A DNA stretch of 64,000 nt from Psilocybe cubensis. Taxonomy: Eukaryota. Numbering within the stretch: the stretch's first letter is position 1; each line of letters opens with the position of its first letter. The stretch is taken from contig CM039006.1 of the NCBI GenBank assembly GCA_017499595.2, forward strand, positions 1-64,000. Direction: 5' to 3'. The position numbers and the translations under genes were made by a program. Shown here one piece after another: positions 1 to 64,000 of the stretch. The notes under the pieces were generated by a model, which worked only from the letters and a program-made list of their open reading frames with translations, searched no databases and had not been told where the DNA came from.

Positions 1-77
1 CTCTGGCCTTCTTTCTATTTCAAACTCACAGTTTAAACTAGTCGCTCGCACCTCGCTTCGCTCGGTGCTCGCTCCCC

Positions 78-148
78 CCCTAAACCCTAAACCCTAAACC
101 CTAAACCCTAAACCCTAAACCCTAAACCCTAAACCCTAAACCCTAACC
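78..148 (+). repeat. Telomeric tract (CCCTAAA)n between the unit cut by the window start and unit 1
   Basis: About 9 CCCTAAA repeats plus a CCCTAA variant, running into the element's own telomere-like tract; right boundary approximate. Confidence 0.9.
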
Positions 149-739
149 CTAAACCTAAACCTAAACCCTAAACCCTAAACCCTAAGCCCTAACCTAACCC
201 CAACCCTAAGCTAACTAAGTCTAACCTTAGTAGGAAGTAAGGTAGGCGTGTGAACTTCCGAAAGGCATGTGATTGTGAAGGGCCGGATCTAATTTAGTAC
301 ATGGGAAAAGTTACTTAGTACCTCGGGAAAAGTTCCTTAGTACCGTGGAAACATTTTTGATGGACCGGATCATGAACTGTCCAATTAAGATTCACAACAA
401 TCAATCAATTGATTGTTAGGTAAGGACCCAGGTAAGCTATTTATACTCTTGACATGAGAATATTCCCATGTCACGGTTACTCGGAGCCACGTAACCAGAG
501 TATTTTATATCCATGTGATTCACATCACAGTCAATAACCCACGATGTCAAAGAACAAAAGTGTTGGATCCACTTTTGACAGGTTACCATGTGCCACATCG
601 ACCCGTGACACTCTGTTCATCAGAGATCTGTCTAACTTGACAATAAACATTGACAGATTTGTGATAGTCGGTAAGATACATGACAGCTGCGCAGCATCAC
701 TTCACGCGCTGTCATCGGATGTTCCAGAACATTCCTTCT

Positions 740-804
740 AAGAATAGCCACTGAAGAGTCTATAAAGACGAAAGGGCTGGCTGCTGATAACAATCAACAG
801 CCCT
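740..804 (+). ncRNA. 5' part of a hammerhead ribozyme, interrupted by the group I intron between U16.1 and C17
   Basis: CTGAAGA at 751, stem II GTCT-ATAA-AGAC, GAAA, stem III GGGCTG...CAGCCC-T804. The remainder (C-TGGCC) resumes at 1734. Confidence 0.88.
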
Positions 805-1733
805 CAAGTACTCGTCCTCTCCCAAACTCCTGCCGCTTGTGCCTTCCCAACTCATCCGGGAGCCCTTTCGTCACTGATCTTGCCCTTGACTCGGGGACGT
901 TTCATCGACATGTTGGCTGCCTCACGGCAAGCGGGGCCCTTTTTCTTTCACTCGCTCACGCCTTCTATGTTGGGTTACGGAGGTCATACAAACTCGTTTT
1001 AGTCTAGCTGCGGGGTTATCCAGCTATGATGACTTTGTAATTCGAGGGCGCGCAGTTCTTCAATGGGTATGGACATCAGGTGAGAGTACACTGGGGGTTG
1101 TCAGGACCAGCTCTGCTGGATACGCTCCTGGCAAGTCGGTTGCAGCCGGCGACACTACCGAATTGCTGGGACGTCCTAAAGCTTGTGGGTACCGCCGACC
1201 GCTGGAAACAGCCTAGGCACCGGTGGCGACCGGGTATGGTAACAATCCCCAAGATTCAGCGAAAGCTGGAATGGATAATCAGCAGCGAATCCGTAACGGT
1301 CACGCCGACGGAAGCGTTCAACGACTAGGTGGTAGTGGGGTCTTCGGATCTTAAGATATAGTCTTGGGAGTGGGGAAACCCACATCTGGTATCTAAACCG
1401 CGCCTCGCTGCTTACGAGGACGGCCCGAAGTCCAGAACCGCTTAAAACGCGGGTGACCCGGCCTCCCCTTAGTAAAGGGAGTTAACACAAGGATAGACAA
1501 ATAGTTCGTCGCCGGAAATGAACCTGTGGCTGTAATGGCTGATGTGGCGCCCCTTGGTAAAGGGCTTAAAGGGTATTAGCCTGCCATGTCCAATGGCATG
1601 AGAGTGTCCCTTGGTAAAGGACTTAATAGGCAATAGCCTGCTCTTTTGTCATGAGCGGTATGTAGTGATCGTTTGCCTGTACGGTAGCGCCCATTGCTTG
1701 CACTGGTCCACGCCCGTAAAAAATCACGAGCCG
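805..1733 (+). ncRNA. Group I self-splicing intron, IC1-like, 929 nt, no homing endonuclease ORF
   Basis: P AATTGCTGGGA 1161-1171, Q AATCAGCAGC 1277-1286, R GTTCAACGACTA 1316-1327, S AAGATATAGTC 1353-1363. P3 CACTACC 1153-1159/GGTAGTG 1331-1337; P7 GACTA/TAGTC; P8 with TTCG loop; P9 GTGGG-GAAA-CCCAC. 5' exon ends in T804, intron ends in G1733; IGS GGGGTTGT 1094-1101 pairs with exon ACAGCCCT. Precisely absent from 15 other hammerhead copies. Confidence 0.93.
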
Positions 1734-1845
1734 CTGGCCTTCTTTCCATTTAACTCACAGTTTAAACAAGTCGCTCGCACCTCGCTTCGCTCGGTGCTCG
1801 CTCCCCCCCTAAACCCAACGACTTTGCTATTACCCAACAGCTACT

Positions 1846-3001
1846 ATGTCTTCCACTTACTCTGCTGCCTTCTCTCGTGCCATGTCCCCCACCCTGGACG
1901 CACTCACCCAGGCTGTCGTCAACAACACAGTTTTTGGCGTCAACGACGAAGCTGGCCGCCACAACGCCCTCATCGACGAGTTGGCCACTGTCGTCATCAA
2001 GAAAATAGCTGAGTGCCGCTCCATTGACCAGATTGTAGACTGCGTCTTTTTTGACTATCGTGCTGCCCTTAGGGAGTTTCTCCTCAACCTCGCATCGTGG
2101 TGCGATAAGAGGGAAACAGTCAAGGCTAGCCTCGAGCGCCTTGAACTTGCCGTTAGCGCAGGCAACACCCCCAATCGCCTTCGGGTGAAGGCTCCCGAGT
2201 TCCAACTTACGAAGGAATTCGCGGATGCCGGGTCAGCGGAAGCTCTTCGAGTTTCCTCTACGTTCTCCACCGCTCGTGATGTCTTCCAAAAGGCAATCAA
2301 CGACGGCGCCATTCAGGCGAAAAAGGACGAACTGGCCTTTTGGGATGATAAATGCGCACTCAATAACTGTTATGAAGCTGCTGCCCTCATCGTTAAGACA
2401 ACTTACGATGATCGCAAATCCAGCTATAAGCTCCCCGTTTTCTCTACAGACAACAAGGGAGTTCGTCGAATAACAGATTGGGTAGTGTCACCGCAGAAGA
2501 AGGCTGAATGCAGCGCATTGCAAACCATTTTGCCAGCCATCTTCTCTCATATCAAACAGATTGTCAACTTGCGCCACCGCGCTTTGGCAATCAAGATTGA
2601 GAAAAAGCGGTCGACTGCGGCAACAGCCGATGTCGAGATGGCCGATGCGACCAAACCAGGTCCATCGATTCAATCCCTTATTGATAAGGGCTTGAATGCA
2701 CGTCTCAAGAAGCTCAACCTTGGATCTGTGGGCAAGAAGGCAAGTTCTCGTAACCCTTCACCCATAATTCTGGATACTAATTACTATTCTAATTACCCAG
2801 ACTTTGTCTGGCCAGAATTCGTCCAAGGCTCCTCAACCTCAGGCCAAGAAAGCTGGCCCTTCGAAATTCAAACCCTCGTCGACGCCTTCGCAGAAGAAGC
2901 CCCAAACCAAGGCTTCCAACAAGGTCGACAACAAGAAGAAAGGGAAGGGGAGAGCTCCCGTCAAGAACGATCCAAAGGGAAAGGGAAAGGCAAGAGCCTA
3001 G
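1846..3001 (+). CDS. Predicted spliced ORF1 protein (exons 1846-2739 and 2801-3001; 364 aa) with Lys-rich C-terminal tail
   Basis: Removing a 61-nt GCAAGT...CTAAT...CCCAG intron (2740-2800) joins ...VGKK in frame to TLSGQNSSKAPQ...KGKGKARA*. No spliced copy of this intron is present in the window. Confidence 0.65.
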
Positions 3002-5376
3002 ACGCGCGGTCTAATGTAGTACCTTTTACGTCGGTAAGACCCGCCTTCCCCAACTCTATTCCTGACGATATACTCACCATGACTAAAACAGACGCAGTTT
3101 CTTTTGTACACTTACATACGCCGATCTCATTCTTGTTGGCTGGCCAGTATCGTAGTAGTGTACACTGTAGTCCTGGTGTGGTGGTCCCTGTAGATATAGC
3201 AAATGATTTGTCACTCGGACTCAATTATATGTTTTTTACTCTGCCTTCTCAAAGTCTGATCATGCAAGCATGGAATGATTTTCAACGAAGAATAAGATGG
3301 CGTATCTATTTTTTGTTTAAGGAAGGCATGAACAAACCTTTTGATCCAGATTACGGAGTAAGCTCAAAAAAGAAAGAGAAACCTCCAGTATTACCGCAAT
3401 ACATGGAACTTGGCCTTTCGATGGGACGTCGGTACGTGCAACGCACGATCGCAAGTATCCCGGAAGAAGCCCTTACGGAGATGCGAAAGCACGCGTTCTC
3501 TCCTAAAAGGGACAAGATCCGTAAGTTTCTTATCGATAACAACTATGTTATTACGATGACAGATAAGAATCTTGGCCTCGCGGTGTCTGAACGCGACTGG
3601 ATATTAAGGAATGAGCTCAATCTTCTTGAAGATGAACGTAACTATGAAGAGTTAGAATTCGAAGTTGCGCAAGAAGTAATGAAGAGCAAAATGATCCAGA
3701 TGCAAACTCTTGCACGTACCGTCGAAGATGAACATCTGTTTCTATTTGAACTTGGGTTGTCTCGATTCTTTCTATCGAATGTACCGGAAGACGGATCATC
3801 GTTCAAGTATCCTCAATTTCATGGTATACCTAAAATCCACAAAAAACCTACTGGATTTAGGCCCATAATTCCGTGTCACTCTGTAGTATTTAATCCTGCA
3901 GCCAAGTTTGTATCAAAAGAGCTTAAGCCGATTATTAAATCGACTCCTTCAATCATTCACGGAACGAAGGATCTCTTTACGAGATTAAGCCAATTGCGTA
4001 TAGACCCCAAACGACAATGGTATTTTGTCACCGGGGATGTAGTTGCTTTCTATCCCAATATTCCGTTGGACTTGTGCATCGAAATCGTTTGTAATATGTA
4101 CGAGGAATGGTTACTCAACGCTTCGGAAGAAAACACTGCATTAGCCCATATTAATCCAAATTCGTTAGAGAATAACTTGGTTAAATTGGGCATCTTTAAA
4201 CGTGCTATCGAGATTGGCAATACGCAATTGATAACACAACATGGGTCTAGATATTTTAGACAAAAAAATGGCCTCGCAATGGGCGTCGCGGATTCTCCGG
4301 ACCTTGCTAACCTCTTTGGAGCCCATTTTGAAATAAAGTCAAAAATCTTAGACCACCCAAACGTGGCCTTCTATGGAAGGTACATCGACGATTGTTTCGC
4401 AATTGTTTACGCCGAGTCCGAAGCACTTGCACTTAATCTTATTAAAGAAACAATAAAGTTCGATGGTTGTGTTATCGAATGGGCTGTTTCCTCGTCGGGA
4501 TGTCAATTTCTCGATGCTTTCATATTCAAGGAGTCTGGAAAACTTCATTGGAAGCCATTTGTCAAGACAGGAAACAACCGAGAACGAGTTCCATGGGTAT
4601 CACATCATCCTTTGGACGTCAAACGTGGCGTCTACATTGGAGAGTTATCCAGGTTAGCCGTGCTATGTAGTACCAAGGAAATCTACATCGGAGCAATTAG
4701 AGACCTTAACGCTCTCTATTTGATGCGCGGTTATCCCGAAAACCTAGTCATGTCTTGGTGTAAGAAGAATATACAAGAACGTTGGGAAAAGCGATTCGCT
4801 TTACGAGTCGCAGAGCACGACGAATCCATTCTTGTACTTAAAACCAGATTTGATCAGGTATGGAATTGGTTTTCAGCTGCTGAACTTGGAAAAACTGTTA
4901 CCGAGTACTGGTCGGCATGGTATGAACATGCCGAGAAAGGTTTGTATAGTGCAGACTCGTCCAGACCCCTTATCAAACCAGATCCAAATTACGTTCACGA
5001 CCTCGATGATGTTCGCCCGGAGCTGTTCACACAGATCCTCGTGGACGGAGAAACTGAGTTCGTACCGGATTTGAGGAAGATAGGACTACTCGGAAGTCGT
5101 TGGATAGTATCGCGAAAACGCAATACTAATCTTTTCGACCTTGCAAATGTGTGGAAGAAAACAGTCTTTCGTAAACTGGATGAAGACATCGCTGAAAAAG
5201 GTGGTGTTGTTCCCGAAACTCAAAACGTTAATGAAACTTATCATTCTGCTTTAGTTGAAGCTGCTGAACAGATAAGTATCGAAAGTGATAACGAGATAAT
5301 ACTTCATAGACGTTCAATCTCACAAGAGAGGGAACATCCAGAATTCGGCAGAATATCCAAATCTTACAACCGATGA
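1846..5376 (+). CDS. Penelope-like element ORF1-RT protein, 1176 aa, subfamily A
   Basis: TDKN, FHGIPKIHK, FRPII, FVTGDVVAFYPNI, RQKNGLAMGVADSPDLANLF, YGRYIDD, FLD, then PLE-like thumb HHPLDVKRG; no endonuclease, RNase H or integrase motifs seen. Confidence 0.95.
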   Translation: MSSTYSAAFSRAMSPTLDALTQAVVNNTVFGVNDEAGRHNALIDELATVVIKKIAECRSIDQIVDCVFFDYRAALREFLLNLASWCDKRETVKASLERLELAVSAGNTPNRLRVKAPEFQLTKEFADAGSAEALRVSSTFSTARDVFQKAINDGAIQAKKDELAFWDDKCALNNCYEAAALIVKTTYDDRKSSYKLPVFSTDNKGVRRITDWVVSPQKKAECSALQTILPAIFSHIKQIVNLRHRALAIKIEKKRSTAATADVEMADATKPGPSIQSLIDKGLNARLKKLNLGSVGKKASSRNPSPIILDTNYYSNYPDFVWPEFVQGSSTSGQESWPFEIQTLVDAFAEEAPNQGFQQGRQQEEREGESSRQERSKGKGKGKSLDARSNVVPFTSVRPAFPNSIPDDILTMTKTDAVSFVHLHTPISFLLAGQYRSSVHCSPGVVVPVDIANDLSLGLNYMFFTLPSQSLIMQAWNDFQRRIRWRIYFLFKEGMNKPFDPDYGVSSKKKEKPPVLPQYMELGLSMGRRYVQRTIASIPEEALTEMRKHAFSPKRDKIRKFLIDNNYVITMTDKNLGLAVSERDWILRNELNLLEDERNYEELEFEVAQEVMKSKMIQMQTLARTVEDEHLFLFELGLSRFFLSNVPEDGSSFKYPQFHGIPKIHKKPTGFRPIIPCHSVVFNPAAKFVSKELKPIIKSTPSIIHGTKDLFTRLSQLRIDPKRQWYFVTGDVVAFYPNIPLDLCIEIVCNMYEEWLLNASEENTALAHINPNSLENNLVKLGIFKRAIEIGNTQLITQHGSRYFRQKNGLAMGVADSPDLANLFGAHFEIKSKILDHPNVAFYGRYIDDCFAIVYAESEALALNLIKETIKFDGCVIEWAVSSSGCQFLDAFIFKESGKLHWKPFVKTGNNRERVPWVSHHPLDVKRGVYIGELSRLAVLCSTKEIYIGAIRDLNALYLMRGYPENLVMSWCKKNIQERWEKRFALRVAEHDESILVLKTRFDQVWNWFSAAELGKTVTEYWSAWYEHAEKGLYSADSSRPLIKPDPNYVHDLDDVRPELFTQILVDGETEFVPDLRKIGLLGSRWIVSRKRNTNLFDLANVWKKTVFRKLDEDIAEKGGVVPETQNVNETYHSALVEAAEQISIESDNEIILHRRSISQEREHPEFGRISKSYNR
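5201..5254 (+). other. 54-nt in-frame GT-AG spliceosomal intron near the ORF end (retained in most copies)
   Basis: GTGGTG...TTCTGCTTTAG; precisely absent at the 22082/22083 junction (GCTGAAAAAG|TTGAAGCT). Confidence 0.7.
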
Positions 5377-5425
5377 AAAGAATACTAGCGCGTAAGGCGT
5401 AAAGCATTAGAAAAAAACCCTAACC

Positions 5426-5488
5426 GTAAGTATTCCTTGCTACAAAGTAACAAACATCTACTTACAAGCAACACATTGGATTAAATAG
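5426..5488 (+). other. 63-nt GT-AG spliceosomal intron in the 3' UTR (retained in most copies)
   Basis: GTAAGT...TACTTAC...AATAG; precisely absent at the 22253/22254 junction (CCCTAACC|CTAAACC). Confidence 0.85.
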
Positions 5489-5566
5489 CTAAACCTAAAC
5501 CTAAACCCTAAACCCTAAACCCTAAGCCCTAACCTAACCCCAACCCTAAGCTAACTAAGTCTAACC
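5489..5566 (+). repeat. Element-encoded degenerate telomere-like tract in the 3' UTR
   Basis: CTAAAC/CCCTAAA/CCCTAAG/CCTAA variants in a near-fixed order in each copy that spans the region. Confidence 0.85.
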
Positions 5567-6079
5567 TTAGTAGGAAGTAAGGTAGGCGTGTGAACTTCCG
5601 AAAGGCATGTGATTGTGAAGGGCCGGATCTAATTTAGTACATGGGAAAAGTTACTTAGTACCTCGGGAAAAGTTCCTTAGTACCGTGGAAACATTTTTGA
5701 TGGACCGGATCATGAACTGTCCAATTAAGATTCACAACAATCAATCAATTGATTGTTAGGTAAGGACCCAGGTAAGCTATTTATACTCTTGACATGAGAA
5801 TATTCCCATGTCACGGTTACTCGGAGCCACGTAACCAGAGTATTTTATATCCATGTGATTCACATCACAGTCAATAACCCACGATGTCAAAGAACAAAAG
5901 TGTTGGATCCACTTTTGACAGGTTACCATGTGCCACATCGACCCGTGACACTCTGTTCATCAGAGATCTGTCTAACTTGACAATAAACATTGACAGATTT
6001 GTGATAGTCGGTAAGATACATGACAGCTGCGCAGCATCACTTCACGCGCTGTCATCGGATGTTCCAGAACATTCCTTCT

Positions 6080-6155
6080 AAGAATAGCCACTGAAGAGTC
6101 TATAAAGACGAAAGGGCTGGCTGCTGATAACAATCAACAGCCCTCTGGCCTTCTT
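6080..6155 (+). ncRNA. Intact type I hammerhead ribozyme, predicted cleavage after C6145 (equivalent C17 at 10291, 15180, 15658, 16866, 17570, 21987, 22917, 27334, 28132, 32543, 36193, 38927, 42189, 42897)
   Basis: GCCA-CTGAAGA-GTCT(ATAA)AGAC-GAAA-GGGCTG...CAGCCC-TC-TGGC; distal stem III covaries between subfamilies (TGAT/ATCA vs TGGG/CCCA). Confidence 0.92.
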
Positions 6156-6224
6156 TCCATTTAACTCACAGTTTAAACAAGTCGCTCGCACCTCGCTTCG
6201 CTCGGTGCTCGCTCCCCCCCTAAA

Positions 6225-9200
6225 TCTCCTCAACCTCGCATCGTGGTGCGATAAGAGGGAAACAGTCAAGGCTAGCCTCGAGCGCCTTGAACTTGCCGTT
6301 AGCGCAGGCAACACCCCCAATCGCCTTCGGGTGAAGGCTCCCGAGTTCCAACTTACGAAGGAATTCGCGGATGCCGGGTCAGCGGAAGCTCTTCGAGTTT
6401 CCTCTACGTTCTCCACCGCTCGTGATGTCTTCCAAAAGGCAATCAACGACGGCGCCATTCAGGCGAAAAAGGACGAACTGGCCTTTTGGGATGATAAATG
6501 CGCACTCAATAACTGTTATGAAGCTGCTGCCCTCATCGTTAAGACAACTTACGATGATCGCAAATCCAGCTATAAGCTCCCCGTTTTCTCTACAGACAAC
6601 AAGGGAGTTCGTCGAATAACAGATTGGGTAGTGTCACCGCAGAAGAAGGCTGAATGCAGCGCATTGCAAACCATTTTGCCAGCCATCTTCTCTCATATCA
6701 AACAGATTGTCAACTTGCGCCACCGCGCTTTGGCAATCAAGATTGAGAAAAAGCGGTCGACTGCGGCAACAGCCGATGTCGAGATGGCCGATGCGACCAA
6801 ACCAGGTCCATCGATTCAATCCCTTATTGATAAGGGCTTGAATGCACGTCTCAAGAAGCTCAACCTTGGATCTGTGGGCAAGAAGGCAAGTTCTCGTAAC
6901 CCTTCACCCATAATTCTGGATACTAATTACTATTCTAATTACCCAGACTTTGTCTGGCCAGAATTCGTCCAAGGCTCCTCAACCTCAGGCCAAGAAAGCT
7001 GGCCCTTCGAAATTCAAACCCTCGTCGACGCCTTCGCAGAAGAAGCCCCAAACCAAGGCTTCCAACAAGGTCGACAACAAGAAGAAAGGGAAGGGGAGAG
7101 CTCCCGTCAAGAACGATCCAAAGGGAAAGGGAAAGGCAAGAGCCTAGACGCGCGGTCTAATGTAGTACCTTTTACGTCGGTAAGACCCGCCTTCCCCAAC
7201 TCTATTCCTGACGATATACTCACCATGACTAAAACAGACGCAGTTTCTTTTGTACACTTACATACGCCGATCTCATTCTTGTTGGCTGGCCAGTATCGTA
7301 GTAGTGTACACTGTAGTCCTGGTGTGGTGGTCCCTGTAGATATAGCAAATGATTTGTCACTCGGACTCAATTATATGTTTTTTACTCTGCCTTCTCAAAG
7401 TCTGATCATGCAAGCATGGAATGATTTTCAACGAAGAATAAGATGGCGTATCTATTTTTTGTTTAAGGAAGGCATGAACAAACCTTTTGATCCAGATTAC
7501 GGAGTAAGCTCAAAAAAGAAAGAGAAACCTCCAGTATTACCGCAATACATGGAACTTGGCCTTTCGATGGGACGTCGGTACGTGCAACGCACGATCGCAA
7601 GTATCCCGGAAGAAGCCCTTACGGAGATGCGAAAGCACGCGTTCTCTCCTAAAAGGGACAAGATCCGTAAGTTTCTTATCGATAACAACTATGTTATTAC
7701 GATGACAGATAAGAATCTTGGCCTCGCGGTGTCTGAACGCGACTGGATATTAAGGAATTAGCTCAATCTTCTTGAAGATGAACGTAACTATGAAGAGTTA
7801 GAATTCGAAGTTGCGCAAGAAGTAATGAAGAGCAAAATGATCCAGATGCAAACTCTTGCACGTACCGTCGAAGATGAACATCTGTTTCTATTTGAACTTG
7901 GGTTGTCTCGATTCTTTCTATCGAATGTACCGGAAGACGGATCATCGTTCAAGTATCCTCAATTTCATGGTATACCTAAAATCCACAAAAAACCTACTGG
8001 ATTTAGGCCCATAATTCCGTGTCACTCTGTAGTATTTAATCCTGCAGCCAAGTTTGTATCAAAAGAGCTTAAGCCGATTATTAAATCGACTCCTTCAATC
8101 ATTCACGGAACGAAGGATCTCTTTACGAGATTAAGCCAATTGCGTATAGACCCCAAACGACAATGGTATTTTGTCACCGGGGATGTAGTTGCTTTCTATC
8201 CCAATATTCCGTTGGACTTGTGCATCGAAATCGTTTGTAATATGTACGAGGAATGGTTACTCAACGCTTCGGAAGAAAACACTGCATTAGCCCATATTAA
8301 TCCAAATTCGTTAGAGAATAACTTGGTTAAATTGGGCATCTTTAAACGTGCTATCGAGATTGGCAATACGCAATTGATAACACAACATGGGTCTAGATAT
8401 TTTAGACAAAAAAATGGCCTCGCAATGGGCGTCGCGGATTCTCCGGACCTTGCTAACCTCTTTGGAGCCCATTTTGAAATAAAGTCAAAAATCTTAGACC
8501 ACCCAAACGTGGCCTTCTATGGAAGGTACATCGACGATTGTTTCGCAATTGTTTACGCCGAGTCCGAAGCACTTGCACTTAATCTTATTAAAGAAACAAT
8601 AAAGTTCGATGGTTGTGTTATCGAATGGGCTGTTTCCTCGTCGGGATGTCAATTTCTCGATGCTTTCATATTCAAGGAGTCTGGAAAACTTCATTGGAAG
8701 CCATTTGTCAAGACAGGAAACAACCGAGAACGAGTTCCATGGGTATCACATCATCCTTTGGACGTCAAACGTGGCGTCTACATTGGAGAGTTATCCAGGT
8801 TAGCCGTGCTATGTAGTACCAAGGAAATCTACATCGGAGCAATTAGAGACCTTAACGCTCTCTATTTGATGCGCGGTTATCCCGAAAACCTAGTCATGTC
8901 TTGGTGTAAGAAGAATATACAAGAACGTTGGGAAAAGCGATTCGCTTTACGAGTCGCAGAGCACGACGAATCCATTCTTGTACTTAAAACCAGATTTGAT
9001 CAGGTATGGAATTGGTTTTCAGCTGCTGAACTTGGAAAAACTGTTACCGAGTACTGGTCGGCATGGTATGAACATGCCGAGAAAGGTTTGTATAGTGCAG
9101 ACTCGTCCAGACCCCTTATCAAACCAGATCCAAATTACGTTCACGACCTCGATGATGTTCGCCCGGAGCTGTTCACACAGATCCTCGTGGACGGAGAAAC

Positions 9201-9522
9201 TGAGTTCGTACCGGATTTGAGGAAGATAGGACTACTCGGAAGTCGTTGGATAGTATCGCGAAAACGCAATACTAATCTTTTCGACCTTGCAAATGTGTGG
9301 AAGAAAACAGTCTTTCGTAAACTGGATGAAGACATCGCTGAAAAAGGTGGTGTTGTTCCCGAAACTCAAAACGTTAATGAAACTTATCATTCTGCTTTAG
9401 TTGAAGCTGCTGAACAGATAAGTATCGAAAGTGATAACGAGATAATACTTCATAGACGTTCAATCTCACAAGAGAGGGAACATCCAGAATTCGGCAGAAT
9501 ATCCAAATCTTACAACCGATGA
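6225..9522 (+). pseudogene. Truncated ORF1-RT with nonsense mutation
   Basis: GAG>TAG at 7759-7761 splits the frame into the 518-aa and 565-aa ORFs; start missing. Confidence 0.9.
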
Positions 9523-10370
9523 AAAGAATACTAGCGCGTAAGGCGTAAAGCATTAGAAAAAAACCCTAACCGTAAGTATTCCTTGCTACAAAGTAACAAA
9601 CATCTACTTACAAGCAACACATTGGATTAAATAGCTAAACCTAAACCTAAACCCTAAACCCTAAACCCTAAGCCCTAACCTAACCCCAACCCTAAGCTAA
9701 CTAAGTCTAACCTTAGTAGGAAGTAAGGTAGGCGTGTGAACTTCCGAAAGGCATGTGATTGTGAAGGGCCGGATCTAATTTAGTACATGGGAAAAGTTAC
9801 TTAGTACCTCGGGAAAAGTTCCTTAGTACCGTGGAAACATTTTTGATGGACCGGATCATGAACTGTCCAATTAAGATTCACAACAATCAATCAATTGATT
9901 GTTAGGTAAGGACCCAGGTAAGCTATTTATACTCTTGACATGAGAATATTCCCATGTCACGGTTACTCGGAGCCACGTAACCAGAGTATTTTATATCCAT
10001 GTGATTCACATCACAGTCAATAACCCACGATGTCAAAGAACAAAAGTGTTGGATCCACTTTTGACAGGTTACCATGTGCCACATCGACCCGTGACACTCT
10101 GTTCATCAGAGATCTGTCTAACTTGACAATAAACATTGACAGATTTGTGATAGTCGGTAAGATACATGACAGCTGCGCAGCATCACTTCACGCGCTGTCA
10201 TCGGATGTTCCAGAACATTCCTTCTAAGAATAGCCACTGAAGAGTCTATAAAGACGAAAGGGCTGGCTGCTGATAACAATCAACAGCCCTCTGGCCTTCT
10301 TTCCATTTAACTCACAGTTTAAACAAGTCGCTCGCACCTCGCTTCGCTCGGTGCTCGCTCCCCCCCTAAA
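6225..10370 (+). mobile_element. Unit 2 (subfamily A), 5'-truncated, joined to unit 1 with no telomeric tract
   Basis: Junction CCCCTAAA|TCTCCTCAACC; starts about 80 codons into the ORF. Confidence 0.9.
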
Positions 10371-10410
10371 ACCCTAAACCCTAAACCCTAAAACCTAAAC
10401 CCTAAACCCT

Positions 10411-10768
10411 AAACCCACATCTGGTATCTAAACCGCGCCTCGCTGCTTACGAGGACGGCCCGAAGTCCAGAACCGCTTAAAACGCGGGTGACCCGGCCTC
10501 CCCTTAGTAAAGGGAGTTAACACAAGGATGGACAAATAGTTCGTCGCCGGAAATGAACCTGTGGCTGTAATGGCTGATGTGGCGCCCCTTGGTAAAGGGC
10601 TTAAAGGGTATTAGCCTGCCATGTCCAATGGCATGAGAGTGTCCCTTGGTAAAGGACTTAATAGGCAATAGCCTGCTCTTTTGTCATGAGCGGTATGTAG
10701 TGATCGTTTGCCTGTACGGTAGCGCCCATTGCTTGCACTGGTCCACGCCCGTAAAAAATCACGAGCCG
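10411..10768 (+). ncRNA. 5'-truncated second copy of the group I intron (P9 loop to terminal G)
   Basis: Matches 1376-1733 with one substitution noticed (10530); catalytic core missing. Confidence 0.88.
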
Positions 10769-10880
10769 CTGGCCTTCTTTCCATTTAACTCACAGTTTAA
10801 ACAAGTCGCTCGCACCTCGCTTCGCTCGGTGCTCGCTCCCCCCCTAAACCCAACGACTTTGCTATTACCCAACAGCTACT

Positions 10881-13800
10881 ATGTCTTCCACTTACTCTGC
10901 TGCCTTCTCTCGTGCCATGTCCCCCACCCTGGACGCACTCACCCAGGCTGTCGTCAACAACACAGTTTTTGGCGTCAACGACGAAGCTGGCCGCCACAAC
11001 GCCCTCATCGACGAGTTGGCCACTGTCGTCATCAAGAAAATAGCTGAGTGCCGCTCCATTGACCAGATTGTAGACTGCGTCTTTTTTGACTATCGTGCTG
11101 CCCTTAGGGAGTTTCTCCTCAACCTCGCATCGTGGTGCGATAAGAGGGAAACAGTCAAGGCTAGCCTCGAGCGCCTTGAACTTGCCGTTAGCGCAGGCAA
11201 CACCCCCAATCGCCTTCGGGTGAAGGCTCCCGAGTTCCAACTTACGAAGGAATTCGCGGATGCCGGGTCAGCGGAAGCTCTTCGAGTTTCCTCTACGTTC
11301 TCCACCGCTCGTGATGTCTTCCAAAAGGCAATCAACGACGGCGCCATTCAGGCGAAAAAGGACGAACTGGCCTTTTGGGATGATAAATGCGCACTCAATA
11401 ACTGTTATGAAGCTGCTGCCCTCATCGTTAAGACAACTTACGATGATCGCAAATCCAGCTATAAGCTCCCCGTTTTCTCTACAGACAACAAGGGAGTTCG
11501 TCGAATAACAGATTGGGTAGTGTCACCGCAGAAGAAGGCTGAATGCAGCGCATTGCAAACCATTTTGCCAGCCATCTTCTCTCATATCAAACAGATTGTC
11601 AACTTGCGCCACCGCGCTTTGGCAATCAAGATTGAGAAAAAGCGGTCGACTGCGGCAACAGCCGATGTCGAGATGGCCGATGCGACCAAACCAGGTCCAT
11701 CGATTCAATCCCTTATTGATAAGGGCTTGAATGCACGTCTCAAGAAGCTCAACCTTGGATCTGTGGGCAAGAAGGCAAGTTCTCGTAACCCTTCACCCAT
11801 AATTCTGGATACTAATTACTATTCTAATTACCCAGACTTTGTCTGGCCAGAATTCGTCCAAGGCTCCTCAACCTCAGGCCAAGAAAGCTGGCCCTTCGAA
11901 ATTCAAACCCTCGTCGACGCCTTCGCAGAAGAAGCCCCAAACCAAGGCTTCCAACAAGGTCGACAACAAGAAGAAAGGGAAGGGGAGAGCTCCCGTCAAG
12001 AACGATCCAAAGGGAAAGGGAAAGGCAAGAGCCTAGACGCGCGGTCTAATGTAGTACCTTTTACGTCGGTAAGACCCGCCTTCCCCAACTCTATTCCTGA
12101 CGATATACTCACCATGACTAAAACAGACGCAGTTTCTTTTGTACACTTACATACGCCGATCTCATTCTTGTTGGCTGGCCAGTATCGTAGTAGTGTACAC
12201 TGTAGTCCTGGTGTGGTGGTCCCTGTAGATATAGCAAATGATTTGTCACTCGGACTCAATTATATGTTTTTTACTCTGCCTTCTCAAAGTCTGATCATGC
12301 AAGCATGGAATGATTTTCAACGAAGAATAAGATGGCGTATCTATTTTTTGTTTAAGGAAGGCATGAACAAACCTTTTGATCCAGATTACGGAGTAAGCTC
12401 AAAAAAGAAAGAGAAACCTCCAGTATTACCGCAATACATGGAACTTGGCCTTTCGATGGGACGTCGGTACGTGCAACGCACGATCGCAAGTATCCCGGAA
12501 GAAGCCCTTACGGAGATGCGAAAGCACGCGTTCTCTCCTAAAAGGGACAAGATCCGTAAGTTTCTTATCGATAACAACTATGTTATTACGATGACAGATA
12601 AGAATCTTGGCCTCGCGGTGTCTGAACGCGACTGGATATTAAGGAATGAGCTCAATCTTCTTGAAGATGAACGTAACTATGAAGAGTTAGAATTCGAAGT
12701 TGCGCAAGAAGTAATGAAGAGCAAAATGATCCAGATGCAAACTCTTGCACGTACCGTCGAAGATGAACATCTGTTTCTATTTGAACTTGGGTTGTCTCGA
12801 TTCTTTCTATCGAATGTACCGGAAGACGGATCATCGTTCAAGTATCCTCAGTTTCATGGTATACCTAAAATCCACAAAAAACCTACTGGATTTAGGCCCA
12901 TAATTCCGTGTCACTCTGTAGTATTTAATCCTGCAGCCAAGTTTGTATCAAAAGAGCTTAAGCCGATTATTAAATCGACTCCTTCAATCATTCACGGAAC
13001 GAAGGATCTCTTTACGAGATTAAGCCAATTGCGTATAGACCCCAAACGACAATGGTATTTTGTCACCGGGGATGTAGTTGCTTTCTATCCCAATATTCCG
13101 TTGGACTTGTGCATCGAAATCGTTTGTAATATGTACGAGGAATGGTTACTCAACGCTTCGGAAGAAAACACTGCATTAGCCCATATTAATCCAAATTCGT
13201 TAGAGAATAACTTGGTTAAATTGGGCATCTTTAAACGTGCTATCGAGATTGGCAATACGCAATTGATAACACAACATGGGTCTAGATATTTTAGACAAAA
13301 AAATGGCCTCGCAATGGGCGTCGCGGATTCTCCGGACCTTGCTAACCTCTTTGGAGCCCATTTTGAAATAAAGTCAAAAATCTTAGACCACCCAAACGTG
13401 GCCTTCTATGGAAGGTACATCGACGATTGTTTCGCAATTGTTTACGCCGAGTCCGAAGCACTTGCACTTAATCTTATTAAAGAAACAATAAAGTTCGATG
13501 GTTGTGTTATCGAATGGGCTGTTTCCTCGTCGGGATGTCAATTTCTCGATGCTTTCATATTCAAGGAGTCTGGAAAACTTCATTGGAAGCCATTTGTCAA
13601 GACAGGAAACAACCGAGAACGAGTTCCATGGGTATCACATCATCCTTTGGACGTCAAACGTGGCGTCTACATTGGAGAGTTATCCAGGTTAGCCGTGCTA
13701 TGTAGTACCAAGGAAATCTACATCGGAGCAATTAGAGACCTTAACGCTCTCTATTTGATGCGCGGTTATCCCGAAAACCTAGTCATGTCTTGGTGTAAGA

Positions 13801-14411
13801 AGAATATACAAGAACGTTGGGAAAAGCGATTCGCTTTACGAGTCGCAGAGCACGACGAATCCATTCTTGTACTTAAAACCAGATTTGATCAGGTATGGAA
13901 TTGGTTTTCAGCTGCTGAACTTGGAAAAACTGTTACCGAGTACTGGTCGGCATGGTATGAACATGCCGAGAAAGGTTTGTATAGTGCAGACTCGTCCAGA
14001 CCCCTTATCAAACCAGATCCAAATTACGTTCACGACCTCGATGATGTTCGCCCGGAGCTGTTCACACAGATCCTCGTGGACGGAGAAACTGAGTTCGTAC
14101 CGGATTTGAGGAAGATAGGACTACTCGGAAGTCGTTGGATAGTATCGCGAAAACGCAATACTAATCTTTTCGACCTTGCAAATGTGTGGAAGAAAACAGT
14201 CTTTCGTAAACTGGATGAAGACATCGCTGAAAAAGGTGGTGTTGTTCCCGAAACTCAAAACGTTAATGAAACTTATCATTCTGCTTTAGTTGAAGCTGCT
14301 GAACAGATAAGTATCGAAAGTGATAACGAGATAATACTTCATAGACGTTCAATCTCACAAGAGAGGGAACATCCAGAATTCGGCAGAATATCCAAATCTT
14401 ACAACCGATGA
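10881..14411 (+). CDS. Penelope-like ORF1-RT protein, 1176 aa, subfamily A
   Basis: Translation matches 1846-5376. Confidence 0.95.
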   Translation: MSSTYSAAFSRAMSPTLDALTQAVVNNTVFGVNDEAGRHNALIDELATVVIKKIAECRSIDQIVDCVFFDYRAALREFLLNLASWCDKRETVKASLERLELAVSAGNTPNRLRVKAPEFQLTKEFADAGSAEALRVSSTFSTARDVFQKAINDGAIQAKKDELAFWDDKCALNNCYEAAALIVKTTYDDRKSSYKLPVFSTDNKGVRRITDWVVSPQKKAECSALQTILPAIFSHIKQIVNLRHRALAIKIEKKRSTAATADVEMADATKPGPSIQSLIDKGLNARLKKLNLGSVGKKASSRNPSPIILDTNYYSNYPDFVWPEFVQGSSTSGQESWPFEIQTLVDAFAEEAPNQGFQQGRQQEEREGESSRQERSKGKGKGKSLDARSNVVPFTSVRPAFPNSIPDDILTMTKTDAVSFVHLHTPISFLLAGQYRSSVHCSPGVVVPVDIANDLSLGLNYMFFTLPSQSLIMQAWNDFQRRIRWRIYFLFKEGMNKPFDPDYGVSSKKKEKPPVLPQYMELGLSMGRRYVQRTIASIPEEALTEMRKHAFSPKRDKIRKFLIDNNYVITMTDKNLGLAVSERDWILRNELNLLEDERNYEELEFEVAQEVMKSKMIQMQTLARTVEDEHLFLFELGLSRFFLSNVPEDGSSFKYPQFHGIPKIHKKPTGFRPIIPCHSVVFNPAAKFVSKELKPIIKSTPSIIHGTKDLFTRLSQLRIDPKRQWYFVTGDVVAFYPNIPLDLCIEIVCNMYEEWLLNASEENTALAHINPNSLENNLVKLGIFKRAIEIGNTQLITQHGSRYFRQKNGLAMGVADSPDLANLFGAHFEIKSKILDHPNVAFYGRYIDDCFAIVYAESEALALNLIKETIKFDGCVIEWAVSSSGCQFLDAFIFKESGKLHWKPFVKTGNNRERVPWVSHHPLDVKRGVYIGELSRLAVLCSTKEIYIGAIRDLNALYLMRGYPENLVMSWCKKNIQERWEKRFALRVAEHDESILVLKTRFDQVWNWFSAAELGKTVTEYWSAWYEHAEKGLYSADSSRPLIKPDPNYVHDLDDVRPELFTQILVDGETEFVPDLRKIGLLGSRWIVSRKRNTNLFDLANVWKKTVFRKLDEDIAEKGGVVPETQNVNETYHSALVEAAEQISIESDNEIILHRRSISQEREHPEFGRISKSYNR

Positions 14412-15278
14412 AAAGAATACTAGCGCGTAAGGCGTAAAGCATTAGAAAAAAACCCTAACCGTAAGTATTCCTTGCTACAAAGTAACAAACATCTACTTAC
14501 AAGCAACACATTGGATTAAATAGCTAAACCTAAACCTAAACCCTAAACCCTAAACCCTAAGCCCTAACCTAACCCCAACCCTAAGCTAACTAAGTCTAAC
14601 CTTAGTAGGAAGTAAGGTAGGCGTGTGAACTTCCGAAAGGCATGTGATTGTGAAGGGCCGGATCTAATTTAGTACATGGGAAAAGTTACTTAGTACCTCG
14701 GGAAAAGTTCCTTAGTACCGTGGAAACATTTTTGATGGACCGGATCATGAACTGTCCAATTAAGATTCACAACAATCAATCAATTGATTGTTAGGTAAGG
14801 ACCCAGGTAAGCTATTTATACTCTTGACATGAGAATATTCCCATGTCACGGTTACTCGGAGCCACGTAACCAGAGTATTTTATATCCATGTGATTCACAT
14901 CACAGTCAATAACCCACGATGTCAAAGAACAAAAGTGTTGGATCCACTTTTGACAGGTTACCATGTGCCACATCGACCCGTGACACTCTGTTCATCAGAG
15001 ATCTGTCTAACTTGACAATAAACATTGACAGATTTGTGATAGTCGGTAAGATACATGACAGCTGCGCAGCATCACTTCACGCGCTGTCATCGGATGTTCC
15101 AGAACATTCCTTCTAAGAATAGCCACTGAAGAGTCTATAAAGACGAAAGGGCTGGCTGCTGATAACAATCAACAGCCCTCTGGCCTTCTTTCCATTTAAC
15201 TCACAGTTTAAACAAGTCGCTCGCACCTCGCTTCGCTCGGTGCTCGCTCCCCCCCTAAACCCTAAACCCTAACCCTAA

Positions 15279-15737
15279 ACCCAGGTAAGCTATTTATACT
15301 CTTGACATGAGAATATTCCCATGTCACGGTTACTCGGAGCCACGTAACCAGAGTATTTTATATCCATGTGATTCACATCACAGTCAATAACCCACGATGT
15401 CAAAGAACAAAAGTGTTGGATCCACTTTTGACAGGTTACCATGTGCCACATCGACCCGTGACACTCTGTTCATCAGAGATCTGTCTAACTTGACAATAAA
15501 CATTGACAGATTTGTGATAGTCGGTAAGATACATGACAGCTGCGCAGCATCACTTCACGCGCTGTCATCGGATGTTCCAGAACATTCCTTCTAAGAATAG
15601 CCACTGAAGAGTCTATAAAGACGAAAGGGCTGGCTGCTGATAACAATCAACAGCCCTCTGGCCTTCTTTCCATTTAACTCACAGTTTAAACAAGTCGCTC
15701 GCACCTCGCTTCGCTCGGTGCTCGCTCCCCCCCTAAA
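15279..15737 (+). mobile_element. Unit 4 (subfamily A), 3' UTR-only fragment with hammerhead
   Basis: Begins at ACCCAGGTAAG after a short telomeric tract; ends at the common 3' end. Confidence 0.88.
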
Positions 15738-15747
15738 CCCTAAACCC

Positions 15748-16944
15748 GATCCTCGTGGACGGAGAAACTGAGTTCGTACCGGATTTGAGGAAGATAGGAC
15801 TACTCGGAAGTCGTTGGATAGTATCGCGAAAACGCAATACTAATCTTTTCGACCTTGCAAATGTGTGGAAGAAAACAGTCTTTCGTAAACTGGATGAAGA
15901 CATCGCTGAAAAAGGTGGTGTTGTTCCCGAAACTCAAAACGTTAATGAAACTTATCATTCTGCTTTAGTTGAAGCTGCTGAGCAGATAAGTATCGAAAGT
16001 GATAACGAGATAATACTTCATAGACGTTCAATCTCACAAGAGAGGGAACATCCAGAATTTGGCAGAATATCCAAATCTTACAACCGATGAAAAGAATACT
16101 AGCGCTTAAGGCGTAAAGCATTAGAAAAAAACCCTAACCGTAAGTATTCCTTGCTATAAAGTAACAAACATCTACTTACAAGCAACACATTGGATTGAAT
16201 AGCTAAACCTAAACCTAAACCCTAAACCCTAAACCCTAAACCCTAACCTAACCCCAACCCTAAGCTAACTAAGTCTAACCTTAGTAGGAAGTAAGGTAGG
16301 CGTGTGAACTTCCGAACGGCATGTGATTGTGAAGGGCCGGATCTAATTTAGTACATGGGAAAAGTTACTTAGTACTTCGGGAAAAGTTCCTTAGTACCGT
16401 GGAAACATTTTTGATGGACCGGATCATGAACTGTCCAATTAAGATTCACAACAATCAATCATTCTATTGTTTGATTGTTAGGTAAGGACCCAGGTAAGTT
16501 ATTTATACTCTAGACATGTGAATATTCCCATGTCGCGGTTACTCGGAGCCACGTAACCAGAGTAATCTATATCCATGTGATTCACATCACAGTCAATAAC
16601 CCACGATGTCAAAGAACAAAAGTGTTGGATCCACTTTTGACAGGTTACCATGTGCCACATCGACCCGTGACACTCTGTTCATCAGAGACCTGTCTAACTT
16701 GACAATAAACATTGACAGATTTGTGATAGTCGGTAAGATACATGACAGCTGCGCAGCATCACTTCACGCGCTGTCATCGGATGTCTAGAACATTCCTTCT
16801 AAGAATAGCCACTGAAGAGTCTATAAAGACGAAAGGGCTGGTTGTTGGGATCCCCCAACAGCCCTCTGGCTACTTTCCATTTAACTCCCAGTTTAAACTA
16901 GTCGCTCGCACCTCGCTTCGCTCGGTGCTCGCTCCCCCCCTAAA
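15748..16944 (+). mobile_element. Unit 5 (subfamily B), last ~113 codons of the ORF plus 3' UTR
   Basis: Junction TAAACCC|GATCCTCGTGG; B-type UTR variants. Confidence 0.88.
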
Positions 16945-19900
16945 CCCTAACCTAACCCCAACCCTAAGCTAACTAAGTCTAACCTTAGTAGGAAGTAAGG
17001 TAGGCGTGTGAACTTCCGAACGGCATGTGATTGTGAAGGGCCGGATCTAATTTAGTACATGGGAAAAGTTACTTAGTACTTCGGGAAAAGTTCCTTAGTA
17101 CCGTGGAAACATTTTTGATGGACCGGATCATGAACTGTCCAATTAAGATTCACAACAATCAATCATTCTATTGTTTGATTGTTAGGTAAGGACCCAGGTA
17201 AGTTATTTATACTCTAGACATGTGAATATTCCCATGTCGCGGTTACTCGGAGCCACGTAACCAGAGTAATCTATATCCATGTGATTCACATCACAGTCAA
17301 TAACCCACGATGTCAAAGAACAAAAGTGTTGGATCCACTTTTGACAGGTTACCATGTGCCACATCGACCCGTGACACTCTGTTCATCAGAGACCTGTCTA
17401 ACTTGACAATAAACATTGACAGATTTGTGATAGTCGGTAAGATACATGACAGCTGCGCAGCATCACTTCACGCGCTGTCATCGGATGTCTAGAACATTCC
17501 TTCTAAGAATAGCCACTGAAGAGTCTATAAAGACGAAAGGGCTGGTTGTTGGGATCCCCCAACAGCCCTCTGGCTACTTTCCATTTAACTCCCAGTTTAA
17601 ACTAGTCGCTCGCACCTCGCTTCGCTCGGTGCTCGCTCCCCCCCTAAACCCAACGACTTTGCTATTATCCATCAGCCACTATGTCATCTCAATACTCTGC
17701 TGCTTTCTCTCGTGCCATGTCCCCCACCCTGGACGCACTCACCCAGGCCGTCGTCAACAACACCGTTTTCGGCGTCAACGATGAAGCAGGCCGCCATAAC
17801 GCTCTGATCGACGAGCTGGCCACTGTGGTCATCAAAAAAATAGCTGAGTGCCGCTCCGTTGACCAAGTCATAGACTGCGTCTTTTTTGACTATCGTGCTG
17901 CCCTTAGGGAGTTTCTCCTCAACCTCGCATCGTGGTGCGATAAGAGGGAAACAGTCAAGGCTAGCCTCGAGCGCCTTGAATCTGCCGTTAGCGCAGGCAA
18001 CACGCCCAATCGCCTTAAGGTGAAGGCACCCGAGTTCCAACTTACGAAGGAATTCGCGAATGCCGGGTCAGCGGAGGCTCTTCGAGTCTCCACTACGTTC
18101 TCTACCGCTCGTGACGCCTTCCAAAAGGCAATTAACGACGGCGCCATTCAGGCGAAAAAGGACGAGCTGACTTTTTGGGATGATAAATGCGCACTCAACT
18201 CTTGCTACGAAGCTGCTGCCCTCATCGTTAAGGCAACTTACGATGATCGCAAATCCAGCTACAAGCTCCCTGTTTTCTCTACAGATAACAAGGGAGTTCG
18301 ACGTATAGCAGAGTGGGTAGTGTCTCCGCAAAAGAAAGCCGAATGCAGTGCGCTGCAAACCATACTGCCGGCGATCTTTTCTCACATCAAACAAATTGTC
18401 AACATGCGCCACCGCGCTTTGGCAATTAAGATTGAGAAAAAGCGGACGACTGCGGCAACAGCCGATGTCGAGATGGCCGACGCGACCAAACCAGGTCCGT
18501 CGATTCAATCCCTTATTGATAAGGGCTTGAATGCACGTCTCAAGAAGCTCAACCTTGGATCTGTGGGCAAGAAGGCAAGTTTTCGTAACCCTTCACCCAT
18601 AATTCTGGATACTAATTACTACTCTAATTACCCAGACTTTGTCTGGCCAGAATTCATCCAAGGCTCCTCAACCTCAGGCCAAGAAAGCTGGCCCTTCGAA
18701 ACCCAAGTCGTCGTCGACGCCTTCGCAACGCAAGCCTCAAACCAAGGCTTCCAACAAGGTCGACAACAAGAAGAAAGGGAAGGGGAGAGCTCCCGTCAAG
18801 AACGATCCAAAGGGAAAGGGAAAGGCAAGAGCCTAGATGCGCGGTCTAATGTAGTACCTTTTACGTCGGTGAGACCCGCCTTCCCCAACTCTATTCCTGA
18901 CGATATACTCACCATGACTAAAACAGACGCAGTTTCTTTCGTACACTTACATACTCCAATATCATTCTTGTTGGCTGGCCAGTATCGTAGTAGTGTACAT
19001 TGTAGTCCTGGTGTTTCTGTCCCTGTTGATGTAGCAAACGATCTCTCTCTCGGACTTAATTATATGTTTTTCACTCTGCCTTCTAAAAGTCTGATCATGC
19101 AAGCATGGAATGATTTCCAACGAAGAATAAGATGGCGTATCTATTTTTTGTTTAAGGAAGGCATGAATAAACCTTTTGATCCAGATTATGGAGTAAGCTC
19201 AAAAAAGAAAGAGAAACCTCCTGTATTACCGCAATATATGGAACTTGGCCTTTCGATGGGACGTCGGTACGTGCAACGCACGATCGCAAGTATCCCGGAA
19301 GAAGCCCTTACGGAGATGCGAAAGCACGCGTTCTCTCCTAAAAGGGACAAGATCCGTAAGTTTCTTATCGATAACAACTATGTTATTACGATGACAGATA
19401 AGAATCTTGGCCTCGCGGTGTCTGAACGCGACTGGATATTAAGGAATGAGCTCAATCTTCTTGAAGATGAACGTAATTACGAAGAGTTAGAATTCGAAGT
19501 TGCGCAAGAAGTTATGAAGAGCAAAATGATTCAGATGCAAACGCTCGCACGTACTGTCGAAGATGAACATCTGTTTCTATTTGAACTTGGGTTGTCTCGA
19601 TTCTTTCTATCGAATGTACCGGAAGACGGATCATCGTTCAAGTATCCTCAATTTCATGGTATACCTAAAATCCACAAGAAACCTACTGGATTTAGGCCCA
19701 TAATTCCGTGTCACTCTGTAGTATTTAATCCTGCAGCCAAGTTTGTATCAAAAGAGCTTAAGCCGATTATTAAATCGACTCCTTCAATCATACACGGAAC
19801 GAAGGATCTCTTTACGAGATTAAGCCAATTGCGTATAGACTCCAAAAGACAATGGTATTTTGTCACTGGAGATGTAGTTGCTTTCTATCCCAATATTCCG

Positions 19901-22065
19901 TTGGACTTGTGCATCGAAATCGTTTGTAGTATGTACGAGGAATGGTTACTCAACGCTTCGGAAGAAAACACTGCATTAGCCCATATTAATCCAAATTCGT
20001 TAGAGAATAACTTGGTTAAATTGGGCATCTTTAAACGTGCTATCGAGATTGGCAATACGCAATTGATAACACAACATGGGTCTAGATATTTTAGACAAAA
20101 AAATGGCCTCGCAATGGGCGTCGCGGATTCTCCGGACCTTGCTAACCTCTTTGGAGCCCATTTTGAAATAAAGTCAAAAATCTTAGACCACCCAAACGTG
20201 GCCTTCTATGGAAGGTACATCGACGATTGTTTCGCAATTGTTTACGCCGAGTCCGAAGCACTTGCACTTAATCTTATTAAAGAAACAATAAAGTTCGATG
20301 GTTGTGTTATCGAATGGGCTGTTTCCTCGTCGGGATGTCAATTTCTCGATGCTTTCATATTCAAGGAGTCTGGAAAACTTCATTGGAAGCCTTTTGTCAA
20401 GACAGGAAACAACCGAGAACGAGTTCCATGGGTATCACATCATCCTTTGGACGTCAAACGTGGCGTCTACATTGGAGAGTTATCCAGGTTAGCCGTGCTA
20501 TGTAGTACCAAGGAAATCTACATCGGAGCAATTAGAGACCTTAACGCTCTCTATTTGATGCGCGGTTATCCCGAAAACCTAGTCATATCTTGGTGTAAGA
20601 AGAATATACAAGAACGTTGGGAAAAGCGATTCGCTTTACGAGTCGCAGAGCACGACGAATCCATTCTTGTACTTAAAACCAGATTTGATCAGGTATGGAA
20701 TTGGTTTTCAGCTGCTGAACTTGGAAAAACTGTTACCGAGTACTGGTCGGCATGGTATGAACATGCCGAGAAAGGTTTGTATAGTGCAGACTCGTCCAGA
20801 CCCCTTATCAAACCAGATCCAAATTACGTTCACGACCTCGATGATGTTCGCCCGGAGCTGTTCACACAGATCCTCGTGGACGGAGAAACTGAGTTCGTAC
20901 CGGATTTGAGGAAGATAGGACTACTCGGAAGTCGTTGGATAGTATCGCGAAAACGCAATACTAATCTTTTCGACCTTGCAAATGTGTGGAAGAAAACAGT
21001 CTTTCGTAAACTGGATGAAGACATCGCTGAAAAAGGTGGTGTTGTTCCCGAAACTCAAAACGTTAATGAAACTTATCATTCTGCTTTAGTTGAAGCTGCT
21101 GAGCAGATAAGTATCGAAAGTGATAACGAGATAATACTTCATAGACGTTCAATCTCACAAGAGAGGGAACATCCAGAATTTGGCAGAATATCCAAATCTT
21201 ACAACCGATGAAAAGAATACTAGCGCTTAAGGCGTAAAGCATTAGAAAAAAACCCTAACCGTAAGTATTCCTTGCTATAAAGTAACAAACATCTACTTAC
21301 AAGCAACACATTGGATTGAATAGCTAAACCTAAACCTAAACCCTAAACCCTAAACCCTAAACCCTAACCTAACCCCAACCCTAAGCTAACTAAGTCTAAC
21401 CTTAGTAGGAAGTAAGGTAGGCGTGTGAACTTCCGAACGGCATGTGATTGTGAAGGGCCGGATCTAATTTAGTACATGGGAAAAGTTACTTAGTACTTCG
21501 GGAAAAGTTCCTTAGTACCGTGGAAACATTTTTGATGGACCGGATCATGAACTGTCCAATTAAGATTCACAACAATCAATCATTCTATTGTTTGATTGTT
21601 AGGTAAGGACCCAGGTAAGTTATTTATACTCTAGACATGTGAATATTCCCATGTCGCGGTTACTCGGAGCCACGTAACCAGAGTAATCTATATCCATGTG
21701 ATTCACATCACAGTCAATAACCCACGATGTCAAAGAACAAAAGTGTTGGATCCACTTTTGACAGGTTACCATGTGCCACATCGACCCGTGACACTCTGTT
21801 CATCAGAGACCTGTCTAACTTGACAATAAACATTGACAGATTTGTGATAGTCGGTAAGATACATGACAGCTGCGCAGCATCACTTCACGCGCTGTCATCG
21901 GATGTCTAGAACATTCCTTCTAAGAATAGCCACTGAAGAGTCTATAAAGACGAAAGGGCTGGTTGTTGGGATCCCCCAACAGCCCTCTGGCTACTTTCCA
22001 TTTAACTCCCAGTTTAAACTAGTCGCTCGCACCTCGCTTCGCTCGGTGCTCGCTCCCCCCCTAAA
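16945..22065 (+). mobile_element. Unit 6 (subfamily B): partial 3' UTR + intron-less hammerhead + full ORF + 3' UTR
   Basis: UTR repeated at a 4417-bp period; upstream junction CAGCCCT|CTGGCT lacks the group I intron. Confidence 0.9.
17681..21211 (+). CDS. Penelope-like ORF1-RT protein, 1176 aa, subfamily B
   Basis: Same RT motifs; differences from subfamily A concentrated in the N-terminal part. Confidence 0.95.
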   Translation: MSSQYSAAFSRAMSPTLDALTQAVVNNTVFGVNDEAGRHNALIDELATVVIKKIAECRSVDQVIDCVFFDYRAALREFLLNLASWCDKRETVKASLERLESAVSAGNTPNRLKVKAPEFQLTKEFANAGSAEALRVSTTFSTARDAFQKAINDGAIQAKKDELTFWDDKCALNSCYEAAALIVKATYDDRKSSYKLPVFSTDNKGVRRIAEWVVSPQKKAECSALQTILPAIFSHIKQIVNMRHRALAIKIEKKRTTAATADVEMADATKPGPSIQSLIDKGLNARLKKLNLGSVGKKASFRNPSPIILDTNYYSNYPDFVWPEFIQGSSTSGQESWPFETQVVVDAFATQASNQGFQQGRQQEEREGESSRQERSKGKGKGKSLDARSNVVPFTSVRPAFPNSIPDDILTMTKTDAVSFVHLHTPISFLLAGQYRSSVHCSPGVSVPVDVANDLSLGLNYMFFTLPSKSLIMQAWNDFQRRIRWRIYFLFKEGMNKPFDPDYGVSSKKKEKPPVLPQYMELGLSMGRRYVQRTIASIPEEALTEMRKHAFSPKRDKIRKFLIDNNYVITMTDKNLGLAVSERDWILRNELNLLEDERNYEELEFEVAQEVMKSKMIQMQTLARTVEDEHLFLFELGLSRFFLSNVPEDGSSFKYPQFHGIPKIHKKPTGFRPIIPCHSVVFNPAAKFVSKELKPIIKSTPSIIHGTKDLFTRLSQLRIDSKRQWYFVTGDVVAFYPNIPLDLCIEIVCSMYEEWLLNASEENTALAHINPNSLENNLVKLGIFKRAIEIGNTQLITQHGSRYFRQKNGLAMGVADSPDLANLFGAHFEIKSKILDHPNVAFYGRYIDDCFAIVYAESEALALNLIKETIKFDGCVIEWAVSSSGCQFLDAFIFKESGKLHWKPFVKTGNNRERVPWVSHHPLDVKRGVYIGELSRLAVLCSTKEIYIGAIRDLNALYLMRGYPENLVISWCKKNIQERWEKRFALRVAEHDESILVLKTRFDQVWNWFSAAELGKTVTEYWSAWYEHAEKGLYSADSSRPLIKPDPNYVHDLDDVRPELFTQILVDGETEFVPDLRKIGLLGSRWIVSRKRNTNLFDLANVWKKTVFRKLDEDIAEKGGVVPETQNVNETYHSALVEAAEQISIESDNEIILHRRSISQEREHPEFGRISKSYNR

Positions 22066-22071
22066 CCCTAA

Positions 22072-25000
22072 CGCTGAAAAAGTTGAAGCTGCTGAGCAGA
22101 TAAGTATCGAAAGTGATAACGAGATAATACTTCATAGACGTTCAATCTCACAAGAGAGGGAACATCCAGAATTTGGCAGAATATCCAAATCTTACAACCG
22201 ATGAAAAGAATACTAGCGCTTAAGGCGTAAAGCATTAGAAAAAAACCCTAACCCTAAACCTAAACCTAAACCCTAAACCCTAAACCCTAAACCCTAACCT
22301 AACCCCAACCCTAAGCTAACTAAGTCTAACCTTAGTAGGAAGTAAGGTAGGCGTGTGAACTTCCGAACGGCATGTGATTGTGAAGGGCCGGATCTAATTT
22401 AGTACATGGGAAAAGTTACTTAGTACTTCGGGAAAAGTTCCTTAATACCGTGGAAACATTTTTGATGGACCGGATCATGAACTGTCCAATTAAGATTCAC
22501 AACAATCAATCATTCTATTGTTTGATTGTTAGGTAAGGACCCAGGTAAGTTATTTATACTCTAGACATGTGAATATTCCCATGTCGCGGTTACTCGGAGC
22601 CACGTAACCATAGTAATCTATATCCATGTGATTCACATCACAGTCAATAACCCACGATGTCAAAGAACAAAAGTGTTGGATCCACTTTTGACAGGTTACC
22701 ATGTGCCACATCGACCCGTGACACTCTGTTCATCAGAGACCTGTCTAACTTGACAATAAACATTGACAGATTTGTGATAGTCGGTAAGATACATGACAGC
22801 TGCGCAGCATCACTTCACGCGCTGTCATCGGATGTCTAGAACATTCCTTCTAAGAATAGCCACTGAAGAGTCTATAAAGACGAAAGGGCTGGTTGTTGGG
22901 ATCCCCCAACAGCCCTCTGGCTACTTTCCATTTAACTCCCAGTTTAAACTAGTCGCTCGCACCTCGCTTCGCTCGGTGCTCGCTCCCCCCCTAAACCCAA
23001 CGACTTTGCTATTATCCATCAGCCACTATGTCATCTCAATACTCTGCTGCTTTCTCTCGTGCCATGTCCCCCACCCTGGACGCACTCACCCAGGCCGTCG
23101 TCAACAACACCGTTTTCGGCGTCAACGATGAAGCAGGCCGCCATAACGCTCTGATCGACGAGCTGGCCACTGTGGTCATCAAAAAAATAGCTGAGTGCCG
23201 CTCCGTTGACCAAGTCATAGACTGCGTCTTTTTTGACTATCGTGCTGCCCTTAGGGAGTTTCTCCTCAACCTCGCATCGTGGTGCGATAAGAGGGAAACA
23301 GTCAAGGCTAGCCTCGAGCGCCTTGAATCTGCCGTTAGCGCAGGCAACACGCCCAATCGCCTTAAGGTGAAGGCACCCGAGTTCCAACTTACGAAGGAAT
23401 TCGCGAATGCCGGGTCAGCGGAGGCTCTTCGAGTCTCCACTACGTTCTCTACCGCTCGTGACGCCTTCCAAAAGGCAATTAACGACGGCGCCATTCAGGC
23501 GAAAAAGGACGAGCTGACTTTTTGGGATGATAAATGCGCACTCAACTCTTGCTACGAAGCTGCTGCCCTCATCGTTAAGGCAACTTACGATGATCGCAAA
23601 TCCAGCTACAAGCTCCCTGTTTTCTCTACAGATAACAAGGGAGTTCGACGTATAGCAGAGTGGGTAGTGTCTCCGCAAAAGAAAGCCGAATGCAGTGCGC
23701 TGCAAACCATACTGCCGGCGATCTTTTCTCACATCAAACAAATTGTCAACATGCGCCACCGCGCTTTGGCAATTAAGATTGAGAAAAAGCGGACGACTGC
23801 GGCAACAGCCGATGTCGAGATGGCCGACGCGACCAAACCAGGTCCGTCGATTCAATCCCTTATTGATAAGGGCTTGAATGCACGTCTCAAGAAGCTCAAC
23901 CTTGGATCTGTGGGCAAGAAGGCAAGTTTTCGTAACCCTTCACCCATAATTCTGGATACTAATTACTACTCTAATTACCCAGACTTTGTCTGGCCAGAAT
24001 TCATCCAAGGCTCCTCAACCTCAGGCCAAGAAAGCTGGCCCTTCGAAACCCAAGTCGTCGTCGACGCCTTCGCAACGCAAGCCTCAAACCAAGGCTTCCA
24101 ACAAGGTCGACAACAAGAAGAAAGGGAAGGGGAGAGCTCCCGTCAAGAACGATCCAAAGGGAAAGGGAAAGGCAAGAGCCTAGATGCGCGGTCTAATGTA
24201 GTACCTTTTACGTCGGTGAGACCCGCCTTCCCCAACTCTATTCCTGACGATATACTCACCATGACTAAAACAGACGCAGTTTCTTTCGTACACTTACATA
24301 CTCCAATATCATTCTTGTTGGCTGGCCAGTATCGTAGTAGTGTACATTGTAGTCCTGGTGTTTCTGTCCCTGTTGATGTAGCAAACGATCTCTCTCTCGG
24401 ACTTAATTATATGTTTTTCACTCTGCCTTCTAAAAGTCTGATCATGCAAGCATGGAATGATTTCCAACGAAGAATAAGATGGCGTATCTATTTTTTGTTT
24501 AAGGAAGGCATGAATAAACCTTTTGATCCAGATTATGGAGTAAGCTCAAAAAAGAAAGAGAAACCTCCTGTATTACCGCAATATATGGAACTTGGCCTTT
24601 CGATGGGACGTCGGTACGTGCAACGCACGATCGCAAGTATCCCGGAAGAAGCCCTTACGGAGATGCGAAAGCACGCGTTCTCTCCTAAAAGGGACAAGAT
24701 CCGTAAGTTTCTTATCGATAACAACTATGTTATTACGATGACAGATAAGAATCTTGGCCTCGCGGTGTCTGAACGCGACTGGATATTAAGGAATGAGCTC
24801 AATCTTCTTGAAGATGAACGTAATTACGAAGAGTTAGAATTCGAAGTTGCGCAAGAAGTTATGAAGAGCAAAATGATTCAGATGCAAACGCTCGCACGTA
24901 CTGTCGAAGATGAACATCTGTTTCTATTTGAACTTGGGTTGTCTCGATTCTTTCTATCGAATGTACCGGAAGACGGATCATCGTTCAAGTATCCTCAATT

Positions 25001-27412
25001 TCATGGTATACCTAAAATCCACAAGAAACCTACTGGATTTAGGCCCATAATTCCGTGTCACTCTGTAGTATTTAATCCTGCAGCCAAGTTTGTATCAAAA
25101 GAGCTTAAGCCGATTATTAAATCGACTCCTTCAATCATACACGGAACGAAGGATCTCTTTACGAGATTAAGCCAATTGCGTATAGACTCCAAAAGACAAT
25201 GGTATTTTGTCACTGGAGATGTAGTTGCTTTCTATCCCAATATTCCGTTGGACTTGTGCATCGAAATCGTTTGTAGTATGTACGAGGAATGGTTACTCAA
25301 CGCTTCGGAAGAAAACACTGCATTAGCCCATATTAATCCAAATTCGTTAGAGAATAACTTGGTTAAATTGGGCATCTTTAAACGTGCTATCGAGATTGGC
25401 AATACGCAATTGATAACACAACATGGGTCTAGATATTTTAGACAAAAAAATGGCCTCGCAATGGGCGTCGCGGATTCTCCGGACCTTGCTAACCTCTTTG
25501 GAGCCCATTTTGAAATAAAGTCAAAAATCTTAGACCACCCAAACGTGGCCTTCTATGGAAGGTACATCGACGATTGTTTCGCAATTGTTTACGCCGAGTC
25601 CGAAGCACTTGCACTTAATCTTATTAAAGAAACAATAAAGTTCGATGGTTGTGTTATCGAATGGGCTGTTTCCTCGTCGGGATGTCAATTTCTCGATGCT
25701 TTCATATTCAAGGAGTCTGGAAAACTTCATTGGAAGCCTTTTGTCAAGACAGGAAACAACCGAGAACGAGTTCCATGGGTATCACATCATCCTTTGGACG
25801 TCAAACGTGGCGTCTACATTGGAGAGTTATCCAGGTTAGCCGTGCTATGTAGTACCAAGGAAATCTACATCGGAGCAATTAGAGACCTTAACGCTCTCTA
25901 TTTGATGCGCGGTTATCCCGAAAACCTAGTCATATCTTGGTGTAAGAAGAATATACAAGAACGTTGGGAAAAGCGATTCGCTTTACGAGTCGCAGAGCAC
26001 GACGAATCCATTCTTGTACTTAAAACCAGATTTGATCAGGTATGGAATTGGTTTTCAGCTGCTGAACTTGGAAAAACTGTTACCGAGTACTGGTCGGCAT
26101 GGTATGAACATGCCGAGAAAGGTTTGTATAGTGCAGACTCGTCCAGACCCCTTATCAAACCAGATCCAAATTACGTTCACGACCTCGATGATGTTCGCCC
26201 GGAGCTGTTCACACAGATCCTCGTGGACGGAGAAACTGAGTTCGTACCGGATTTGAGGAAGATAGGACTACTCGGAAGTCGTTGGATAGTATCGCGAAAA
26301 CGCAATACTAATCTTTTCGACCTTGCAAATGTGTGGAAGAAAACAGTCTTTCGTAAACTGGATGAAGACATCGCTGAAAAAGGTGGTGTTGTTCCCGAAA
26401 CTCAAAACGTTAATGAAACTTATCATTCTGCTTTAGTTGAAGCTGCTGAGCAGATAAGTATCGAAAGTGATAACGAGATAATACTTCATAGACGTTCAAT
26501 CTCACAAGAGAGGGAACATCCAGAATTTGGCAGAATATCCAAATCTTACAACCGATGAAAAGAATACTAGCGCTTAAGGCGTAAAGCATTAGAAAAAAAC
26601 CCTAACCGTAAGTATTCCTTGCTATAAAGTAACAAACATCTACTTACAAGCAACACATTGGATTGAATAGCTAAACCTAAACCTAAACCCTAAACCCTAA
26701 ACCCTAAACCCTAACCTAACCCCAACCCTAAGCTAACTAAGTCTAACCTTAGTAGGAAGTAAGGTAGGCGTGTGAACTTCCGAACGGCATGTGATTGTGA
26801 AGGGCCGGATCTAATTTAGTACATGGGAAAAGTTACTTAGTACTTCGGGAAAAGTTCCTTAATACCGTGGAAACATTTTTGATGGACCGGATCATGAACT
26901 GTCCAATTAAGATTCACAACAATCAATCATTCTATTGTTTGATTGTTAGGTAAGGACCCAGGTAAGTTATTTATACTCTAGACATGTGAATATTCCCATG
27001 TCGCGGTTACTCGGAGCCACGTAACCAGAGTAATCTATATCCATGTGATTCACATCACAGTCAATAACCCACGATGTCAAAGAACAAAAGTGTTGGATCC
27101 ACTTTTGACAGGTTACCATGTGCCACATCGACCCGTGACACTCTGTTCATCAGAGACCTGTCTAACTTGACAATAAACATTGACAGATTTGTGATAGTCG
27201 GTAAGATACATGACAGCTGCGCAGCATCACTTCACGCGCTGTCATCGGATGTCTAGAACATTCCTTCTAAGAATAGCCACTGAAGAGTCTATAAAGACGA
27301 AAGGGCTGGTTGTTGGGATCCCCCAACAGCCCTCTGGCTACTTTCCATTTAACTCCCAGTTTAAACTAGTCGCTCGCACCTCGCTTCGCTCGGTGCTCGC
27401 TCCCCCCCTAAA
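22072..27412 (+). mobile_element. Unit 7 (subfamily B): spliced ORF end/3' UTR + full unspliced ORF + 3' UTR
   Basis: Upstream part lacks the 54-nt and 63-nt introns; downstream part retains both. Confidence 0.88.
23028..26558 (+). CDS. Penelope-like ORF1-RT protein, 1176 aa, subfamily B
   Basis: Translation matches 17681-21211. Confidence 0.95.
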   Translation: MSSQYSAAFSRAMSPTLDALTQAVVNNTVFGVNDEAGRHNALIDELATVVIKKIAECRSVDQVIDCVFFDYRAALREFLLNLASWCDKRETVKASLERLESAVSAGNTPNRLKVKAPEFQLTKEFANAGSAEALRVSTTFSTARDAFQKAINDGAIQAKKDELTFWDDKCALNSCYEAAALIVKATYDDRKSSYKLPVFSTDNKGVRRIAEWVVSPQKKAECSALQTILPAIFSHIKQIVNMRHRALAIKIEKKRTTAATADVEMADATKPGPSIQSLIDKGLNARLKKLNLGSVGKKASFRNPSPIILDTNYYSNYPDFVWPEFIQGSSTSGQESWPFETQVVVDAFATQASNQGFQQGRQQEEREGESSRQERSKGKGKGKSLDARSNVVPFTSVRPAFPNSIPDDILTMTKTDAVSFVHLHTPISFLLAGQYRSSVHCSPGVSVPVDVANDLSLGLNYMFFTLPSKSLIMQAWNDFQRRIRWRIYFLFKEGMNKPFDPDYGVSSKKKEKPPVLPQYMELGLSMGRRYVQRTIASIPEEALTEMRKHAFSPKRDKIRKFLIDNNYVITMTDKNLGLAVSERDWILRNELNLLEDERNYEELEFEVAQEVMKSKMIQMQTLARTVEDEHLFLFELGLSRFFLSNVPEDGSSFKYPQFHGIPKIHKKPTGFRPIIPCHSVVFNPAAKFVSKELKPIIKSTPSIIHGTKDLFTRLSQLRIDSKRQWYFVTGDVVAFYPNIPLDLCIEIVCSMYEEWLLNASEENTALAHINPNSLENNLVKLGIFKRAIEIGNTQLITQHGSRYFRQKNGLAMGVADSPDLANLFGAHFEIKSKILDHPNVAFYGRYIDDCFAIVYAESEALALNLIKETIKFDGCVIEWAVSSSGCQFLDAFIFKESGKLHWKPFVKTGNNRERVPWVSHHPLDVKRGVYIGELSRLAVLCSTKEIYIGAIRDLNALYLMRGYPENLVISWCKKNIQERWEKRFALRVAEHDESILVLKTRFDQVWNWFSAAELGKTVTEYWSAWYEHAEKGLYSADSSRPLIKPDPNYVHDLDDVRPELFTQILVDGETEFVPDLRKIGLLGSRWIVSRKRNTNLFDLANVWKKTVFRKLDEDIAEKGGVVPETQNVNETYHSALVEAAEQISIESDNEIILHRRSISQEREHPEFGRISKSYNR

Positions 27413-27475
27413 CCCTAAACCCTAAACCCTAAACCCTAAACCCTAAACCCTAAACCCTAACCCTAAACCCTAAAC

Positions 27476-30400
27476 CTAAACCTAAACCTAAACCCTAAAC
27501 CCTAAACCCTAAGCCCTAACCTAACCCCAACCCTAAGCTAACTAAGTCTAACCTTAGTAGGAAGTAAGGTAGGCGTGTGAACTTCCGAAAGGCATGTGAT
27601 TGTGAAGGGCCGGATCTAATTTAGTACATGGGAAAAGTTACTTAGTACCTCGGGAAAAGTTCCTTAGTACCGTGGAAACATTTTTGATGGACCGGATCAT
27701 GAACTGTCCAATTAAGATTCACAACAATCAATCAATTGATTGTTAGGTAAGGACCCAGGTAAGCTATTTATACTCTTGACATGAGAATATTCCCATGTCA
27801 CGGTTACTCGGAGCCACGTAACCAGAGTATTTTATATCCATGTGATTCACATCACAGTCAATAACCCACGATGTCAAAGAACAAAAGTGTTGGATCCACT
27901 TTTGACAGGTTACCATGTGCCACATCGACCCGTGACACTCTGTTCATCAGAGATCTGTCTAACTTGACAATAAACATTGACAGATTTGTGATAGTCGGTA
28001 AGATACATGACAGCTGCGCAGCATCACTTCACGCGCTGTCATCGGATGTTCCAGAACATTCCTTCTAAGAATAGCCACTGAAGAGTCTATAAAGACGAAA
28101 GGGCTGGCTGCTGATAACAATCAACAGCCCTCTGGCCTTCTTTCCATTTAACTCACAGTTTAAACAAGTCGCTCGCACCTCGCTTCGCTCGGTGCTCGCT
28201 CCCCCCCTAAACCCAACGACTTTGCTATTACCCAACAGCTACTATGTCTTCCACTTACTCTGCTGCCTTCTCTCGTGCCATGTCCCCCACCCTGGACGCA
28301 CTCACCCAGGCTGTCGTCAACAACACAGTTTTTGGCGTCAACGACGAAGCTGGCCGCCACAACGCCCTCATCGACGAGTTGGCCACTGTCGTCATCAAGA
28401 AAATAGCTGAGTGCCGCTCCATTGACCAGATTGTAGACTGCGTCTTTTTTGACTATCGTGCTGCCCTTAGGGAGTTTCTCCTCAACCTCGCATCGTGGTG
28501 CGATAAGAGGGAAACAGTCAAGGCTAGCCTCGAGCGCCTTGAACTTGCCGTTAGCGCAGGCAACACCCCCAATCGCCTTCGGGTGAAGGCTCCCGAGTTC
28601 CAACTTACGAAGGAATTCGCGGATGCCGGGTCAGCGGAAGCTCTTCGAGTTTCCTCTACGTTCTCCACCGCTCGTGATGTCTTCCAAAAGGCAATCAACG
28701 ACGGCGCCATTCAGGCGAAAAAGGACGAACTGGCCTTTTGGGATGATAAATGCGCACTCAATAACTGTTATGAAGCTGCTGCCCTCATCGTTAAGACAAC
28801 TTACGATGATCGCAAATCCAGCTATAAGCTCCCCGTTTTCTCTACAGACAACAAGGGAGTTCGTCGAATAACAGATTGGGTAGTGTCACCGCAGAAGAAG
28901 GCTGAATGCAGCGCATTGCAAACCATTTTGCCAGCCATCTTCTCTCATATCAAACAGATTGTCAACTTGCGCCACCGCGCTTTGGCAATCAAGATTGAGA
29001 AAAAGCGGTCGACTGCGGCAACAGCCGATGTCGAGATGGCCGATGCGACCAAACCAGGTCCATCGATTCAATCCCTTATTGATAAGGGCTTGAATGCACG
29101 TCTCAAGAAGCTCAACCTTGGATCTGTGGGCAAGAAGGCAAGTTCTCGTAACCCTTCACCCATAATTCTGGATACTAATTACTATTCTAATTACCCAGAC
29201 TTTGTCTGGCCAGAATTCGTCCAAGGCTCCTCAACCTCAGGCCAAGAAAGCTGGCCCTTCGAAATTCAAACCCTCGTCGACGCCTTCGCAGAAGAAGCCC
29301 CAAACCAAGGCTTCCAACAAGGTCGACAACAAGAAGAAAGGGAAGGGGAGAGCTCCCGTCAAGAACGATCCAAAGGGAAAGGGAAAGGCAAGAGCCTAGA
29401 CGCGCGGTCTAATGTAGTACCTTTTACGTCGGTAAGACCCGCCTTCCCCAACTCTATTCCTGACGATATACTCACCATGACTAAAACAGACGCAGTTTCT
29501 TTTGTACACTTACATACGCCGATCTCATTCTTGTTGGCTGGCCAGTATCGTAGTAGTGTACACTGTAGTCCTGGTGTGGTGGTCCCTGTAGATATAGCAA
29601 ATGATTTGTCACTCGGACTCAATTATATGTTTTTTACTCTGCCTTCTCAAAGTCTGATCATGCAAGCATGGAATGATTTTCAACGAAGAATAAGATGGCG
29701 TATCTATTTTTTGTTTAAGGAAGGCATGAACAAACCTTTTGATCCAGATTACGGAGTAAGCTCAAAAAAGAAAGAGAAACCTCCAGTATTACCGCAATAC
29801 ATGGAACTTGGCCTTTCGATGGGACGTCGGTACGTGCAACGCACGATCGCAAGTATCCCGGAAGAAGCCCTTACGGAGATGCGAAAGCACGCGTTCTCTC
29901 CTAAAAGGGACAAGATCCGTAAGTTTCTTATCGATAACAACTATGTTATTACGATGACAGATAAGAATCTTGGCCTCGCGGTGTCTGAACGCGACTGGAT
30001 ATTAAGGAATGAGCTCAATCTTCTTGAAGATGAACGTAACTATGAAGAGTTAGAATTCGAAGTTGCGCAAGAAGTAATGAAGAGCAAAATGATCCAGATG
30101 CAAACTCTTGCACGTACCGTCGAAGATGAACATCTGTTTCTATTTGAACTTGGGTTGTCTCGATTCTTTCTATCGAATGTACCGGAAGACGGATCATCGT
30201 TCAAGTATCCTCAATTTCATGGTATACCTAAAATCCACAAAAAACCTACTGGATTTAGGCCCATAATTCCGTGTCACTCTGTAGTATTTAATCCTGCAGC
30301 CAAGTTTGTATCAAAAGAGCTTAAGCCGATTATTAAATCGACTCCTTCAATCATTCACGGAACGAAGGATCTCTTTACGAGATTAAGCCAATTGCGTATA

Positions 30401-32622
30401 GACCCCAAACGACAATGGTATTTTGTCACCGGGGATGTAGTTGCTTTCTATCCCAATATTCCGTTGGACTTGTGCATCGAAATCGTTTGTAATATGTACG
30501 AGGAATGGTTACTCAACGCTTCGGAAGAAAACACTGCATTAGCCCATATTAATCCAAATTCGTTAGAGAATAACTTGGTTAAATTGGGCATCTTTAAACG
30601 TGCTATCGAGATTGGCAATACGCAATTGATAACACAACATGGGTCTAGATATTTTAGACAAAAAAATGGCCTCGCAATGGGCGTCGCGGATTCTCCGGAC
30701 CTTGCTAACCTCTTTGGAGCCCATTTTGAAATAAAGTCAAAAATCTTAGACCACCCAAACGTGGCCTTCTATGGAAGGTACATCGACGATTGTTTCGCAA
30801 TTGTTTACGCCGAGTCCGAAGCACTTGCACTTAATCTTATTAAAGAAACAATAAAGTTCGATGGTTGTGTTATCGAATGGGCTGTTTCCTCGTCGGGATG
30901 TCAATTTCTCGATGCTTTCATATTCAAGGAGTCTGGAAAACTTCATTGGAAGCCATTTGTCAAGACAGGAAACAACCGAGAACGAGTTCCATGGGTATCA
31001 CATCATCCTTTGGACGTCAAACGTGGCGTCTACATTGGAGAGTTATCCAGGTTAGCCGTGCTATGTAGTACCAAGGAAATCTACATCGGAGCAATTAGAG
31101 ACCTTAACGCTCTCTATTTGATGCGCGGTTATCCCGAAAACCTAGTCATGTCTTGGTGTAAGAAGAATATACAAGAACGTTGGGAAAAGCGATTCGCTTT
31201 ACGAGTCGCAGAGCACGACGAATCCATTCTTGTACTTAAAACCAGATTTGATCAGGTATGGAATTGGTTTTCAGCTGCTGAACTTGGAAAAACTGTTACC
31301 GAGTACTGGTCGGCATGGTATGAACATGCCGAGAAAGGTTTGTATAGTGCAGACTCGTCCAGACCCCTTATCAAACCAGATCCAAATTACGTTCACGACC
31401 TCGATGATGTTCGCCCGGAGCTGTTCACACAGATCCTCGTGGACGGAGAAACTGAGTTCGTACCGGATTTGAGGAAGATAGGACTACTCGGAAGTCGTTG
31501 GATAGTATCGCGAAAACGCAATACTAATCTTTTCGACCTTGCAAATGTGTGGAAGAAAACAGTCTTTCGTAAACTGGATGAAGACATCGCTGAAAAAGGT
31601 GGTGTTGTTCCCGAAACTCAAAACGTTAATGAAACTTATCATTCTGCTTTAGTTGAAGCTGCTGAACAGATAAGTATCGAAAGTGATAACGAGATAATAC
31701 TTCATAGACGTTCAATCTCACAAGAGAGGGAACATCCAGAATTCGGCAGAATATCCAAATCTTACAACCGATGAAAAGAATACTAGCGCGTAAGGCGTAA
31801 AGCATTAGAAAAAAACCCTAACCGTAAGTATTCCTTGCTACAAAGTAACAAACATCTACTTACAAGCAACACATTGGATTAAATAGCTAAACCTAAACCT
31901 AAACCCTAAACCCTAAACCCTAAGCCCTAACCTAACCCCAACCCTAAGCTAACTAAGTCTAACCTTAGTAGGAAGTAAGGTAGGCGTGTGAACTTCCGAA
32001 AGGCATGTGATTGTGAAGGGCCGGATCTAATTTAGTACATGGGAAAAGTTACTTAGTACCTCGGGAAAAGTTCCTTAGTACCGTGGAAACATTTTTGATG
32101 GACCGGATCATGAACTGTCCAATTAAGATTCACAACAATCAATCAATTGATTGTTAGGTAAGGACCCAGGTAAGCTATTTATACTCTTGACATGAGAATA
32201 TTCCCATGTCACGGTTACTCGGAGCCACGTAACCAGAGTATTTTATATCCATGTGATTCACATCACAGTCAATAACCCACGATGTCAAAGAACAAAAGTG
32301 TTGGATCCACTTTTGACAGGTTACCATGTGCCACATCGACCCGTGACACTCTGTTCATCAGAGATCTGTCTAACTTGACAATAAACATTGACAGATTTGT
32401 GATAGTCGGTAAGATACATGACAGCTGCGCAGCATCACTTCACGCGCTGTCATCGGATGTTCCAGAACATTCCTTCTAAGAATAGCCACTGAAGAGTCTA
32501 TAAAGACGAAAGGGCTGGCTGCTGATAACAATCAACAGCCCTCTGGCCTTCTTTCCATTTAACTCACAGTTTAAACAAGTCGCTCGCACCTCGCTTCGCT
32601 CGGTGCTCGCTCCCCCCCTAAA
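27476..32622 (+). mobile_element. Unit 8 (subfamily A): partial 3' UTR + intron-less hammerhead + full ORF + 3' UTR
   Basis: UTR repeated at a 4411-bp period; same layout as unit 1 minus the 929-nt intron; preceded by telomeric tract ~27406-27475. Confidence 0.9.
28244..31774 (+). CDS. Penelope-like ORF1-RT protein, 1176 aa, subfamily A
   Basis: Translation matches 1846-5376. Confidence 0.95.
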   Translation: MSSTYSAAFSRAMSPTLDALTQAVVNNTVFGVNDEAGRHNALIDELATVVIKKIAECRSIDQIVDCVFFDYRAALREFLLNLASWCDKRETVKASLERLELAVSAGNTPNRLRVKAPEFQLTKEFADAGSAEALRVSSTFSTARDVFQKAINDGAIQAKKDELAFWDDKCALNNCYEAAALIVKTTYDDRKSSYKLPVFSTDNKGVRRITDWVVSPQKKAECSALQTILPAIFSHIKQIVNLRHRALAIKIEKKRSTAATADVEMADATKPGPSIQSLIDKGLNARLKKLNLGSVGKKASSRNPSPIILDTNYYSNYPDFVWPEFVQGSSTSGQESWPFEIQTLVDAFAEEAPNQGFQQGRQQEEREGESSRQERSKGKGKGKSLDARSNVVPFTSVRPAFPNSIPDDILTMTKTDAVSFVHLHTPISFLLAGQYRSSVHCSPGVVVPVDIANDLSLGLNYMFFTLPSQSLIMQAWNDFQRRIRWRIYFLFKEGMNKPFDPDYGVSSKKKEKPPVLPQYMELGLSMGRRYVQRTIASIPEEALTEMRKHAFSPKRDKIRKFLIDNNYVITMTDKNLGLAVSERDWILRNELNLLEDERNYEELEFEVAQEVMKSKMIQMQTLARTVEDEHLFLFELGLSRFFLSNVPEDGSSFKYPQFHGIPKIHKKPTGFRPIIPCHSVVFNPAAKFVSKELKPIIKSTPSIIHGTKDLFTRLSQLRIDPKRQWYFVTGDVVAFYPNIPLDLCIEIVCNMYEEWLLNASEENTALAHINPNSLENNLVKLGIFKRAIEIGNTQLITQHGSRYFRQKNGLAMGVADSPDLANLFGAHFEIKSKILDHPNVAFYGRYIDDCFAIVYAESEALALNLIKETIKFDGCVIEWAVSSSGCQFLDAFIFKESGKLHWKPFVKTGNNRERVPWVSHHPLDVKRGVYIGELSRLAVLCSTKEIYIGAIRDLNALYLMRGYPENLVMSWCKKNIQERWEKRFALRVAEHDESILVLKTRFDQVWNWFSAAELGKTVTEYWSAWYEHAEKGLYSADSSRPLIKPDPNYVHDLDDVRPELFTQILVDGETEFVPDLRKIGLLGSRWIVSRKRNTNLFDLANVWKKTVFRKLDEDIAEKGGVVPETQNVNETYHSALVEAAEQISIESDNEIILHRRSISQEREHPEFGRISKSYNR

Positions 32623-32666
32623 ACCCTAAACCCTAAACCCTAAACCCTAAACCCTAAACCCTAAAC

Positions 32667-35600
32667 CCGATGTCGAGATGGCCGACGCGACCAAACCAGG
32701 TCCGTCGATTCAATCCCTTATTGATAAGGGCTTGAATGCACGTCTCAAGAAGCTCAACCTTGGATCTGTGGGCAAGAAGGCAAGTTTTCGTAACCCTTCA
32801 CCCATAATTCTGGATACTAATTACTACTCTAATTACCCAGACTTTGTCTGGCCAGAATTCGTCCAAGGCTCCTCAACCTCAGGCCAAGAAAGCTGGCCCT
32901 TCGAAACCCAAGTCGTCGTCGACGCCTTCGCAACGCAAGCCTCAAACCAAGGCTTCCAACAAGGTCGACAACAAGAAGAAAGGGAAGGGGAGAGCTCCCG
33001 TCAAGAACGATCCAAAGGGAAAGGGAAAGGCAAGAGCCTAGATGCGCGGTCTAATGTAGTACCTTTTACGTCGGTGAGACCCGCCTTCCCCAACTCTATT
33101 CCTGACGATATACTCACCATGACTAAAACAGACGCAGTTTCTTTCGTACACTTACATACTCCAATATCATTCTTGTTGGCTGGCCAGTATCGTAGTAGTG
33201 TACATTGTAGTCCTGGTGTTTCTGTCCCTGTTGATGTAGCAAACGATCTCTCTCTCGGACTTAATTATATGTTTTTCACTCTGCCTTCTAAAAGTCTGAT
33301 CATGCAAGCATGGAATGATTTCCAACGAAGAATAAGATGGCGTATCTATTTTTTGTTTAAGGAAGGCATGAATAAACCTTTTGATCCAGATTATGGAGTA
33401 AGCTCAAAAAAGAAAGAGAAACCTCCTGTATTACCGCAATATATGGAACTTGGCCTTTCGATGGGACGTCGGTACGTGCAACGCACGATCGCAAGTATCC
33501 CGGAAGAAGCCCTTACGGAGATGCGAAAGCACGCGTTCTCTCCTAAAAGGGACAAGATCCGTAAGTTTCTTATCGATAACAACTATGTTATTACGATGAC
33601 AGATAAGAATCTTGGCCTCGCGGTGTCTGAACGCGACTGGATATTAAGGAATGAGCTCAATCTTCTTGAAGATGAACGTAATTACGAAGAGTTAGAATTC
33701 GAAGTTGCGCAAGAAGTTATGAAGAGCAAAATGATTCAGATGCAAACGCTCGCACGTACTGTCGAAGATGAACATCTGTTTCTATTTGAACTTGGGTTGT
33801 CTCGATTCTTTCTATCGAATGTACCGGAAGACGGATCATCGTTCAAGTATCCTCAATTTCATGGTATACCTAAAATCCACAAGAAACCTACTGGATTTAG
33901 GCCCATAATTCCGTGTCACTCTGTAGTATTTAATCCTGCAGCCAAGTTTGTATCAAAAGAGCTTAAGCCGATTATTAAATCGACTCCTTCAATCATACAC
34001 GGAACGAAGGATCTCTTTACGAGATTAAGCCAATTGCGTATAGACTCCAAAAGACAATGGTATTTTGTCACTGGAGATGTAGTTGCTTTCTATCCCAATA
34101 TTCCGTTGGACTTGTGCATCGAAATCGTTTGTAGTATGTACGAGGAATGGTTACTCAACGCTTCGGAAGAAAACACTGCATTAGCCCATATTAATCCAAA
34201 TTCGTTAGAGAATAACTTGGTTAAATTGGGCATCTTTAAACGTGCTATCGAGATTGGCAATACGCAATTGATAACACAACATGGGTCTAGATATTTTAGA
34301 CAAAAAAATGGCCTCGCAATGGGCGTCGCGGATTCTCCGGACCTTGCTAACCTCTTTGGAGCCCATTTTGAAATAAAGTCAAAAATCTTAGACCACCCAA
34401 ACGTGGCCTTCTATGGAAGGTACATCGACGATTGTTTCGCAATTGTTTACGCCGAGTCCGAAGCACTTGCACTTAATCTTATTAAAGAAACAATAAAGTT
34501 CGATGGTTGTGTTATCGAATGGGCTGTTTCCTCGTCGGGATGTCAATTTCTCGATGCTTTCATATTCAAGGAGTCTGGAAAACTTCATTGGAAGCCTTTT
34601 GTCAAGACAGGAAACAACCGAGAACGAGTTCCATGGGTATCACATCATCCTTTGGACGTCAAACGTGGCGTCTACATTGGAGAGTTATCCAGGTTAGCCG
34701 TGCTATGTAGTACCAAGGAAATCTACATCGGAGCAATTAGAGACCTTAACGCTCTCTATTTGATGCGCGGTTATCCCGAAAACCTAGTCATATCTTGGTG
34801 TAAGAAGAATATACAAGAACGTTGGGAAAAGCGATTCGCTTTACGAGTCGCAGAGCACGACGAATCCATTCTTGTACTTAAAACCAGATTTGATCAGGTA
34901 TGGAATTGGTTTTCAGCTGCTGAACTTGGAAAAACTGTTACCGAGTACTGGTCGGCATGGTATGAACATGCCGAGAAAGGTTTGTATAGTGCAGACTCGT
35001 CCAGACCCCTTATCAAACCAGATCCAAATTACGTTCACGACCTCGATGATGTTCGCCCGGAGCTGTTCACACAGATCCTCGTGGACGGAGAAACTGAGTT
35101 CGTACCGGATTTGAGGAAGATAGGACTACTCGGAAGTCGTTGGATAGTATCGCGAAAACGCAATACTAATCTTTTCGACCTTGCAAATGTGTGGAAGAAA
35201 ACAGTCTTTCGTAAACTGGATGAAGACATCGCTGAAAAAGGTGGTGTTGTTCCCGAAACTCAAAACGTTAATGAAACTTATCATTCTGCTTTAGTTGAAG
35301 CTGCTGAGCAGATAAGTATCGAAAGTGATAACGAGATAATACTTCATAGACGTTCAATCTCACAAGAGAGGGAACATCCAGAATTTGGCAGAATATCCAA
35401 ATCTTACAACCGATGAAAAGAATACTAGCGCTTAAGGCGTAAAGCATTAGAAAAAAAACCCTAACCGTAAGTATTCCTTGCTATAAAGTAACAAACATCT
35501 ACTTACAAGCAACACATTGGATTGAATAGCTAAACCTAAACCTAAACCCTAAACCCTAAACCCTAAACCCTAACCTAACCCCAACCCTAAGCTAACTAAG

Positions 35601-36271
35601 TCTAACCTTAGTAGGAAGTAAGGTAGGCGTGTGAACTTCCGAACGGCATGTGATTGTGAAGGGCCGGATCTAATTTAGTACATGGGAAAAGTTACTTAGT
35701 ACTTCGGGAAAAGTTCCTTAGTACCGTGGAAACATTTTTGATGGACCGGATCATGAACTGTCCAATTAAGATTCACAACAATCAATCATTCTATTGTTTG
35801 ATTGTTAGGTAAGGACCCAGGTAAGTTATTTATACTCTAGACATGTGAATATTCCCATGTCGCGGTTACTCGGAGCCACGTAACCAGAGTAATCTATATC
35901 CATGTGATTCACATCACAGTCAATAACCCACGATGTCAAAGAACAAAAGTGTTGGATCCACTTTTGACAGGTTACCATGTGCCACATCGACCCGTGACAC
36001 TCTGTTCATCAGAGACCTGTCTAACTTGACAATAAACATTGACAGATTTGTGATAGTCGGTAAGATACATGACAGCTGCGCAGCATCACTTCACGCGCTG
36101 TCATCGGATGTCTAGAACATTCCTTCTAAGAATAGCCACTGAAGAGTCTATAAAGACGAAAGGGCTGGTTGTTGGGATCCCCCAACAGCCCTCTGGCTAC
36201 TTTCCATTTAACTCCCAGTTTAAACTAGTCGCTCGCACCTCGCTTCGCTCGGTGCTCGCTCCCCCCCTAAA
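32667..36271 (+). mobile_element. Unit 9 (subfamily B), 5'-truncated; open 912-aa RT frame 32678-35416
   Basis: Junction TAAACCC|GATGTCGAGATG after a telomeric tract. Confidence 0.9.
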
Positions 36272-36300
36272 CCCTAAACCCTAAACCCTAAACCCTAAAC

Positions 36301-39006
36301 CCGTAAGTTTCTTATCGATAACAACTATGTTATTACGATGACAGATAAGAATCTTGGCCTCGCGGTGTCTGAACGCGACTGGATATTAAGGAATGAGCTC
36401 AATCTTCTTGAAGATGAACGTAACTATGAAGAGTTAGAATTCGAAGTTGCGCAAGAAGTAATGAAGAGCAAAATGATCCAGATGCAAACTCTTGCACGTA
36501 CTGTCGAAGATGAACATCTGTTTCTATTTGAACTTGGGTTGTCTCGATTCTTTCTATCGAATGTACCGGAAGACGGATCATCGTTCAAGTATCCTCAATT
36601 TCATGGTATACCTAAAATCCACAAGAAACCTACTGGATTTAGGCCCATAATTCCGTGTCACTCTGTAGTATTTAATCCTGCAGCCAAGTTTGTATCAAAA
36701 GAGCTTAAGCCGATTATTAAATCGACTCCTTCAATCATTCACGGAACGAAGGATCTCTTTACGAGATTAAGCCAATTGCGTATAGACCCCAAACGACAAT
36801 GGTATTTTGTCACCGGGGATGTAGTTGCTTTCTATCCCAATATTCCGTTGGACTTGTGCATCGAAATCGTTTGTAGTATGTACGAGGAATGGTTACTCAA
36901 TGCTTCGGAAGAAAACACTGCATTAGCCCATATTAATCCAAATTCGTTAGAGAATAACTTGGTTAAATTGGGCATCTTTAAACGTGCTATCGAGATTGGC
37001 AATACGCAATTGATAACACAACATGGGTCTAGATATTTTAGACAAAAAAATGGCCTCGCAATGGGCGTCGCGGATTCTCCGGACCTTGCTAACCTCTTTG
37101 GAGCCCATTTTGAAATAAAGTCAAAAATCTTAGACCACCCAAACGTGGCCTTCTATGGAAGGTACATCGACGATTGTTTTGCAATTGTTTACGCCGAGTC
37201 CGAAGCACTTGCACTTAATCTTATTAAAGAAACAATAATGTTCGATGGTTGTGTTATCGAATGGGCTGTTTCCTCGTCGGGATGTCAATTTCTCGATGCT
37301 TTCATATTCAAGGAGTCTGGAAAACTTCATTGGAAGCCTTTTGTCAAGACAGGAAACAACCGAGAACGAGTTCCATGGGTATCACATCATCCTTTAGACG
37401 TCAAACGTGGCGTTTACATTGGAGAGTTATCCAGGTTAGCCGTGCTATGTAGTACCAAGGAAATCTACATTGGAGCAATTAGAGACCTTAACGCTCTCTA
37501 TTTGATGCGCGGTTATCCCGAAAACCTAGTCATGTCTTGGTGTAAGAAGAATATACAAGAACGTTGGGAAAAGCGATTCGCTTTACGAATCGCAGAGCAC
37601 GACGAATCCATTCTTGTACTTAAAACCAGGTTTGATCAGGTATGGAATTGGTTTTCAGCTGCTGAACTTGGAAAAACTGTTACCGAGTACTGGTCGGCAT
37701 GGTATGAACATGCCGAGAAAGGTCTGTATAGTGTAGACTCGTCCAGACCCCTTATCAAACCAGATCCAAATTACGTTCACGACCTCGATGATGTTCGCCC
37801 GGAGCTGTTCACACAGATCCTCGTGGACGGAGAAACTGAGTTCGTACCGGATTTGAGGAAGATAGGACTACTCGGAAGTCGTTGGATAGTATCGCGAAAG
37901 CGCAATACTAATCTTTTCGACCTTGCAAATGTGTGGAAGAAAACAGTCTTTCGTAAACTGGATGAAGACATCGCTGAAAAAGGTGGTGTTGTTCCCGAAA
38001 CTCAAAACGTTAATGAAACTTATCATTCTGCTTTAGTTGAAGCTGCTGAACAGATAAGTATCGAAAGTGATAACGAGATAATACTTCATAGACGTTCAAT
38101 CTCACAAGAGAGGGAACATCCAGAATTCGGCAGAATATCCAAATCTTACAACCGATGAAAAGAATACTAGCGCGTAAGGCGTAAAGCATTAGAAAAAAAC
38201 CCTAACCGTAAGTATTCCTTGCTACAAAGTAACAAACATCTACTTACAAGCAACACATTGGATTAAATAGCTAAACCTAAACCTAAACCCTAAACCCTAA
38301 ACCCTAAGCCCTAACCTAACCCCAACCCTAAGCTAACTAAGTCTAACCTTAGTAGGAAGTAAGGTAGGCGTGTGAACTTCCGAAAGGCATGTGATTGTGA
38401 AGGGCCGGATCTAATTTAGTACATGGGAAAAGTTACTTAGTACCTCGGGAAAAGTTCCTTAGTACCGTGGAAACATTTTTGATGGACCGGATCATGAACT
38501 GTCCAATTAAGATTCACAACAATCAATCAATTGATTGTTAGGTAAGGACCCAGGTAAGCTATTTATACTCTTGACATGAGAATATTCCCATGTCACGGTT
38601 ACTCGGAGCCACGTAACCAGAGTATTTTATATCCATGTGATTCACATCACAGTCAATAACCCACGATGTCAAAGAACAAAAGTGTTGGATCCACTTTTGA
38701 CAGGTTACCATGTGCCACATCGACCCGTGACACTCTGTTCATCAGAGATCTGTCTAACTTGACAATAAACATTGACAGATTTGTGATAGTCGGTAAGATA
38801 CATGACAGCTGCGCAGCATCACTTCACGCGCTGTCATCGGATGTTCCAGAACATTCCTTCTAAGAATAGCCACTGAAGAGTCTATAAAGACGAAAGGGCT
38901 GGCTGCTGATAACAATCAACAGCCCTCTGGCCTTCTTTCCATTTAACTCACAGTTTAAACAAGTCGCTCGCACCTCGCTTCGCTCGGTGCTCGCTCCCCC
39001 CCTAAA
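36301..39006 (+). mobile_element. Unit 10 (A-like variant), 5'-truncated; open 606-aa RT frame 36338-38158
   Basis: Junction TAAACCC|GTAAGTTTC; private changes (ETIMF, ALRIAE, YSVD). Confidence 0.9.
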
Positions 39007-39061
39007 CCCTAAACCCTAAACCCTAACCCCCCCAAAACCCTAAACCCTAAACCCTAAACCC

Positions 39062-42000
39062 TACCTTTTACGTCGGTAAGACCCGCTTTCCCCAACTCTA
39101 TTCCTGACGATATACTCACCATGACTAAAACAGACGCAGTTTCATTTGTACACCTCAATACCCCAATTTCTTTCTTATTGGCTGGCCAGTATAGATCTAG
39201 TGTACATTGTAGTCCTGGTGTTGTAGTTCCGGTTGATGTAGCAAACGACTTATCTCTCGGTTTAAATTATATGTTTTTCACACTGCCTTCTCAAAGTCTG
39301 ATCATGCAAGCATGGAATGATTTTCAACGAAGAATAAGATGGCGTATCTATTTTTTGTTTAAAGAAGGCATGAATAAACCTTTTGATCCAGATTATGGAG
39401 TAAGTTCTAAGAAAAAAGAAAAACCTCCTGTATTACCGCAATTTATGGAACTTGGCCTTTCAATGGGACGTCGGTACGTTATTAAAACGATCGCAAGTAT
39501 CCCGGAAGAAGCCCTCAAGGAGATGCGAAAGCACGCGTTCTCTCCTAAAAGGGACAAGATCCAAAAGTTTCTTATCGATAACAACTATGTTATTACGATG
39601 ACAGATAAGAATCTTGGCCTCGCGGTGTCTGAACGCGACTGGATATTAAGGAATGAGCTCAATCTTCTTGAAGATGAACGTAATTACGAAGAGCTAGAAT
39701 TCGAAGTTGCGCAAGAAGTAATGAAGAGCAAAATGATCCAGATGCAAACTCTTGCACGTACCGTCGAAGATGAACATCTGTTTCTATTTGAACTTGGGTT
39801 GTCTCGATTCTTTCTATCGAATGTACCGGAAGACGGATCATCGTTCAAGTATCCTCAATTTCATGGTATACCTAAAATCCACAAAAAACCTACTGGATTT
39901 AGGCCCATAATTCCGTGTCACTCTGTAGTATTTAATCCTGCAGCCAAGTTTGTATCAAAAGAGCTTAAGCCAATTATTAAATCGACTCCTTCAATCATTC
40001 ACGGAACGAAGGATCTCTTTACGAGATTAAGCCAATTGCGTATAGACCCCAAACGACAATGGTATTTTGTCACCGGGGATGTAGTTGCTTTCTATCCCAA
40101 TATTCCGTTGGACTTGTGCATCGAAATCGTTTGTAATATGTACGAGGAATGGTTACTCAACGCTTCGGAAGAAAACACTGCATTAGCCCATATTAATCCA
40201 AATTCGTTAGAGAATAACTTGGTTAAATTGGGCATCTTTAAACGTGCTATCGAGATTGGCAATACGCAATTGATAACACAACATGGGTCTAGATATTTTA
40301 GACAAAAAAATGGCCTCGCAATGGGCGTCGCGGATTCTCCGGACCTTGCTAACCTCTTTGGAGCCCATTTTGAAATAAAGTCAAAAATCTTAGACCACCC
40401 AAACGTGGCCTTCTATGGAAGGTACATCGACGATTGTTTCGCAATTGTTTACGCCGAGTCCGAAGCACTTGCACTTAATCTTATTAAAGAAACAATAAAG
40501 TTCGATGGTTGTGTTATCGAATGGGCTGTTTCCTCGTCGGGATGTCAATTTCTCGATGCTTTCATATTCAAGGAGTCTGGAAAACTTCATTGGAAGCCAT
40601 TTGTCAAGACAGGAAACAACCGAGAACGAGTTCCATGGGTATCACATCATCCTTTGGACGTCAAACGTGGCGTCTACATTGGAGAGTTATCCAGGTTAGC
40701 CGTGCTATGTAGTACCAAGGAAATCTACATCGGAGCAATTAGAGACCTTAACGCTCTCTATTTGATGCGCGGTTATCCCGAAAACCTAGTCATGTCTTGG
40801 TGTAAGAAGAATATACAAGAACGTTGGGAAAAGCGATTCGCTTTACGAGTCGCAGAGCACGACGAATCCATTCTTGTACTTAAAACCAGATTTGATCAGG
40901 TATGGAATTGGTTTTCAGCTGCTGAACTTGGAAAGACTGTTACCGAGTACTGGTCGGCATGGTATGAACATGCCGAGAAAGGTCTGTATAGTGCAGACTC
41001 GTCCAGACCCCTTATCAAACCAGATCCAAATTACGTTCACGACCTCGATGATGTTCGCCCGGAGCTGTTCACACAGATCCTCGTGGACGGAGAAACTGAG
41101 TTCGTACCGGATTTGAGGAAGATAGGACTACTCGGAAGTCGTTGGATAGTATCGCGAAAGCGCAATACTAATCTTTTCGACCTTGCAAATGTGTGGAAGA
41201 AAACAGTCTTTCGTAAACTGGATGAAAACATCGCTGAAAAAGGTGGTGTTGTTCCCGAAACTCAAAACGTTAATGAAACTTATCATTCTGCTCTAGTTGA
41301 AGCTGCTGAACAGATAAGTATCGAAAGTGATAACGAGATAATACTTCATAGACGTTCAATCTCACAAGAGAGGGAACATCCAGAATTCGGCAGAATATCC
41401 AAATCTTACAACCGATGAAAAGAATACTAGCGCGTAAGGCGTAAAGCATTAGAAAAAAACCCTAACCGTAAGTATTCCTTGCTATAAAGTAACAAACATC
41501 TACTTACAAGCAACACTTTGGATTAAATAGCTAAACCTAAACCCTAAACCCTAAACCCTAAACCCTAACCTAACCCCAACCCTAAGCTAACTAAGTCTAA
41601 CCTTAGTAGGAAGTAAGGTAGGCGTGTGAACTTCCGAACGGCATGTGATTGTGAAGGGCCGGATCTAATTTAGTACATGGGAAAAGTTACTTAGTACTTC
41701 GGGAAAAGTTCCTTAGTACCGTGGAAACATTTTTGATGGACCGGATCATGAACTGTCCAATTAAGATTCACAACAATCAATCATTCTATTGTTTGATTGT
41801 TAGGTAAGGACCCAGGTAAGCTATTTATACTCTAGACATGTGAATATTCCCATGTCGCGGTTACTCGGAGCCACGTAACCAGAGTAATCTATATCCATGT
41901 GATTCACATCACAGTCAATAACCCACGATGTCAAAGAACAAAAGTGTTGGATCCACTTTTGACAGGTTACCATGTGCCACATCGACCCGTGACACTCTGT

Positions 42001-42270
42001 TCATCAGAGACCTGTCTAACTTGACAATAAACATTGACAGATTTGTGATAGTCGGTAAGATACATGACAGCTGCGCAGCATCACTTCACGCGCTGTCATC
42101 GGATGTTCCAGAACATTCCTTCTAAGAATAGCCACTGAAGAGTCTATAAAGACGAAAGGGCTGGCTGCTGATAACAATCAACAGCCCTCTGGCCTTCTTT
42201 CTATTTCAAACTCACAGTTTAAACTAGTCGCTCGCACCTCGCTTCGCTCGGTGCTCGCTCCCCCCCTAAA
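39062..42270 (+). mobile_element. Unit 11 (mosaic, third variant), 5'-truncated; open 765-aa RT frame 39121-41418
   Basis: Diverged 5' part (HLNTP, QFMEL, YVIKT, IQKF), A-like RT core, partly B-like UTR. Confidence 0.9.
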
Positions 42271-42285
42271 CCCTAAACCCTAAAC

Positions 42286-42976
42286 CCTAACCCCAACCCT
42301 AAGCTAACTAAGTCTAACCTTAGTAGGAAGTAAGGTAGGCGTGTGAACTTCCGAACGGCATGTGATTGTGAAGGGCCGGATCTAATTTAGTACATGGGAA
42401 AAGTTACTTAGTACTTCGGGAAAAGTTCCTTAGTACCGTGGAAACATTTTTGATGGACCGGATCATGAACTGTCCAATTAAGATTCACAACAATCAATCA
42501 ATTGATTGTTAGGTAAGGACCCAGGTAAGCTATTTATACTCTTGACATGTGAATATTCCCATGTCGCGGTTACTCGGAGCCACGTAACCAGAGTAATCTA
42601 TATCCATGTGATTCACATCACAGTCAATAACCCACGATGTCAAAGAACAAAAGTGTTGGATCCACTTTTGACAGGTTACCATGTGCCACATTGACCCGTG
42701 ACACTCTGTTCATCAGAGACCTGTCTAACTTGACAATAAACATTGACAGATTTGTGATAGTCGGTAAGATACATGACAGCTGCACAGCATCACTTCACGC
42801 GCTGTCATCGGATGTCTAGAACATTCCTTCTAAGAATAGCCACTGAAGAGTCTATAAAGACGAAAGGGCTGGTTGTTGGTACCCCCCAACAGCCCTCTGG
42901 CCTTCTTTCCATTTAACTCACAGTTTAAACAAGTCGCTCGCACCTCGCTTCGCTCGGTGCTCGCTCCCCCCCTAAA
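42286..42976 (+). mobile_element. Unit 12, most proximal, 3' UTR-only fragment with hammerhead
   Basis: Starts in the internal telomere-like tract; ends at the common 3' end. Confidence 0.88.
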
Positions 42977-43050
42977 CCCTAAACCCTAAACCCTAAACCC
43001 TAAACCCTAAACCCTAAACCCTAAACCCTAAACCCTAAACCCTAAACCCT
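42970..43050 (+). repeat. Proximal telomeric tract (CCCTAAA)~11; boundary between array and unique subtelomere
   Basis: Perfect heptamer repeats directly abutting non-repetitive sequence. Confidence 0.95.
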
Positions 43051-44198
43051 CTCTGCTTCTGTGAAATCATGATACATACATTGCACCAAAGCTGTTACAG
43101 TATATGTACGCTGTTCTTGTGCGATGTTAGGAAATCTTTTTTCAATAGCCGCAGAGGATTGAATATTGAACTCTGGCTTACCATTGTATAAGGTCACGGA
43201 ATCTTCAGACTGCGCACGAGCCAGAAGCTTGCGTATGCTGGCCCCTTCAATGAGATTACATGATTTCTTCTTCGTAATTTTCTTTACGCTCCGCCCTCTT
43301 TCGCATTGCTCTGATGCGTGTTGCATGTCTGTATCGCAGCCATTCACTACGGATATACTCTTCGATATGCTCCTGTACTCAAGAAGGTCCAAAATTTCTA
43401 TGCAATGAGCCACGCTTTGCCGCTTCAAATCTGATTATCTTTCTCTGGAATAACTCTAATCTCGCATCGTATCGCCTCACTGCATCATTGGTTCAGAATG
43501 ATCTGTAATGGATTATTGTGCCCCTGCTGAGGCTGGTATCTCCCCACCTCCGCACGGGTGCGTATAGTGGGAGCGAAGGGAGTTCCTGTTGATTGTCGCC
43601 ACTCAGGACCCTATCTAAGCGGATTCCATATTGTCTTTTTGATCATCACCTTCTGTTGTGGAGGCCTATCGGTTCTACGGAGAGGTATGGGGCATTATCG
43701 GAATATTCAGAACATCTGCGGGAGTTCACATCTCAGCGGGTGCAATTACGCTTTGTTTTGGGGCTGGCTGCGCGGGATATTCGCCACTCCAGTCGAGCAC
43801 GCTTTGAGTGGTTACAAGGCCAGTATTTGAACTTTGAACAAGGCAATTTTCTCTCGCTGATTGAACTTGGCCAACGCATAGCTAACTAACACGGTTACAG
43901 TAGTTAATATGCACTTCTGTAGGTGATCCGGGAGGTTCGCAGTATCGTTATAATTGTGTCTGTGAGAAGGAAGGACATCTACTAATGTTAGATTGTATGA
44001 TTTCAGTCGAAATGGCCTTCACTGAAGTCAATGCTGATGTATTTTGTTACACAGATGAATGTCGTGTCACAGATAATCCCTGCCGCAGATAAATTGTACA
44101 ATGAGTGGAGATGCAGATGCACCACAGCCTTGTAGAACCATGCCTCTATGTTCTGAGTACCCTGTGTAGATGTATTTGATTGAATATTCTAAAATGTC

Positions 44199-46116
44199 GG
44201 GCATACAGAAATCAGCGTGGCTGCTCGCGTGCGTGCGTTTTTGCGTGTGCCTGCGTGACACGCATTTTTGCGCAACAACTATGTTCTGCACGCATATTGA
44301 TGTCTTCTGCACGCAATGTCACAGTTGTGTCACACGTAAGGCTGCAATATAATGGTTCTCGTCAGCGTTCATTTATTTATATTTGATATGTGCCAATGAC
44401 AGTATCCTGTTGTGCTATACCAGTTCATGCGTAGCCACCACACGGGTATCAAACAGTGCCAACAGGATGCAGATGGTTGCATGGTTGATGTTGTATTTTA
44501 TTTATATAATGCCTCTACAGGTCTATAATACATGGTCTATAATACATGGGAATTTTGTGTGTTTGAGGGTCTGGCTCCAGTAGAACTTCAACGGATTCTT
44601 ACAAAACCCATCTATACACAAACTCGAGGCACGGCTTCGTATGCCGTTGCCCTCGGCATGTGCCTCGCATCAATCTCCGAGGCAGCAACCAATCGTCGGC
44701 ATTGCAAACGGCAGAAGCTTATGATCGGTAACATCCGATCACTTCGTCAACTTGGAAGAAAAACCACAATTTTGCTTTTTTGACATGTGTTTATAGTGTT
44801 GAACAACCACCAGCGTGACACTACAGCACGTTAGGTGCACTCGATTGCACGCATTTGCCACGCAAGCAGCACGCAACCCGTTTTCCCACGTACACGCGAT
44901 GACACGCGACGGCACGCGACCCACTAAATGCGTGCAATCGACACGCAAGCAATTGTGATCTGCACGCGACGACCCCGCAAGCAGTTTTACCGTGCACGCG
45001 AGTACGAAATATTGCGTTTTGGAATATCTTTCTGCAAAATATATCTGGATGTGCCATTAAATATATGTTTCAAAGCTCTTTAAGAAATCAAAATGTGAAA
45101 CTAAAGATTGCACTGTTTCAAAGAAGCTATTACAAATTATGCCACGCAAATACCTCACCGTCTGGAAAGATTTCTTGTTAAGGCAACAAATAAAATCTTT
45201 CCCAAGTCCGACAGCAAACAAAGCTACTGTGACAAGGATTCCGTATTCAAGCCATGCACAATGCAAACCGAAGTGCGCGCGGCGGAGCACTCGTAGGACC
45301 GGGTCTTCTTAGTCGTTCGAGAAAGATAAACGCCGTGTAAATGCGTCGTTTTATCGGAATTGCTGGTTTGAATCTCCTCGATTTATACAACAAACTGCGT
45401 TGCTCTCGCCGACGGTCCCGGGTTTTCACTCCAGTTTGTTGTGGCTAACCCCATCGGTTACTAATGCAAGGAGTCAGTGAATAATAGAGGATACAAGGGA
45501 TTATAAGCCTGTTCCTCTAAGAGGCGCTTGGTGACAACATTAGACATCGTAATGGGAATGGGTGTTTTGAAGCACAATTAGGATATATTAAAGTAACATT
45601 CCAACTACCCTTTCCCTTTAACTTCCTGCGTAGATGTAAATATCAAAAAGTTCTCCCAACCCCATATCCTCATGGATAGTTTCATCCAATAACATATGTG
45701 GCCCCTAATCCATAGATATTAAAGGCAGAAATATCTGGCCTCGGCTTAGTAGGCTGAGCCCTTATGCTAAAACAATGGATCAAGGCTCGCTAAACCATTA
45801 TTAGACCCTCAATTAAGTAGTTTTATCTAGATGAGACTGAATCATTTAGATACAACTGGATGCATAGCATACTGCATTCCTTGCAGAAAACAGCTCAACG
45901 TACACTGCTCTTCATGTGAATTTTATACAGAATGTTGCACGCAAATAGCACGGTACCTCAACGATGCTGCACGCATTTACATATCATGCACACGCGACAT
46001 CTAGCATTTTGCACGCAAAATCATATGAAGGACACGCAAATATACTGATTGACATTCACGTGTGGCACGCAAAAATAGGTCGCACGCGGGCTAACCACGC
46101 TGATTTCCTGGTGCCC
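44199..46116. mobile_element. Non-autonomous TIR DNA transposon, probably Mutator-like (1918 bp)
   Basis: Imperfect ~50-bp TIRs (GGGCATACAGAAATCAGCGTGG... and ...CCACGCTGATTTCCTGGTGCCC); exact 9-bp TSD TAAAATGTC at 44190-44198 and 46117-46125; many CACGC motifs; no transposase ORF. Confidence 0.8.
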
Positions 46117-46390
46117 TAAAATGTCGGGTGAGATGGCAGCCCTGATATCAAAATCAATACAAAGTTTTGAATGCTCCATGTTGTGTATTGAACGACTTGG
46201 ACTATACTTACAACGATCTTTGATGGTCCCACAGGTAGTATCCGCACAGGAATCTTAAGTACTAGTAGATGGCTGATGGATACTATATAGATTGTAGATG
46301 TGTCGTCTGTTCAATTGGAAGATATAAAGAGGTTGTCAAAGTGCAGACTTGCATTGTGTTGACGTATTTTCAACTCCATCAGGATTCAGC

Positions 46391-48410
46391 ATGCCCTCCA
46401 TTCAGCTGAGTCAAGTGCTTTCTTTGTCCTCAATGGATTCAGAAGGTATCTTCGAGAGAGATGACCAGTCAAAAGCCCAACAAGCATATAGCGCTCTCTA
46501 TGCTGGGTGCTACATATCAGCTATGTGAAAAAAACATCTGTACCGTTTACAGCATTTTGAAGATACTAATATACCTGTGTTTTTCTTGCAGGTTGTATGG
46601 TCTGATCTCGTACCAGACGTTCAATTACTTCAACAAGTATGTAAAGGACCCGATCGTCATCCGTATCTCCGTAGGTAATCCGTACATGTCTCATTTTGAA
46701 TATTTGACGGACGTCCGACGCACTTTCAGGTGCTACTCATATGGTACGTGCAACCAGATGGCTCCAGATTCTTACCCAAGACTAACCGTTCAACAGGACG
46801 TTCAGCACCACAAGTGTAGTACTTAGCGGAGTTGGCTTCTTCAGAATGATTCAAAAGGCCATGACAAATCCAATCGGTGTTCTCAGCGACGGTTATTCAT
46901 GGTAAGCGTCTTGAGTATAGTTTTTCTCCGATTGTTTCTCAAGCAAGCTACACAGGATCTTCATAGTGAGCCTTACAGTTTCACCGTCATGTCTGCATCT
47001 GAATGGGGGTCACCTTGATAGGTACCTTTCATTGCATGGGTAGGTACCTCAACGGCTCGTTCATACTATTGATGTCCATGCTACACGATCAGATATTATG
47101 CGATAGCATCGTCAGAGGGTATGCATGACATTATTGATATGTGCAGGAGCTAATTGTGAACATAGACTATACTGTTACAAAATTTGGCTGTGTACGCTAC
47201 TTTCACATGACGATTTGGAACATATGTTGATTGCTAACACCTCTTTCCCCTTAGTGAGCGGCGGTAGCCGGGTCCTCACGGTGATATCGGTACGAGGCTT
47301 AACAAAAGACTGAAAATACCTACTGATTGCATATGCGGGACTGCAGATATTACCAAGTATCAGTGCAATAGTGGCGGGATTATGTCCGTGGTATTTCTCG
47401 ACGTGATGATAATTGACTAACACTGTCTATTTTTGAAATACAGATGCGTCATATTTGTCGTACGTGTATACAATGCTTGAACGGGCATTTTTTACATTGC
47501 GCTGTTATCTTAGTCATCGAGCAAATGGCATCGAAGCCATGAACATGACAGTGAGTTTGTAATAGCAAAACTCCATCTATAATAATTTCAGCTACATTTA
47601 TGATATTATCAATAATCAGGGACCACTGTACGCCACCCTAATTTCAATATTTGTAGCCGATTCAACTATTGCGGCTACTCTGTGCGTCCTTCTTTGGCAG
47701 AAGAAATCCCAAATCAAACGGTGCGTCATGAGAACTTGGTTTTTCCTTGTTTTCTGACATCATAGCAGAACAAGATGCATTGTGAAATCATTGACGTTCT
47801 ATGCCGTTGCTACAGGCATTCTTACAGTGCTGATAAACCTTACTACACTGCTCCTTGTAAGCCTCACCTTACAACACCGCATAACTTGATCACGCTAATG
47901 ACTTTCTCAGAAAATATTTATGAACGGTACCCCAGCATACGAAGGTCCATTATTTTTCCTCAGCAATGGTCCGTGTGTTTAACGTGCATATCATACTCTG
48001 ACTAATGTTATTCTGTCTGCTGTATACCTTTATATAGTTTATGCATGCAGTCTCCTCACCTCTCTTGATCGACGTGAACGTATGCTGACTGAAATTTGCC
48101 CATCCAAAGGACATATCAGTATTTCTCTCAACAGCAAAGACCAATCTTCCTCCAAAATCGAAATATCGCCGTATACAAAATGCAATAGAGATGGCGACTG
48201 CTGCCAGCCATCGACTGAGAATATACAGGCTCAGTGTGCCGAGAACGGAGACTGCGGGAAAGATCACTTCGATTATGTGAGTTTTAATTTGCTGACTTTT
48301 TTAATAGGCAAAACGCTGAAGCGATTTATCTCACGTAGGGGGATGTTCATATCAAGGTGGAGACACAAATCTTTCGGAGTTCACTTGACCACGAAGCTGC
48401 TTCAAAGTAG
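46391..48410 (+). CDS. Multi-exon fungal membrane protein gene, DUF6534-like; internal exon boundaries not fully resolved
   Basis: Exon translations ALYAGCYISA, LYGLISYQTFNYFNKYVKDP, VADSTIAATLCVLLWQKKSQIKR, FYAVATGILT and YACSLLTSLDRR separated by short GT-AG introns; family recognised from memory, not searched. Confidence 0.65.
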
Positions 48411-50000
48411 TCGATATAGTTTAAGTTGGTGCTGAAAGCAGGATTAAAAGCACACATTTATTTATGGAAGTGTCAGGAGGAATAGATACAAACGCAAAAG
48501 CAGTACAACGAATTTAAATCTACATTGGTGGAGGCTTTTTCTGTCATACACACACCTCGTGTGTGGCGTCACCCCTTCCGAGTCGGTGAATCTATCCTAA
48601 TTCAGATGAAAGCTATAGGGGGCTAATCTGACCAGAAACTATGTTAACGCACAAAATGTGAATATGAACTTCAACCATGGGATAAAGTTTCAATAGCTCG
48701 AGAAAGAAGTGTGGAAGGAATTTCGGGGCGGCGCATATATATCGTCGCTGTGACCCGTCCTTGCCTGTACATCAGGAGTCAAGCGGAGTTTGAATGCCGC
48801 GCCGCTGTGTTCTTTTTCCACTGCCATCTCCACTCAGCTCTACTGCGGTCACTCGAAGATGACGGTTTGAATGGAGGTGTTTCTCTATGTATTAGGGACA
48901 TTTAGGTGTTGACTTGCAGGAGGATTTCGGTGAGTGCTCTAATTTTCCTCTTCGTTGTTCTCGCATGGAACCGTGGAAATCACCATGACCCTCTCCCGTC
49001 CCTCTGCTATGGCTCGCACTGTCAATATCTACTCCAGCCACTTGAAAGAAAATGATTCGAACTGAAGGACCTCAGAAATGCAAGGGATCTGGTACCTCGT
49101 GAAACAGTACGACCATGGGGAGGGGACAATGGATTCATATGTCGATGAGGAGGAATTCGGTGCGTGTTTTGCATGCTCTTCATTTTTCTCGCATGGAACA
49201 AGAGAAATTATCATCAACTTCTCCCCTTCCTCTGCTATCGCTCGTACCCAGCACCGTCGCTTTTCCATTTAGCACTGCACTGGCGCACGCGAAACATCCA
49301 CGCCGCAACAGCTATACCAACTGACTCTCGGTATACTATGCGCAGCGCACTTGTGCATTTTGTAAAGCATCAGCGAAGTGGAATGGCAGGTCTAGGCGTC
49401 TCCCTTCATCCTCCAAATGCTCCGCGCATCTCTATTTGTTGAGACACGTCATCCACCACCTCTCGGGGCCTGCATGTTTGTGGGCGCATACACGCAGTAC
49501 TTATCTCACTCACCCCGGACGACGCAGTCATTTTCACCTCTGTACGTCTAATTCTAACTGTAATGGTGCAAATCTTTGAGCAATACAATTATAGTGCAAC
49601 GTACAACGGAGAGCGTATCTGCTTAGGCTCAATGTGATCACCCGCAACAAATGTGGCTCTGGGAGAGCACCGCTCAAGACCATTCACGCTTCGCACACTG
49701 GCACTCTCGGAAGGATACACGTCAACCATACCTAAGTTACAAACACCTGTTTGAGACCGCCTGAGCCTATATAAGCCGTTTTCTCCCTTTCCTGTACCTC
49801 GCAACCTACGTCGCATCTTGTTAACAACTCCGGGGCCCTGACCAGCACAATTTCAACGTGTTCTCGCCTCCTCAGCGAATAACCCACTGTTCAGTCATGT
49901 TCCGGTTCCTTCCTATCCACATCCCTCACCCGTGCCGCAAAATCAAAATGATAGTGACAACGCTCGCGCTCCCTGACGGTGAGTTCAACGCTAACAGGAG

Positions 50001-50100
50001 NNNNNNNNNNNNNNNNNNNNNNNNNNNNNNNNNNNNNNNNNNNNNNNNNNNNNNNNNNNNNNNNNNNNNNNNNNNNNNNNNNNNNNNNNNNNNNNNNNNN
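50001..50100. other. Assembly gap (100 N)
   Basis: Run of N. Confidence 1.
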
Positions 50101-53100
50101 GGCCGATACATTTCTCCCTTACTCACAGCGCGCAAAACGACTTTATCGAGGTGAATTTTAATTTCCAATATCCATCCGCATTTAATCTGTGAAATGCGCG
50201 TACATATGATCTAATATAATGAATGTTTTGACCCGCTTTGAAAATTTCCGTCAAATTGCGCATATATGCACATAATAGGGTGTATCGTGTCTCCTCCATT
50301 ATTTCAGGTTTGCGTGCATGCTATGAAAACTGCCATATAGTTTGAGGACAATACCTTATGTCGTCATCCCACCTCCGTTTTCCGGGTTTTCTCACTGCCA
50401 TGCCACCTGTTCTGAAAGACAAGCCGCCCACTCATAAGATTCAGCGTCTAGCAATTGTCAATCCGAGATACAAGTCAGCTCTGTCCTAATTCAAGGTATA
50501 TCTCACTTCCACTTCGCTTTTCATATCGTACCCACACAAATGATGCATTGCGGGGAAACTCAGAACACCGATACTGAGAATTAAATTACTCTTCGAATGA
50601 TTCACTCAAGATCTTAAGAAGGATCGGTCTCAGGGAAGAAAGAAAAGATTAAATATTATAATTATAATGGACGCCTGTGAGTGTTATGTATGGGTCTCTT
50701 TTGTCGTATTCCACTTCACTTCCTCCTTCTGACAGCACATACTCAACTCGATTGTGTATACACTGAAATCCAGTAGGTTTGTCAGTATTGATGTCGACTC
50801 ACACCGCATCCATGGTGTCAGTGTGTGACGCTCTGTGAGTCCTTCTCTTATTTTTCAATATCTATACATTAATATCACTGCTATTACACCTCCACACACC
50901 GGGGAGAAATGGTAATGGCCCTGTTCCAAACACACATTGCGCACGCTTTCACGAAGACTGTTGTGGAGGTGATCAGGTTTCAGGGCGAACAGAGCTGCAA
51001 AAATTATTCTATGTGTGTTTGCAGTTCTAAAATTGATTACTGCCCTTGTTAACCTGAAAGGCACACTTCCCAGCTGCTAAAATCCATCTCCTCCTCAATC
51101 TACTCGCATAGTACAACACCATTGACACAAACACGCACACGTGTGTTAAAAGGCACAAGTTCTCGCCCAACTTGGAGTTACCACCCACCGTGACCTCATT
51201 TCTCCTTCATCCCTTCGTCCGCTTCACTACTCCTTTACCCTGGATATTTTCACAACCCAGCCCTCCCAGCCTCCGACGCAGTATTATGTCGCTATCATTC
51301 TGCATCTCTGCTCCTCCTCGTGGTCATCGTCGAAGTTCAACATCCCCGCGCTACGCTCCACGCTCCCAGCACTTCATCCTTCTGGTCCGGAGGCAGCTTG
51401 TCGATGAGCATGAATGGCGTGTTATTCTAATAATATTATACCCTCTACAGCTGTCGTATGCTCCTATCTTCATCATTCCATTTCATATCATCCTTTATTT
51501 TGTTTTGCAATGTTAATTTACGCTCTTTGATACTAATATCTTCCTAGGAATAAGTAATTTTCATGTCGCTCGTACAAGGACAACGGTACTGCCGCGCTCA
51601 TTGTTGATGCCGTATAATTAATTTCTGACGTCAAAGTCAATGAAGATGCGAATGTCATTGAAGGGGTGTGATGGGGTGGTTTGTTTGCATTTGCGTTCGC
51701 GAGAGTGAGAGTGAGGGTCAGGGCGGTGCTCAAGTCCACCGTGACCGATTGAGCTTTCACTGTCCCAGCCCTATACTGTACTTTCCAATTGTAAAAATTG
51801 AGATTATTGGTAATACACATATCCAAGACACTGTGTTATCATTTACGTCCCTCCTCTTACCGTCCAACTGTCGATGTTGATCACAAAACCATGAACACGA
51901 AGTGCCGAAAGGCCGTTCGCAGCTATATGTCCCACGGTCACCGTGCGTCTTGCTTATCTCGGAGATATTAGGTCAATGAAAACCAAGGTGTTATCTGATC
52001 TCTTATCTTGCTCTAGGGCGATGTTGCCTTTATGTTATCCCACATACATCATGACAGTGTTAAAAAGTACTCAAACTTGTCAAGATATTCAATGTCTCCC
52101 AAGGTATTTGTATACTTTTTAGTTTTATTAGTTGCTAACTAGATTCTGTAGGCTAGCATCAAACCGAAGTACTACCCTAGAGCCTCCTATGGCCCTTGTG
52201 TGGGCCTCATCACCTGGAAGGTGACACCCCCTTCCTTCTTTCGGTGACGCTCACGCTTTTCTATCACCAGACGCCCCTCGGAGAACCCGTCAGCGAGACA
52301 GCGCGGTCGCGCTGGCTGCACCTGCGGCCTCATTGCGGGCTTCAGGGTCGCTGCAACCCTGCCTTCTCCCTCTTTGGTCTGCACAGGGTCCTGTAGAGAC
52401 CCTGTCCTCGGGCGTTTGGCGGTAGAAGCGGATTTGCCTCTGCATCAGAGATGGAAGGGAGGAGATAGATGTTAGACATTGAGAGGATTGGTAAAAGGTG
52501 CGTTTGTACATACCTATCTCGGTCTGCCGTCGACAACCTTCGCTTCCTGGAGTGTCTGGAAGCGTTGGTGACTCGGCTAATTTTGCAAGACAAAGTCAGT
52601 TCTGCTGACGTGTTCATTCACTACGTGAAGGAAGGCTCTTACCTTTTGCCACCCTTTGTCGTTGAGGGACGGTCAACCATCCTAAAAATTGGCAAAACAC
52701 ATCATATCAGTTCCACTCTGAAGATGAGAAAAGAAAGCATGTTATAATACCCTCCATCAGTGTGTACAAGCCTAGCGAGAGGCTCGACGGGGTCGACCCC
52801 GGAGCTCTCTTCCCGGTTTAAATCCATCTGCATGGATTCAGTATAGCATTTTTTCTTTTCTCCGGCGCTGGAGTGAGAAATGCTGGTAAGATTTCCTGCG
52901 AGGTTATCGGGCCTCCCACTTCGATAGTATGGAACGAGTTGCTCAACGCTCGAAAGCATTGGGTGGTGCAACACCTTTTGCGATTCAAAACCCTCGGATG
53001 CTGTAACATTCATTTCAGCGATCTTCAGCATTAGAAAAATCTGAGAGCATAACTAACCACGAGCTTTCAGAGCTCCCAGACCCCTATCATTGACGTGCAT

Positions 53101-56100
53101 TGGCACACGTGTAATTGGCTCAGGTGTACTGCGCCAAATTCCTCCATGAGCAATGTCAATATATTGACATTGCTGTGTAGCTTCCTGGCCATCTCCCAAT
53201 GAAGATACTTTTGGGGTGAAATGATAATTCGCAAGTCTGACCACCTATATCAGTTTGAATTTACATTCTATTGCAAGTTCGGACGTACTCATTATATTGG
53301 CCCCCAGACGTATCCACTCGCTGATTACCGGCCGTTTTAGATTGGTATCTGCATATTGATGCCTCAAGAGAGGTGAGTGGGTGGCTTGGATCCCTGAAGA
53401 AATCCTCAGAGATGTTGGCGGTCAGCCTGGCGGTTTGTAGAGAGGCTGTGCTATCGTCTTGCGCATATGACGATTTCACATCTATAGAGGGGAACGTCGA
53501 TAGCGACGATCCGGAAAATACTGCTCAAGAGTATATTGTTAGCTTGAAGTTGCGAGCGTGGAGTACCTCGGTTCTTACAGTGAATATTCTCAAAAGGTTG
53601 AGAAGGATAATATGGCTGAGACCGGACCGCCTCAGGCTCCTGGTGAAGTCGAAGGTGTGACGATGACTCTGGTGTCAGTTGAGCACAGTCTTGCGGAAAC
53701 GACTGAGCGAGTGAGCTGTAAAATGGTGTGTGTGAATTGGAGGCCCCAGTATGCACATTTGACGTCCAATTGAATCTTTCTGCTTAATTTACGGTCAGCG
53801 TCAAATTTCGAATGCAGATTATCCCGTAACTTACTATGCATGTTGGCCAGAATTGGAAAAGAAGAGGAAGAGGAAGTTGCGATATGCTCGACGGGCATAT
53901 CGAAGTCGCTTGAACATGAGGGCATGGTATTTGGAGGGCTGCCGACGCTGACCGGAAGACCATCTGTCAGGGGATAGCCATCAGATAGTTGTTGGGTATT
54001 GTCTAAGCAGCAGTGGAAAAATCGATAAGAAATTCAACTTTATAGAGGGGAGTGTACTCACCGACCCATAAGTCAGGGAATAAAAGATCATGGCCCAAAG
54101 AATAATCAAAAAAGCCATAATCGTACGTATTGCTGGAATCCATTTTTGTGTTGGATTTACTGGCTTGGGGTAGCGATGTATATGTGGGAGGAGGGAGAGA
54201 ATGGTTTATCACAAATCGAACAATGAAGGGTTATTTCTCATGTTTTCGGCCTTGTAAGGCTAGTGTACAATGAATTCTCCAACTCCTCGTGTGTAAATTG
54301 ACCCACCTCTTTTAGGAAAAAAAACAATCTTCCTGTGAATACACACACTCGGCGTGGTTCTATGCTTACAGCCGCATCATTTCCATGACGTGCCCAGAGA
54401 AATGACCCGTCATCCACCTCATGTTCTATTTCTACCACAGAAACTGTGATTGGTTAATATGACATTTCTCCCAGGACTATTTTTAATACATCACGGCAGG
54501 TTACATCGAGGTTGATGTTTCTGCCTCGCGTTCAACCTATTAGTTGGACCTTAAATCATTTATATGGAAGAAAGGTGAGAGGCGGACGGGACACCCTCCA
54601 TACGCATGTGTTCATTAACAATAATGATTATGACGCAAAGAAACACTGGAAAAAGGATCGAAACAGCTTTAAACGACTTACTTTCCCTTTGCTTCCTAGT
54701 GTAGCCCAGAAGGTTCATCCATATACATGTGTTCATTAACAATATAAATTCAGTGCAGCTGGAATGATTTGGGAGAAAACTGCAGGTGCGTCAGGGTATG
54801 AGAGACATATAGCATCAGGTGTATCCGTCGTAGGGTTATACTCTCATGAGTACTCACTCTCCTAATCTATACTGCTACCCAGTAGGTAACATATGCAAGC
54901 AACCATTGTTCACTAGCCATAGCACACATGAACAGCTGTTGATAACCCAACAATCTCTCCTTTCCCACTTGAGCGGCGTCAGGAGAGGTGAGGAGCATTA
55001 CAGAACATGTCCCATCGTTCCTTCCACACAACCGCTGACGTATGATTCACTACACGTCCCGCTATCCTACATCGTATGTACCCCCTCTCAACCTTCCATC
55101 GACCTCCCAAAACCAAGGCATTTGCAGGTGTGAGAACAAGCTACTGGAAAAAGGTAGCCCCGACAGGCGTTGTGGGTCTGATGGATGAAACAGACGAGCT
55201 GTGATAGGAATTGCATGTTGTTGATGTGTCTGAGATCACCATGGTCGAAAGCTCAAAAGAGGTCGCCCAAGTAGCAGCACGAATACAAAGAGCGAGACTA
55301 CATCTTACGAGAGCCCCAAGAGTTTACAAGGAACTGAACACAAAGTAGTCCCCACAGATCGAAGTACGCGCCGCAGGCGCATATATGTATCCAGGGTTAC
55401 CAATGAACGCACAAATGTGGCATATATAAGTACCAGCATAATATCCGCGTGTCTCCTAAGCAGAACCTTTATAAGCAGCAGCGGTAAAAAAAGCTGAGAA
55501 GTTGCATCGTAGCATCTAGCCAGCCGTCTATCGGTCCATTGATTAGCGCGCTACAAACGGCACAAACCCCAGATTATGGCCTCCGTGTGACATCTTGACC
55601 CCCAAGGATAGACTCCCGCAGCTCGCCTCTATACACCAGGAGTATTCCAAAGCCACGCAGAAGAGCATGAACGCATAGAAAGCAAGTAAAGACACTCTGC
55701 GCCATTTCATTGAGAATTTTGTTACAGATTGATTGATCAGGAGACAAACTCTCCGAACGAGCAGTTTACACGCTTTATTTGGGCAGGTGTGGAACAGATG
55801 GATTTAAGCGTCAGCGTCGGTGTACCCAGAACTGTCAGCTTGCGTGACAATTTTGGCGCACATATAACAAAGGAGGTGGGGGCGGGTCGTCAGCCAGGGA
55901 TTATAAATTGAAGCTATGAGTAGTAAGAATGGATATGGCGCATAAAATACTGGAAAAAGACTCGAAAAGCTTTGAACAACTTACTTTCGCATCGTTTCCC
56001 GATGTCGCCCAGAAGGTGCCCCCACGCACTTGCTGAAGCTGCACAAAATCCTTTTATTTGCTCACAATAAAACATTATCATGCAGAACCTTTCATTCATC

Positions 56101-56789
56101 ATAATCTCCAAAGAAGTATGTGATTCTCATGATTATCCCATGCGCCATTCACGACAGAGCTCACTATATCATGTGTTATTTGCGCTTCGATTCTCGCTAT
56201 CTCTTTGACTGACTAACGATCTAAATGTTTTTTTACAAAGGCAATATCAATCGCCTTTTGGACGCTATCTCATCAACTAAACAGACAGTAGATTACAATG
56301 CAATGTAAACCAATACAATAATTTTTTAGTCTTACAAATCCACCCAATTTTCGGGGCCCGGTTTACAATGTAAAGCAAAAGTTTTATTAGGTTAGAAAGT
56401 GGTCATAATTATTCAATTTAAATTTTTATTCATTTGAGTAAGTAGTAGGGACATGTTGGCATCTCACCCCATTTATGGGTTGTTGGGGCAATGTGTGTAC
56501 ATTGAAAGTGCATGCAATATCAGACTAGTGTGCATGCACGTTCTCCTTCCCCACCTGCAGACCAGTGCAGCGTGCCAAGGATGGGGTGCTGATACCCATC
56601 AGACGATTATAAAAATGAAAAAGGTAAACACTTGAGGAGTAAGAAGACGGTTGGGGAGGGCATCTGGAGGCGCGCGCCGAGAGTGTGCAGGAGACTGGTG
56701 GCAAATGCGGCTGCGCAGTCTTGTAAGTGTGCGTTGGCGAGCTAGAGACGGGTAAATAGAATGTTATAGAATCAAGTTAGTAAACAACT

Positions 56790-57486
56790 CTTCTCAGAAA
56801 GCAGGATGAAGGGCTTCTTGAACTCGACGCGTTGGGACTTGGTGTTGGTGATGAAGTAGGGTGAGATGTAACCACGGTCGAAGCGCATACCCTCGGTGAT
56901 CTCAATTTCGTCCTCAATTGTCTTTCCCTCCTTCACAGTGATCACACCCTCCTTTCCGACCTTCTACATTGCCTGAGCAATCAATCCTCCAACGTGGGCG
57001 TCACCGTTTGCGGAAATAGTGGCTACCTGTGCGATTTCGGCGGTTGTCATGATAGTTTTGGCGTGTGCAGAGAGGAAAGAGACAACGCGGTCGACGGCGG
57101 CCTGAGACCCACGGCGCAGGTCCATGGAGTTGCATCCAGCTGCAACGTTCTTGACACCTTCTGAGTAGATGGCACGCGCAAGAACAGTGGCGGTTGTCGT
57201 GCCGTCTCCAGCAATCTCGTTTGTTTTCAATGCAACATCTTGAATCAGGCTGAACAAATCTACTTAGCGCTTTGCACGAAAACAACAAAAATGAAAAGAA
57301 GTACCGAGCGCCCAGGTTCTCAAACTTGTCTTTGAGAGTTATAGACTTTGCAACCGTCACACCGTCTACTGACAACCAGACCATCGTCAGCAAACAAGCT
57401 GCCTCTCCCAGAACCACGGAACACGCACCCTTAGTGATTTTTGGTCCACCGTACGCCTGCTCAATGATCACATTGCGACCCTTGGT
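56790..57486 (-). pseudogene. HSP60: Mitochondrial-type chaperonin 60 (GroEL family) gene fragment
   Basis: [83 protein letters not shown]; two short introns kept; in-frame TAG at 56964-56966; both ends of the gene missing. Confidence 0.9.
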
Positions 57487-60400
57487 CCAAGTGTCGCACA
57501 TCGACGCAACTATCCGAGCTATGTGAAATAGGTGCCAGTGGTTTTGACTTGGACTCAGACTCGGAGATGTTTGTCAAACACGATCAGCAGATGTCGGAGC
57601 TTCAAAATCAAATCAAGCGGAGCCTGAACTCACTTGAAGTCCCGTTGCAAGCAAATGATCACGTCCACTTTGTTTACTTTCTTCCAACCACCACCATCCT
57701 CTGCCCACGGATATACCTGGGGGCAAGGTACGTGTATTCATTGTGATGTCTCCTTCTCAAACTAACATCATACAGACCTTCCTTTAACCAAAACAAGTTA
57801 GTAGATTATACTTTTTTGGTGAGTAATAGATGATTCTCACTCGGTGCTCATCAGTACTCACCACATACTAGGACCAACTATCTTGAACACTTGGGATGAA
57901 GGGTCAGTATTTTAGTCTCTATTTAGTGTGCTTTTCACTACTAACATTACTTGTGGAAGGTCCCGGACAACCAGACACTTGGATACAGACTTGAAAGCAT
58001 GTACATGTAAGTATATGCGCTTTTTATTGGTTTTTGATTCATTTTTTGATGCATATATTTTGCTCCTCCTTTTCCCGTACCACTTCAGCTGTTCCGAATG
58101 CTTGAAGCTGCCTTTTTCCGTGCGTCTTCACCATTCACACCTTCTTTGTGTCATTGAGTATAGGAATTGTCAGCTTCAGGTTCTGTTTTGGTGTTGAGGG
58201 TCTGGAGCCGTGCACGCTAGCATGTGGGTTCAATGTGTCTTGCATATATAGTTGTACTATTTTTATGAATAAATAATCTATTTTTCATTATGATTTTTGT
58301 GTGCTCCAAAAGGCATTACAATTGCAATACCCAAAAATATTGTAAACCTCAAAATATTTTATTCATGCTGCAATATTTCCGTTTTCTTACAACATTTCAA
58401 GAGCGTTGTAACGCAGTGCGAGAATTTTGAAGAAAAAAATATTTTATTGGGTTTACAATGCTTTGTAATCTACCCGCACTTTTTATGATGCTGACAACAA
58501 AATTGACTCTGAAACGTATCCTACCTTTGTTTATCAAGCAATCCATTCTATTCCTTTGTCTTACGTCTTGCTGGCGTTGTTAAATCTGGGTGAAGACCGA
58601 ACAAAGACAAGTCTTTTTCAATCTCCTCTCGAAACCACTCTGATCGCGAGTTCTTCCTTTTCTCACGCTCTCGTCCCTTTGTGTTCAATCGTTCAGACTC
58701 CATGGGCACTCTTGGCTTATTACTTTATCTGAGATTCGCGTTCGCTAAAGGCCAATCTTGGGAGAAGAGGATTCGATGACGCATCATGGCATGGTTACAA
58801 GTGCGTAAACCACTGTCTCATTTTCGGCGCCACATAATGATTCGACATTACTTTCTGACGCTTGGTTCCCTTTGGCCTCCTTCCCTTCCTCTTTCTAATC
58901 AATGGACGACAACTCACATGGAGAGGGGCTACAAATCTGTGACAGGTCTTCAACCGTCCGGACATGTTCAACGGACAAACGTCAGGAGTTAGATGCGGCG
59001 CGTGGAACACAGACTTGGTAATTCAAGTGGTTTGCTTTCAGTCCCCCTTGCACTATCACCTTCCGAGGAGGCTCACGCACAGCAATGGTATCTCTATTTT
59101 CACGCCCTTCCCTTCTTTATTACTGTCTACACCTCCAATTGAGTTCTCCGCGTCATCAATGCTGCTTTCACTCCACTAAATTGACCCCCTCCTCCAGGCC
59201 TCCAGACCTTTCGATTACCTTCCTGTCATCCTGGGTACGACCTCCCTATTCAAAATCCTGGCCTCTAAGTCGGACCGACGGCACCGTTCCCGACCTTTCC
59301 TTGACGTTGATGCGCACCCACCTCTAGCCGATGTACCGTAAACTCGCACTAGCAACGTATAAAACATAGTGAAAACTGACAGGAGATTGGCGGTACATCG
59401 CGGAACGGTTAGAGGTGCGTAATCAATACTGTATCTGCATCTCGGACTCCTAATGATTCGTTTTGTCACCAGATTCCCACTCAGTGCTCACCTTCACCCA
59501 CCGTTGGCTAAGGCTCCGTCACCATGAAACGATTCTGTAATATCCCACCGGCTGAAATCGAGCACGGAAACGAGTGTGAGGTGTCTAATCACGAAAAGGA
59601 CGGGGAGAATACACCCTTGGTAAGTGCACCGTATTGGATCGACCATGTCTTGTAATCTTCTTGCGCAATGAAATGATTTCTCTCGAACTCTCCCCTCAGT
59701 TTCACTTTCACCCGCTGCCCATATTCCTGGTGTGCGCTTTAGCAATGAAAGGTTTTTGGTATGTCGCATGGTGCCGTTGCAATTTCACATTAATATCTCC
59801 CCAGGGACCAGAAACACTCACACTCCCGCATATAATCGCCCCACCTCGTCATTCAGATTAATTCAAAGTCCGGCCACTTTGGTTCGATTCCATGGGCTTG
59901 AAAGCCCTCGGAGAATACAGAAAAGAGTATACTGATTTCTCGCACATTACCCACAGGGATTGTTCAAAATATAGATGTTCGATGACTAAGTAACATATGT
60001 TTGTTCTCTGTTTTTTAAGACAAGTTTTGTATCAAACTAACCTACGCTCTCCTCTCTCCCATCCAGGTACTTCACATTCCCCACTGCATACCACTGATAA
60101 GTATCACGCACCATACTCCTGCGCGGATCCTCCAGAGAAATCACAGACGAAAGCGCCGGGAATTTATGCAGACGCCCTCTTTGTCTTTTTGGGAAGCGGT
60201 GCAATTGAATTGGATATGAGCTCCTGGCGCTCTCGAGCTCGCAAATAGGGTGGGCAGGTCGGGAAAAGGTTAGCAGTCCGCTACGTTCTGTGCGGTCGCA
60301 TATATACTCAATTTCATCCCACGCGTCTTGATTGGGCGTCACGATGATGGGGTTGGGAACGTCTTCTGGCGTTGACGGAGTGGTGGTTGCGTTTGGATAT

Positions 60401-63400
60401 TCAATTTTTTAAAAGTGAGTACACTAGCTGGGTGTATTAGCTCTCAGTCTCTCTGGTTGCTTCCCCCGCCCCAGCGCCGCCACCACCGCATTCCCCGCGT
60501 CTGCCACATCCTCACGTCCACCTCATCAGTTTTGTCAAGCCACTGCAAACTGCGCGTTAGCCAGCAAGTACTTCCTCATACACCTTGTTGGCTGCAGACT
60601 CCCCGTTTATCACAAGTGACGGGCGTTCTAAGACGTGTCCCATCTTCTGTGTATTGATATGCGTTGACGTAGGAAGCTGGTGATACCAGGTCACTCAATT
60701 CGCCTGCCGGCCTATCGTTCGGCCTCTTGATCTTGTATCATAATATTGTGAGTGCCGTGCTCTTTTTGGGTGGATTTCATTTTGCTACGACACCAACACG
60801 CCTTTCGTTTCACGCTTCTATGCAGCGAAACTGGTAGACCGTAACAATTAAATATATTTCAGATAACTGTGCACTGGACCCTCTTAATGGAAAGATGTGA
60901 AATATCGTCGCTGCTTCGCATCAACCATCTATGGCTGTCCGTTTGCACATTTAATACCAATCTATAAACTTTTTTTTCCATACATAGAAGTCGCAATTAT
61001 GCACAATTCCATATACATAATCTGGTGTCCAGTATAGAGAAAGTTGGTTTCCGAACATATAAATCTTGTATCCATACATTCATAGGTTGCACCCTCGGAT
61101 ACAATTTTCAGTACCATACATGTAGTTTTGGTGCCCACATATACAAATCACAATCCCTTACATAGGGAAAACACTCCCTTTTACACATATTTTGTTCCCT
61201 CACTTATATCTGAAGGTTCCTCGTATGATTATTTCTACCTTTCTTCATCCCGAAGATATACTGTCATTTTTCGGCATTCTGTCGATGCCGTGCATGCCTA
61301 GACATCGTGAGAATCGGCAAATCTCGGCAAATAAGGACACAAATTACAGTTCATTGCCTGTATGCCTGTCGACACACGCTGATTGAACACTTCAAAAGAT
61401 TCACATTTATACAATCAGTAAATATCCTCCTGTGAATGCTGATTGCATAAGTAGATTGTCTTCATAATGTGATACGAGTGCTTTGCGTGCTAAGGCTTAA
61501 AAAGGCCTAACGTTGAGGTTGAAGACAGAAAATTGCATTGGAATAGCCTATATGTAGTCTTATGTTATTTTAATGTATGAATTTATGCTCCTAATGAATT
61601 GTATAATCTTGTAACGACCATCCTACTGTCTTCACAAGTAGCAATCCACTGCAAAGCGGGACAAAAGTCGAGTTCCCACGCCTCTACGGCACGGACGGCA
61701 CGCATAATGCTCTTCTGGACAACTCTATATCTTCGGACAAAAATTAAGATACATGCGGAGAGGGCCACAGACTATGGTACTGAATTTTTTATGTACGGGT
61801 AGCATACCCTTATGTGTGCAGCTCCCATTCAAACTGAAGGGCATGCAAAGACAATGATCGGGATAATTTCTTCTATGCTCGGAAACCATTTCTCTACAAC
61901 CGGGACACCAAGGTATGTAGTTGAGTTCAATCAAAATTGCAACTTATATGTATGGGGAAAGAAGTTTATACTTTGGCATTAAATGTGCAAACGGACAGCC
62001 ATAACCATCTGACCAACAAGATCATTTCCAAGTCACATACAGAACGCACACTCTTTGTCGTCTATTCATCACCACACATTGACAATGGGTATACGCCTCA
62101 GTAACCTCACTGTCCCAATGGCATACATCAACATCAACATGAATACCCGCATGAACATTACTGCCACACACATGTACGCGCGCTTGGGATTAAGCTGGCG
62201 AAAGCAGTGTTTGAGGTGGTTTGAGGATGATACTAGGTTCGTTGATCTTTTGGGTACGTTATCCTTGCTGGCATAGTTGCGTCTCTCCATGTGTGCTTGA
62301 GACGCGTTTCTGACTTGAAACTTGTATCTCGCTGCTTGATTTTCACTTTCCCTATCTCATCGCATCCCACTCATGGCGGTGCATTTGTACATTAATGGAC
62401 ATCCAGTAGACTGTATATTTTTCAATGGATGAATGTATATGACAGGTCGCGAGGGTTCAAATGTTGTAAGGAGGGTACCAAAGTCTATCAATTCAAACGC
62501 ATATAATGGCTTGAAAGGTAAGGAAAGAACTCCACCTCCACACAGTCCATGGTCCAACGTTCGCTATACCGAGATCTCATAAATAGTACACAACTTCCTT
62601 CACTTACGGAACACCGCCAATTTGATTTCATAGAAGATGTCTGAGAGCCTCCGCTTGATATTGTCCGAATTCTCAAAATGCAAACCGAATCCGAGCCAGT
62701 TAGGCTTGTGTACTCGTCCCGCGTCGACTGGAACCAAATAAAATCGCAAGGATACTCGGAAGCGGGTGGATGAGACTTAACATGCATGAATGAGACATAA
62801 ATGAAGGCAAAGCAAGGTAACTCGGACAAAATCTAAATTCTAGACTCAAGGATATATGCTCCATTTGCTTTCTGTGCTGCGAATATACTGAAGCATGCGC
62901 CAGCACGGCGGGCAGGCTGTGGCAGTAATGTTGCGGGAATGAACAAGAACGTCAATTTCCGACCTGCAAAAGCACTTTGAGAGACAGTTACAGAGCATGA
63001 CGTAGAGCACTTGCCAATATCGAGTTCTCCCTGTCAACTTTGCGACCAGACTCCTCAAATTGGTCCCCCTCTTTGCAGTTGGTAATGGCGGCGGACCGGA
63101 CTGAGCACATGTTCTAACACTATGCTGGAAGATTGATGAACCGTCTTCAGCTTCGATTATACTGGGTTCTCCGTGAATGTTATTGTGCAAGCAGTGGAGG
63201 AAGTGAGGACGGTGAATGAGGACGGGACGCAGGCATGCAAACTCGAATCATCAAAAGAGGACAAAATTCAGAGAGCGATTACACACCTTTAACCATTGCT
63301 TAATACACCACCAGATTACCATCCCACTCCTCCAATCTCTATCGAGTAATAGTGATGGTGTCCTATGACATTTAAAAGGATCAAGGACGGGCTGATCGAG

Positions 63401-64000
63401 ATCTCGCAAGCAAGGGGAGTTCACGAATCATCACAATCCCCCAAGTCTTTTAAAGCGGAGATTAAATCGAGTTCTCTTTGCGCCCGTGCCCCGTCAAGGC
63501 GTCTCACTTCATGGATACCTCACTCCTGAAATACTTTCTCGGACTGTAAATCCACGAGCGCTGGTAAGCTCTGTGAGATAAACGCTCCCCCAAACATGTC
63601 CATTGTATGTGTGAAACCAATGTTGCTGTAGGTGGGATACATTTTATAACCGGCAAGCTGTAGTAACTTTGGTGTGTACGTCGCGAGGTCAGGACACCAA
63701 TCAGCAACTAATTCGACGACATAAAATAGCAAGAAATAGTATATACCGCGCAATTCAAAGTGACAATGCATGTGTACTGTTTCCCAGTACATGTTCATCC
63801 GTTGACGTATACAGGGCAATAGTTGATGCACAACTCACTTTTAGCATACACATACTTACCATCTGACGGGGTTTTAGCACTCAATCTCAAAAAAAGAGAT
63901 AATGATACAAACTTAATAAAATGTATTGTAACAAACCCGAAGCACGAAAATAAGGATACAGCAGTGAGCATAATTAAAAAGGAATATTATACAAACACTT

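Follow-up and report, generated by a model that had tools for sequence, protein, structure and literature searches.

The window analysed here, by which we mean the whole 64,000-nt stretch of Psilocybe cubensis contig CM039006.1 (positions 1 to 64,000, assembly GCA_017499595.2), contains an array of 13 retroelement units over 1-42979, all on the strand reading CCCTAAA, and 25 telomere-type tracts were found. Each of the 13 units ends in a hammerhead motif followed by an 82-nt tail. There are 18 such tails, 13 of which are unit-terminal while 5 run on into the 5' UTR of their own unit. Telomere-type repeats follow the unit-terminal tail in 12 of 13 cases, and the tail of unit A (ending at 6224) abuts a 5'-truncated next unit. 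The 12 visible 5' ends of units are variably truncated. Units longer than one element length, with the order pseudo-LTR, ORF, pseudo-LTR, are common in the array, and such units are often ascribed to template jumps (PMC8557442). These array features agree with the published model of endonuclease-lacking Penelope-like elements (PLEs), as presented in PMC8557442 and PMC13159263. The units are also very similar to each other: unit pairs A/C and A/B show 0 and 1 differences, respectively, over 4491 nt, and four units are 100.0% identical to the reference unit, as is the 5' pseudo-LTR part of unit A with positions 3755-4411 of that unit.

The 1176-aa ORF of unit A is 99-100% identical to Psilocybe cubensis proteins, and its translation contains a YIDD motif. 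When the whole ORF was searched against Pfam and against PDB sequences, no match was obtained in either case. The excised reverse transcriptase core matched RVT_1 and no other Pfam family, with a score of 28.1 bits compared with a cut-off of 29.6, and a homolog (P0075) scored 34.7. Judged from these sequence features, the host appears to be an endonuclease-lacking, telomere-attached Penelope-like element of the Coprina type at a Psilocybe cubensis chromosome end. The features of the locus are summarized in Table 1.

Table 1. Coordinates of the features within the window
Feature	Position	Strand	Description or basis
5' pseudo-LTR part of unit A	149-804	+	from telomere-like repeats to U16.1 of the hammerhead
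Hammerhead, 5' portion	747-804	+	sequence; Rfam alignments below cut-off
Group I intron (assigned from sequence)	805-1733	+	929 nt, no ORF; preceded by U804, last nucleotide G1733 (omega-G)
P1-loop (L1) insertion, about 270 nt	814-1083	+	closed by the P1 extension 805-806/1092-1093 and 808-813/1084-1089
Internal guide sequence GGGGUUGU	1094-1101	+	pairs with 5' exon ACAGCCCU (797-804); G1094-U804 wobble at the splice site
P2 and P2.1 (predicted)	1102-1150	+	P2 1102-1106/1126-1130, inner hairpin 1107-1119; P2.1 1135-1140/1145-1150; canonical pairs, assigned by sequence
Catalytic core	1153-1385	+	Rfam alignment and pair check
P3	1153-1159/1331-1337	+	Rfam alignment and pair check
P4	1164-1169/1279-1284	+	Rfam alignment and pair check
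P5	1174-1176/1273-1275	+	96-nt extension 1177-1272; Rfam alignment and pair check
P6	1285-1286/1316-1317	+	Rfam alignment and pair check
P6a	1290-1293/1309-1312	+	Rfam alignment and pair check
P7	1321-1327/1359-1364	+	pseudoknot; Rfam alignment and pair check
P8	1338-1342/1347-1351	+	Rfam alignment and pair check
P9	1370-1374/1379-1383	+	GAAA loop; Rfam alignment and pair check
3' peripheral domain, about 347 nt	1386-1732	+	P9 to omega-G; two similar segments of about 35 nt, 1549-1584 and 1605-1640
C17, stem I 3' strand and tail	1734-1816	+	C17 at 1734, UGGC at 1735-1738, 82-nt tail ending CCCTAAACCC; 3' end of every unit
ORF of 1176 aa, unit A	1846-5376	+	reverse transcriptase; no endonuclease domain detected
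Intact 3' hammerhead of unit A with tail	6087-6224	+	sequence, folding
Telomere-repeat tract	10372-10413	+	directly abuts the truncated intron copy
5'-truncated second intron copy	10411-10768	+	insert positions 572-929, 1 difference in 358
Unit C	27476-32625	+	architecture of unit A, intact hammerhead, no intron

The hammerhead at the 5' side of unit A is split, and 15 intact copies carry the letters of its type I core without interruption. In the split copy, the 5' strand of stem I (747-750) is followed by CUGAAGA (751-757), stem II (758-761/766-769), GAA (770-772) and helix III (773-779/798-804) with a distal extension, A773-U804 being the A15.1-U16.1 pair, and stem I (747-750/1735-1738) is completed only beyond C17 at position 1734. 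Stems I and II have 4 pairs each and helix III has 7 pairs plus a distal stem, all counted in copies of one element family. Three variants of the distal helix III occur in the window and a fourth in the reads, again all from this family; the distal stem is found in two of the three window variants, and in the third the segment is paired only in the unconstrained fold. In three intact variants the canonical hammerhead fold lies 1.4-2.3 kcal/mol above the minimum free energy (MFE) as calculated with RNAfold. An earlier note on this DNA, made from the letters alone, had recognized the hammerhead and called for covariance models as a check. All the core positions do align to Rfam models RF03152 and RF00008, while the scores stay below the cut-offs: 29.1 and 23.0 bits for RF03152 compared with 56.3, with a best E of 0.037 in a 2.6-kb search, and 19.5 bits for RF00008 compared with 48.5. 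The hammerheads of fungal PLEs are described as atypical variants (PMC4209133). When we searched the array for a footprint of hammerhead cleavage, none of the 18 tails showed one, and no array unit starts at U1.1 or ends at C17. The DNA record thus gives no indirect support for self-cleavage.

The interruption of this hammerhead is a precise 929-nt insert at 805-1733 on the forward strand, present in one of 16 otherwise identical hammerhead motifs of the 64-kb window. The number of hammerhead 5' cores in the window is likewise 16, including the interrupted copy. The flanks of the insert (75 and 95 nt) are identical, letter for letter, to 8 of the 15 intact copies, which carry the same helix III variant; the remaining 7 differ in the distal helix III and in the tail. 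The ligated junction CAGCCCT/CTGGC (slash at the junction) has 15 matches in the window, all on the forward strand, compared with 0.19 expected, and none of 100 shuffles reaches 15. Because the insert and its 3' flank both begin with C, the boundaries carry an ambiguity of one nucleotide and may be placed at 805-1733 or at 806-1734. Only the former gives a U before the intron and a terminal G (U804 and G1733), with the exon sequence of the 15 intact copies following omega-G; the latter coincides exactly with the hammerhead cleavage site and would end in C instead of omega-G. Several claims of the earlier note hold, namely that the insert is a group I intron of 929 nt (see also the RF00028 match below), that it separates U16.1 from C17 in a hammerhead carried by a telomeric Penelope-like element, and that 15 other hammerheads have the ligated junction. 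The note had overlooked the distant guide, the second copy of the intron and the 1-nt ambiguity of the boundaries. Its boundaries, 805-1733, are compatible with the sequence and are the only option with U and G ends, although sequence alone equally allows 806-1734.

The GC content of the insert is 53.9% compared with 44.7% for the element, and three parts of the insert are uniform in this respect (52.6-54.5%). Open frames that lie for the most part inside the insert do not exceed 108 codons. When seven frames of 57-108 codons were compared with Pfam, only two matches were obtained, both below the cut-off (E values of 0.11 and 0.17). A homing-endonuclease remnant in the insert was considered and rejected, given the lack of a long frame and of a Pfam match at the cut-off.

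When the window was scanned with Rfam, RF00028 was the sole family to reach its gathering score in the 64 kb. The match covers 1008-1385 on the forward strand and the complete model (1-253 of 253) with 73 bits (gathering score 50) and an E value of 1.3e-16, so that the group I covariance-model check called for by the earlier note is positive by 23 bits. Our helix model from P1 to P9 comprises 64 nested pairs and 6 P7 pseudoknot pairs, all of them canonical. In P7, GACUA (1323-1327) pairs with UAGUC (1359-1363), with A1321-U1364 in addition, and we take this P7 pair to be the guanosine-binding site. J8/7 and the 3' strand of P7 agree with the upper-case consensus positions of RF00028. By its sequence, the insert is a genuine group I intron with an IC1-like architecture.

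The model has weaker points as well. The unconstrained MFE fold recovers 27 of its 64 pairs, and the model lies 14.7 kcal/mol above the MFE; for P1 and its extension, all 16 pairs are recovered in unconstrained folds. The stretches 790-1160 and 1360-1745, flanks included, fold no more stably than shuffles (z = -0.85 and -0.63, respectively), and TRF reported no tandem repeat in the 3' peripheral domain. J4/5 reads GAC compared with AAA in the model consensus. P10 consists of one pair only, C1734-G1093, which falls short of a P10 helix. P10 is dispensable in some group I introns, and its reduction to 1 bp is a weakness and not an exclusion from this class. In reads from other runs, T>C at 1349 turns a G-U pair of P8 into G-C, and G>A at 1170 shifts J4/5 toward the Rfam consensus. 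Within the helix model, both variants appear to be structure-friendly and to keep the core.

Some 290 nt of intron separate the internal guide sequence from the 5' splice site, an unusually large distance, and the closed P1 extension bridges this gap. GGGGUUGU directly abuts P2 and is the best of 257 G-initiated 8-mers of the intron by duplex energy. We ranked the candidate P1 sites by duplex energy in place of a count of contiguous pairs. By this measure, the top rank among the 1157 sense-strand U sites of the element goes to ACAGCCCU at -11.0 kcal/mol, the next ones being at -10.3 and -7.8, and it also outranks all 1315 antisense U sites. If contiguous pairs are counted instead and G-U is permitted, the site does not stand out, as 9 sites reach 8 pairs and so do 2000 of 2000 shuffles; this count is uninformative because every G or U of a guide built from these two letters can pair with half of all bases. 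If the guide has adapted since the insertion, as it may have, the rank-1 argument loses weight. A fit of the guide to a known intron site in LSU rDNA is conceivable but plays no part in the readings below. When we compared the two pairings open to the 5' exon, the extended P1 duplex reached -24.4 kcal/mol and the helix III hairpin -11.2 kcal/mol, and the MFE fold of 735-1160 holds P1 instead of helix III (-139.1 versus -131.6).

A second copy of the intron lies elsewhere in the array (Table 1). It runs through the same 3' junction into a complete unit B (10770-15262). The AAACCC at the border between the telomere tract and this truncated copy is shared with the P9 loop and 3' strand of the intron (1376-1381). 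Since the copy at 10411-10768 starts inside the intron right after telomere repeats, it shows that intron-containing RNA served as a template for reverse transcription. Unit C, which has no intron, shows 0 differences from unit A over 619 + 4491 nt (5,110 nt), the region 186-804 included and the intron excepted. It matches what would be expected from reverse transcription of a spliced RNA, but it could also be an intron-less ancestor and not a product of splicing.

The intron was detected in the reads of all four runs, from four studies, at low copy and about 1/14 of the flanking repeat. In the raw reads of an independent study, the depth was about 78-119 for the intron, about 1240-1610 for the pseudo-LTR and about 283-335 for the 5' end of the ORF, and at least 8 sites within the intron were polymorphic in that run, so that several slightly different copies must be present. 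One contig from run X8 spans 1216-1774 and thus crosses the 3' junction. An assembly chimera, which would have refuted the earlier note, is rejected on the basis of the reads from the four runs, this contig and the second copy in the window. An origin of the window's intron copy from rDNA or mitochondrial sequence was also rejected, as raw reads cover the intron at only some 1/14 of the depth of the flanking repeat and some 1/3 of that at the 5' end of the ORF; with respect to rDNA, this argument covers introns at least 90% identical to the window copy. No rRNA family of Rfam matched 600-1900 at E up to 10. In run X8, the P1-loop insert showed 13 differences and 2 gaps in 153 nt (948-1100), compared with 1 difference in 166 nt and 11 differences and 3 gaps in 559 nt elsewhere, and variation in this run seems lower in the core than in the P1-loop insert.

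Based on these observations, we suggest that the intron probably reverse-spliced into the RNA of the element, was fixed by the reverse transcriptase of the element and is now a selfish passenger. Free intron RNA would pair its guide with the 5' exon sequence in an element transcript and would integrate there by reverse splicing, and the chimeric RNA would be copied onto a chromosome end by the element's own reverse transcriptase. Intron-containing RNA has since acted as a template once more, as the truncated copy shows, so that the intron is now carried along by one sublineage of the element. Entry at the RNA level is supported by the sense orientation, the exact U and G boundaries, the rank-1 target, the best guide and the uniform GC content of the insert. 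Complementarity limited to the 5' exon is also the pattern reported for rDNA sites thought to have been reached by reverse splicing (PMC1299323), and the 1-bp P10 thus fits such an entry. On the other hand, the best P1 site lies 1 nt from the hammerhead cleavage site, and this is an unexplained coincidence under the reverse-splicing model. As for the donor, no close relative was seen among the at least 120 metagenome loci listed from a scan with an R...S core pattern; BLAST to these loci matched the core only, over 33-56 nt at 78-88%. When ten of them were examined with Rfam at the gathering score (three also at E up to 0.001), they were dense intron arrays with no rRNA match, and the scanned loci are therefore uninformative about the donor.

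Alternatively, the reverse transcriptase may have copied a cleaved RNA up to its 5' end at U1.1, jumped to a free intron RNA and then to the 3' end of another cleaved element RNA, giving an insert of 806-1734 exactly at the cleavage site. The 1-nt ambiguity permits these boundaries, and the over-length units common in the array are of a kind often ascribed to template jumps (PMC8557442). However, an RNA of 806-1734 starts 1 nt inside the intron and ends 1 nt past omega-G, and with both ends offset by 1 nt it is not the RNA that excision of the intron would release. The complementarity of the guide to the flank (rank 1 of 1157) and the wobble at the junction would have to be chance or require later adaptation, and cleaved ends are found nowhere in the array. 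We therefore regard capture by template jump as unlikely. Insertion at the DNA level, either by ectopic recombination or end-joining of intron DNA or cDNA or by a homing endonuclease supplied in trans, is very improbable: nothing specific speaks in its favor, and it is opposed by the ends of the insert, which are exactly those of the intron, lack additional bases and show no duplicated target other than the 1-nt ambiguity, by the sense orientation, by the match of the guide to the flank, and by the lack of an endonuclease gene or recognizable remnant in the insert.

The reverse-splicing reading leaves the question of what the intron does to the hammerhead. In the precursor, the extended P1 would outcompete helix III, and the hammerhead would be off, since the 3' strand of helix III lies in the predicted P1 and C17 with stem I is 929 nt away. 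Guanosine-dependent splicing would join U16.1 to C17 and restore an intact hammerhead. We lean slightly towards an intron that still splices in vivo at some level. The earlier note had described a nested two-ribozyme system in which self-cleavage must await splicing. The logic of this nesting stands, as P1 and helix III cannot form together, and ligation gives the sequence of 15 intact hammerheads. The "system" is not supported as it was worded: unspliced RNA was a template for reverse transcription, no cleavage footprint was found, and a passenger suffices. Everything seen is explained by a selfish passenger, and we think that the intron is selfish rather than regulatory.

A regulatory reading would have the intron kept as a gate of the hammerhead, with unspliced RNAs serving as templates and spliced RNAs being cut and put to another use, for example as mRNA. 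Uncut unspliced transcripts would indeed retain the upstream pseudo-LTR, and the exclusive pairing of P1 and helix III, together with the recreation of the motif by ligation, suits such a switch. The intron is also present in 2 of the 5 window units that keep the 5' end of the ORF, and in about 1/3 by depth in run X16, and the lower variability that the core appears to have in run X8 points in the same direction. However, 3 of the 5 units that extend across the 5' hammerhead lack the intron, indicating that the intron is not needed for keeping the upstream part. Moreover, 15 of the 16 window hammerheads have no intron, 0 of the 18 tails carries a cleavage footprint, and a neutral passenger predicts the same data. 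Such a switch is thus a poor candidate.

A more serious competitor, though one we consider somewhat less probable than continued splicing, is that the intron entered by reverse splicing and no longer splices, so that the 5' hammerhead is permanently broken. Copies would then persist only through reverse transcriptase acting in trans and because cleavage by the 5' hammerhead is dispensable. Retro-copies from unspliced RNA, the weak P10, the off-consensus J4/5 and the large peripheral inserts (about 270 and 347 nt) are all in line with such a relic, and many rDNA introns of lichen fungi are reported not to self-splice (PMC8527467). Against it, the core scores 23 bits over the cut-off, the helices are canonical, the P7 strands and J8/7 match the consensus, the variants in other runs are compatible with the structure, and unit C is the expected product of a reverse-transcribed spliced RNA. 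If the intron is active, it may even form a composite mobile unit with the element, using the element's RNA and reverse transcriptase to enter DNA, with splicing sorting transcripts into uncut templates and cut RNAs and with unit C as a spliced retro-copy. We consider this rather doubtful; if true, the complete reverse-splicing pathway would have its first example in nature, one that lies outside rDNA.

Reviews from 2013-2022 describe nuclear group I introns as confined to rRNA genes (PMC3679873, PMC8395846, PMC9223047), bearing out the earlier note, which had stated that they are known almost only from rDNA. The note also knew of no description of such a nested arrangement, and we found none either: our literature search, which covered titles and abstracts in the openly searchable literature, returned no account of group I introns residing in Penelope-like elements, in hammerheads or at nuclear loci other than rDNA. 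A telomeric retroelement as host would be an exception to the rDNA-only rule, and this is the only case found of a splicing ribozyme inside the catalytic core of a self-cleaving ribozyme. Reverse splicing into RNA, with subsequent reverse transcription and integration, is the long-standing explanation of how these introns reach new sites, and according to one of these reviews the pathway has yet to be demonstrated in full by experiment (PMC3679873); the availability of reverse transcriptase is named as a likely limiting factor (PMC1299323). The insert resembles a natural trace of this proposed route, and the RNA in which it lies is the one that a retroelement with its own reverse transcriptase uses as template. 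With such a template and a truncated, telomere-capped intron copy, the question of the pathway becomes testable in a cultivable fungus. Even if the intron is only a passenger, it would extend the niche of group I introns and mark a currently active element lineage.

Compared with known systems, the intron is closest to the nuclear rDNA group I introns of subgroup IC1 (Tetrahymena Tth.L1925 type), with which it shares P3-P9, the P7 pseudoknot, J8/7, the U-G wobble and omega-G. P2, P2.1 and a large P5 extension (96 nt) are also present here, the subgroup being assigned by likeness, and a larger, more complex P5 is given as a hallmark of IC1 (PMC9548176). Group I introns can carry large insertions in their peripheral elements, P1 among them (PMC3679873). 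Unlike the IC1 rDNA introns, the host here is the transcript of a telomeric retroelement and not an rRNA gene, P10 is almost absent, and some 290 nt lie between the guide and the 5' splice site. The hammerheads of fungal PLEs described by Cervera and De la Pena (2014, PMC4209133) are likewise of type I, lie in pseudo-LTRs and have a long helix III with short stems I and II, and that of Serpula lacrymans is reported there to cleave as a monomer. In contrast to these, one copy lineage here has its catalytic core split by a 929-nt ribozyme. In PMC4209133 and PMC8557442, group I introns are mentioned only as carriers of GIY-YIG nucleases.

IStrons of Firmicutes and Fusobacteria also combine a group I ribozyme with a transposable element; mobility comes from the element, and the ribozyme could make insertion harmless at the RNA level (PMC4227781). 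They are, however, bacterial fusions with a DNA-transposed IS and are spliced from host genes as a unit (PMC4227781), whereas the intron here is a passenger inside the non-coding RNA of a eukaryotic retroelement and its mobility would use the reverse transcriptase of that element. It has no transposase or other ORF, and the mobile partner encloses the intron, so the likeness to IStrons is an analogy only. Twin-ribozyme introns (GIR1 inside GIR2) also consist of two nested ribozymes, one of which can affect the processing of the other (PMC2219692). In these, the intron owns both ribozymes, the smaller of which catalyses branching and is housed in a peripheral loop of the larger, splicing one (PMC2219692), while here the splicing ribozyme lies within the core of an unrelated self-cleaving ribozyme owned by the host element. 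The discontinuous hammerheads in mammalian Clec2 3' UTRs likewise have halves hundreds of nucleotides apart, and their insert lies in loop 1 or loop 3, where activity is expected to be unharmed (PMC2950038). The insert here lies between 16.1 and 17, beside the scissile bond, and activity would be expected only after its removal. Finally, mobile group II introns share with our favored reading the route of a ribozyme combined with a reverse transcriptase, in which reverse splicing is followed by cDNA synthesis. Group II introns encode their own reverse transcriptase and reverse-splice into DNA, whereas the ORF-less group I intron described here would reverse-splice into RNA and borrow the reverse transcriptase of the RNA that it invades.

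One of the 16 hammerhead copies in the window is split, and its flanks, which are letter-for-letter identical to those of the intact copies, lie 929 nt apart on either side of an insert at 805-1733. RF00028 matched the insert at 1008-1385 on the + strand over the whole model with 73 bits (cut-off 50), and it was the only Rfam family reaching its gathering score in the window. These two results bear out the earlier note, which had read a group I intron within the hammerhead at this position; the intron lies in sense orientation. The exact ligated junction (CAGCCCT/CTGGC), which the note had ascribed to 15 other hammerheads, was indeed counted 15 times in the window against 0.19 expected. The covariance-model check that it had proposed for both ribozymes succeeded for the group I intron but not for the hammerhead, whose Rfam scores stayed under every cut-off (best 29.1 bits against 56.3). 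The hammerhead assignment rests on the complete core, the three helices and literature precedent; PMC4209133 assigns fungal Penelope-like element (PLE) hammerheads to type I, notes their long helix III and reports that one of Serpula cleaves as a monomer.

The insert and its 3' flank both begin with C, so that by sequence alone the intron is either 805-1733 or 806-1734. The ends proposed in the earlier note fit well, since only 805-1733 gives a U before the intron and a G at its end, but they are not unique, because 806-1734 is equally allowed by the sequence. This second option falls exactly on the hammerhead cleavage site. The insert has a uniform GC content (52.6-54.5%) above that of the retroelement (44.7%), and the whole 929 nt thus looks like one foreign unit.

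We built a P1-P9 model by combining the Rfam alignment with direct pairing, and it contains 64 nested pairs and 6 P7 pseudoknot pairs, all canonical. The 5' exon ACAGCCCU is the pairing partner of the guide sequence, with G1094-U804 as the predicted splice-site wobble. The P1 extension closes a loop insert of ~270 nt, and PMC3679873 reports that P1 and further peripheral elements of nuclear introns can carry large inserts. The intron also has P2, P2.1 and a 96-nt P5 extension, which make its architecture IC1-like by the criterion of PMC9548176. P9 and omega-G are ~347 nt apart. The 3' domain holds two similar segments of ~35 nt (1549-1584 and 1605-1640), each predicted to fold into a small hairpin pair, in which TRF calls no tandem repeat. 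Neither an ORF nor a recognisable endonuclease remnant was found within the intron.

Coordinates of the intron and retroelement features
Feature	Position	Strand	Description
Guide sequence GGGGUUGU	1094-1101	+	directly 5' of P2
P1 extension	805-806/1092-1093 and 808-813/1084-1089	+	formed by the first intron bases
Reference unit	1735-6145	+	82-nt leader/'tail', ORF, short 3' UTR, telomere-like repeat patch, ~580 nt non-coding, hammerhead motif
ORF of reference unit	1846-5376	+	1176 codons

The model has several weak points. First, P10 is 1 bp. Second, J4/5 is GAC, the consensus being AAA. Third, unconstrained folding recovered 27 of the 64 model pairs, namely every pair of P1, P6 and P9 but no pair of any other helix. 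Finally, the fold stability of the intron 5' and 3' stretches with short flanks was no better than that of shuffles. On balance, we lean slightly towards an intron that still splices.

When we counted contiguous pairs between guide and target, 9 sites in the element reached 8 'pairs' and so did 2000 of 2000 shuffles; this count is uninformative, because the guide is made only of G and U. When we calculated stacking energy, the real site was the best of 1157 sense-strand U sites at -11.0 kcal/mol (runners-up -10.3 and -7.8) and beat all 1315 antisense U sites, and position 1094 was the best among 257 G-initiated 8-mers of the intron. Given that the intron is real, it probably entered by reverse splicing into a retroelement transcript, after which the element's own reverse transcriptase (RT) would have made cDNA at the chromosome end. 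The main rival explanation, in which free intron RNA was taken up by template jumping at hammerhead-cleaved ends, accounts for an insert at the cleavage site; reverse splicing leaves unexplained why the best site lies 1 nt from that cleavage site. Template jumping, however, leaves the boundaries 1 nt off the intron ends on each side and the match between guide and flank to chance. Both arguments could be weakened if the guide has adapted since.

In the precursor, the extended P1 was predicted at -24.4 against -11.2 for the hammerhead helix III hairpin, and the minimum free energy fold of 735-1160 contains P1 and lacks helix III. The two ribozymes thus compete for one strand, and the intron wins on paper. 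The hammerhead would be off while the intron is present and would be restored by splicing. In the intact copies, RNAfold places an alternative fold 1.4-2.3 kcal/mol below the hammerhead fold, which could represent a built-in inactive conformer; in this preferred fold, the 3' strand of stem I is paired to the first part of helix III. At 6087-6152 and in the other intact hammerheads, a doubled GGCUG opens helix III, making a shifted register possible.

The host retroelement fills the first 43 kb of the window (1-42979) with 13 head-to-tail copies, all on the + strand, most of them separated by short CCCTAAA-type telomere tracts (25 in total). The array-wide repeat is the 7-nt CCCTAAA (TTTAGGG on the other strand) with the variants CCCTAA and CCTAAA, in tracts at 78-185 and 24 other places; the telomere unit of most fungi has 6 nt. 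An assembly gap of 100 N (50001-50100) lies in the unique subtelomeric part, outside the array. The ORF product shares 99-100% identity with proteins of Psilocybe cubensis. Its RT core scored 28.1 bits with RVT_1, just below the cut-off of 29.6, and a homolog scored above it (34.7); hmmscan of the whole 1176-aa ORF matched no Pfam family, and neither an endonuclease domain nor any Pfam family other than RVT_1 was found. For near-identical proteins, the database lists PF00078, PF28514 and PF26215, of which the latter two are newer families and were probably missing from the Pfam version searched. Every unit is closed by the hammerhead and the 82-nt tail, whose final bases are CCCTAAACCC. Of 18 tails, 13 are unit-terminal and five continue into the 5' UTR of their own unit. 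Telomere-type repeats come next in 12 of the 13; the exception is unit A, the intron-bearing copy, whose tail directly abuts the next, truncated unit. There (6146-6225) the tail ends after 79 nt, at TAAA, and the sequence passes straight into ORF position 345 of the following unit; telomere repeats are missing here but present at every other unit junction where a tract is visible. By its features, the array matches the published picture of endonuclease-lacking PLEs, which, according to PMC8557442 and PMC13159263, attach to G-rich telomere overhangs via reverse-complement telomere repeats beside a hammerhead.

Twelve 5' ends are visible, at differing positions, and five of them reach upstream through a second, 5' hammerhead. 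Despite 15 intact hammerheads, no unit in the array begins at U1.1 or finishes at C17, the cleavage-site positions, and the DNA record gives no sign of hammerhead-cleaved template RNAs at either end. That the intron-hammerhead pair is an adaptive switch kept for its benefit is improbable in our view, since such cleaved ends are missing and three of the five units that read through the 5' hammerhead do so without the intron.

A second copy of insert positions 572-929, differing at 1 of 358 positions, lies at 10411-10768. It starts immediately behind a telomere tract, within the P9 hairpin, where the intron's AAACCC overlaps the telomere repeat, and leads across an identical 3' junction into a full unit. 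Given an array of telomere-primed, 5'-truncated reverse transcripts, it looks like an incomplete cDNA of intron-containing RNA; unspliced RNA was thus copied repeatedly, serving as template at least twice. Comparison of 10405-10416 with 1370-1383 places the junction within the AAACCC of the P9 GAAA loop and 3' strand, and either the folded core halted the RT or capping favoured a cDNA end that resembled telomere repeats. Unit C (27476-32625) lacks the intron but is built like unit A, with 0 differences over 619 + 4491 nt and an intact hammerhead; it is the intron-less progenitor, or else it was retro-copied from spliced RNA.

We compared 500-2100 with the raw genomic reads of X16, a run of an independent study, and with contigs of three runs from three further studies. 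The intron is present in several strains or labels, being found in all four runs, and a contig of one run (X8) covers 1216-1774, crossing the 3' junction. Summed depth in X16 was ~1240-1610 for the pseudo-LTR, 78-119 for the intron and 283-335 for the ORF 5' end, indicating that the intron occupies a minority of repeats, about one third of the copies with a preserved ORF start, far from rDNA-like abundance. Assuming a genome of ~40-47 Mb, the run size suggests ~3 intron copies. At least 8 polymorphic sites inside the intron in X16 indicate several slightly different copies, and only the window's copy A has the A at 1495. In other runs, two variants suit the structure: that at 1349 changes a P8 G-U to G-C, and that at 1170 shifts J4/5 towards the consensus. 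Among the loose read ends listed, none put the intron into a different setting.

On some metagenome contigs, numerous group I ribozymes follow one another closely (L001 3528-8587; also L098, L110, L011 and L108). In L001, ~5 kb at 35% GC contain 11 RF00028 matches (E up to 0.001), with spacers down to 11-59 nt and a mutual ribozyme identity of only 42-71%; no rRNA family matched it at E up to 0.001. The translation of one spacer has a putative motif of giant-virus major capsid proteins, and L001 may thus be a heavily intron-split viral protein gene.

According to reviews (PMC3679873, PMC8395846, PMC9223047, PMC1299323), the nuclear group I introns known so far are all located in rRNA genes, and the complete pathway from reverse splicing through reverse transcription to integration is without experimental evidence. 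In searches of the openly accessible literature, we found no report of a group I intron in a PLE, a hammerhead or another nuclear non-rDNA locus. The closest analogies are group II introns, IStrons (PMC4227781), twin-ribozyme introns (PMC2219692) and discontinuous hammerheads (PMC2950038). The discontinuous hammerheads carry their insert in a loop, whereas the Psilocybe cubensis hammerhead carries it in the core. The component parts are known, and the host context and the nesting of the ribozymes are new.

Follow-up and report, generated by a model that had tools for sequence, protein, structure and literature searches.

The stretch of DNA analysed here, hereafter the window, comprises 64 kb of the genome of Psilocybe cubensis. 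Its first 43 kb are occupied by a head-to-tail array of a single retroelement family, with at least 10 copies, every one of them on the + strand. Three complete copies, starting at positions 1740, 10775 and 28138, are identical to each other and make up subfamily A. Two further complete copies, starting at 17577 and 22924, represent subfamily B, which shares 96.4% identity with A. Several other copies in the array lack 5' parts. Between the copies lie telomeric CCCTAA repeats together with a 657-nt module and a 77-nt piece; CCCTAA runs are found at 70–230, at 5480–5560 and ahead of each further copy.

In the first copy, the ORF list and its translation give one long open frame at 1846–5376 on the + strand, which would yield a product of 1176 aa from unspliced RNA and joins an ORF1 part, a linker and a reverse transcriptase (RT). 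The ORF1 core (1846–2739, + strand), also taken from the ORF list and its translation, covers 894 nt or 298 whole codons. The RT part (3046–5376, + strand) was recognized from HMM matches and carries TDKNLG, which contains the DKN motif, and a YIDD box. Relatives with 97–100% identity to the 1176-aa product are named Psilocybe cubensis. Some 55 further relatives of 1100–1240 aa span 90–100% of the protein and come mostly from soil-type metagenome contigs of 4–6 kb. Both TDKNLG and GRYIDD are fully conserved across 29 aligned relatives, the invariant RT columns being D573, K574 and N575 for the former and Y843, G844, R845, D848 and D849 for the latter. Among contigs from runs that were guessed to be RNA, matches fell at 4363–4523 and 4662–4897, both in the RT, and at 1740–1813; 2740–2800 was covered by a DNA run alone.

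Penelope-like elements attach to telomeres and are related to telomerase. The DKN motif is typical of them (PMC13159263). A local Pfam scan returned no family for the 1176-aa protein, although its silence on a GIY-YIG endonuclease is weak evidence, and the precomputed Pfam lists of the relatives contain PF00078, PF28514 and PF26215 only. Likewise, the Rfam hammerhead ribozyme search, which could miss a divergent motif, gave no match at the gathering score in the whole window and none at E ≤ 1 in positions 1–6300. The invariant TDKNLG and GRYIDD motifs, the one-way order of the copies at the telomere and an apparently missing endonuclease domain lead us to place the element tentatively in the Coprina group. 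It fits the description of an endonuclease-less Coprina-type Penelope-like retroelement, a name that rests on architecture, host and location. According to the available text of two papers, Coprina and Athena elements are telomeric, share one orientation, have telomeric repeats between their copies and lack an endonuclease (PMC8557442; PMC13159263). Our element resembles these accounts in its DKN-type RT, its telomeric one-way copies, and an ORF1 or N-terminal coiled-coil-like part.

Between the ORF1 core and the RT lies a candidate phase-0 GC-AG intron of 61 nt (2740–2800, + strand), a length of the form 3n+1, which can be translated in the ORF1/RT frame if it is retained. The donor reads AAG|GCAAGT with its G at 2740, a branch-like CTAAT is found at 2777–2781, 20 nt ahead of the acceptor, and the acceptor CCCAG has its last base at 2800. 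The site thus combines a GC donor in an otherwise strong consensus with an AG acceptor, as expected of a GC-AG intron. The candidate tail exon (2801–3001, + strand) would be read after splicing in the +1 frame as a tail of 66 aa, and its nucleotides encode the fusion linker when read in the ORF1/RT frame. The same intron recurs on the + strand in copies of subfamily A at 6886–6946 (copy 2, internally deleted), 11775–11835 (copy 3) and 29138–29198 (copy 6), in subfamily B at 18575–18635 (copy 4, with two interior changes and intact splice signals) and 23922–23982 (copy 5), and in a B-like copy that begins at element position 888, at 32780–32840 (copy 7). Hence, it has been kept in 7 of the 7 window copies that span the site. 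An earlier note, made from the letters of the window, had given the limits of the intron, its splice signals, the tail stop and the length of the long frame, and direct reading reproduces them all. As the note proposed, splicing would lead to a 66-aa tail with a stop at 3001 (translation of 2801–3001 agrees, with the stop codon at 2999–3001), and retention keeps the 1176-aa frame open, since 1846–5376 contains no stop. Its count of residue differences between A and B in 2801–3001 is reproduced as well: 11 base changes alter 3 residues of the tail reading and 7 of the long-frame reading.

The comparison with other elements started from a scan of metagenome contigs with the 29-relative alignment, using TDKNLG as scan pattern. 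This gave 223 relatives, and the sequences of the best 80 were retrieved. Two HMMs, built from the same alignment and covering the ORF1 C-terminus and the RT N-terminus, respectively, were run on the three forward frames of these 80 loci and of the window copies A and B. We excluded 27 loci without an ORF1 match, most of them contigs that begin inside the RT, and set 5 loci with weak ORF1 matches aside from the main set. The analysed set therefore consists of 50 loci with good matches to both HMMs, namely 48 metagenome relatives with 31–66% protein identity plus window copies A and B. At every one of 55 loci (the 50 analysed and the 5 set aside), the ORF1 and RT matches occupy a common frame; these loci are akin to each other and were picked by a fused-protein query. 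No stop interrupts the ORF1/RT frame between the two matches in any of the 50 loci, and the 5 loci set aside likewise have a shared ORF1/RT frame, which is open over 348–759 nt.

A homologous intron is present at the same site in all 50 loci. It measures 46–61 nt and its length is always 3n+1: 46 nt in 1 locus, 49 nt in 18, 52 nt in 7, 55 nt in 7, 58 nt in 12 and 61 nt in 5. The intron is in phase 0 in 48 of the 50. The commonest donors are GTGAGT (15) and GTAAGT (9), and the acceptors are CAG (27) and TAG (23). A GC donor occurs in 2 of the 50 loci, both of them window copies; all 48 metagenome relatives have a GT donor. The GC donor of the window may splice poorly. An automated score for donor, branch and acceptor, restricted to introns of 45–70 nt and 3n+1 length that lead to a Lys-rich tail, returned a candidate in 47 of the 50 loci. 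Five of the 50 introns were assigned by visual inspection. Three had been missed by the score (L032, L066 and L067) and have weaker donors (GTTAGC, GTTGGT), while two had been misplaced (L019 and L043) with the true intron site outside the automated search window. Among the 45–70-nt pairs, one of 3n+1 length scored best without a rival in 44 of 50 loci and shared the top score with a 3n+2 pair in 4; in the other 2, a 3n+2 pair scored highest. Judged by this score, the 3n+1 intron is beyond chance.

The intron is also stop-free in the frame that would be read upon retention. In the ORF1/RT frame none of the 50 introns has a stop, whereas the +1 and the +2 frame are each interrupted in 43 of 50. 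When every cluster at 85% identity is represented by a single locus, the corresponding numbers for the ORF1/RT, +1 and +2 frames are 0, 30 and 31 of 36. Composition-matched shuffled introns keep the ORF1 frame open in 62% of cases, so that 36 open introns out of 36 corresponds to p ~1e-8, a rough figure because the clusters share ancestry. The TAA within the branch-like CTAAY and the TAG acceptors are out of the ORF1 frame in every case. Furthermore, substitutions in the intron by ORF1-frame codon position 1/2/3 amount to 62/53/84 in 17 independent pairs and, when only the 11 closest pairs are counted, to 26/16/44 (p = 9e-4). On this periodicity and openness, the intron evolves as coding sequence of the long frame.

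Downstream of the acceptor, the same DNA can be read in two frames, and substitution counts indicate which of the two is held by selection. These counts come from 17 independent pairs, comprising 34 of the 50 loci, with 70–97% identity in the overlap, where the first position of the ORF1 frame is the third position of the tail frame. In exon 1, substitutions by ORF1-frame position 1/2/3 are 276/256/590, and in the RT they are 567/385/1036. In the overlap they are 258/156/137, so that 258 of 551 fall at tail-frame third positions. Among the 11 closest pairs the overlap counts are 158/54/52, with 158 of 264 at tail-frame third positions (p = 7e-19). The concentration of substitutions at tail-frame third positions therefore argues that the tail is translated. 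By the measure of these counts, the tail frame is the constrained reading of the overlap, under purifying selection, and the long frame is kept open there but is otherwise free, as a poorly constrained linker. The distance from acceptor to tail stop is 126–358 nt, with a median of 213 nt over the 50 loci. Over this distance stops are found in 0 of 50 loci in the ORF1/RT frame versus 18 of 50 in the unused +2 frame (Fisher p = 1.2e-6). Yet, 32 of the 50 loci have no stop in the unused +2 frame of the overlap either. The openness of the long frame is thus partly compositional, because the purine-rich overlap has few stops in any frame.

The tail itself is strongly basic. In the window, it contains 17 Lys among its 66 aa, has a net charge of +17 and ends in KGKGKARA at its C-terminus. 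Across loci the tail is 42–99 aa long and has a median net charge of +18 (range +11 to +22); translated in the long frame, the same DNA gives a median of 0. Motifs common to the tails are TSGP/Q, YVPKPGRKVP, KYVPPPY..L.YQNSLL and a terminal KGKGK. No Pfam family was found in the tail. In two alignments, exon 1 ends in a conserved block, ADVEMADATKPGPSIQSLIDK..ARLKKL. A structural model of ORF1 plus tail consists of long helices and a hairpin followed by a disordered tail (mean pLDDT 77, and >90 for much of residues 40–260), and a Foldseek search of the PDB with the ORF1 fold yielded no hit with E ≤ 0.001 (best 0.29).

Tails of the same kind end gene models of 330–400 aa in about a dozen Agaricomycete genera. 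These include Psilocybe, Hypholoma, Hohenbuehelia, Trametes, Plicaturopsis and Mycena, as well as Mucidula, Lenzites, Piloderma, Athelia and Pleurotus. The ORF1-tail products in the databases are gene predictions, not transcripts. In the gene models of P. cubensis and P. cyanescens the junctions lie a few bases off the proposed GC donor, which we take to be the result of predictors avoiding a GC donor. Among 41 short protein matches that we read, ORF1 joined to a tail was seen only in gene models of named genomes. The metagenome-derived ones (ENA, JGI, Logan) all continue across the intron in the long frame; none was spliced, and neither a spliced cDNA nor an intron-less copy was seen among them.

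The comparison of 50 loci agrees with the earlier note on each of its broader points. The note had held the intron to be real and had named homologues lacking the splice signals as evidence to the contrary; instead, splice signals are found at the same site in 50 of 50 loci, and both the site and the 3n+1 length are conserved in all of them, which argues for a genuine intron. Its view that the tail frame is more constrained than the long frame was based on the A/B count, weak evidence because it compares two sequences, and the wider sample of 17 pairs leads to the same answer. The long frame, which it had described as stop-free, has no stop in intron or overlap in any of the 50 loci. The proposal that both frames are used also appears sound, in view of purifying selection on the tail frame and a long frame that is always open. 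Finally, the idea that retention or splicing chooses between the fusion and the ORF1-tail protein is supported by the comparison.

Retroelements need far more structural or RNA-binding protein than polymerase. They are known to achieve this imbalance by frameshifting or readthrough, and a few LTR elements do so by alternative splicing. Our results suggest a comparable arrangement. If the intron is retained, it would be translated, and ribosomes would cross the linker into the RT to produce the ORF1-RT fusion of 1176 aa. Removal of the intron would instead shift translation to the +1 frame, such that ORF1 would end in the 66-aa Lys-rich disordered tail with a net charge of +17, and the RT, now out of frame, would not be made. 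The fraction of spliced RNA would then determine how much of the basic ORF1 protein, the abundant product, is made relative to the RT fusion. The tail might serve in RNA binding or as a chaperone, and it may be that only the unspliced RNA, as the sole RNA able to make RT, gets copied. Overall, we consider it probable that intron retention versus splicing switches between the ORF1-RT fusion and the ORF1-tail protein and thereby sets their ratio, with splicing in vivo and the ratio itself inferred from comparative sequence evidence.

Might the intron instead be spliced constitutively, with the RT reached by a −1 frameshift near the end of the tail or by reinitiation past the tail stop? On spliced RNA the RT frame is indeed −1 relative to the tail frame. 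Moreover, the window contains AAAGGGAAAGGGAAAGG at 2974–2990 on the + strand, an AAAGGG repeat that encodes KGKGK whether read in the tail frame or in that of ORF1 and RT, and whose AAAGGGA is formally slippery (X_XXY_YYZ). According to the legend of Fig. 1 in PMC8557442, some Penelope-like ORF1s are separable by a frameshift with a pseudoknot. However, slippery heptamers show no enrichment across loci, being present in the tail register in 29 of 50 loci versus 35 of 50 in a control register, with none in 21 loci. Reinitiation fares little better. The conserved N-terminal block of the RT begins a median of 47 nt past the tail stop (20–197 nt; 50 loci), and only half of the loci (25 of 50) have an in-frame ATG between the tail stop and 15 codons into this block; hence, no start specific to the RT is conserved. 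Nor would constitutive splicing explain why the intron is free of ORF1-frame stops in 50 of 50 loci, why its length changes in steps of 3 and shows ORF1-frame codon periodicity, and why ORF1 and RT share one genomic frame in 55 of 55 loci. We therefore regard this explanation as quite unlikely.

An opposite possibility is that splicing does not occur at all. In that case, the fusion alone would be made and the intron signals and the +1 frame would be compositional, or the tail would be reached by a +1 frameshift. The lack of spliced RNA or an intron-less copy among the metagenome-derived short proteins, the purine-rich overlap that is poor in stops in all frames, and the non-canonical GC donor of the window would be in line with this. 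Yet, composition leaves the third-position bias of the overlap unaccounted for, which tracks the tail frame (158/54/52 in the 11 closest pairs), as well as the specific tail motifs common to loci with only 30–40% ORF1 identity. It likewise fails to explain why all 50 loci have canonical donor, branch-like and acceptor signals at one common position, with the usual size of a short intron. A +1 frameshift would be workable only within a few bases at the acceptor, because the +1 frame of the intron contains stops in 43 of 50 loci. Absence of splicing is in our view very unlikely. Alternatively, splicing might be a host or accidental event that inactivates the transcript, with no role of its own for the ORF1-tail protein. 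In line with this, the tail, whose function is putative, is predicted to be disordered. Nevertheless, a by-product of inactivation would not be expected to keep a tail frame under purifying selection, nor to maintain tail length (42–99 aa), charge (+11 to +22) and the end motif over deep divergence, and we find this explanation hardly credible.

The proposed switch between retention and splicing has counterparts among LTR retrotransposons. BARE1, a Ty1/copia element of barley, has a facultative intron of 104 nt at the gag/pol border. Its removal shifts the frame so that only Gag is produced, and the unspliced RNA yields a polyprotein, which its authors view as a stand-in for gag-pol frameshifting; splicing was demonstrated by RT-PCR (all from the available text of PMC3735527). 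Our element resembles BARE1 in having one long ORF with a small border intron whose removal ends translation before the RT (50 of 50 loci, with splicing predicted in our case). It differs from the available account of BARE1 in several respects. BARE1 has a capsid and a protease, and its stop lies 3 residues past the junction, without an overprinted conserved tail. Furthermore, the intron of our element is codon-constrained, and nothing of the kind is reported for BARE1 in that account.

In Arabidopsis EVD and other plant Ty1/copia elements, a shGAG subgenomic RNA produced by alternative splicing provides an excess of the structural product, as described in the accessible part of PMC5580714. 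Drosophila copia uses a 2.95-kb splice, as cited in PMC3735527. As in these partial accounts of EVD and copia, alternative splicing in our element would yield an RNA dedicated to the structural protein. In contrast to our element, splicing in EVD is coupled to premature termination (PMC5580714, as far as its available text goes). In copia, judging from the same brief citation, nearly all of pol is removed, whereas the loss in our element would be limited to 61 nt and leave an almost full-length RNA. The element works like the BARE1, copia and EVD systems but is not a member of them: a gene set of LTR elements is lacking and the RT is Penelope-like.

In retroviral and LTR gag-pol frameshifting, two products share a common N-terminus, a short abundant one and a long one with RT. 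The same two-product outcome is proposed here. Unlike in gag-pol frameshifting, however, the choice would fall at the level of the RNA and not at the ribosome, given the shared genomic frame and the lack of a conserved slippery site. We also considered membership in the programmed −1 gag-pol frameshift class, and this assignment fails, as there is no conserved heptamer and ORF1 and RT share their genomic frame in 55 of 55 loci.

The splicing solution would thus appear in another class of retroelements, the Penelope-like elements. What is unusual here is an intron that is translatable in one frame, followed by ~200 nt of dual-coded DNA in which the alternative frame is the more constrained. According to the parts of the respective papers available to us, Penelope-like elements keep introns, the significance of which is stated as unknown (PMC8557442), and Coprina elements typically have one ORF versus two in Athena, as stated in the paper on Coprina-1_Alen of Ascochyta lentis (PMC13159263). 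The splice-dependent switch and the dual-coded tail proposed here set our element apart from the Coprina and Athena accounts in the available text of these two papers. In the searchable literature we found no splice switch in Penelope-like elements, although Gladyshev and Arkhipova (2007) or Arkhipova et al. (2017) may show the intron.

Possibly, the arrangement also bears on copy number. More tentatively than the switch itself, we suggest that RT might come solely from RNA in which the intron is still present, and that the fusion might act preferentially on its own RNA, so that intron-containing RNA alone would be copied; in that case, splicing efficiency could act as a throttle on telomeric copy number, with the GC donor of Psilocybe as one setting. 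If true, this would offer, for fungal Coprina elements, a functional answer to the question why Penelope-like elements keep introns through retrotransposition.

Two smaller observations concern the transcript and its annotation. The spliced mRNA would have a 3' UTR of ~2.4 kb, which is potentially destabilising and counts against the proposed switch. Gene callers split elements of this type into seemingly unrelated 'hypothetical proteins' of ~360 aa and ~1080–1176 aa, and the proposed relation between these separate products is therefore relevant for genome annotation.

Each element copy in the array is preceded by the same two sequences. A 657-nt module, located at 149-805 and present in 14 more copies in the window, is followed by a 77-nt piece, which lies at 1740-1816 ahead of copy 1, ends in CCCCCCCTAAA, and recurs ahead of every other copy. 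This holds even for copies from which as much as 3.3 kb of 5' sequence is missing. Because the two sequences also stand before such 5'-shortened copies, they may be not a 5' leader but the 3' end (pseudo-LTR) of the adjacent element on the distal side.

Upstream of copy 1, the module and the 77-nt piece are separated by a 930-nt insertion (806-1735). This insertion harbors a complete match to the group I catalytic intron family (Rfam RF00028; 1008-1385, + strand, 73 bits, E = 1e-16). Only the 3' part of the insertion region recurs, with 1376-1760 found a second time at 10411-10795. A nuclear telomeric retroelement array is an unexpected location for a group I ribozyme, and the sequence might be a captured RNA. 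For hammerhead ribozymes, there was no Rfam match in the whole window, nor in 1-6300 at E ≤ 1. A published account (PMC8557442) describes endonuclease-less Penelope-like elements as having such a ribozyme adjoining their telomeric repeats.

The long-frame protein P0001 (1846-5376), the ORF1-RT fusion, matched zero Pfam families in a local scan, even at E ≤ 1. A database protein 97% identical to it has precomputed Pfam matches to PF00078, PF28514 and PF26215. In copy 2 (6205-9522), which is 99.97% identical to subfamily A and lacks element positions 78-339, the long frame is split into two ORFs (6205-7761 and 7825-9522).

Additional variants were read from a DNA sequencing run that carries the same species label as the window. 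Four changes fell inside the candidate intron (2747, 2775, 2784 and 2787) and left the splice signals untouched. A 3-nt AAC insertion at 2965, in the overlap of tail and long frames, preserved both frames. In a single contig of this run, 998 nt of the RT were skipped (4412-5411).

Among related loci from metagenome contigs, L023, L028, L029 and L076 form a divergent subgroup with a linker of ~740 nt, in which the tails are rich in Arg-Gly repeats in place of Lys. A KYDKDLARIRQGVAPYVPPPF-type motif is common to this subgroup and the Lys-tailed L019, L032, L066, L068 and L078.

Beyond the array, the ORF list for 43000-64000 contains a single ORF of at least 150 aa, at 57001-57501 on the - strand.

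What the first reader, a model, noticed from the sequence alone, without database searches (positions are those of the whole stretch)
22072..22270. One segment was copied from a doubly spliced RNA, exposing two otherwise retained introns
Seen: this segment lacks exactly the GT...AG intervals equivalent to 5201-5254 (18 codons, in frame) and 5426-5488, while the other copies spanning them keep both. Established: PLEs are known to transpose with introns retained. This is direct evidence of an RNA intermediate and shows spliced RNA is occasionally used. Removing the 63-nt intron also fuses AAACCCTAACC to the UTR telomere-like tract.
Basis: partly seen in the sequence, partly recalled or inferred. 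Interest (0 to 1): 0.7.

Follow-up and report, generated by a model that had tools for sequence, protein, structure and literature searches.

The report
Spliced leader in telomeric retroelement copy
A jumping gene at a mushroom chromosome end was copied from an RNA whose front end had been spliced while its identical back end had not, which shows that the element's two ends are built from differently processed RNA.

Summary
Confirmed. Segment 22072-22998 lacks exactly two GT-AG intervals kept by the window's 10 other spanning copies. Other chromosome ends hold independent spliced copies of each junction, and intron 2 is conserved in relatives. The segment is the upstream terminal repeat (5' pLTR) of a Coprina-type, endonuclease-less Penelope-like element. 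In 833 kb of telomeric arrays, splicing occurs only in 5' pLTRs: intron 1, 3 of 7 vs 0 of 161 3' ends; intron 2, 5 sure plus 13 likely of 26 vs 0 of 167. All three intron-1-spliced copies start 9-15 nt before the junction, an inferred transcript start. Both pLTRs of a unit are usually identical (68 of 80), so they are rebuilt from one source but from differently processed sense RNA. A 929-nt group I intron in the pLTR hammerhead has the same polarity (52 of 112 vs 0 of 192), two ectopic insertions and a head-to-tail dimer; a distant family repeats the layout. No RNA reads were examined. The scan earlier noted the group I intron (also in this window), its polarity and spliced outer ends on other pieces of this genome.

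The parts
22055..22071 (+). Priming tract of the preceding unit plus one added telomere-type repeat; marks the distal end of the spliced copy
22072..22082 (+). Mini first exon (11 nt, ref 5190-5200); inferred 5' end of the leader RNA
   Evidence: the three intron-1-spliced copies start 9, 11 and 15 nt before the junction
22083..22253 (+). Second exon (171 nt, ref 5255-5425): end of the ORF and start of the UTR, here used as leader
22243..22314 (+). Telomere-like tract made continuous by removal of intron 2 (junction 22253/22254)
22859..22921 (+). Type I hammerhead ribozyme of the 5' pLTR, intact here; predicted cut after 22917; empty group I intron site 22916/22917
   Evidence: sequence; stems II and III in fold of the sister copy; motif in 19 of 33 related loci; core consensus recalled
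22985..22998 (+). C-rich priming tract that runs straight into the ORF (defines the segment as a 5' pLTR)
22995..26558 (+). Intact 1187-aa reading frame with a reverse transcriptase (first ATG 23028); no Pfam endonuclease hit
26383..26436 (+). Intron 1 retained in the 3' end of the same unit
   Evidence: copy c26482
26608..26670 (+). Intron 2 retained in the 3' pLTR of the same unit
26671..27418 (+). 3' pLTR of the same unit; one difference from the 5' pLTR in the U region and a shared rare variant
5201..5254 (+). Intron 1, reference copy (54 nt, weak GTGGTG donor, in frame in the ORF)
5426..5488 (+). Intron 2, reference copy (63 nt, GTAAGT donor), conserved in position in relatives
138..148 (+). 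Spliced-type intron 2 junction at the start of another 5' pLTR (short anchor only, so probable, not sure)
805..1733 (+). 929-nt group I intron inside the hammerhead cleavage triplet of a 5' pLTR; 5' exon ends in U, intron ends in G; guide sequence at 1094-1101
10411..10768 (+). 3' part of the group I intron in a second, truncated 5' pLTR

Best explanation
The segment is a cDNA copy of the spliced 5' leader of a sense RNA of a telomeric Penelope-like element. SHOWN by sequence: precise loss of two GT-AG introns; the segment forms the 5' pLTR of unit 22072-27418; spliced forms occur only in 5' pLTRs; the two pLTRs of a unit are usually identical. INFERRED: transcription starts about 10-15 nt before intron 1, inside the 3' end of the ORF; the element's reverse transcriptase primes on the chromosome end at the C-rich tract, copies an unspliced 3' end and ORF, then copies a processed leader from the same source element, here to its very 5' end, and telomerase caps the product. 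Most copies stop at the telomere-like tract that intron 2 splicing lengthens. How the processed leader and the unspliced body come from one source is open: a switch to a sibling short leader RNA (about 0.4) or one longer-than-unit transcript from a template with a single pLTR, such as a direct tandem or DNA circle, spliced first at its 5' end (about 0.35). The same exposed leader RNA is the target of a mobile group I intron.
For: Exact GT-AG loss, 10 of 10 other window copies unspliced. Independent events on C2, C3, C13 and C7, C10, C13. Polarity: intron 1 3 of 7 vs 0 of 161, p=4.5e-5; intron 2 sure 5 of 13 vs 0 of 167, p=9e-7; spliced-like joins 13 of 32 against a 17 of 404 background unit, p=2e-10. 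Intron 2 donor in 8 of 9 scored relatives by pattern and the ninth by eye, always inside a telomere-like tract. pLTR identity 68 of 80 vs about 13% for random pairs and 24 of 119 for neighbours separated by telomere repeats; 7 haplotypes occur only in the two pLTRs of one unit. Group I intron polarity 52 of 112 vs 0 of 192; both ectopic insertions lie in 5' pLTRs, one on an intron-1-spliced copy. A start site and a leader intron in the pLTR are known for Penelope and Chlamys-3 (passages of PMC2377424, PMC8557442).
Against: No RNA reads were examined, so neither junction nor the start site is shown in transcripts. Intron 1 has a weak donor that is not clearly conserved in relatives and rests on 3 events with 9-15 nt anchors. 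A plain clustering test of 5' ends is not significant by itself (p=0.14). 8 5' pLTRs keep intron 2 and 4 keep intron 1. The rare variant linking the two pLTRs of this unit has a third carrier on C6, and they differ at one other base. Counts include arrays duplicated by recombination or assembly (C18 repeats C9 right end), so p-values overstate independence. 12 of 80 pLTR pairs differ.
Confidence: 0.85

Rival explanations
1. The two gaps are DNA-level microhomology deletions, or telomere-healing joins that mimic splicing.
For: AG is shared at junction 1; only 11 nt match upstream; junction 2 is in telomere-like repeats, where a 6-nt variant unit occurs in 17 of 404 added repeats.
Against: The same base-exact junctions recur in independent copies, each alone or together; no other internal gaps in the segments screened; intron 2 signals conserved while its inside and length vary; strict 5' pLTR polarity.
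Confidence: 0.04
2. The 5' pLTR is a second lap of reverse transcription round one circular RNA made by the hammerheads.
For: pLTRs of a unit are identical in 68 of 80 cases; hammerheads flank the unit; some copies run two full lengths; short segments begin near the predicted cut site.
Against: One circle gives the same sequence on both laps, yet the first lap here keeps both introns and the second lacks them; 52 5' pLTRs carry a group I intron that 0 of 192 3' ends carry. It can hold only for the intron-free, unspliced subset.
Confidence: 0.08
3. A normal unspliced copy later lost its introns by recombination with a cDNA of spliced RNA (gene conversion), unconnected with how new copies are made.
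For: Reverse transcriptase and many homologous targets are present; either intron can be lost alone.
Against: Conversion should also hit the far more numerous 3' copies (0 of 167 and 0 of 161), and would not put the telomere join 9-15 nt from junction 1 three times.
Confidence: 0.05
4. Assembly or long-read error.
For: The array is highly repetitive; 16938-22071 and 22285-27418 are 99.94% alike; no reads were seen.
Against: Errors would not remove two GT-AG intervals to the base, nor recur with different flanks on five contigs.
Confidence: 0.02

Closest known systems
Coprina/Athena endonuclease-deficient Penelope-like elements (described in passages of PMC8557442 and PMC4209133; the 2007 and 2017 primary papers were not read)
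   Same: Chromosome-end arrays, RT without endonuclease, reverse-complement telomeric repeats next to a type I hammerhead with long helix III, pLTRs, retained introns.
   Different: Here genomic copies record spliced RNA, only in the 5' pLTR, and a group I intron sits in the pLTR; I found neither in the passages read or the search listings.
Drosophila virilis Penelope (PMC2377424, passages) and Chlamys-3_cRei (PMC8557442, passages)
   Same: Start site in the pLTR and a leader intron just downstream; partial-tandem layout in which the 3' end of one copy is the leader of the next.
   Different: Those elements have a GIY-YIG endonuclease and are described as keeping the intron on transposition; PMC2377424 says there is no obvious mechanism of pLTR regeneration, whereas the pLTRs here are matched within units.
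Nuclear rDNA group I introns (PMC3679873, passages; PMC8395846, start of abstract)
   Same: Rfam RF00028 core above the gathering score, U.G pair at the 5' splice site, terminal G, full-length head-to-tail junction like that of intron circles.
   Different: Outside rDNA, inside a retroelement ribozyme, no long ORF, with genomic ectopic insertions; PMC3679873 (2013) states that all known nuclear ones interrupt rRNA genes and that evidence for the complete reverse-splicing pathway was lacking.
Drosophila HeT-A/TART telomeric retrotransposons (as compared in PMC2377424 passages)
   Same: Head-to-tail arrays at chromosome ends; promoter in the 3' part of the upstream copy.
   Different: Those are non-LTR elements in a host without telomerase (recalled); here telomere repeats are added between copies.

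Membership tests
Spliceosomal intron (intron 2, 63 nt) | GT-AG ends on the sense strand, precise removal | tested here: met
Spliceosomal intron (intron 2, 63 nt) | Splice signals conserved while the inside diverges | tested here: met
   donor in 8 of 9 scored relatives by pattern, ninth by eye; 15 of 33 loci given, 6 not scored
Spliceosomal intron (intron 1, 54 nt) | GT-AG ends, precise removal in independent copies | tested here: met
   3 events
Spliceosomal intron (intron 1, 54 nt) | Splice signals conserved in relatives | tested here: inconclusive
   donor overlaps Gly codons, GT in some relatives and GC in others; acceptor not clearly kept
Spliceosomal intron (both) | Junction seen in transcripts | not tested
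   no reads were laid; only assembled contigs of low-share RNA runs were on offer
Endonuclease-deficient Penelope-like element (Coprina type) | Reverse transcriptase ORF | tested here: met
   RVT_1 in 2 of 18 aligned members, best E 6.6e-7, none for the window protein itself; precomputed PF00078 on the 99% identical hit; YIDD motif invariant
Endonuclease-deficient Penelope-like element (Coprina type) | No GIY-YIG endonuclease | tested here: met
   no such Pfam hit in 18 of 18 members; Pfam sensitivity on this family is low
Endonuclease-deficient Penelope-like element (Coprina type) | Chromosome-end arrays, polarised, joined by telomere repeats | tested here: met
Endonuclease-deficient Penelope-like element (Coprina type) | pLTR with hammerhead next to a reverse-complement telomeric tract | tested here: met
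   Rfam did not report the hammerhead, the match is by descriptor and conservation
Endonuclease-deficient Penelope-like element (Coprina type) | RT falls in the Coprina clade in a tree | not tested
   no named Coprina reference came from any call; clade name is by resemblance
Group I intron | Catalytic core P3-P9 | tested here: met
   73 bits, gathering 50, E 1.1e-17
Group I intron | 5' exon ends in U paired with guide G; intron ends in G; no target duplication | tested here: met
   (unconstrained fold pairs U804 with G1094); same rules at the ectopic site and in L142/L143
Group I intron | Self-splicing activity | not testable with these tools
   needs an in vitro assay
Nuclear rDNA group I intron | Interrupts an rRNA gene | tested here: not met
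   45 of 48 exact starts lie at the hammerhead site, 1 at an ectopic site in the element, 2 behind another intron copy

The most novel reading that the evidence does not exclude
The 5' pLTR of these elements is rebuilt each round from a processed leader RNA, and a group I intron lives on that step: it reverse-splices into the leader, mostly at the hammerhead and sometimes at telomere-like AACCCU sites, and the element's reverse transcriptase fixes it in the chromosome. The ectopic insertions (C2 right end, complete and precise, on an intron-1-spliced copy; C6 left end, 3' join only) and the head-to-tail dimer would then be a natural record of the whole reverse splicing, reverse transcription and integration route, outside rDNA, and a distant family with an independent insertion beside its hammerhead makes it a recurring niche.
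Probability: 0.65. Interest if true: 0.9.

Novelty: new variant of a known kind. Interest (0 to 1): 0.76.

Why it matters
Three open points about Penelope-like elements become testable in one genome. (1) Why introns survive retrotransposition: PMC3846280 (passages) leaves open an antisense template versus an unspliced sense one; spliced sense copies here show a sense template at least for the 5' pLTR, and that retention is specific to the 3' end. (2) How pLTRs are regenerated: matched pLTRs with different processing exclude a simple RNA circle for these copies and point to a template switch or a longer-than-unit transcript. (3) How group I introns move without an endonuclease: the same leader carries homing-like, ectopic and dimeric insertions. 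A conserved intron that assembles a telomere-like tract on splicing may also set where the outer end of each new copy is capped.

Tried and rejected
Reads: no reads or contigs were laid, so expression and independent DNA support are untested; the RNA runs listed held small or near-zero shares of the words and are no evidence either way. Rfam did not report the hammerhead; the free fold gives stems II and III but not stem I. Pfam gave no hit for the window protein; PDB gave only one weak hit, E 0.13. A first guess for the guide sequence (1012-1017) was dropped for 1094-1101, and a first estimate of the intron end (1729) was corrected to 1733. One group I-bearing end first scored as a 3' end (C12 left) was moved to the 5' class because a degenerate tract runs into the ORF. 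I first read the L142 intron as inside the cleavage triplet; the intron-free L143 copy places it 5-6 nt downstream. Viral contigs: 0 matches to a core motif; 3 matches to a 19-nt hairpin module with no group I or RT match, rejected. The two other group I hits in the genome (C21, GC 0.30) show only short weak similarity. A plain test of 5'-end clustering was not significant. The census covers 176 of 221 intron 2 donors and 171 of 212 intron 1 donors; the other arrays were not fetched.

Full report
OBSERVATION. The window is the left end of contig C9 of a 46.6-Mb, 21-contig genome. Bases 1-43050 are head-to-tail segments of one retroelement joined by CCCTAAA repeats, with a 1187-aa frame on the + strand. 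The closest named proteins, 98-100% identical, are labelled Psilocybe cubensis. Segment 22072-22998 lacks ref 5201-5254 and ref 5426-5488 to the base; 10 of the 10 other window copies spanning them keep both. Only 11 bases match upstream of junction 1, so I looked for repeats of the event.

INDEPENDENT EVENTS. Exact patterns over the whole genome find junction 1 spliced at 3 places against 212 unspliced donors and junction 2 spliced with its full anchor at 2 places against 221. The C13 copy is another subfamily with intron 1 out and intron 2 in; the C3 copy has intron 1 in and intron 2 out. A screen of long segments with deviating length found no other internal gap of 15 nt or more (group I-bearing and short segments left out). 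Intron 2 is old: of 33 related metagenome loci I gave 15 to a script, 9 could be scored (about 6 distinct families), 8 have a GTAAG(T/C) donor just after a telomere-like unit by pattern and the ninth by eye, with an AG leading into more telomere-like sequence about 60 nt later. Intron 1 has a weak donor overlapping Gly codons and is not clearly conserved.

POLARITY. I fetched telomeric arrays and, with the window, scored 833 kb holding 313 priming tracts, 176 of 221 intron 2 donors and 171 of 212 intron 1 donors. A tract either runs into the ORF (5' pLTR) or is followed by telomere repeats (3' end). The finding's segment is a 5' pLTR; the 3' end of its own unit keeps both introns. Intron 1: spliced in 3 of 7 5' pLTRs that span it, 0 of 161 3' ends. 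Intron 2: in 5' pLTRs 5 surely spliced (two of these by an A-run anchor only), 13 with the spliced-type join only, 8 unspliced, 19 reaching the exon start without that join, 46 ending inside the tract; in 3' ends 167 unspliced, 0 spliced, 14 uninformative. The spliced-type join occurs in 13 of 32 eligible cases against a background unit frequency of 17 of 404 (p=2e-10). Some arrays are duplicates (C18 of the C9 right end), so these p-values overstate independence.

START SITE. The three intron-1-spliced copies begin 9, 11 and 15 nt before the junction, and one unspliced 3'-class segment begins at the same place. A plain test for any such cluster among 49 distinct ends gives p=0.14; the argument is the conditional one, that all three spliced copies end there. 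I infer a transcript start at about ref 5186-5192. A start in the pLTR with a leader intron is described for Penelope and Chlamys-3 (passages of PMC2377424; PMC8557442).

MATCHED ENDS. In full units the U region of the two pLTRs is identical in 68 of 80 scorable cases (101 units examined), against about 13% for random pairs and 24 of 119 for neighbours separated by telomere repeats; 7 haplotypes occur only in the two pLTRs of a single unit. The finding's unit shares a rare variant between its pLTRs (3 carriers in the fetched set) and differs at one base. So both ends derive from one source, yet from differently processed RNA. One RNA circle copied twice cannot give this.

GROUP I INTRON. Rfam finds a group I intron core at 1008-1385 (73 bits, gathering 50). 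The insert is 805-1733, 929 nt, between the U and the C of the hammerhead triplet; it ends in G, has no frame above 108 aa, and a free fold pairs U804 with G1094. Of 48 exact starts in the genome 45 are at this site. It is in 52 of 112 scored 5' pLTRs and 0 of 192 scored 3' ends. Intron copies differ by 1-2 nt from the commonest types while host U regions differ by up to 29 nt, and the same intron variants sit in different host variants, which suggests movement between them. At the C2 right end a whole copy lies, without duplication, 4 nt before the intron 2 donor on an intron-1-spliced leader, at a site that gives 6 pairs with the guide; at the C6 left end a truncated copy joins the telomere-like tract; at the C9 right end (repeated on C18) two copies join last G to first base. 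In a distant family (28-32% protein identity, one metagenome) L142 has a 1139-nt group I intron (57 bits) 5-6 nt after its hammerhead cut site; L141 and L143 carry its 3' part upstream of the ORF, and the 3' pLTR of L143 lacks it. The other 30 related loci gave no group I hit at the gathering score; they are mostly single collapsed units.

MECHANISM. Shown: precise splicing, polarity, matched pLTRs, intron boundaries. Inferred: priming on the chromosome end at the C-rich tract, copying of an unspliced 3' end and ORF, then of a processed leader, then capping by telomerase, usually at the tract that intron 2 splicing lengthens and here at the RNA's 5' end. Two routes fit. A switch to a short sibling leader RNA from the same element explains the ectopic insertions being in leaders and the shuffled intron variants. 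One longer-than-unit transcript from a direct tandem or a DNA circle explains matched ends and the few copies with two full lengths but needs the 3' group I copy always removed before priming. I cannot separate them.

LITERATURE. Seen as passages: PMC8557442, PMC4209133, bioRxiv 10.64898/2026.07.22.740005, PMC3679873, PMC11835236, PMC2377424, PMC3846280; parts 1-2 of 4 of PMC11167929; start of abstract only: PMC8395846, PMC1299323. Nine searches listed no title or abstract start on spliced genomic copies of such elements or on a group I intron in one; this covers the held library only. The 2003, 2007 and 2017 primary papers on these elements were not read and no supplement was opened; they may describe spliced copies. 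Hammerhead, branch-point and HeT-A details not tied to a call are recalled.

EARLIER SCAN NOTES. After my census I found notes on this genome that report the group I intron (also at 805-1733 of this window), its 5'-only distribution, spliced outer ends and the argument against a simple circle. They are not independent support; I tested these claims myself as above. The short texts shown did not mention the ectopic sites, the dimer or the second family, but I saw only a few lines of each.

VERDICT. Real and correctly described; its meaning is larger than occasional use of spliced RNA. New variant of a known kind; interest 0.76.

Noticed in passing
window 805-1733 and 10411-10768: Group I intron inside the hammerhead cleavage triplet of 5' pLTRs; 48 exact starts in the genome.
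   Followed up: yes
L011 (C2 right end); C6 left end near 8272: Ectopic insertions of the group I intron at telomere-like sites in 5' pLTRs; the C2 one is complete, precise and on an intron-1-spliced leader.
   Followed up: yes
C9 right end near 3107806; C18 near 44242: Head-to-tail dimer of the group I intron, the two copies identical; C18 repeats the C9 array, so probably one event.
   Followed up: partly
L141, L142 (452-1590), L143: A distant retroelement family has its own group I intron just downstream of its hammerhead, in 5' pLTRs and not in the one 3' pLTR seen; both introns share a 35-39 nt hairpin module.
   Followed up: partly
   Followed up: partly
C2, C8, C10, C13, C14 arrays: Several very short segments begin within about 10 nt of the predicted hammerhead cut site, a hint of cleavage in vivo.
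   Followed up: partly
window 6106-9522: One copy has its frame broken into 551 and 586 aa by a stop codon.
   Followed up: no
window 16938-22071 and 22285-27418: Two adjacent units are 99.94% identical over 5.1 kb.
   Followed up: no
C4 right end 4.10-4.15 Mb; C7 near 59-67 kb, 106 kb, 3.09 Mb, 3.43 Mb; C2 4.24-4.28 Mb; C8 3.24-3.26 Mb: An inverted mirror of an array, and element copies lying well inside contigs, perhaps old chromosome ends.
   Followed up: no
L151, L152 (C21): Two other group I introns on an AT-rich contig, probably mitochondrial, not closely related to the element's intron.
   Followed up: partly
L115, L122, L128: Metagenome contigs in which the ORF match spans both contig ends, in two of them with the hammerhead inside, as expected of collapsed tandem or circular units.
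   Followed up: no
window 43051-64000: Unique DNA with two frames of 150 aa or more and an N gap at 50001-50100; not examined.
   Followed up: no
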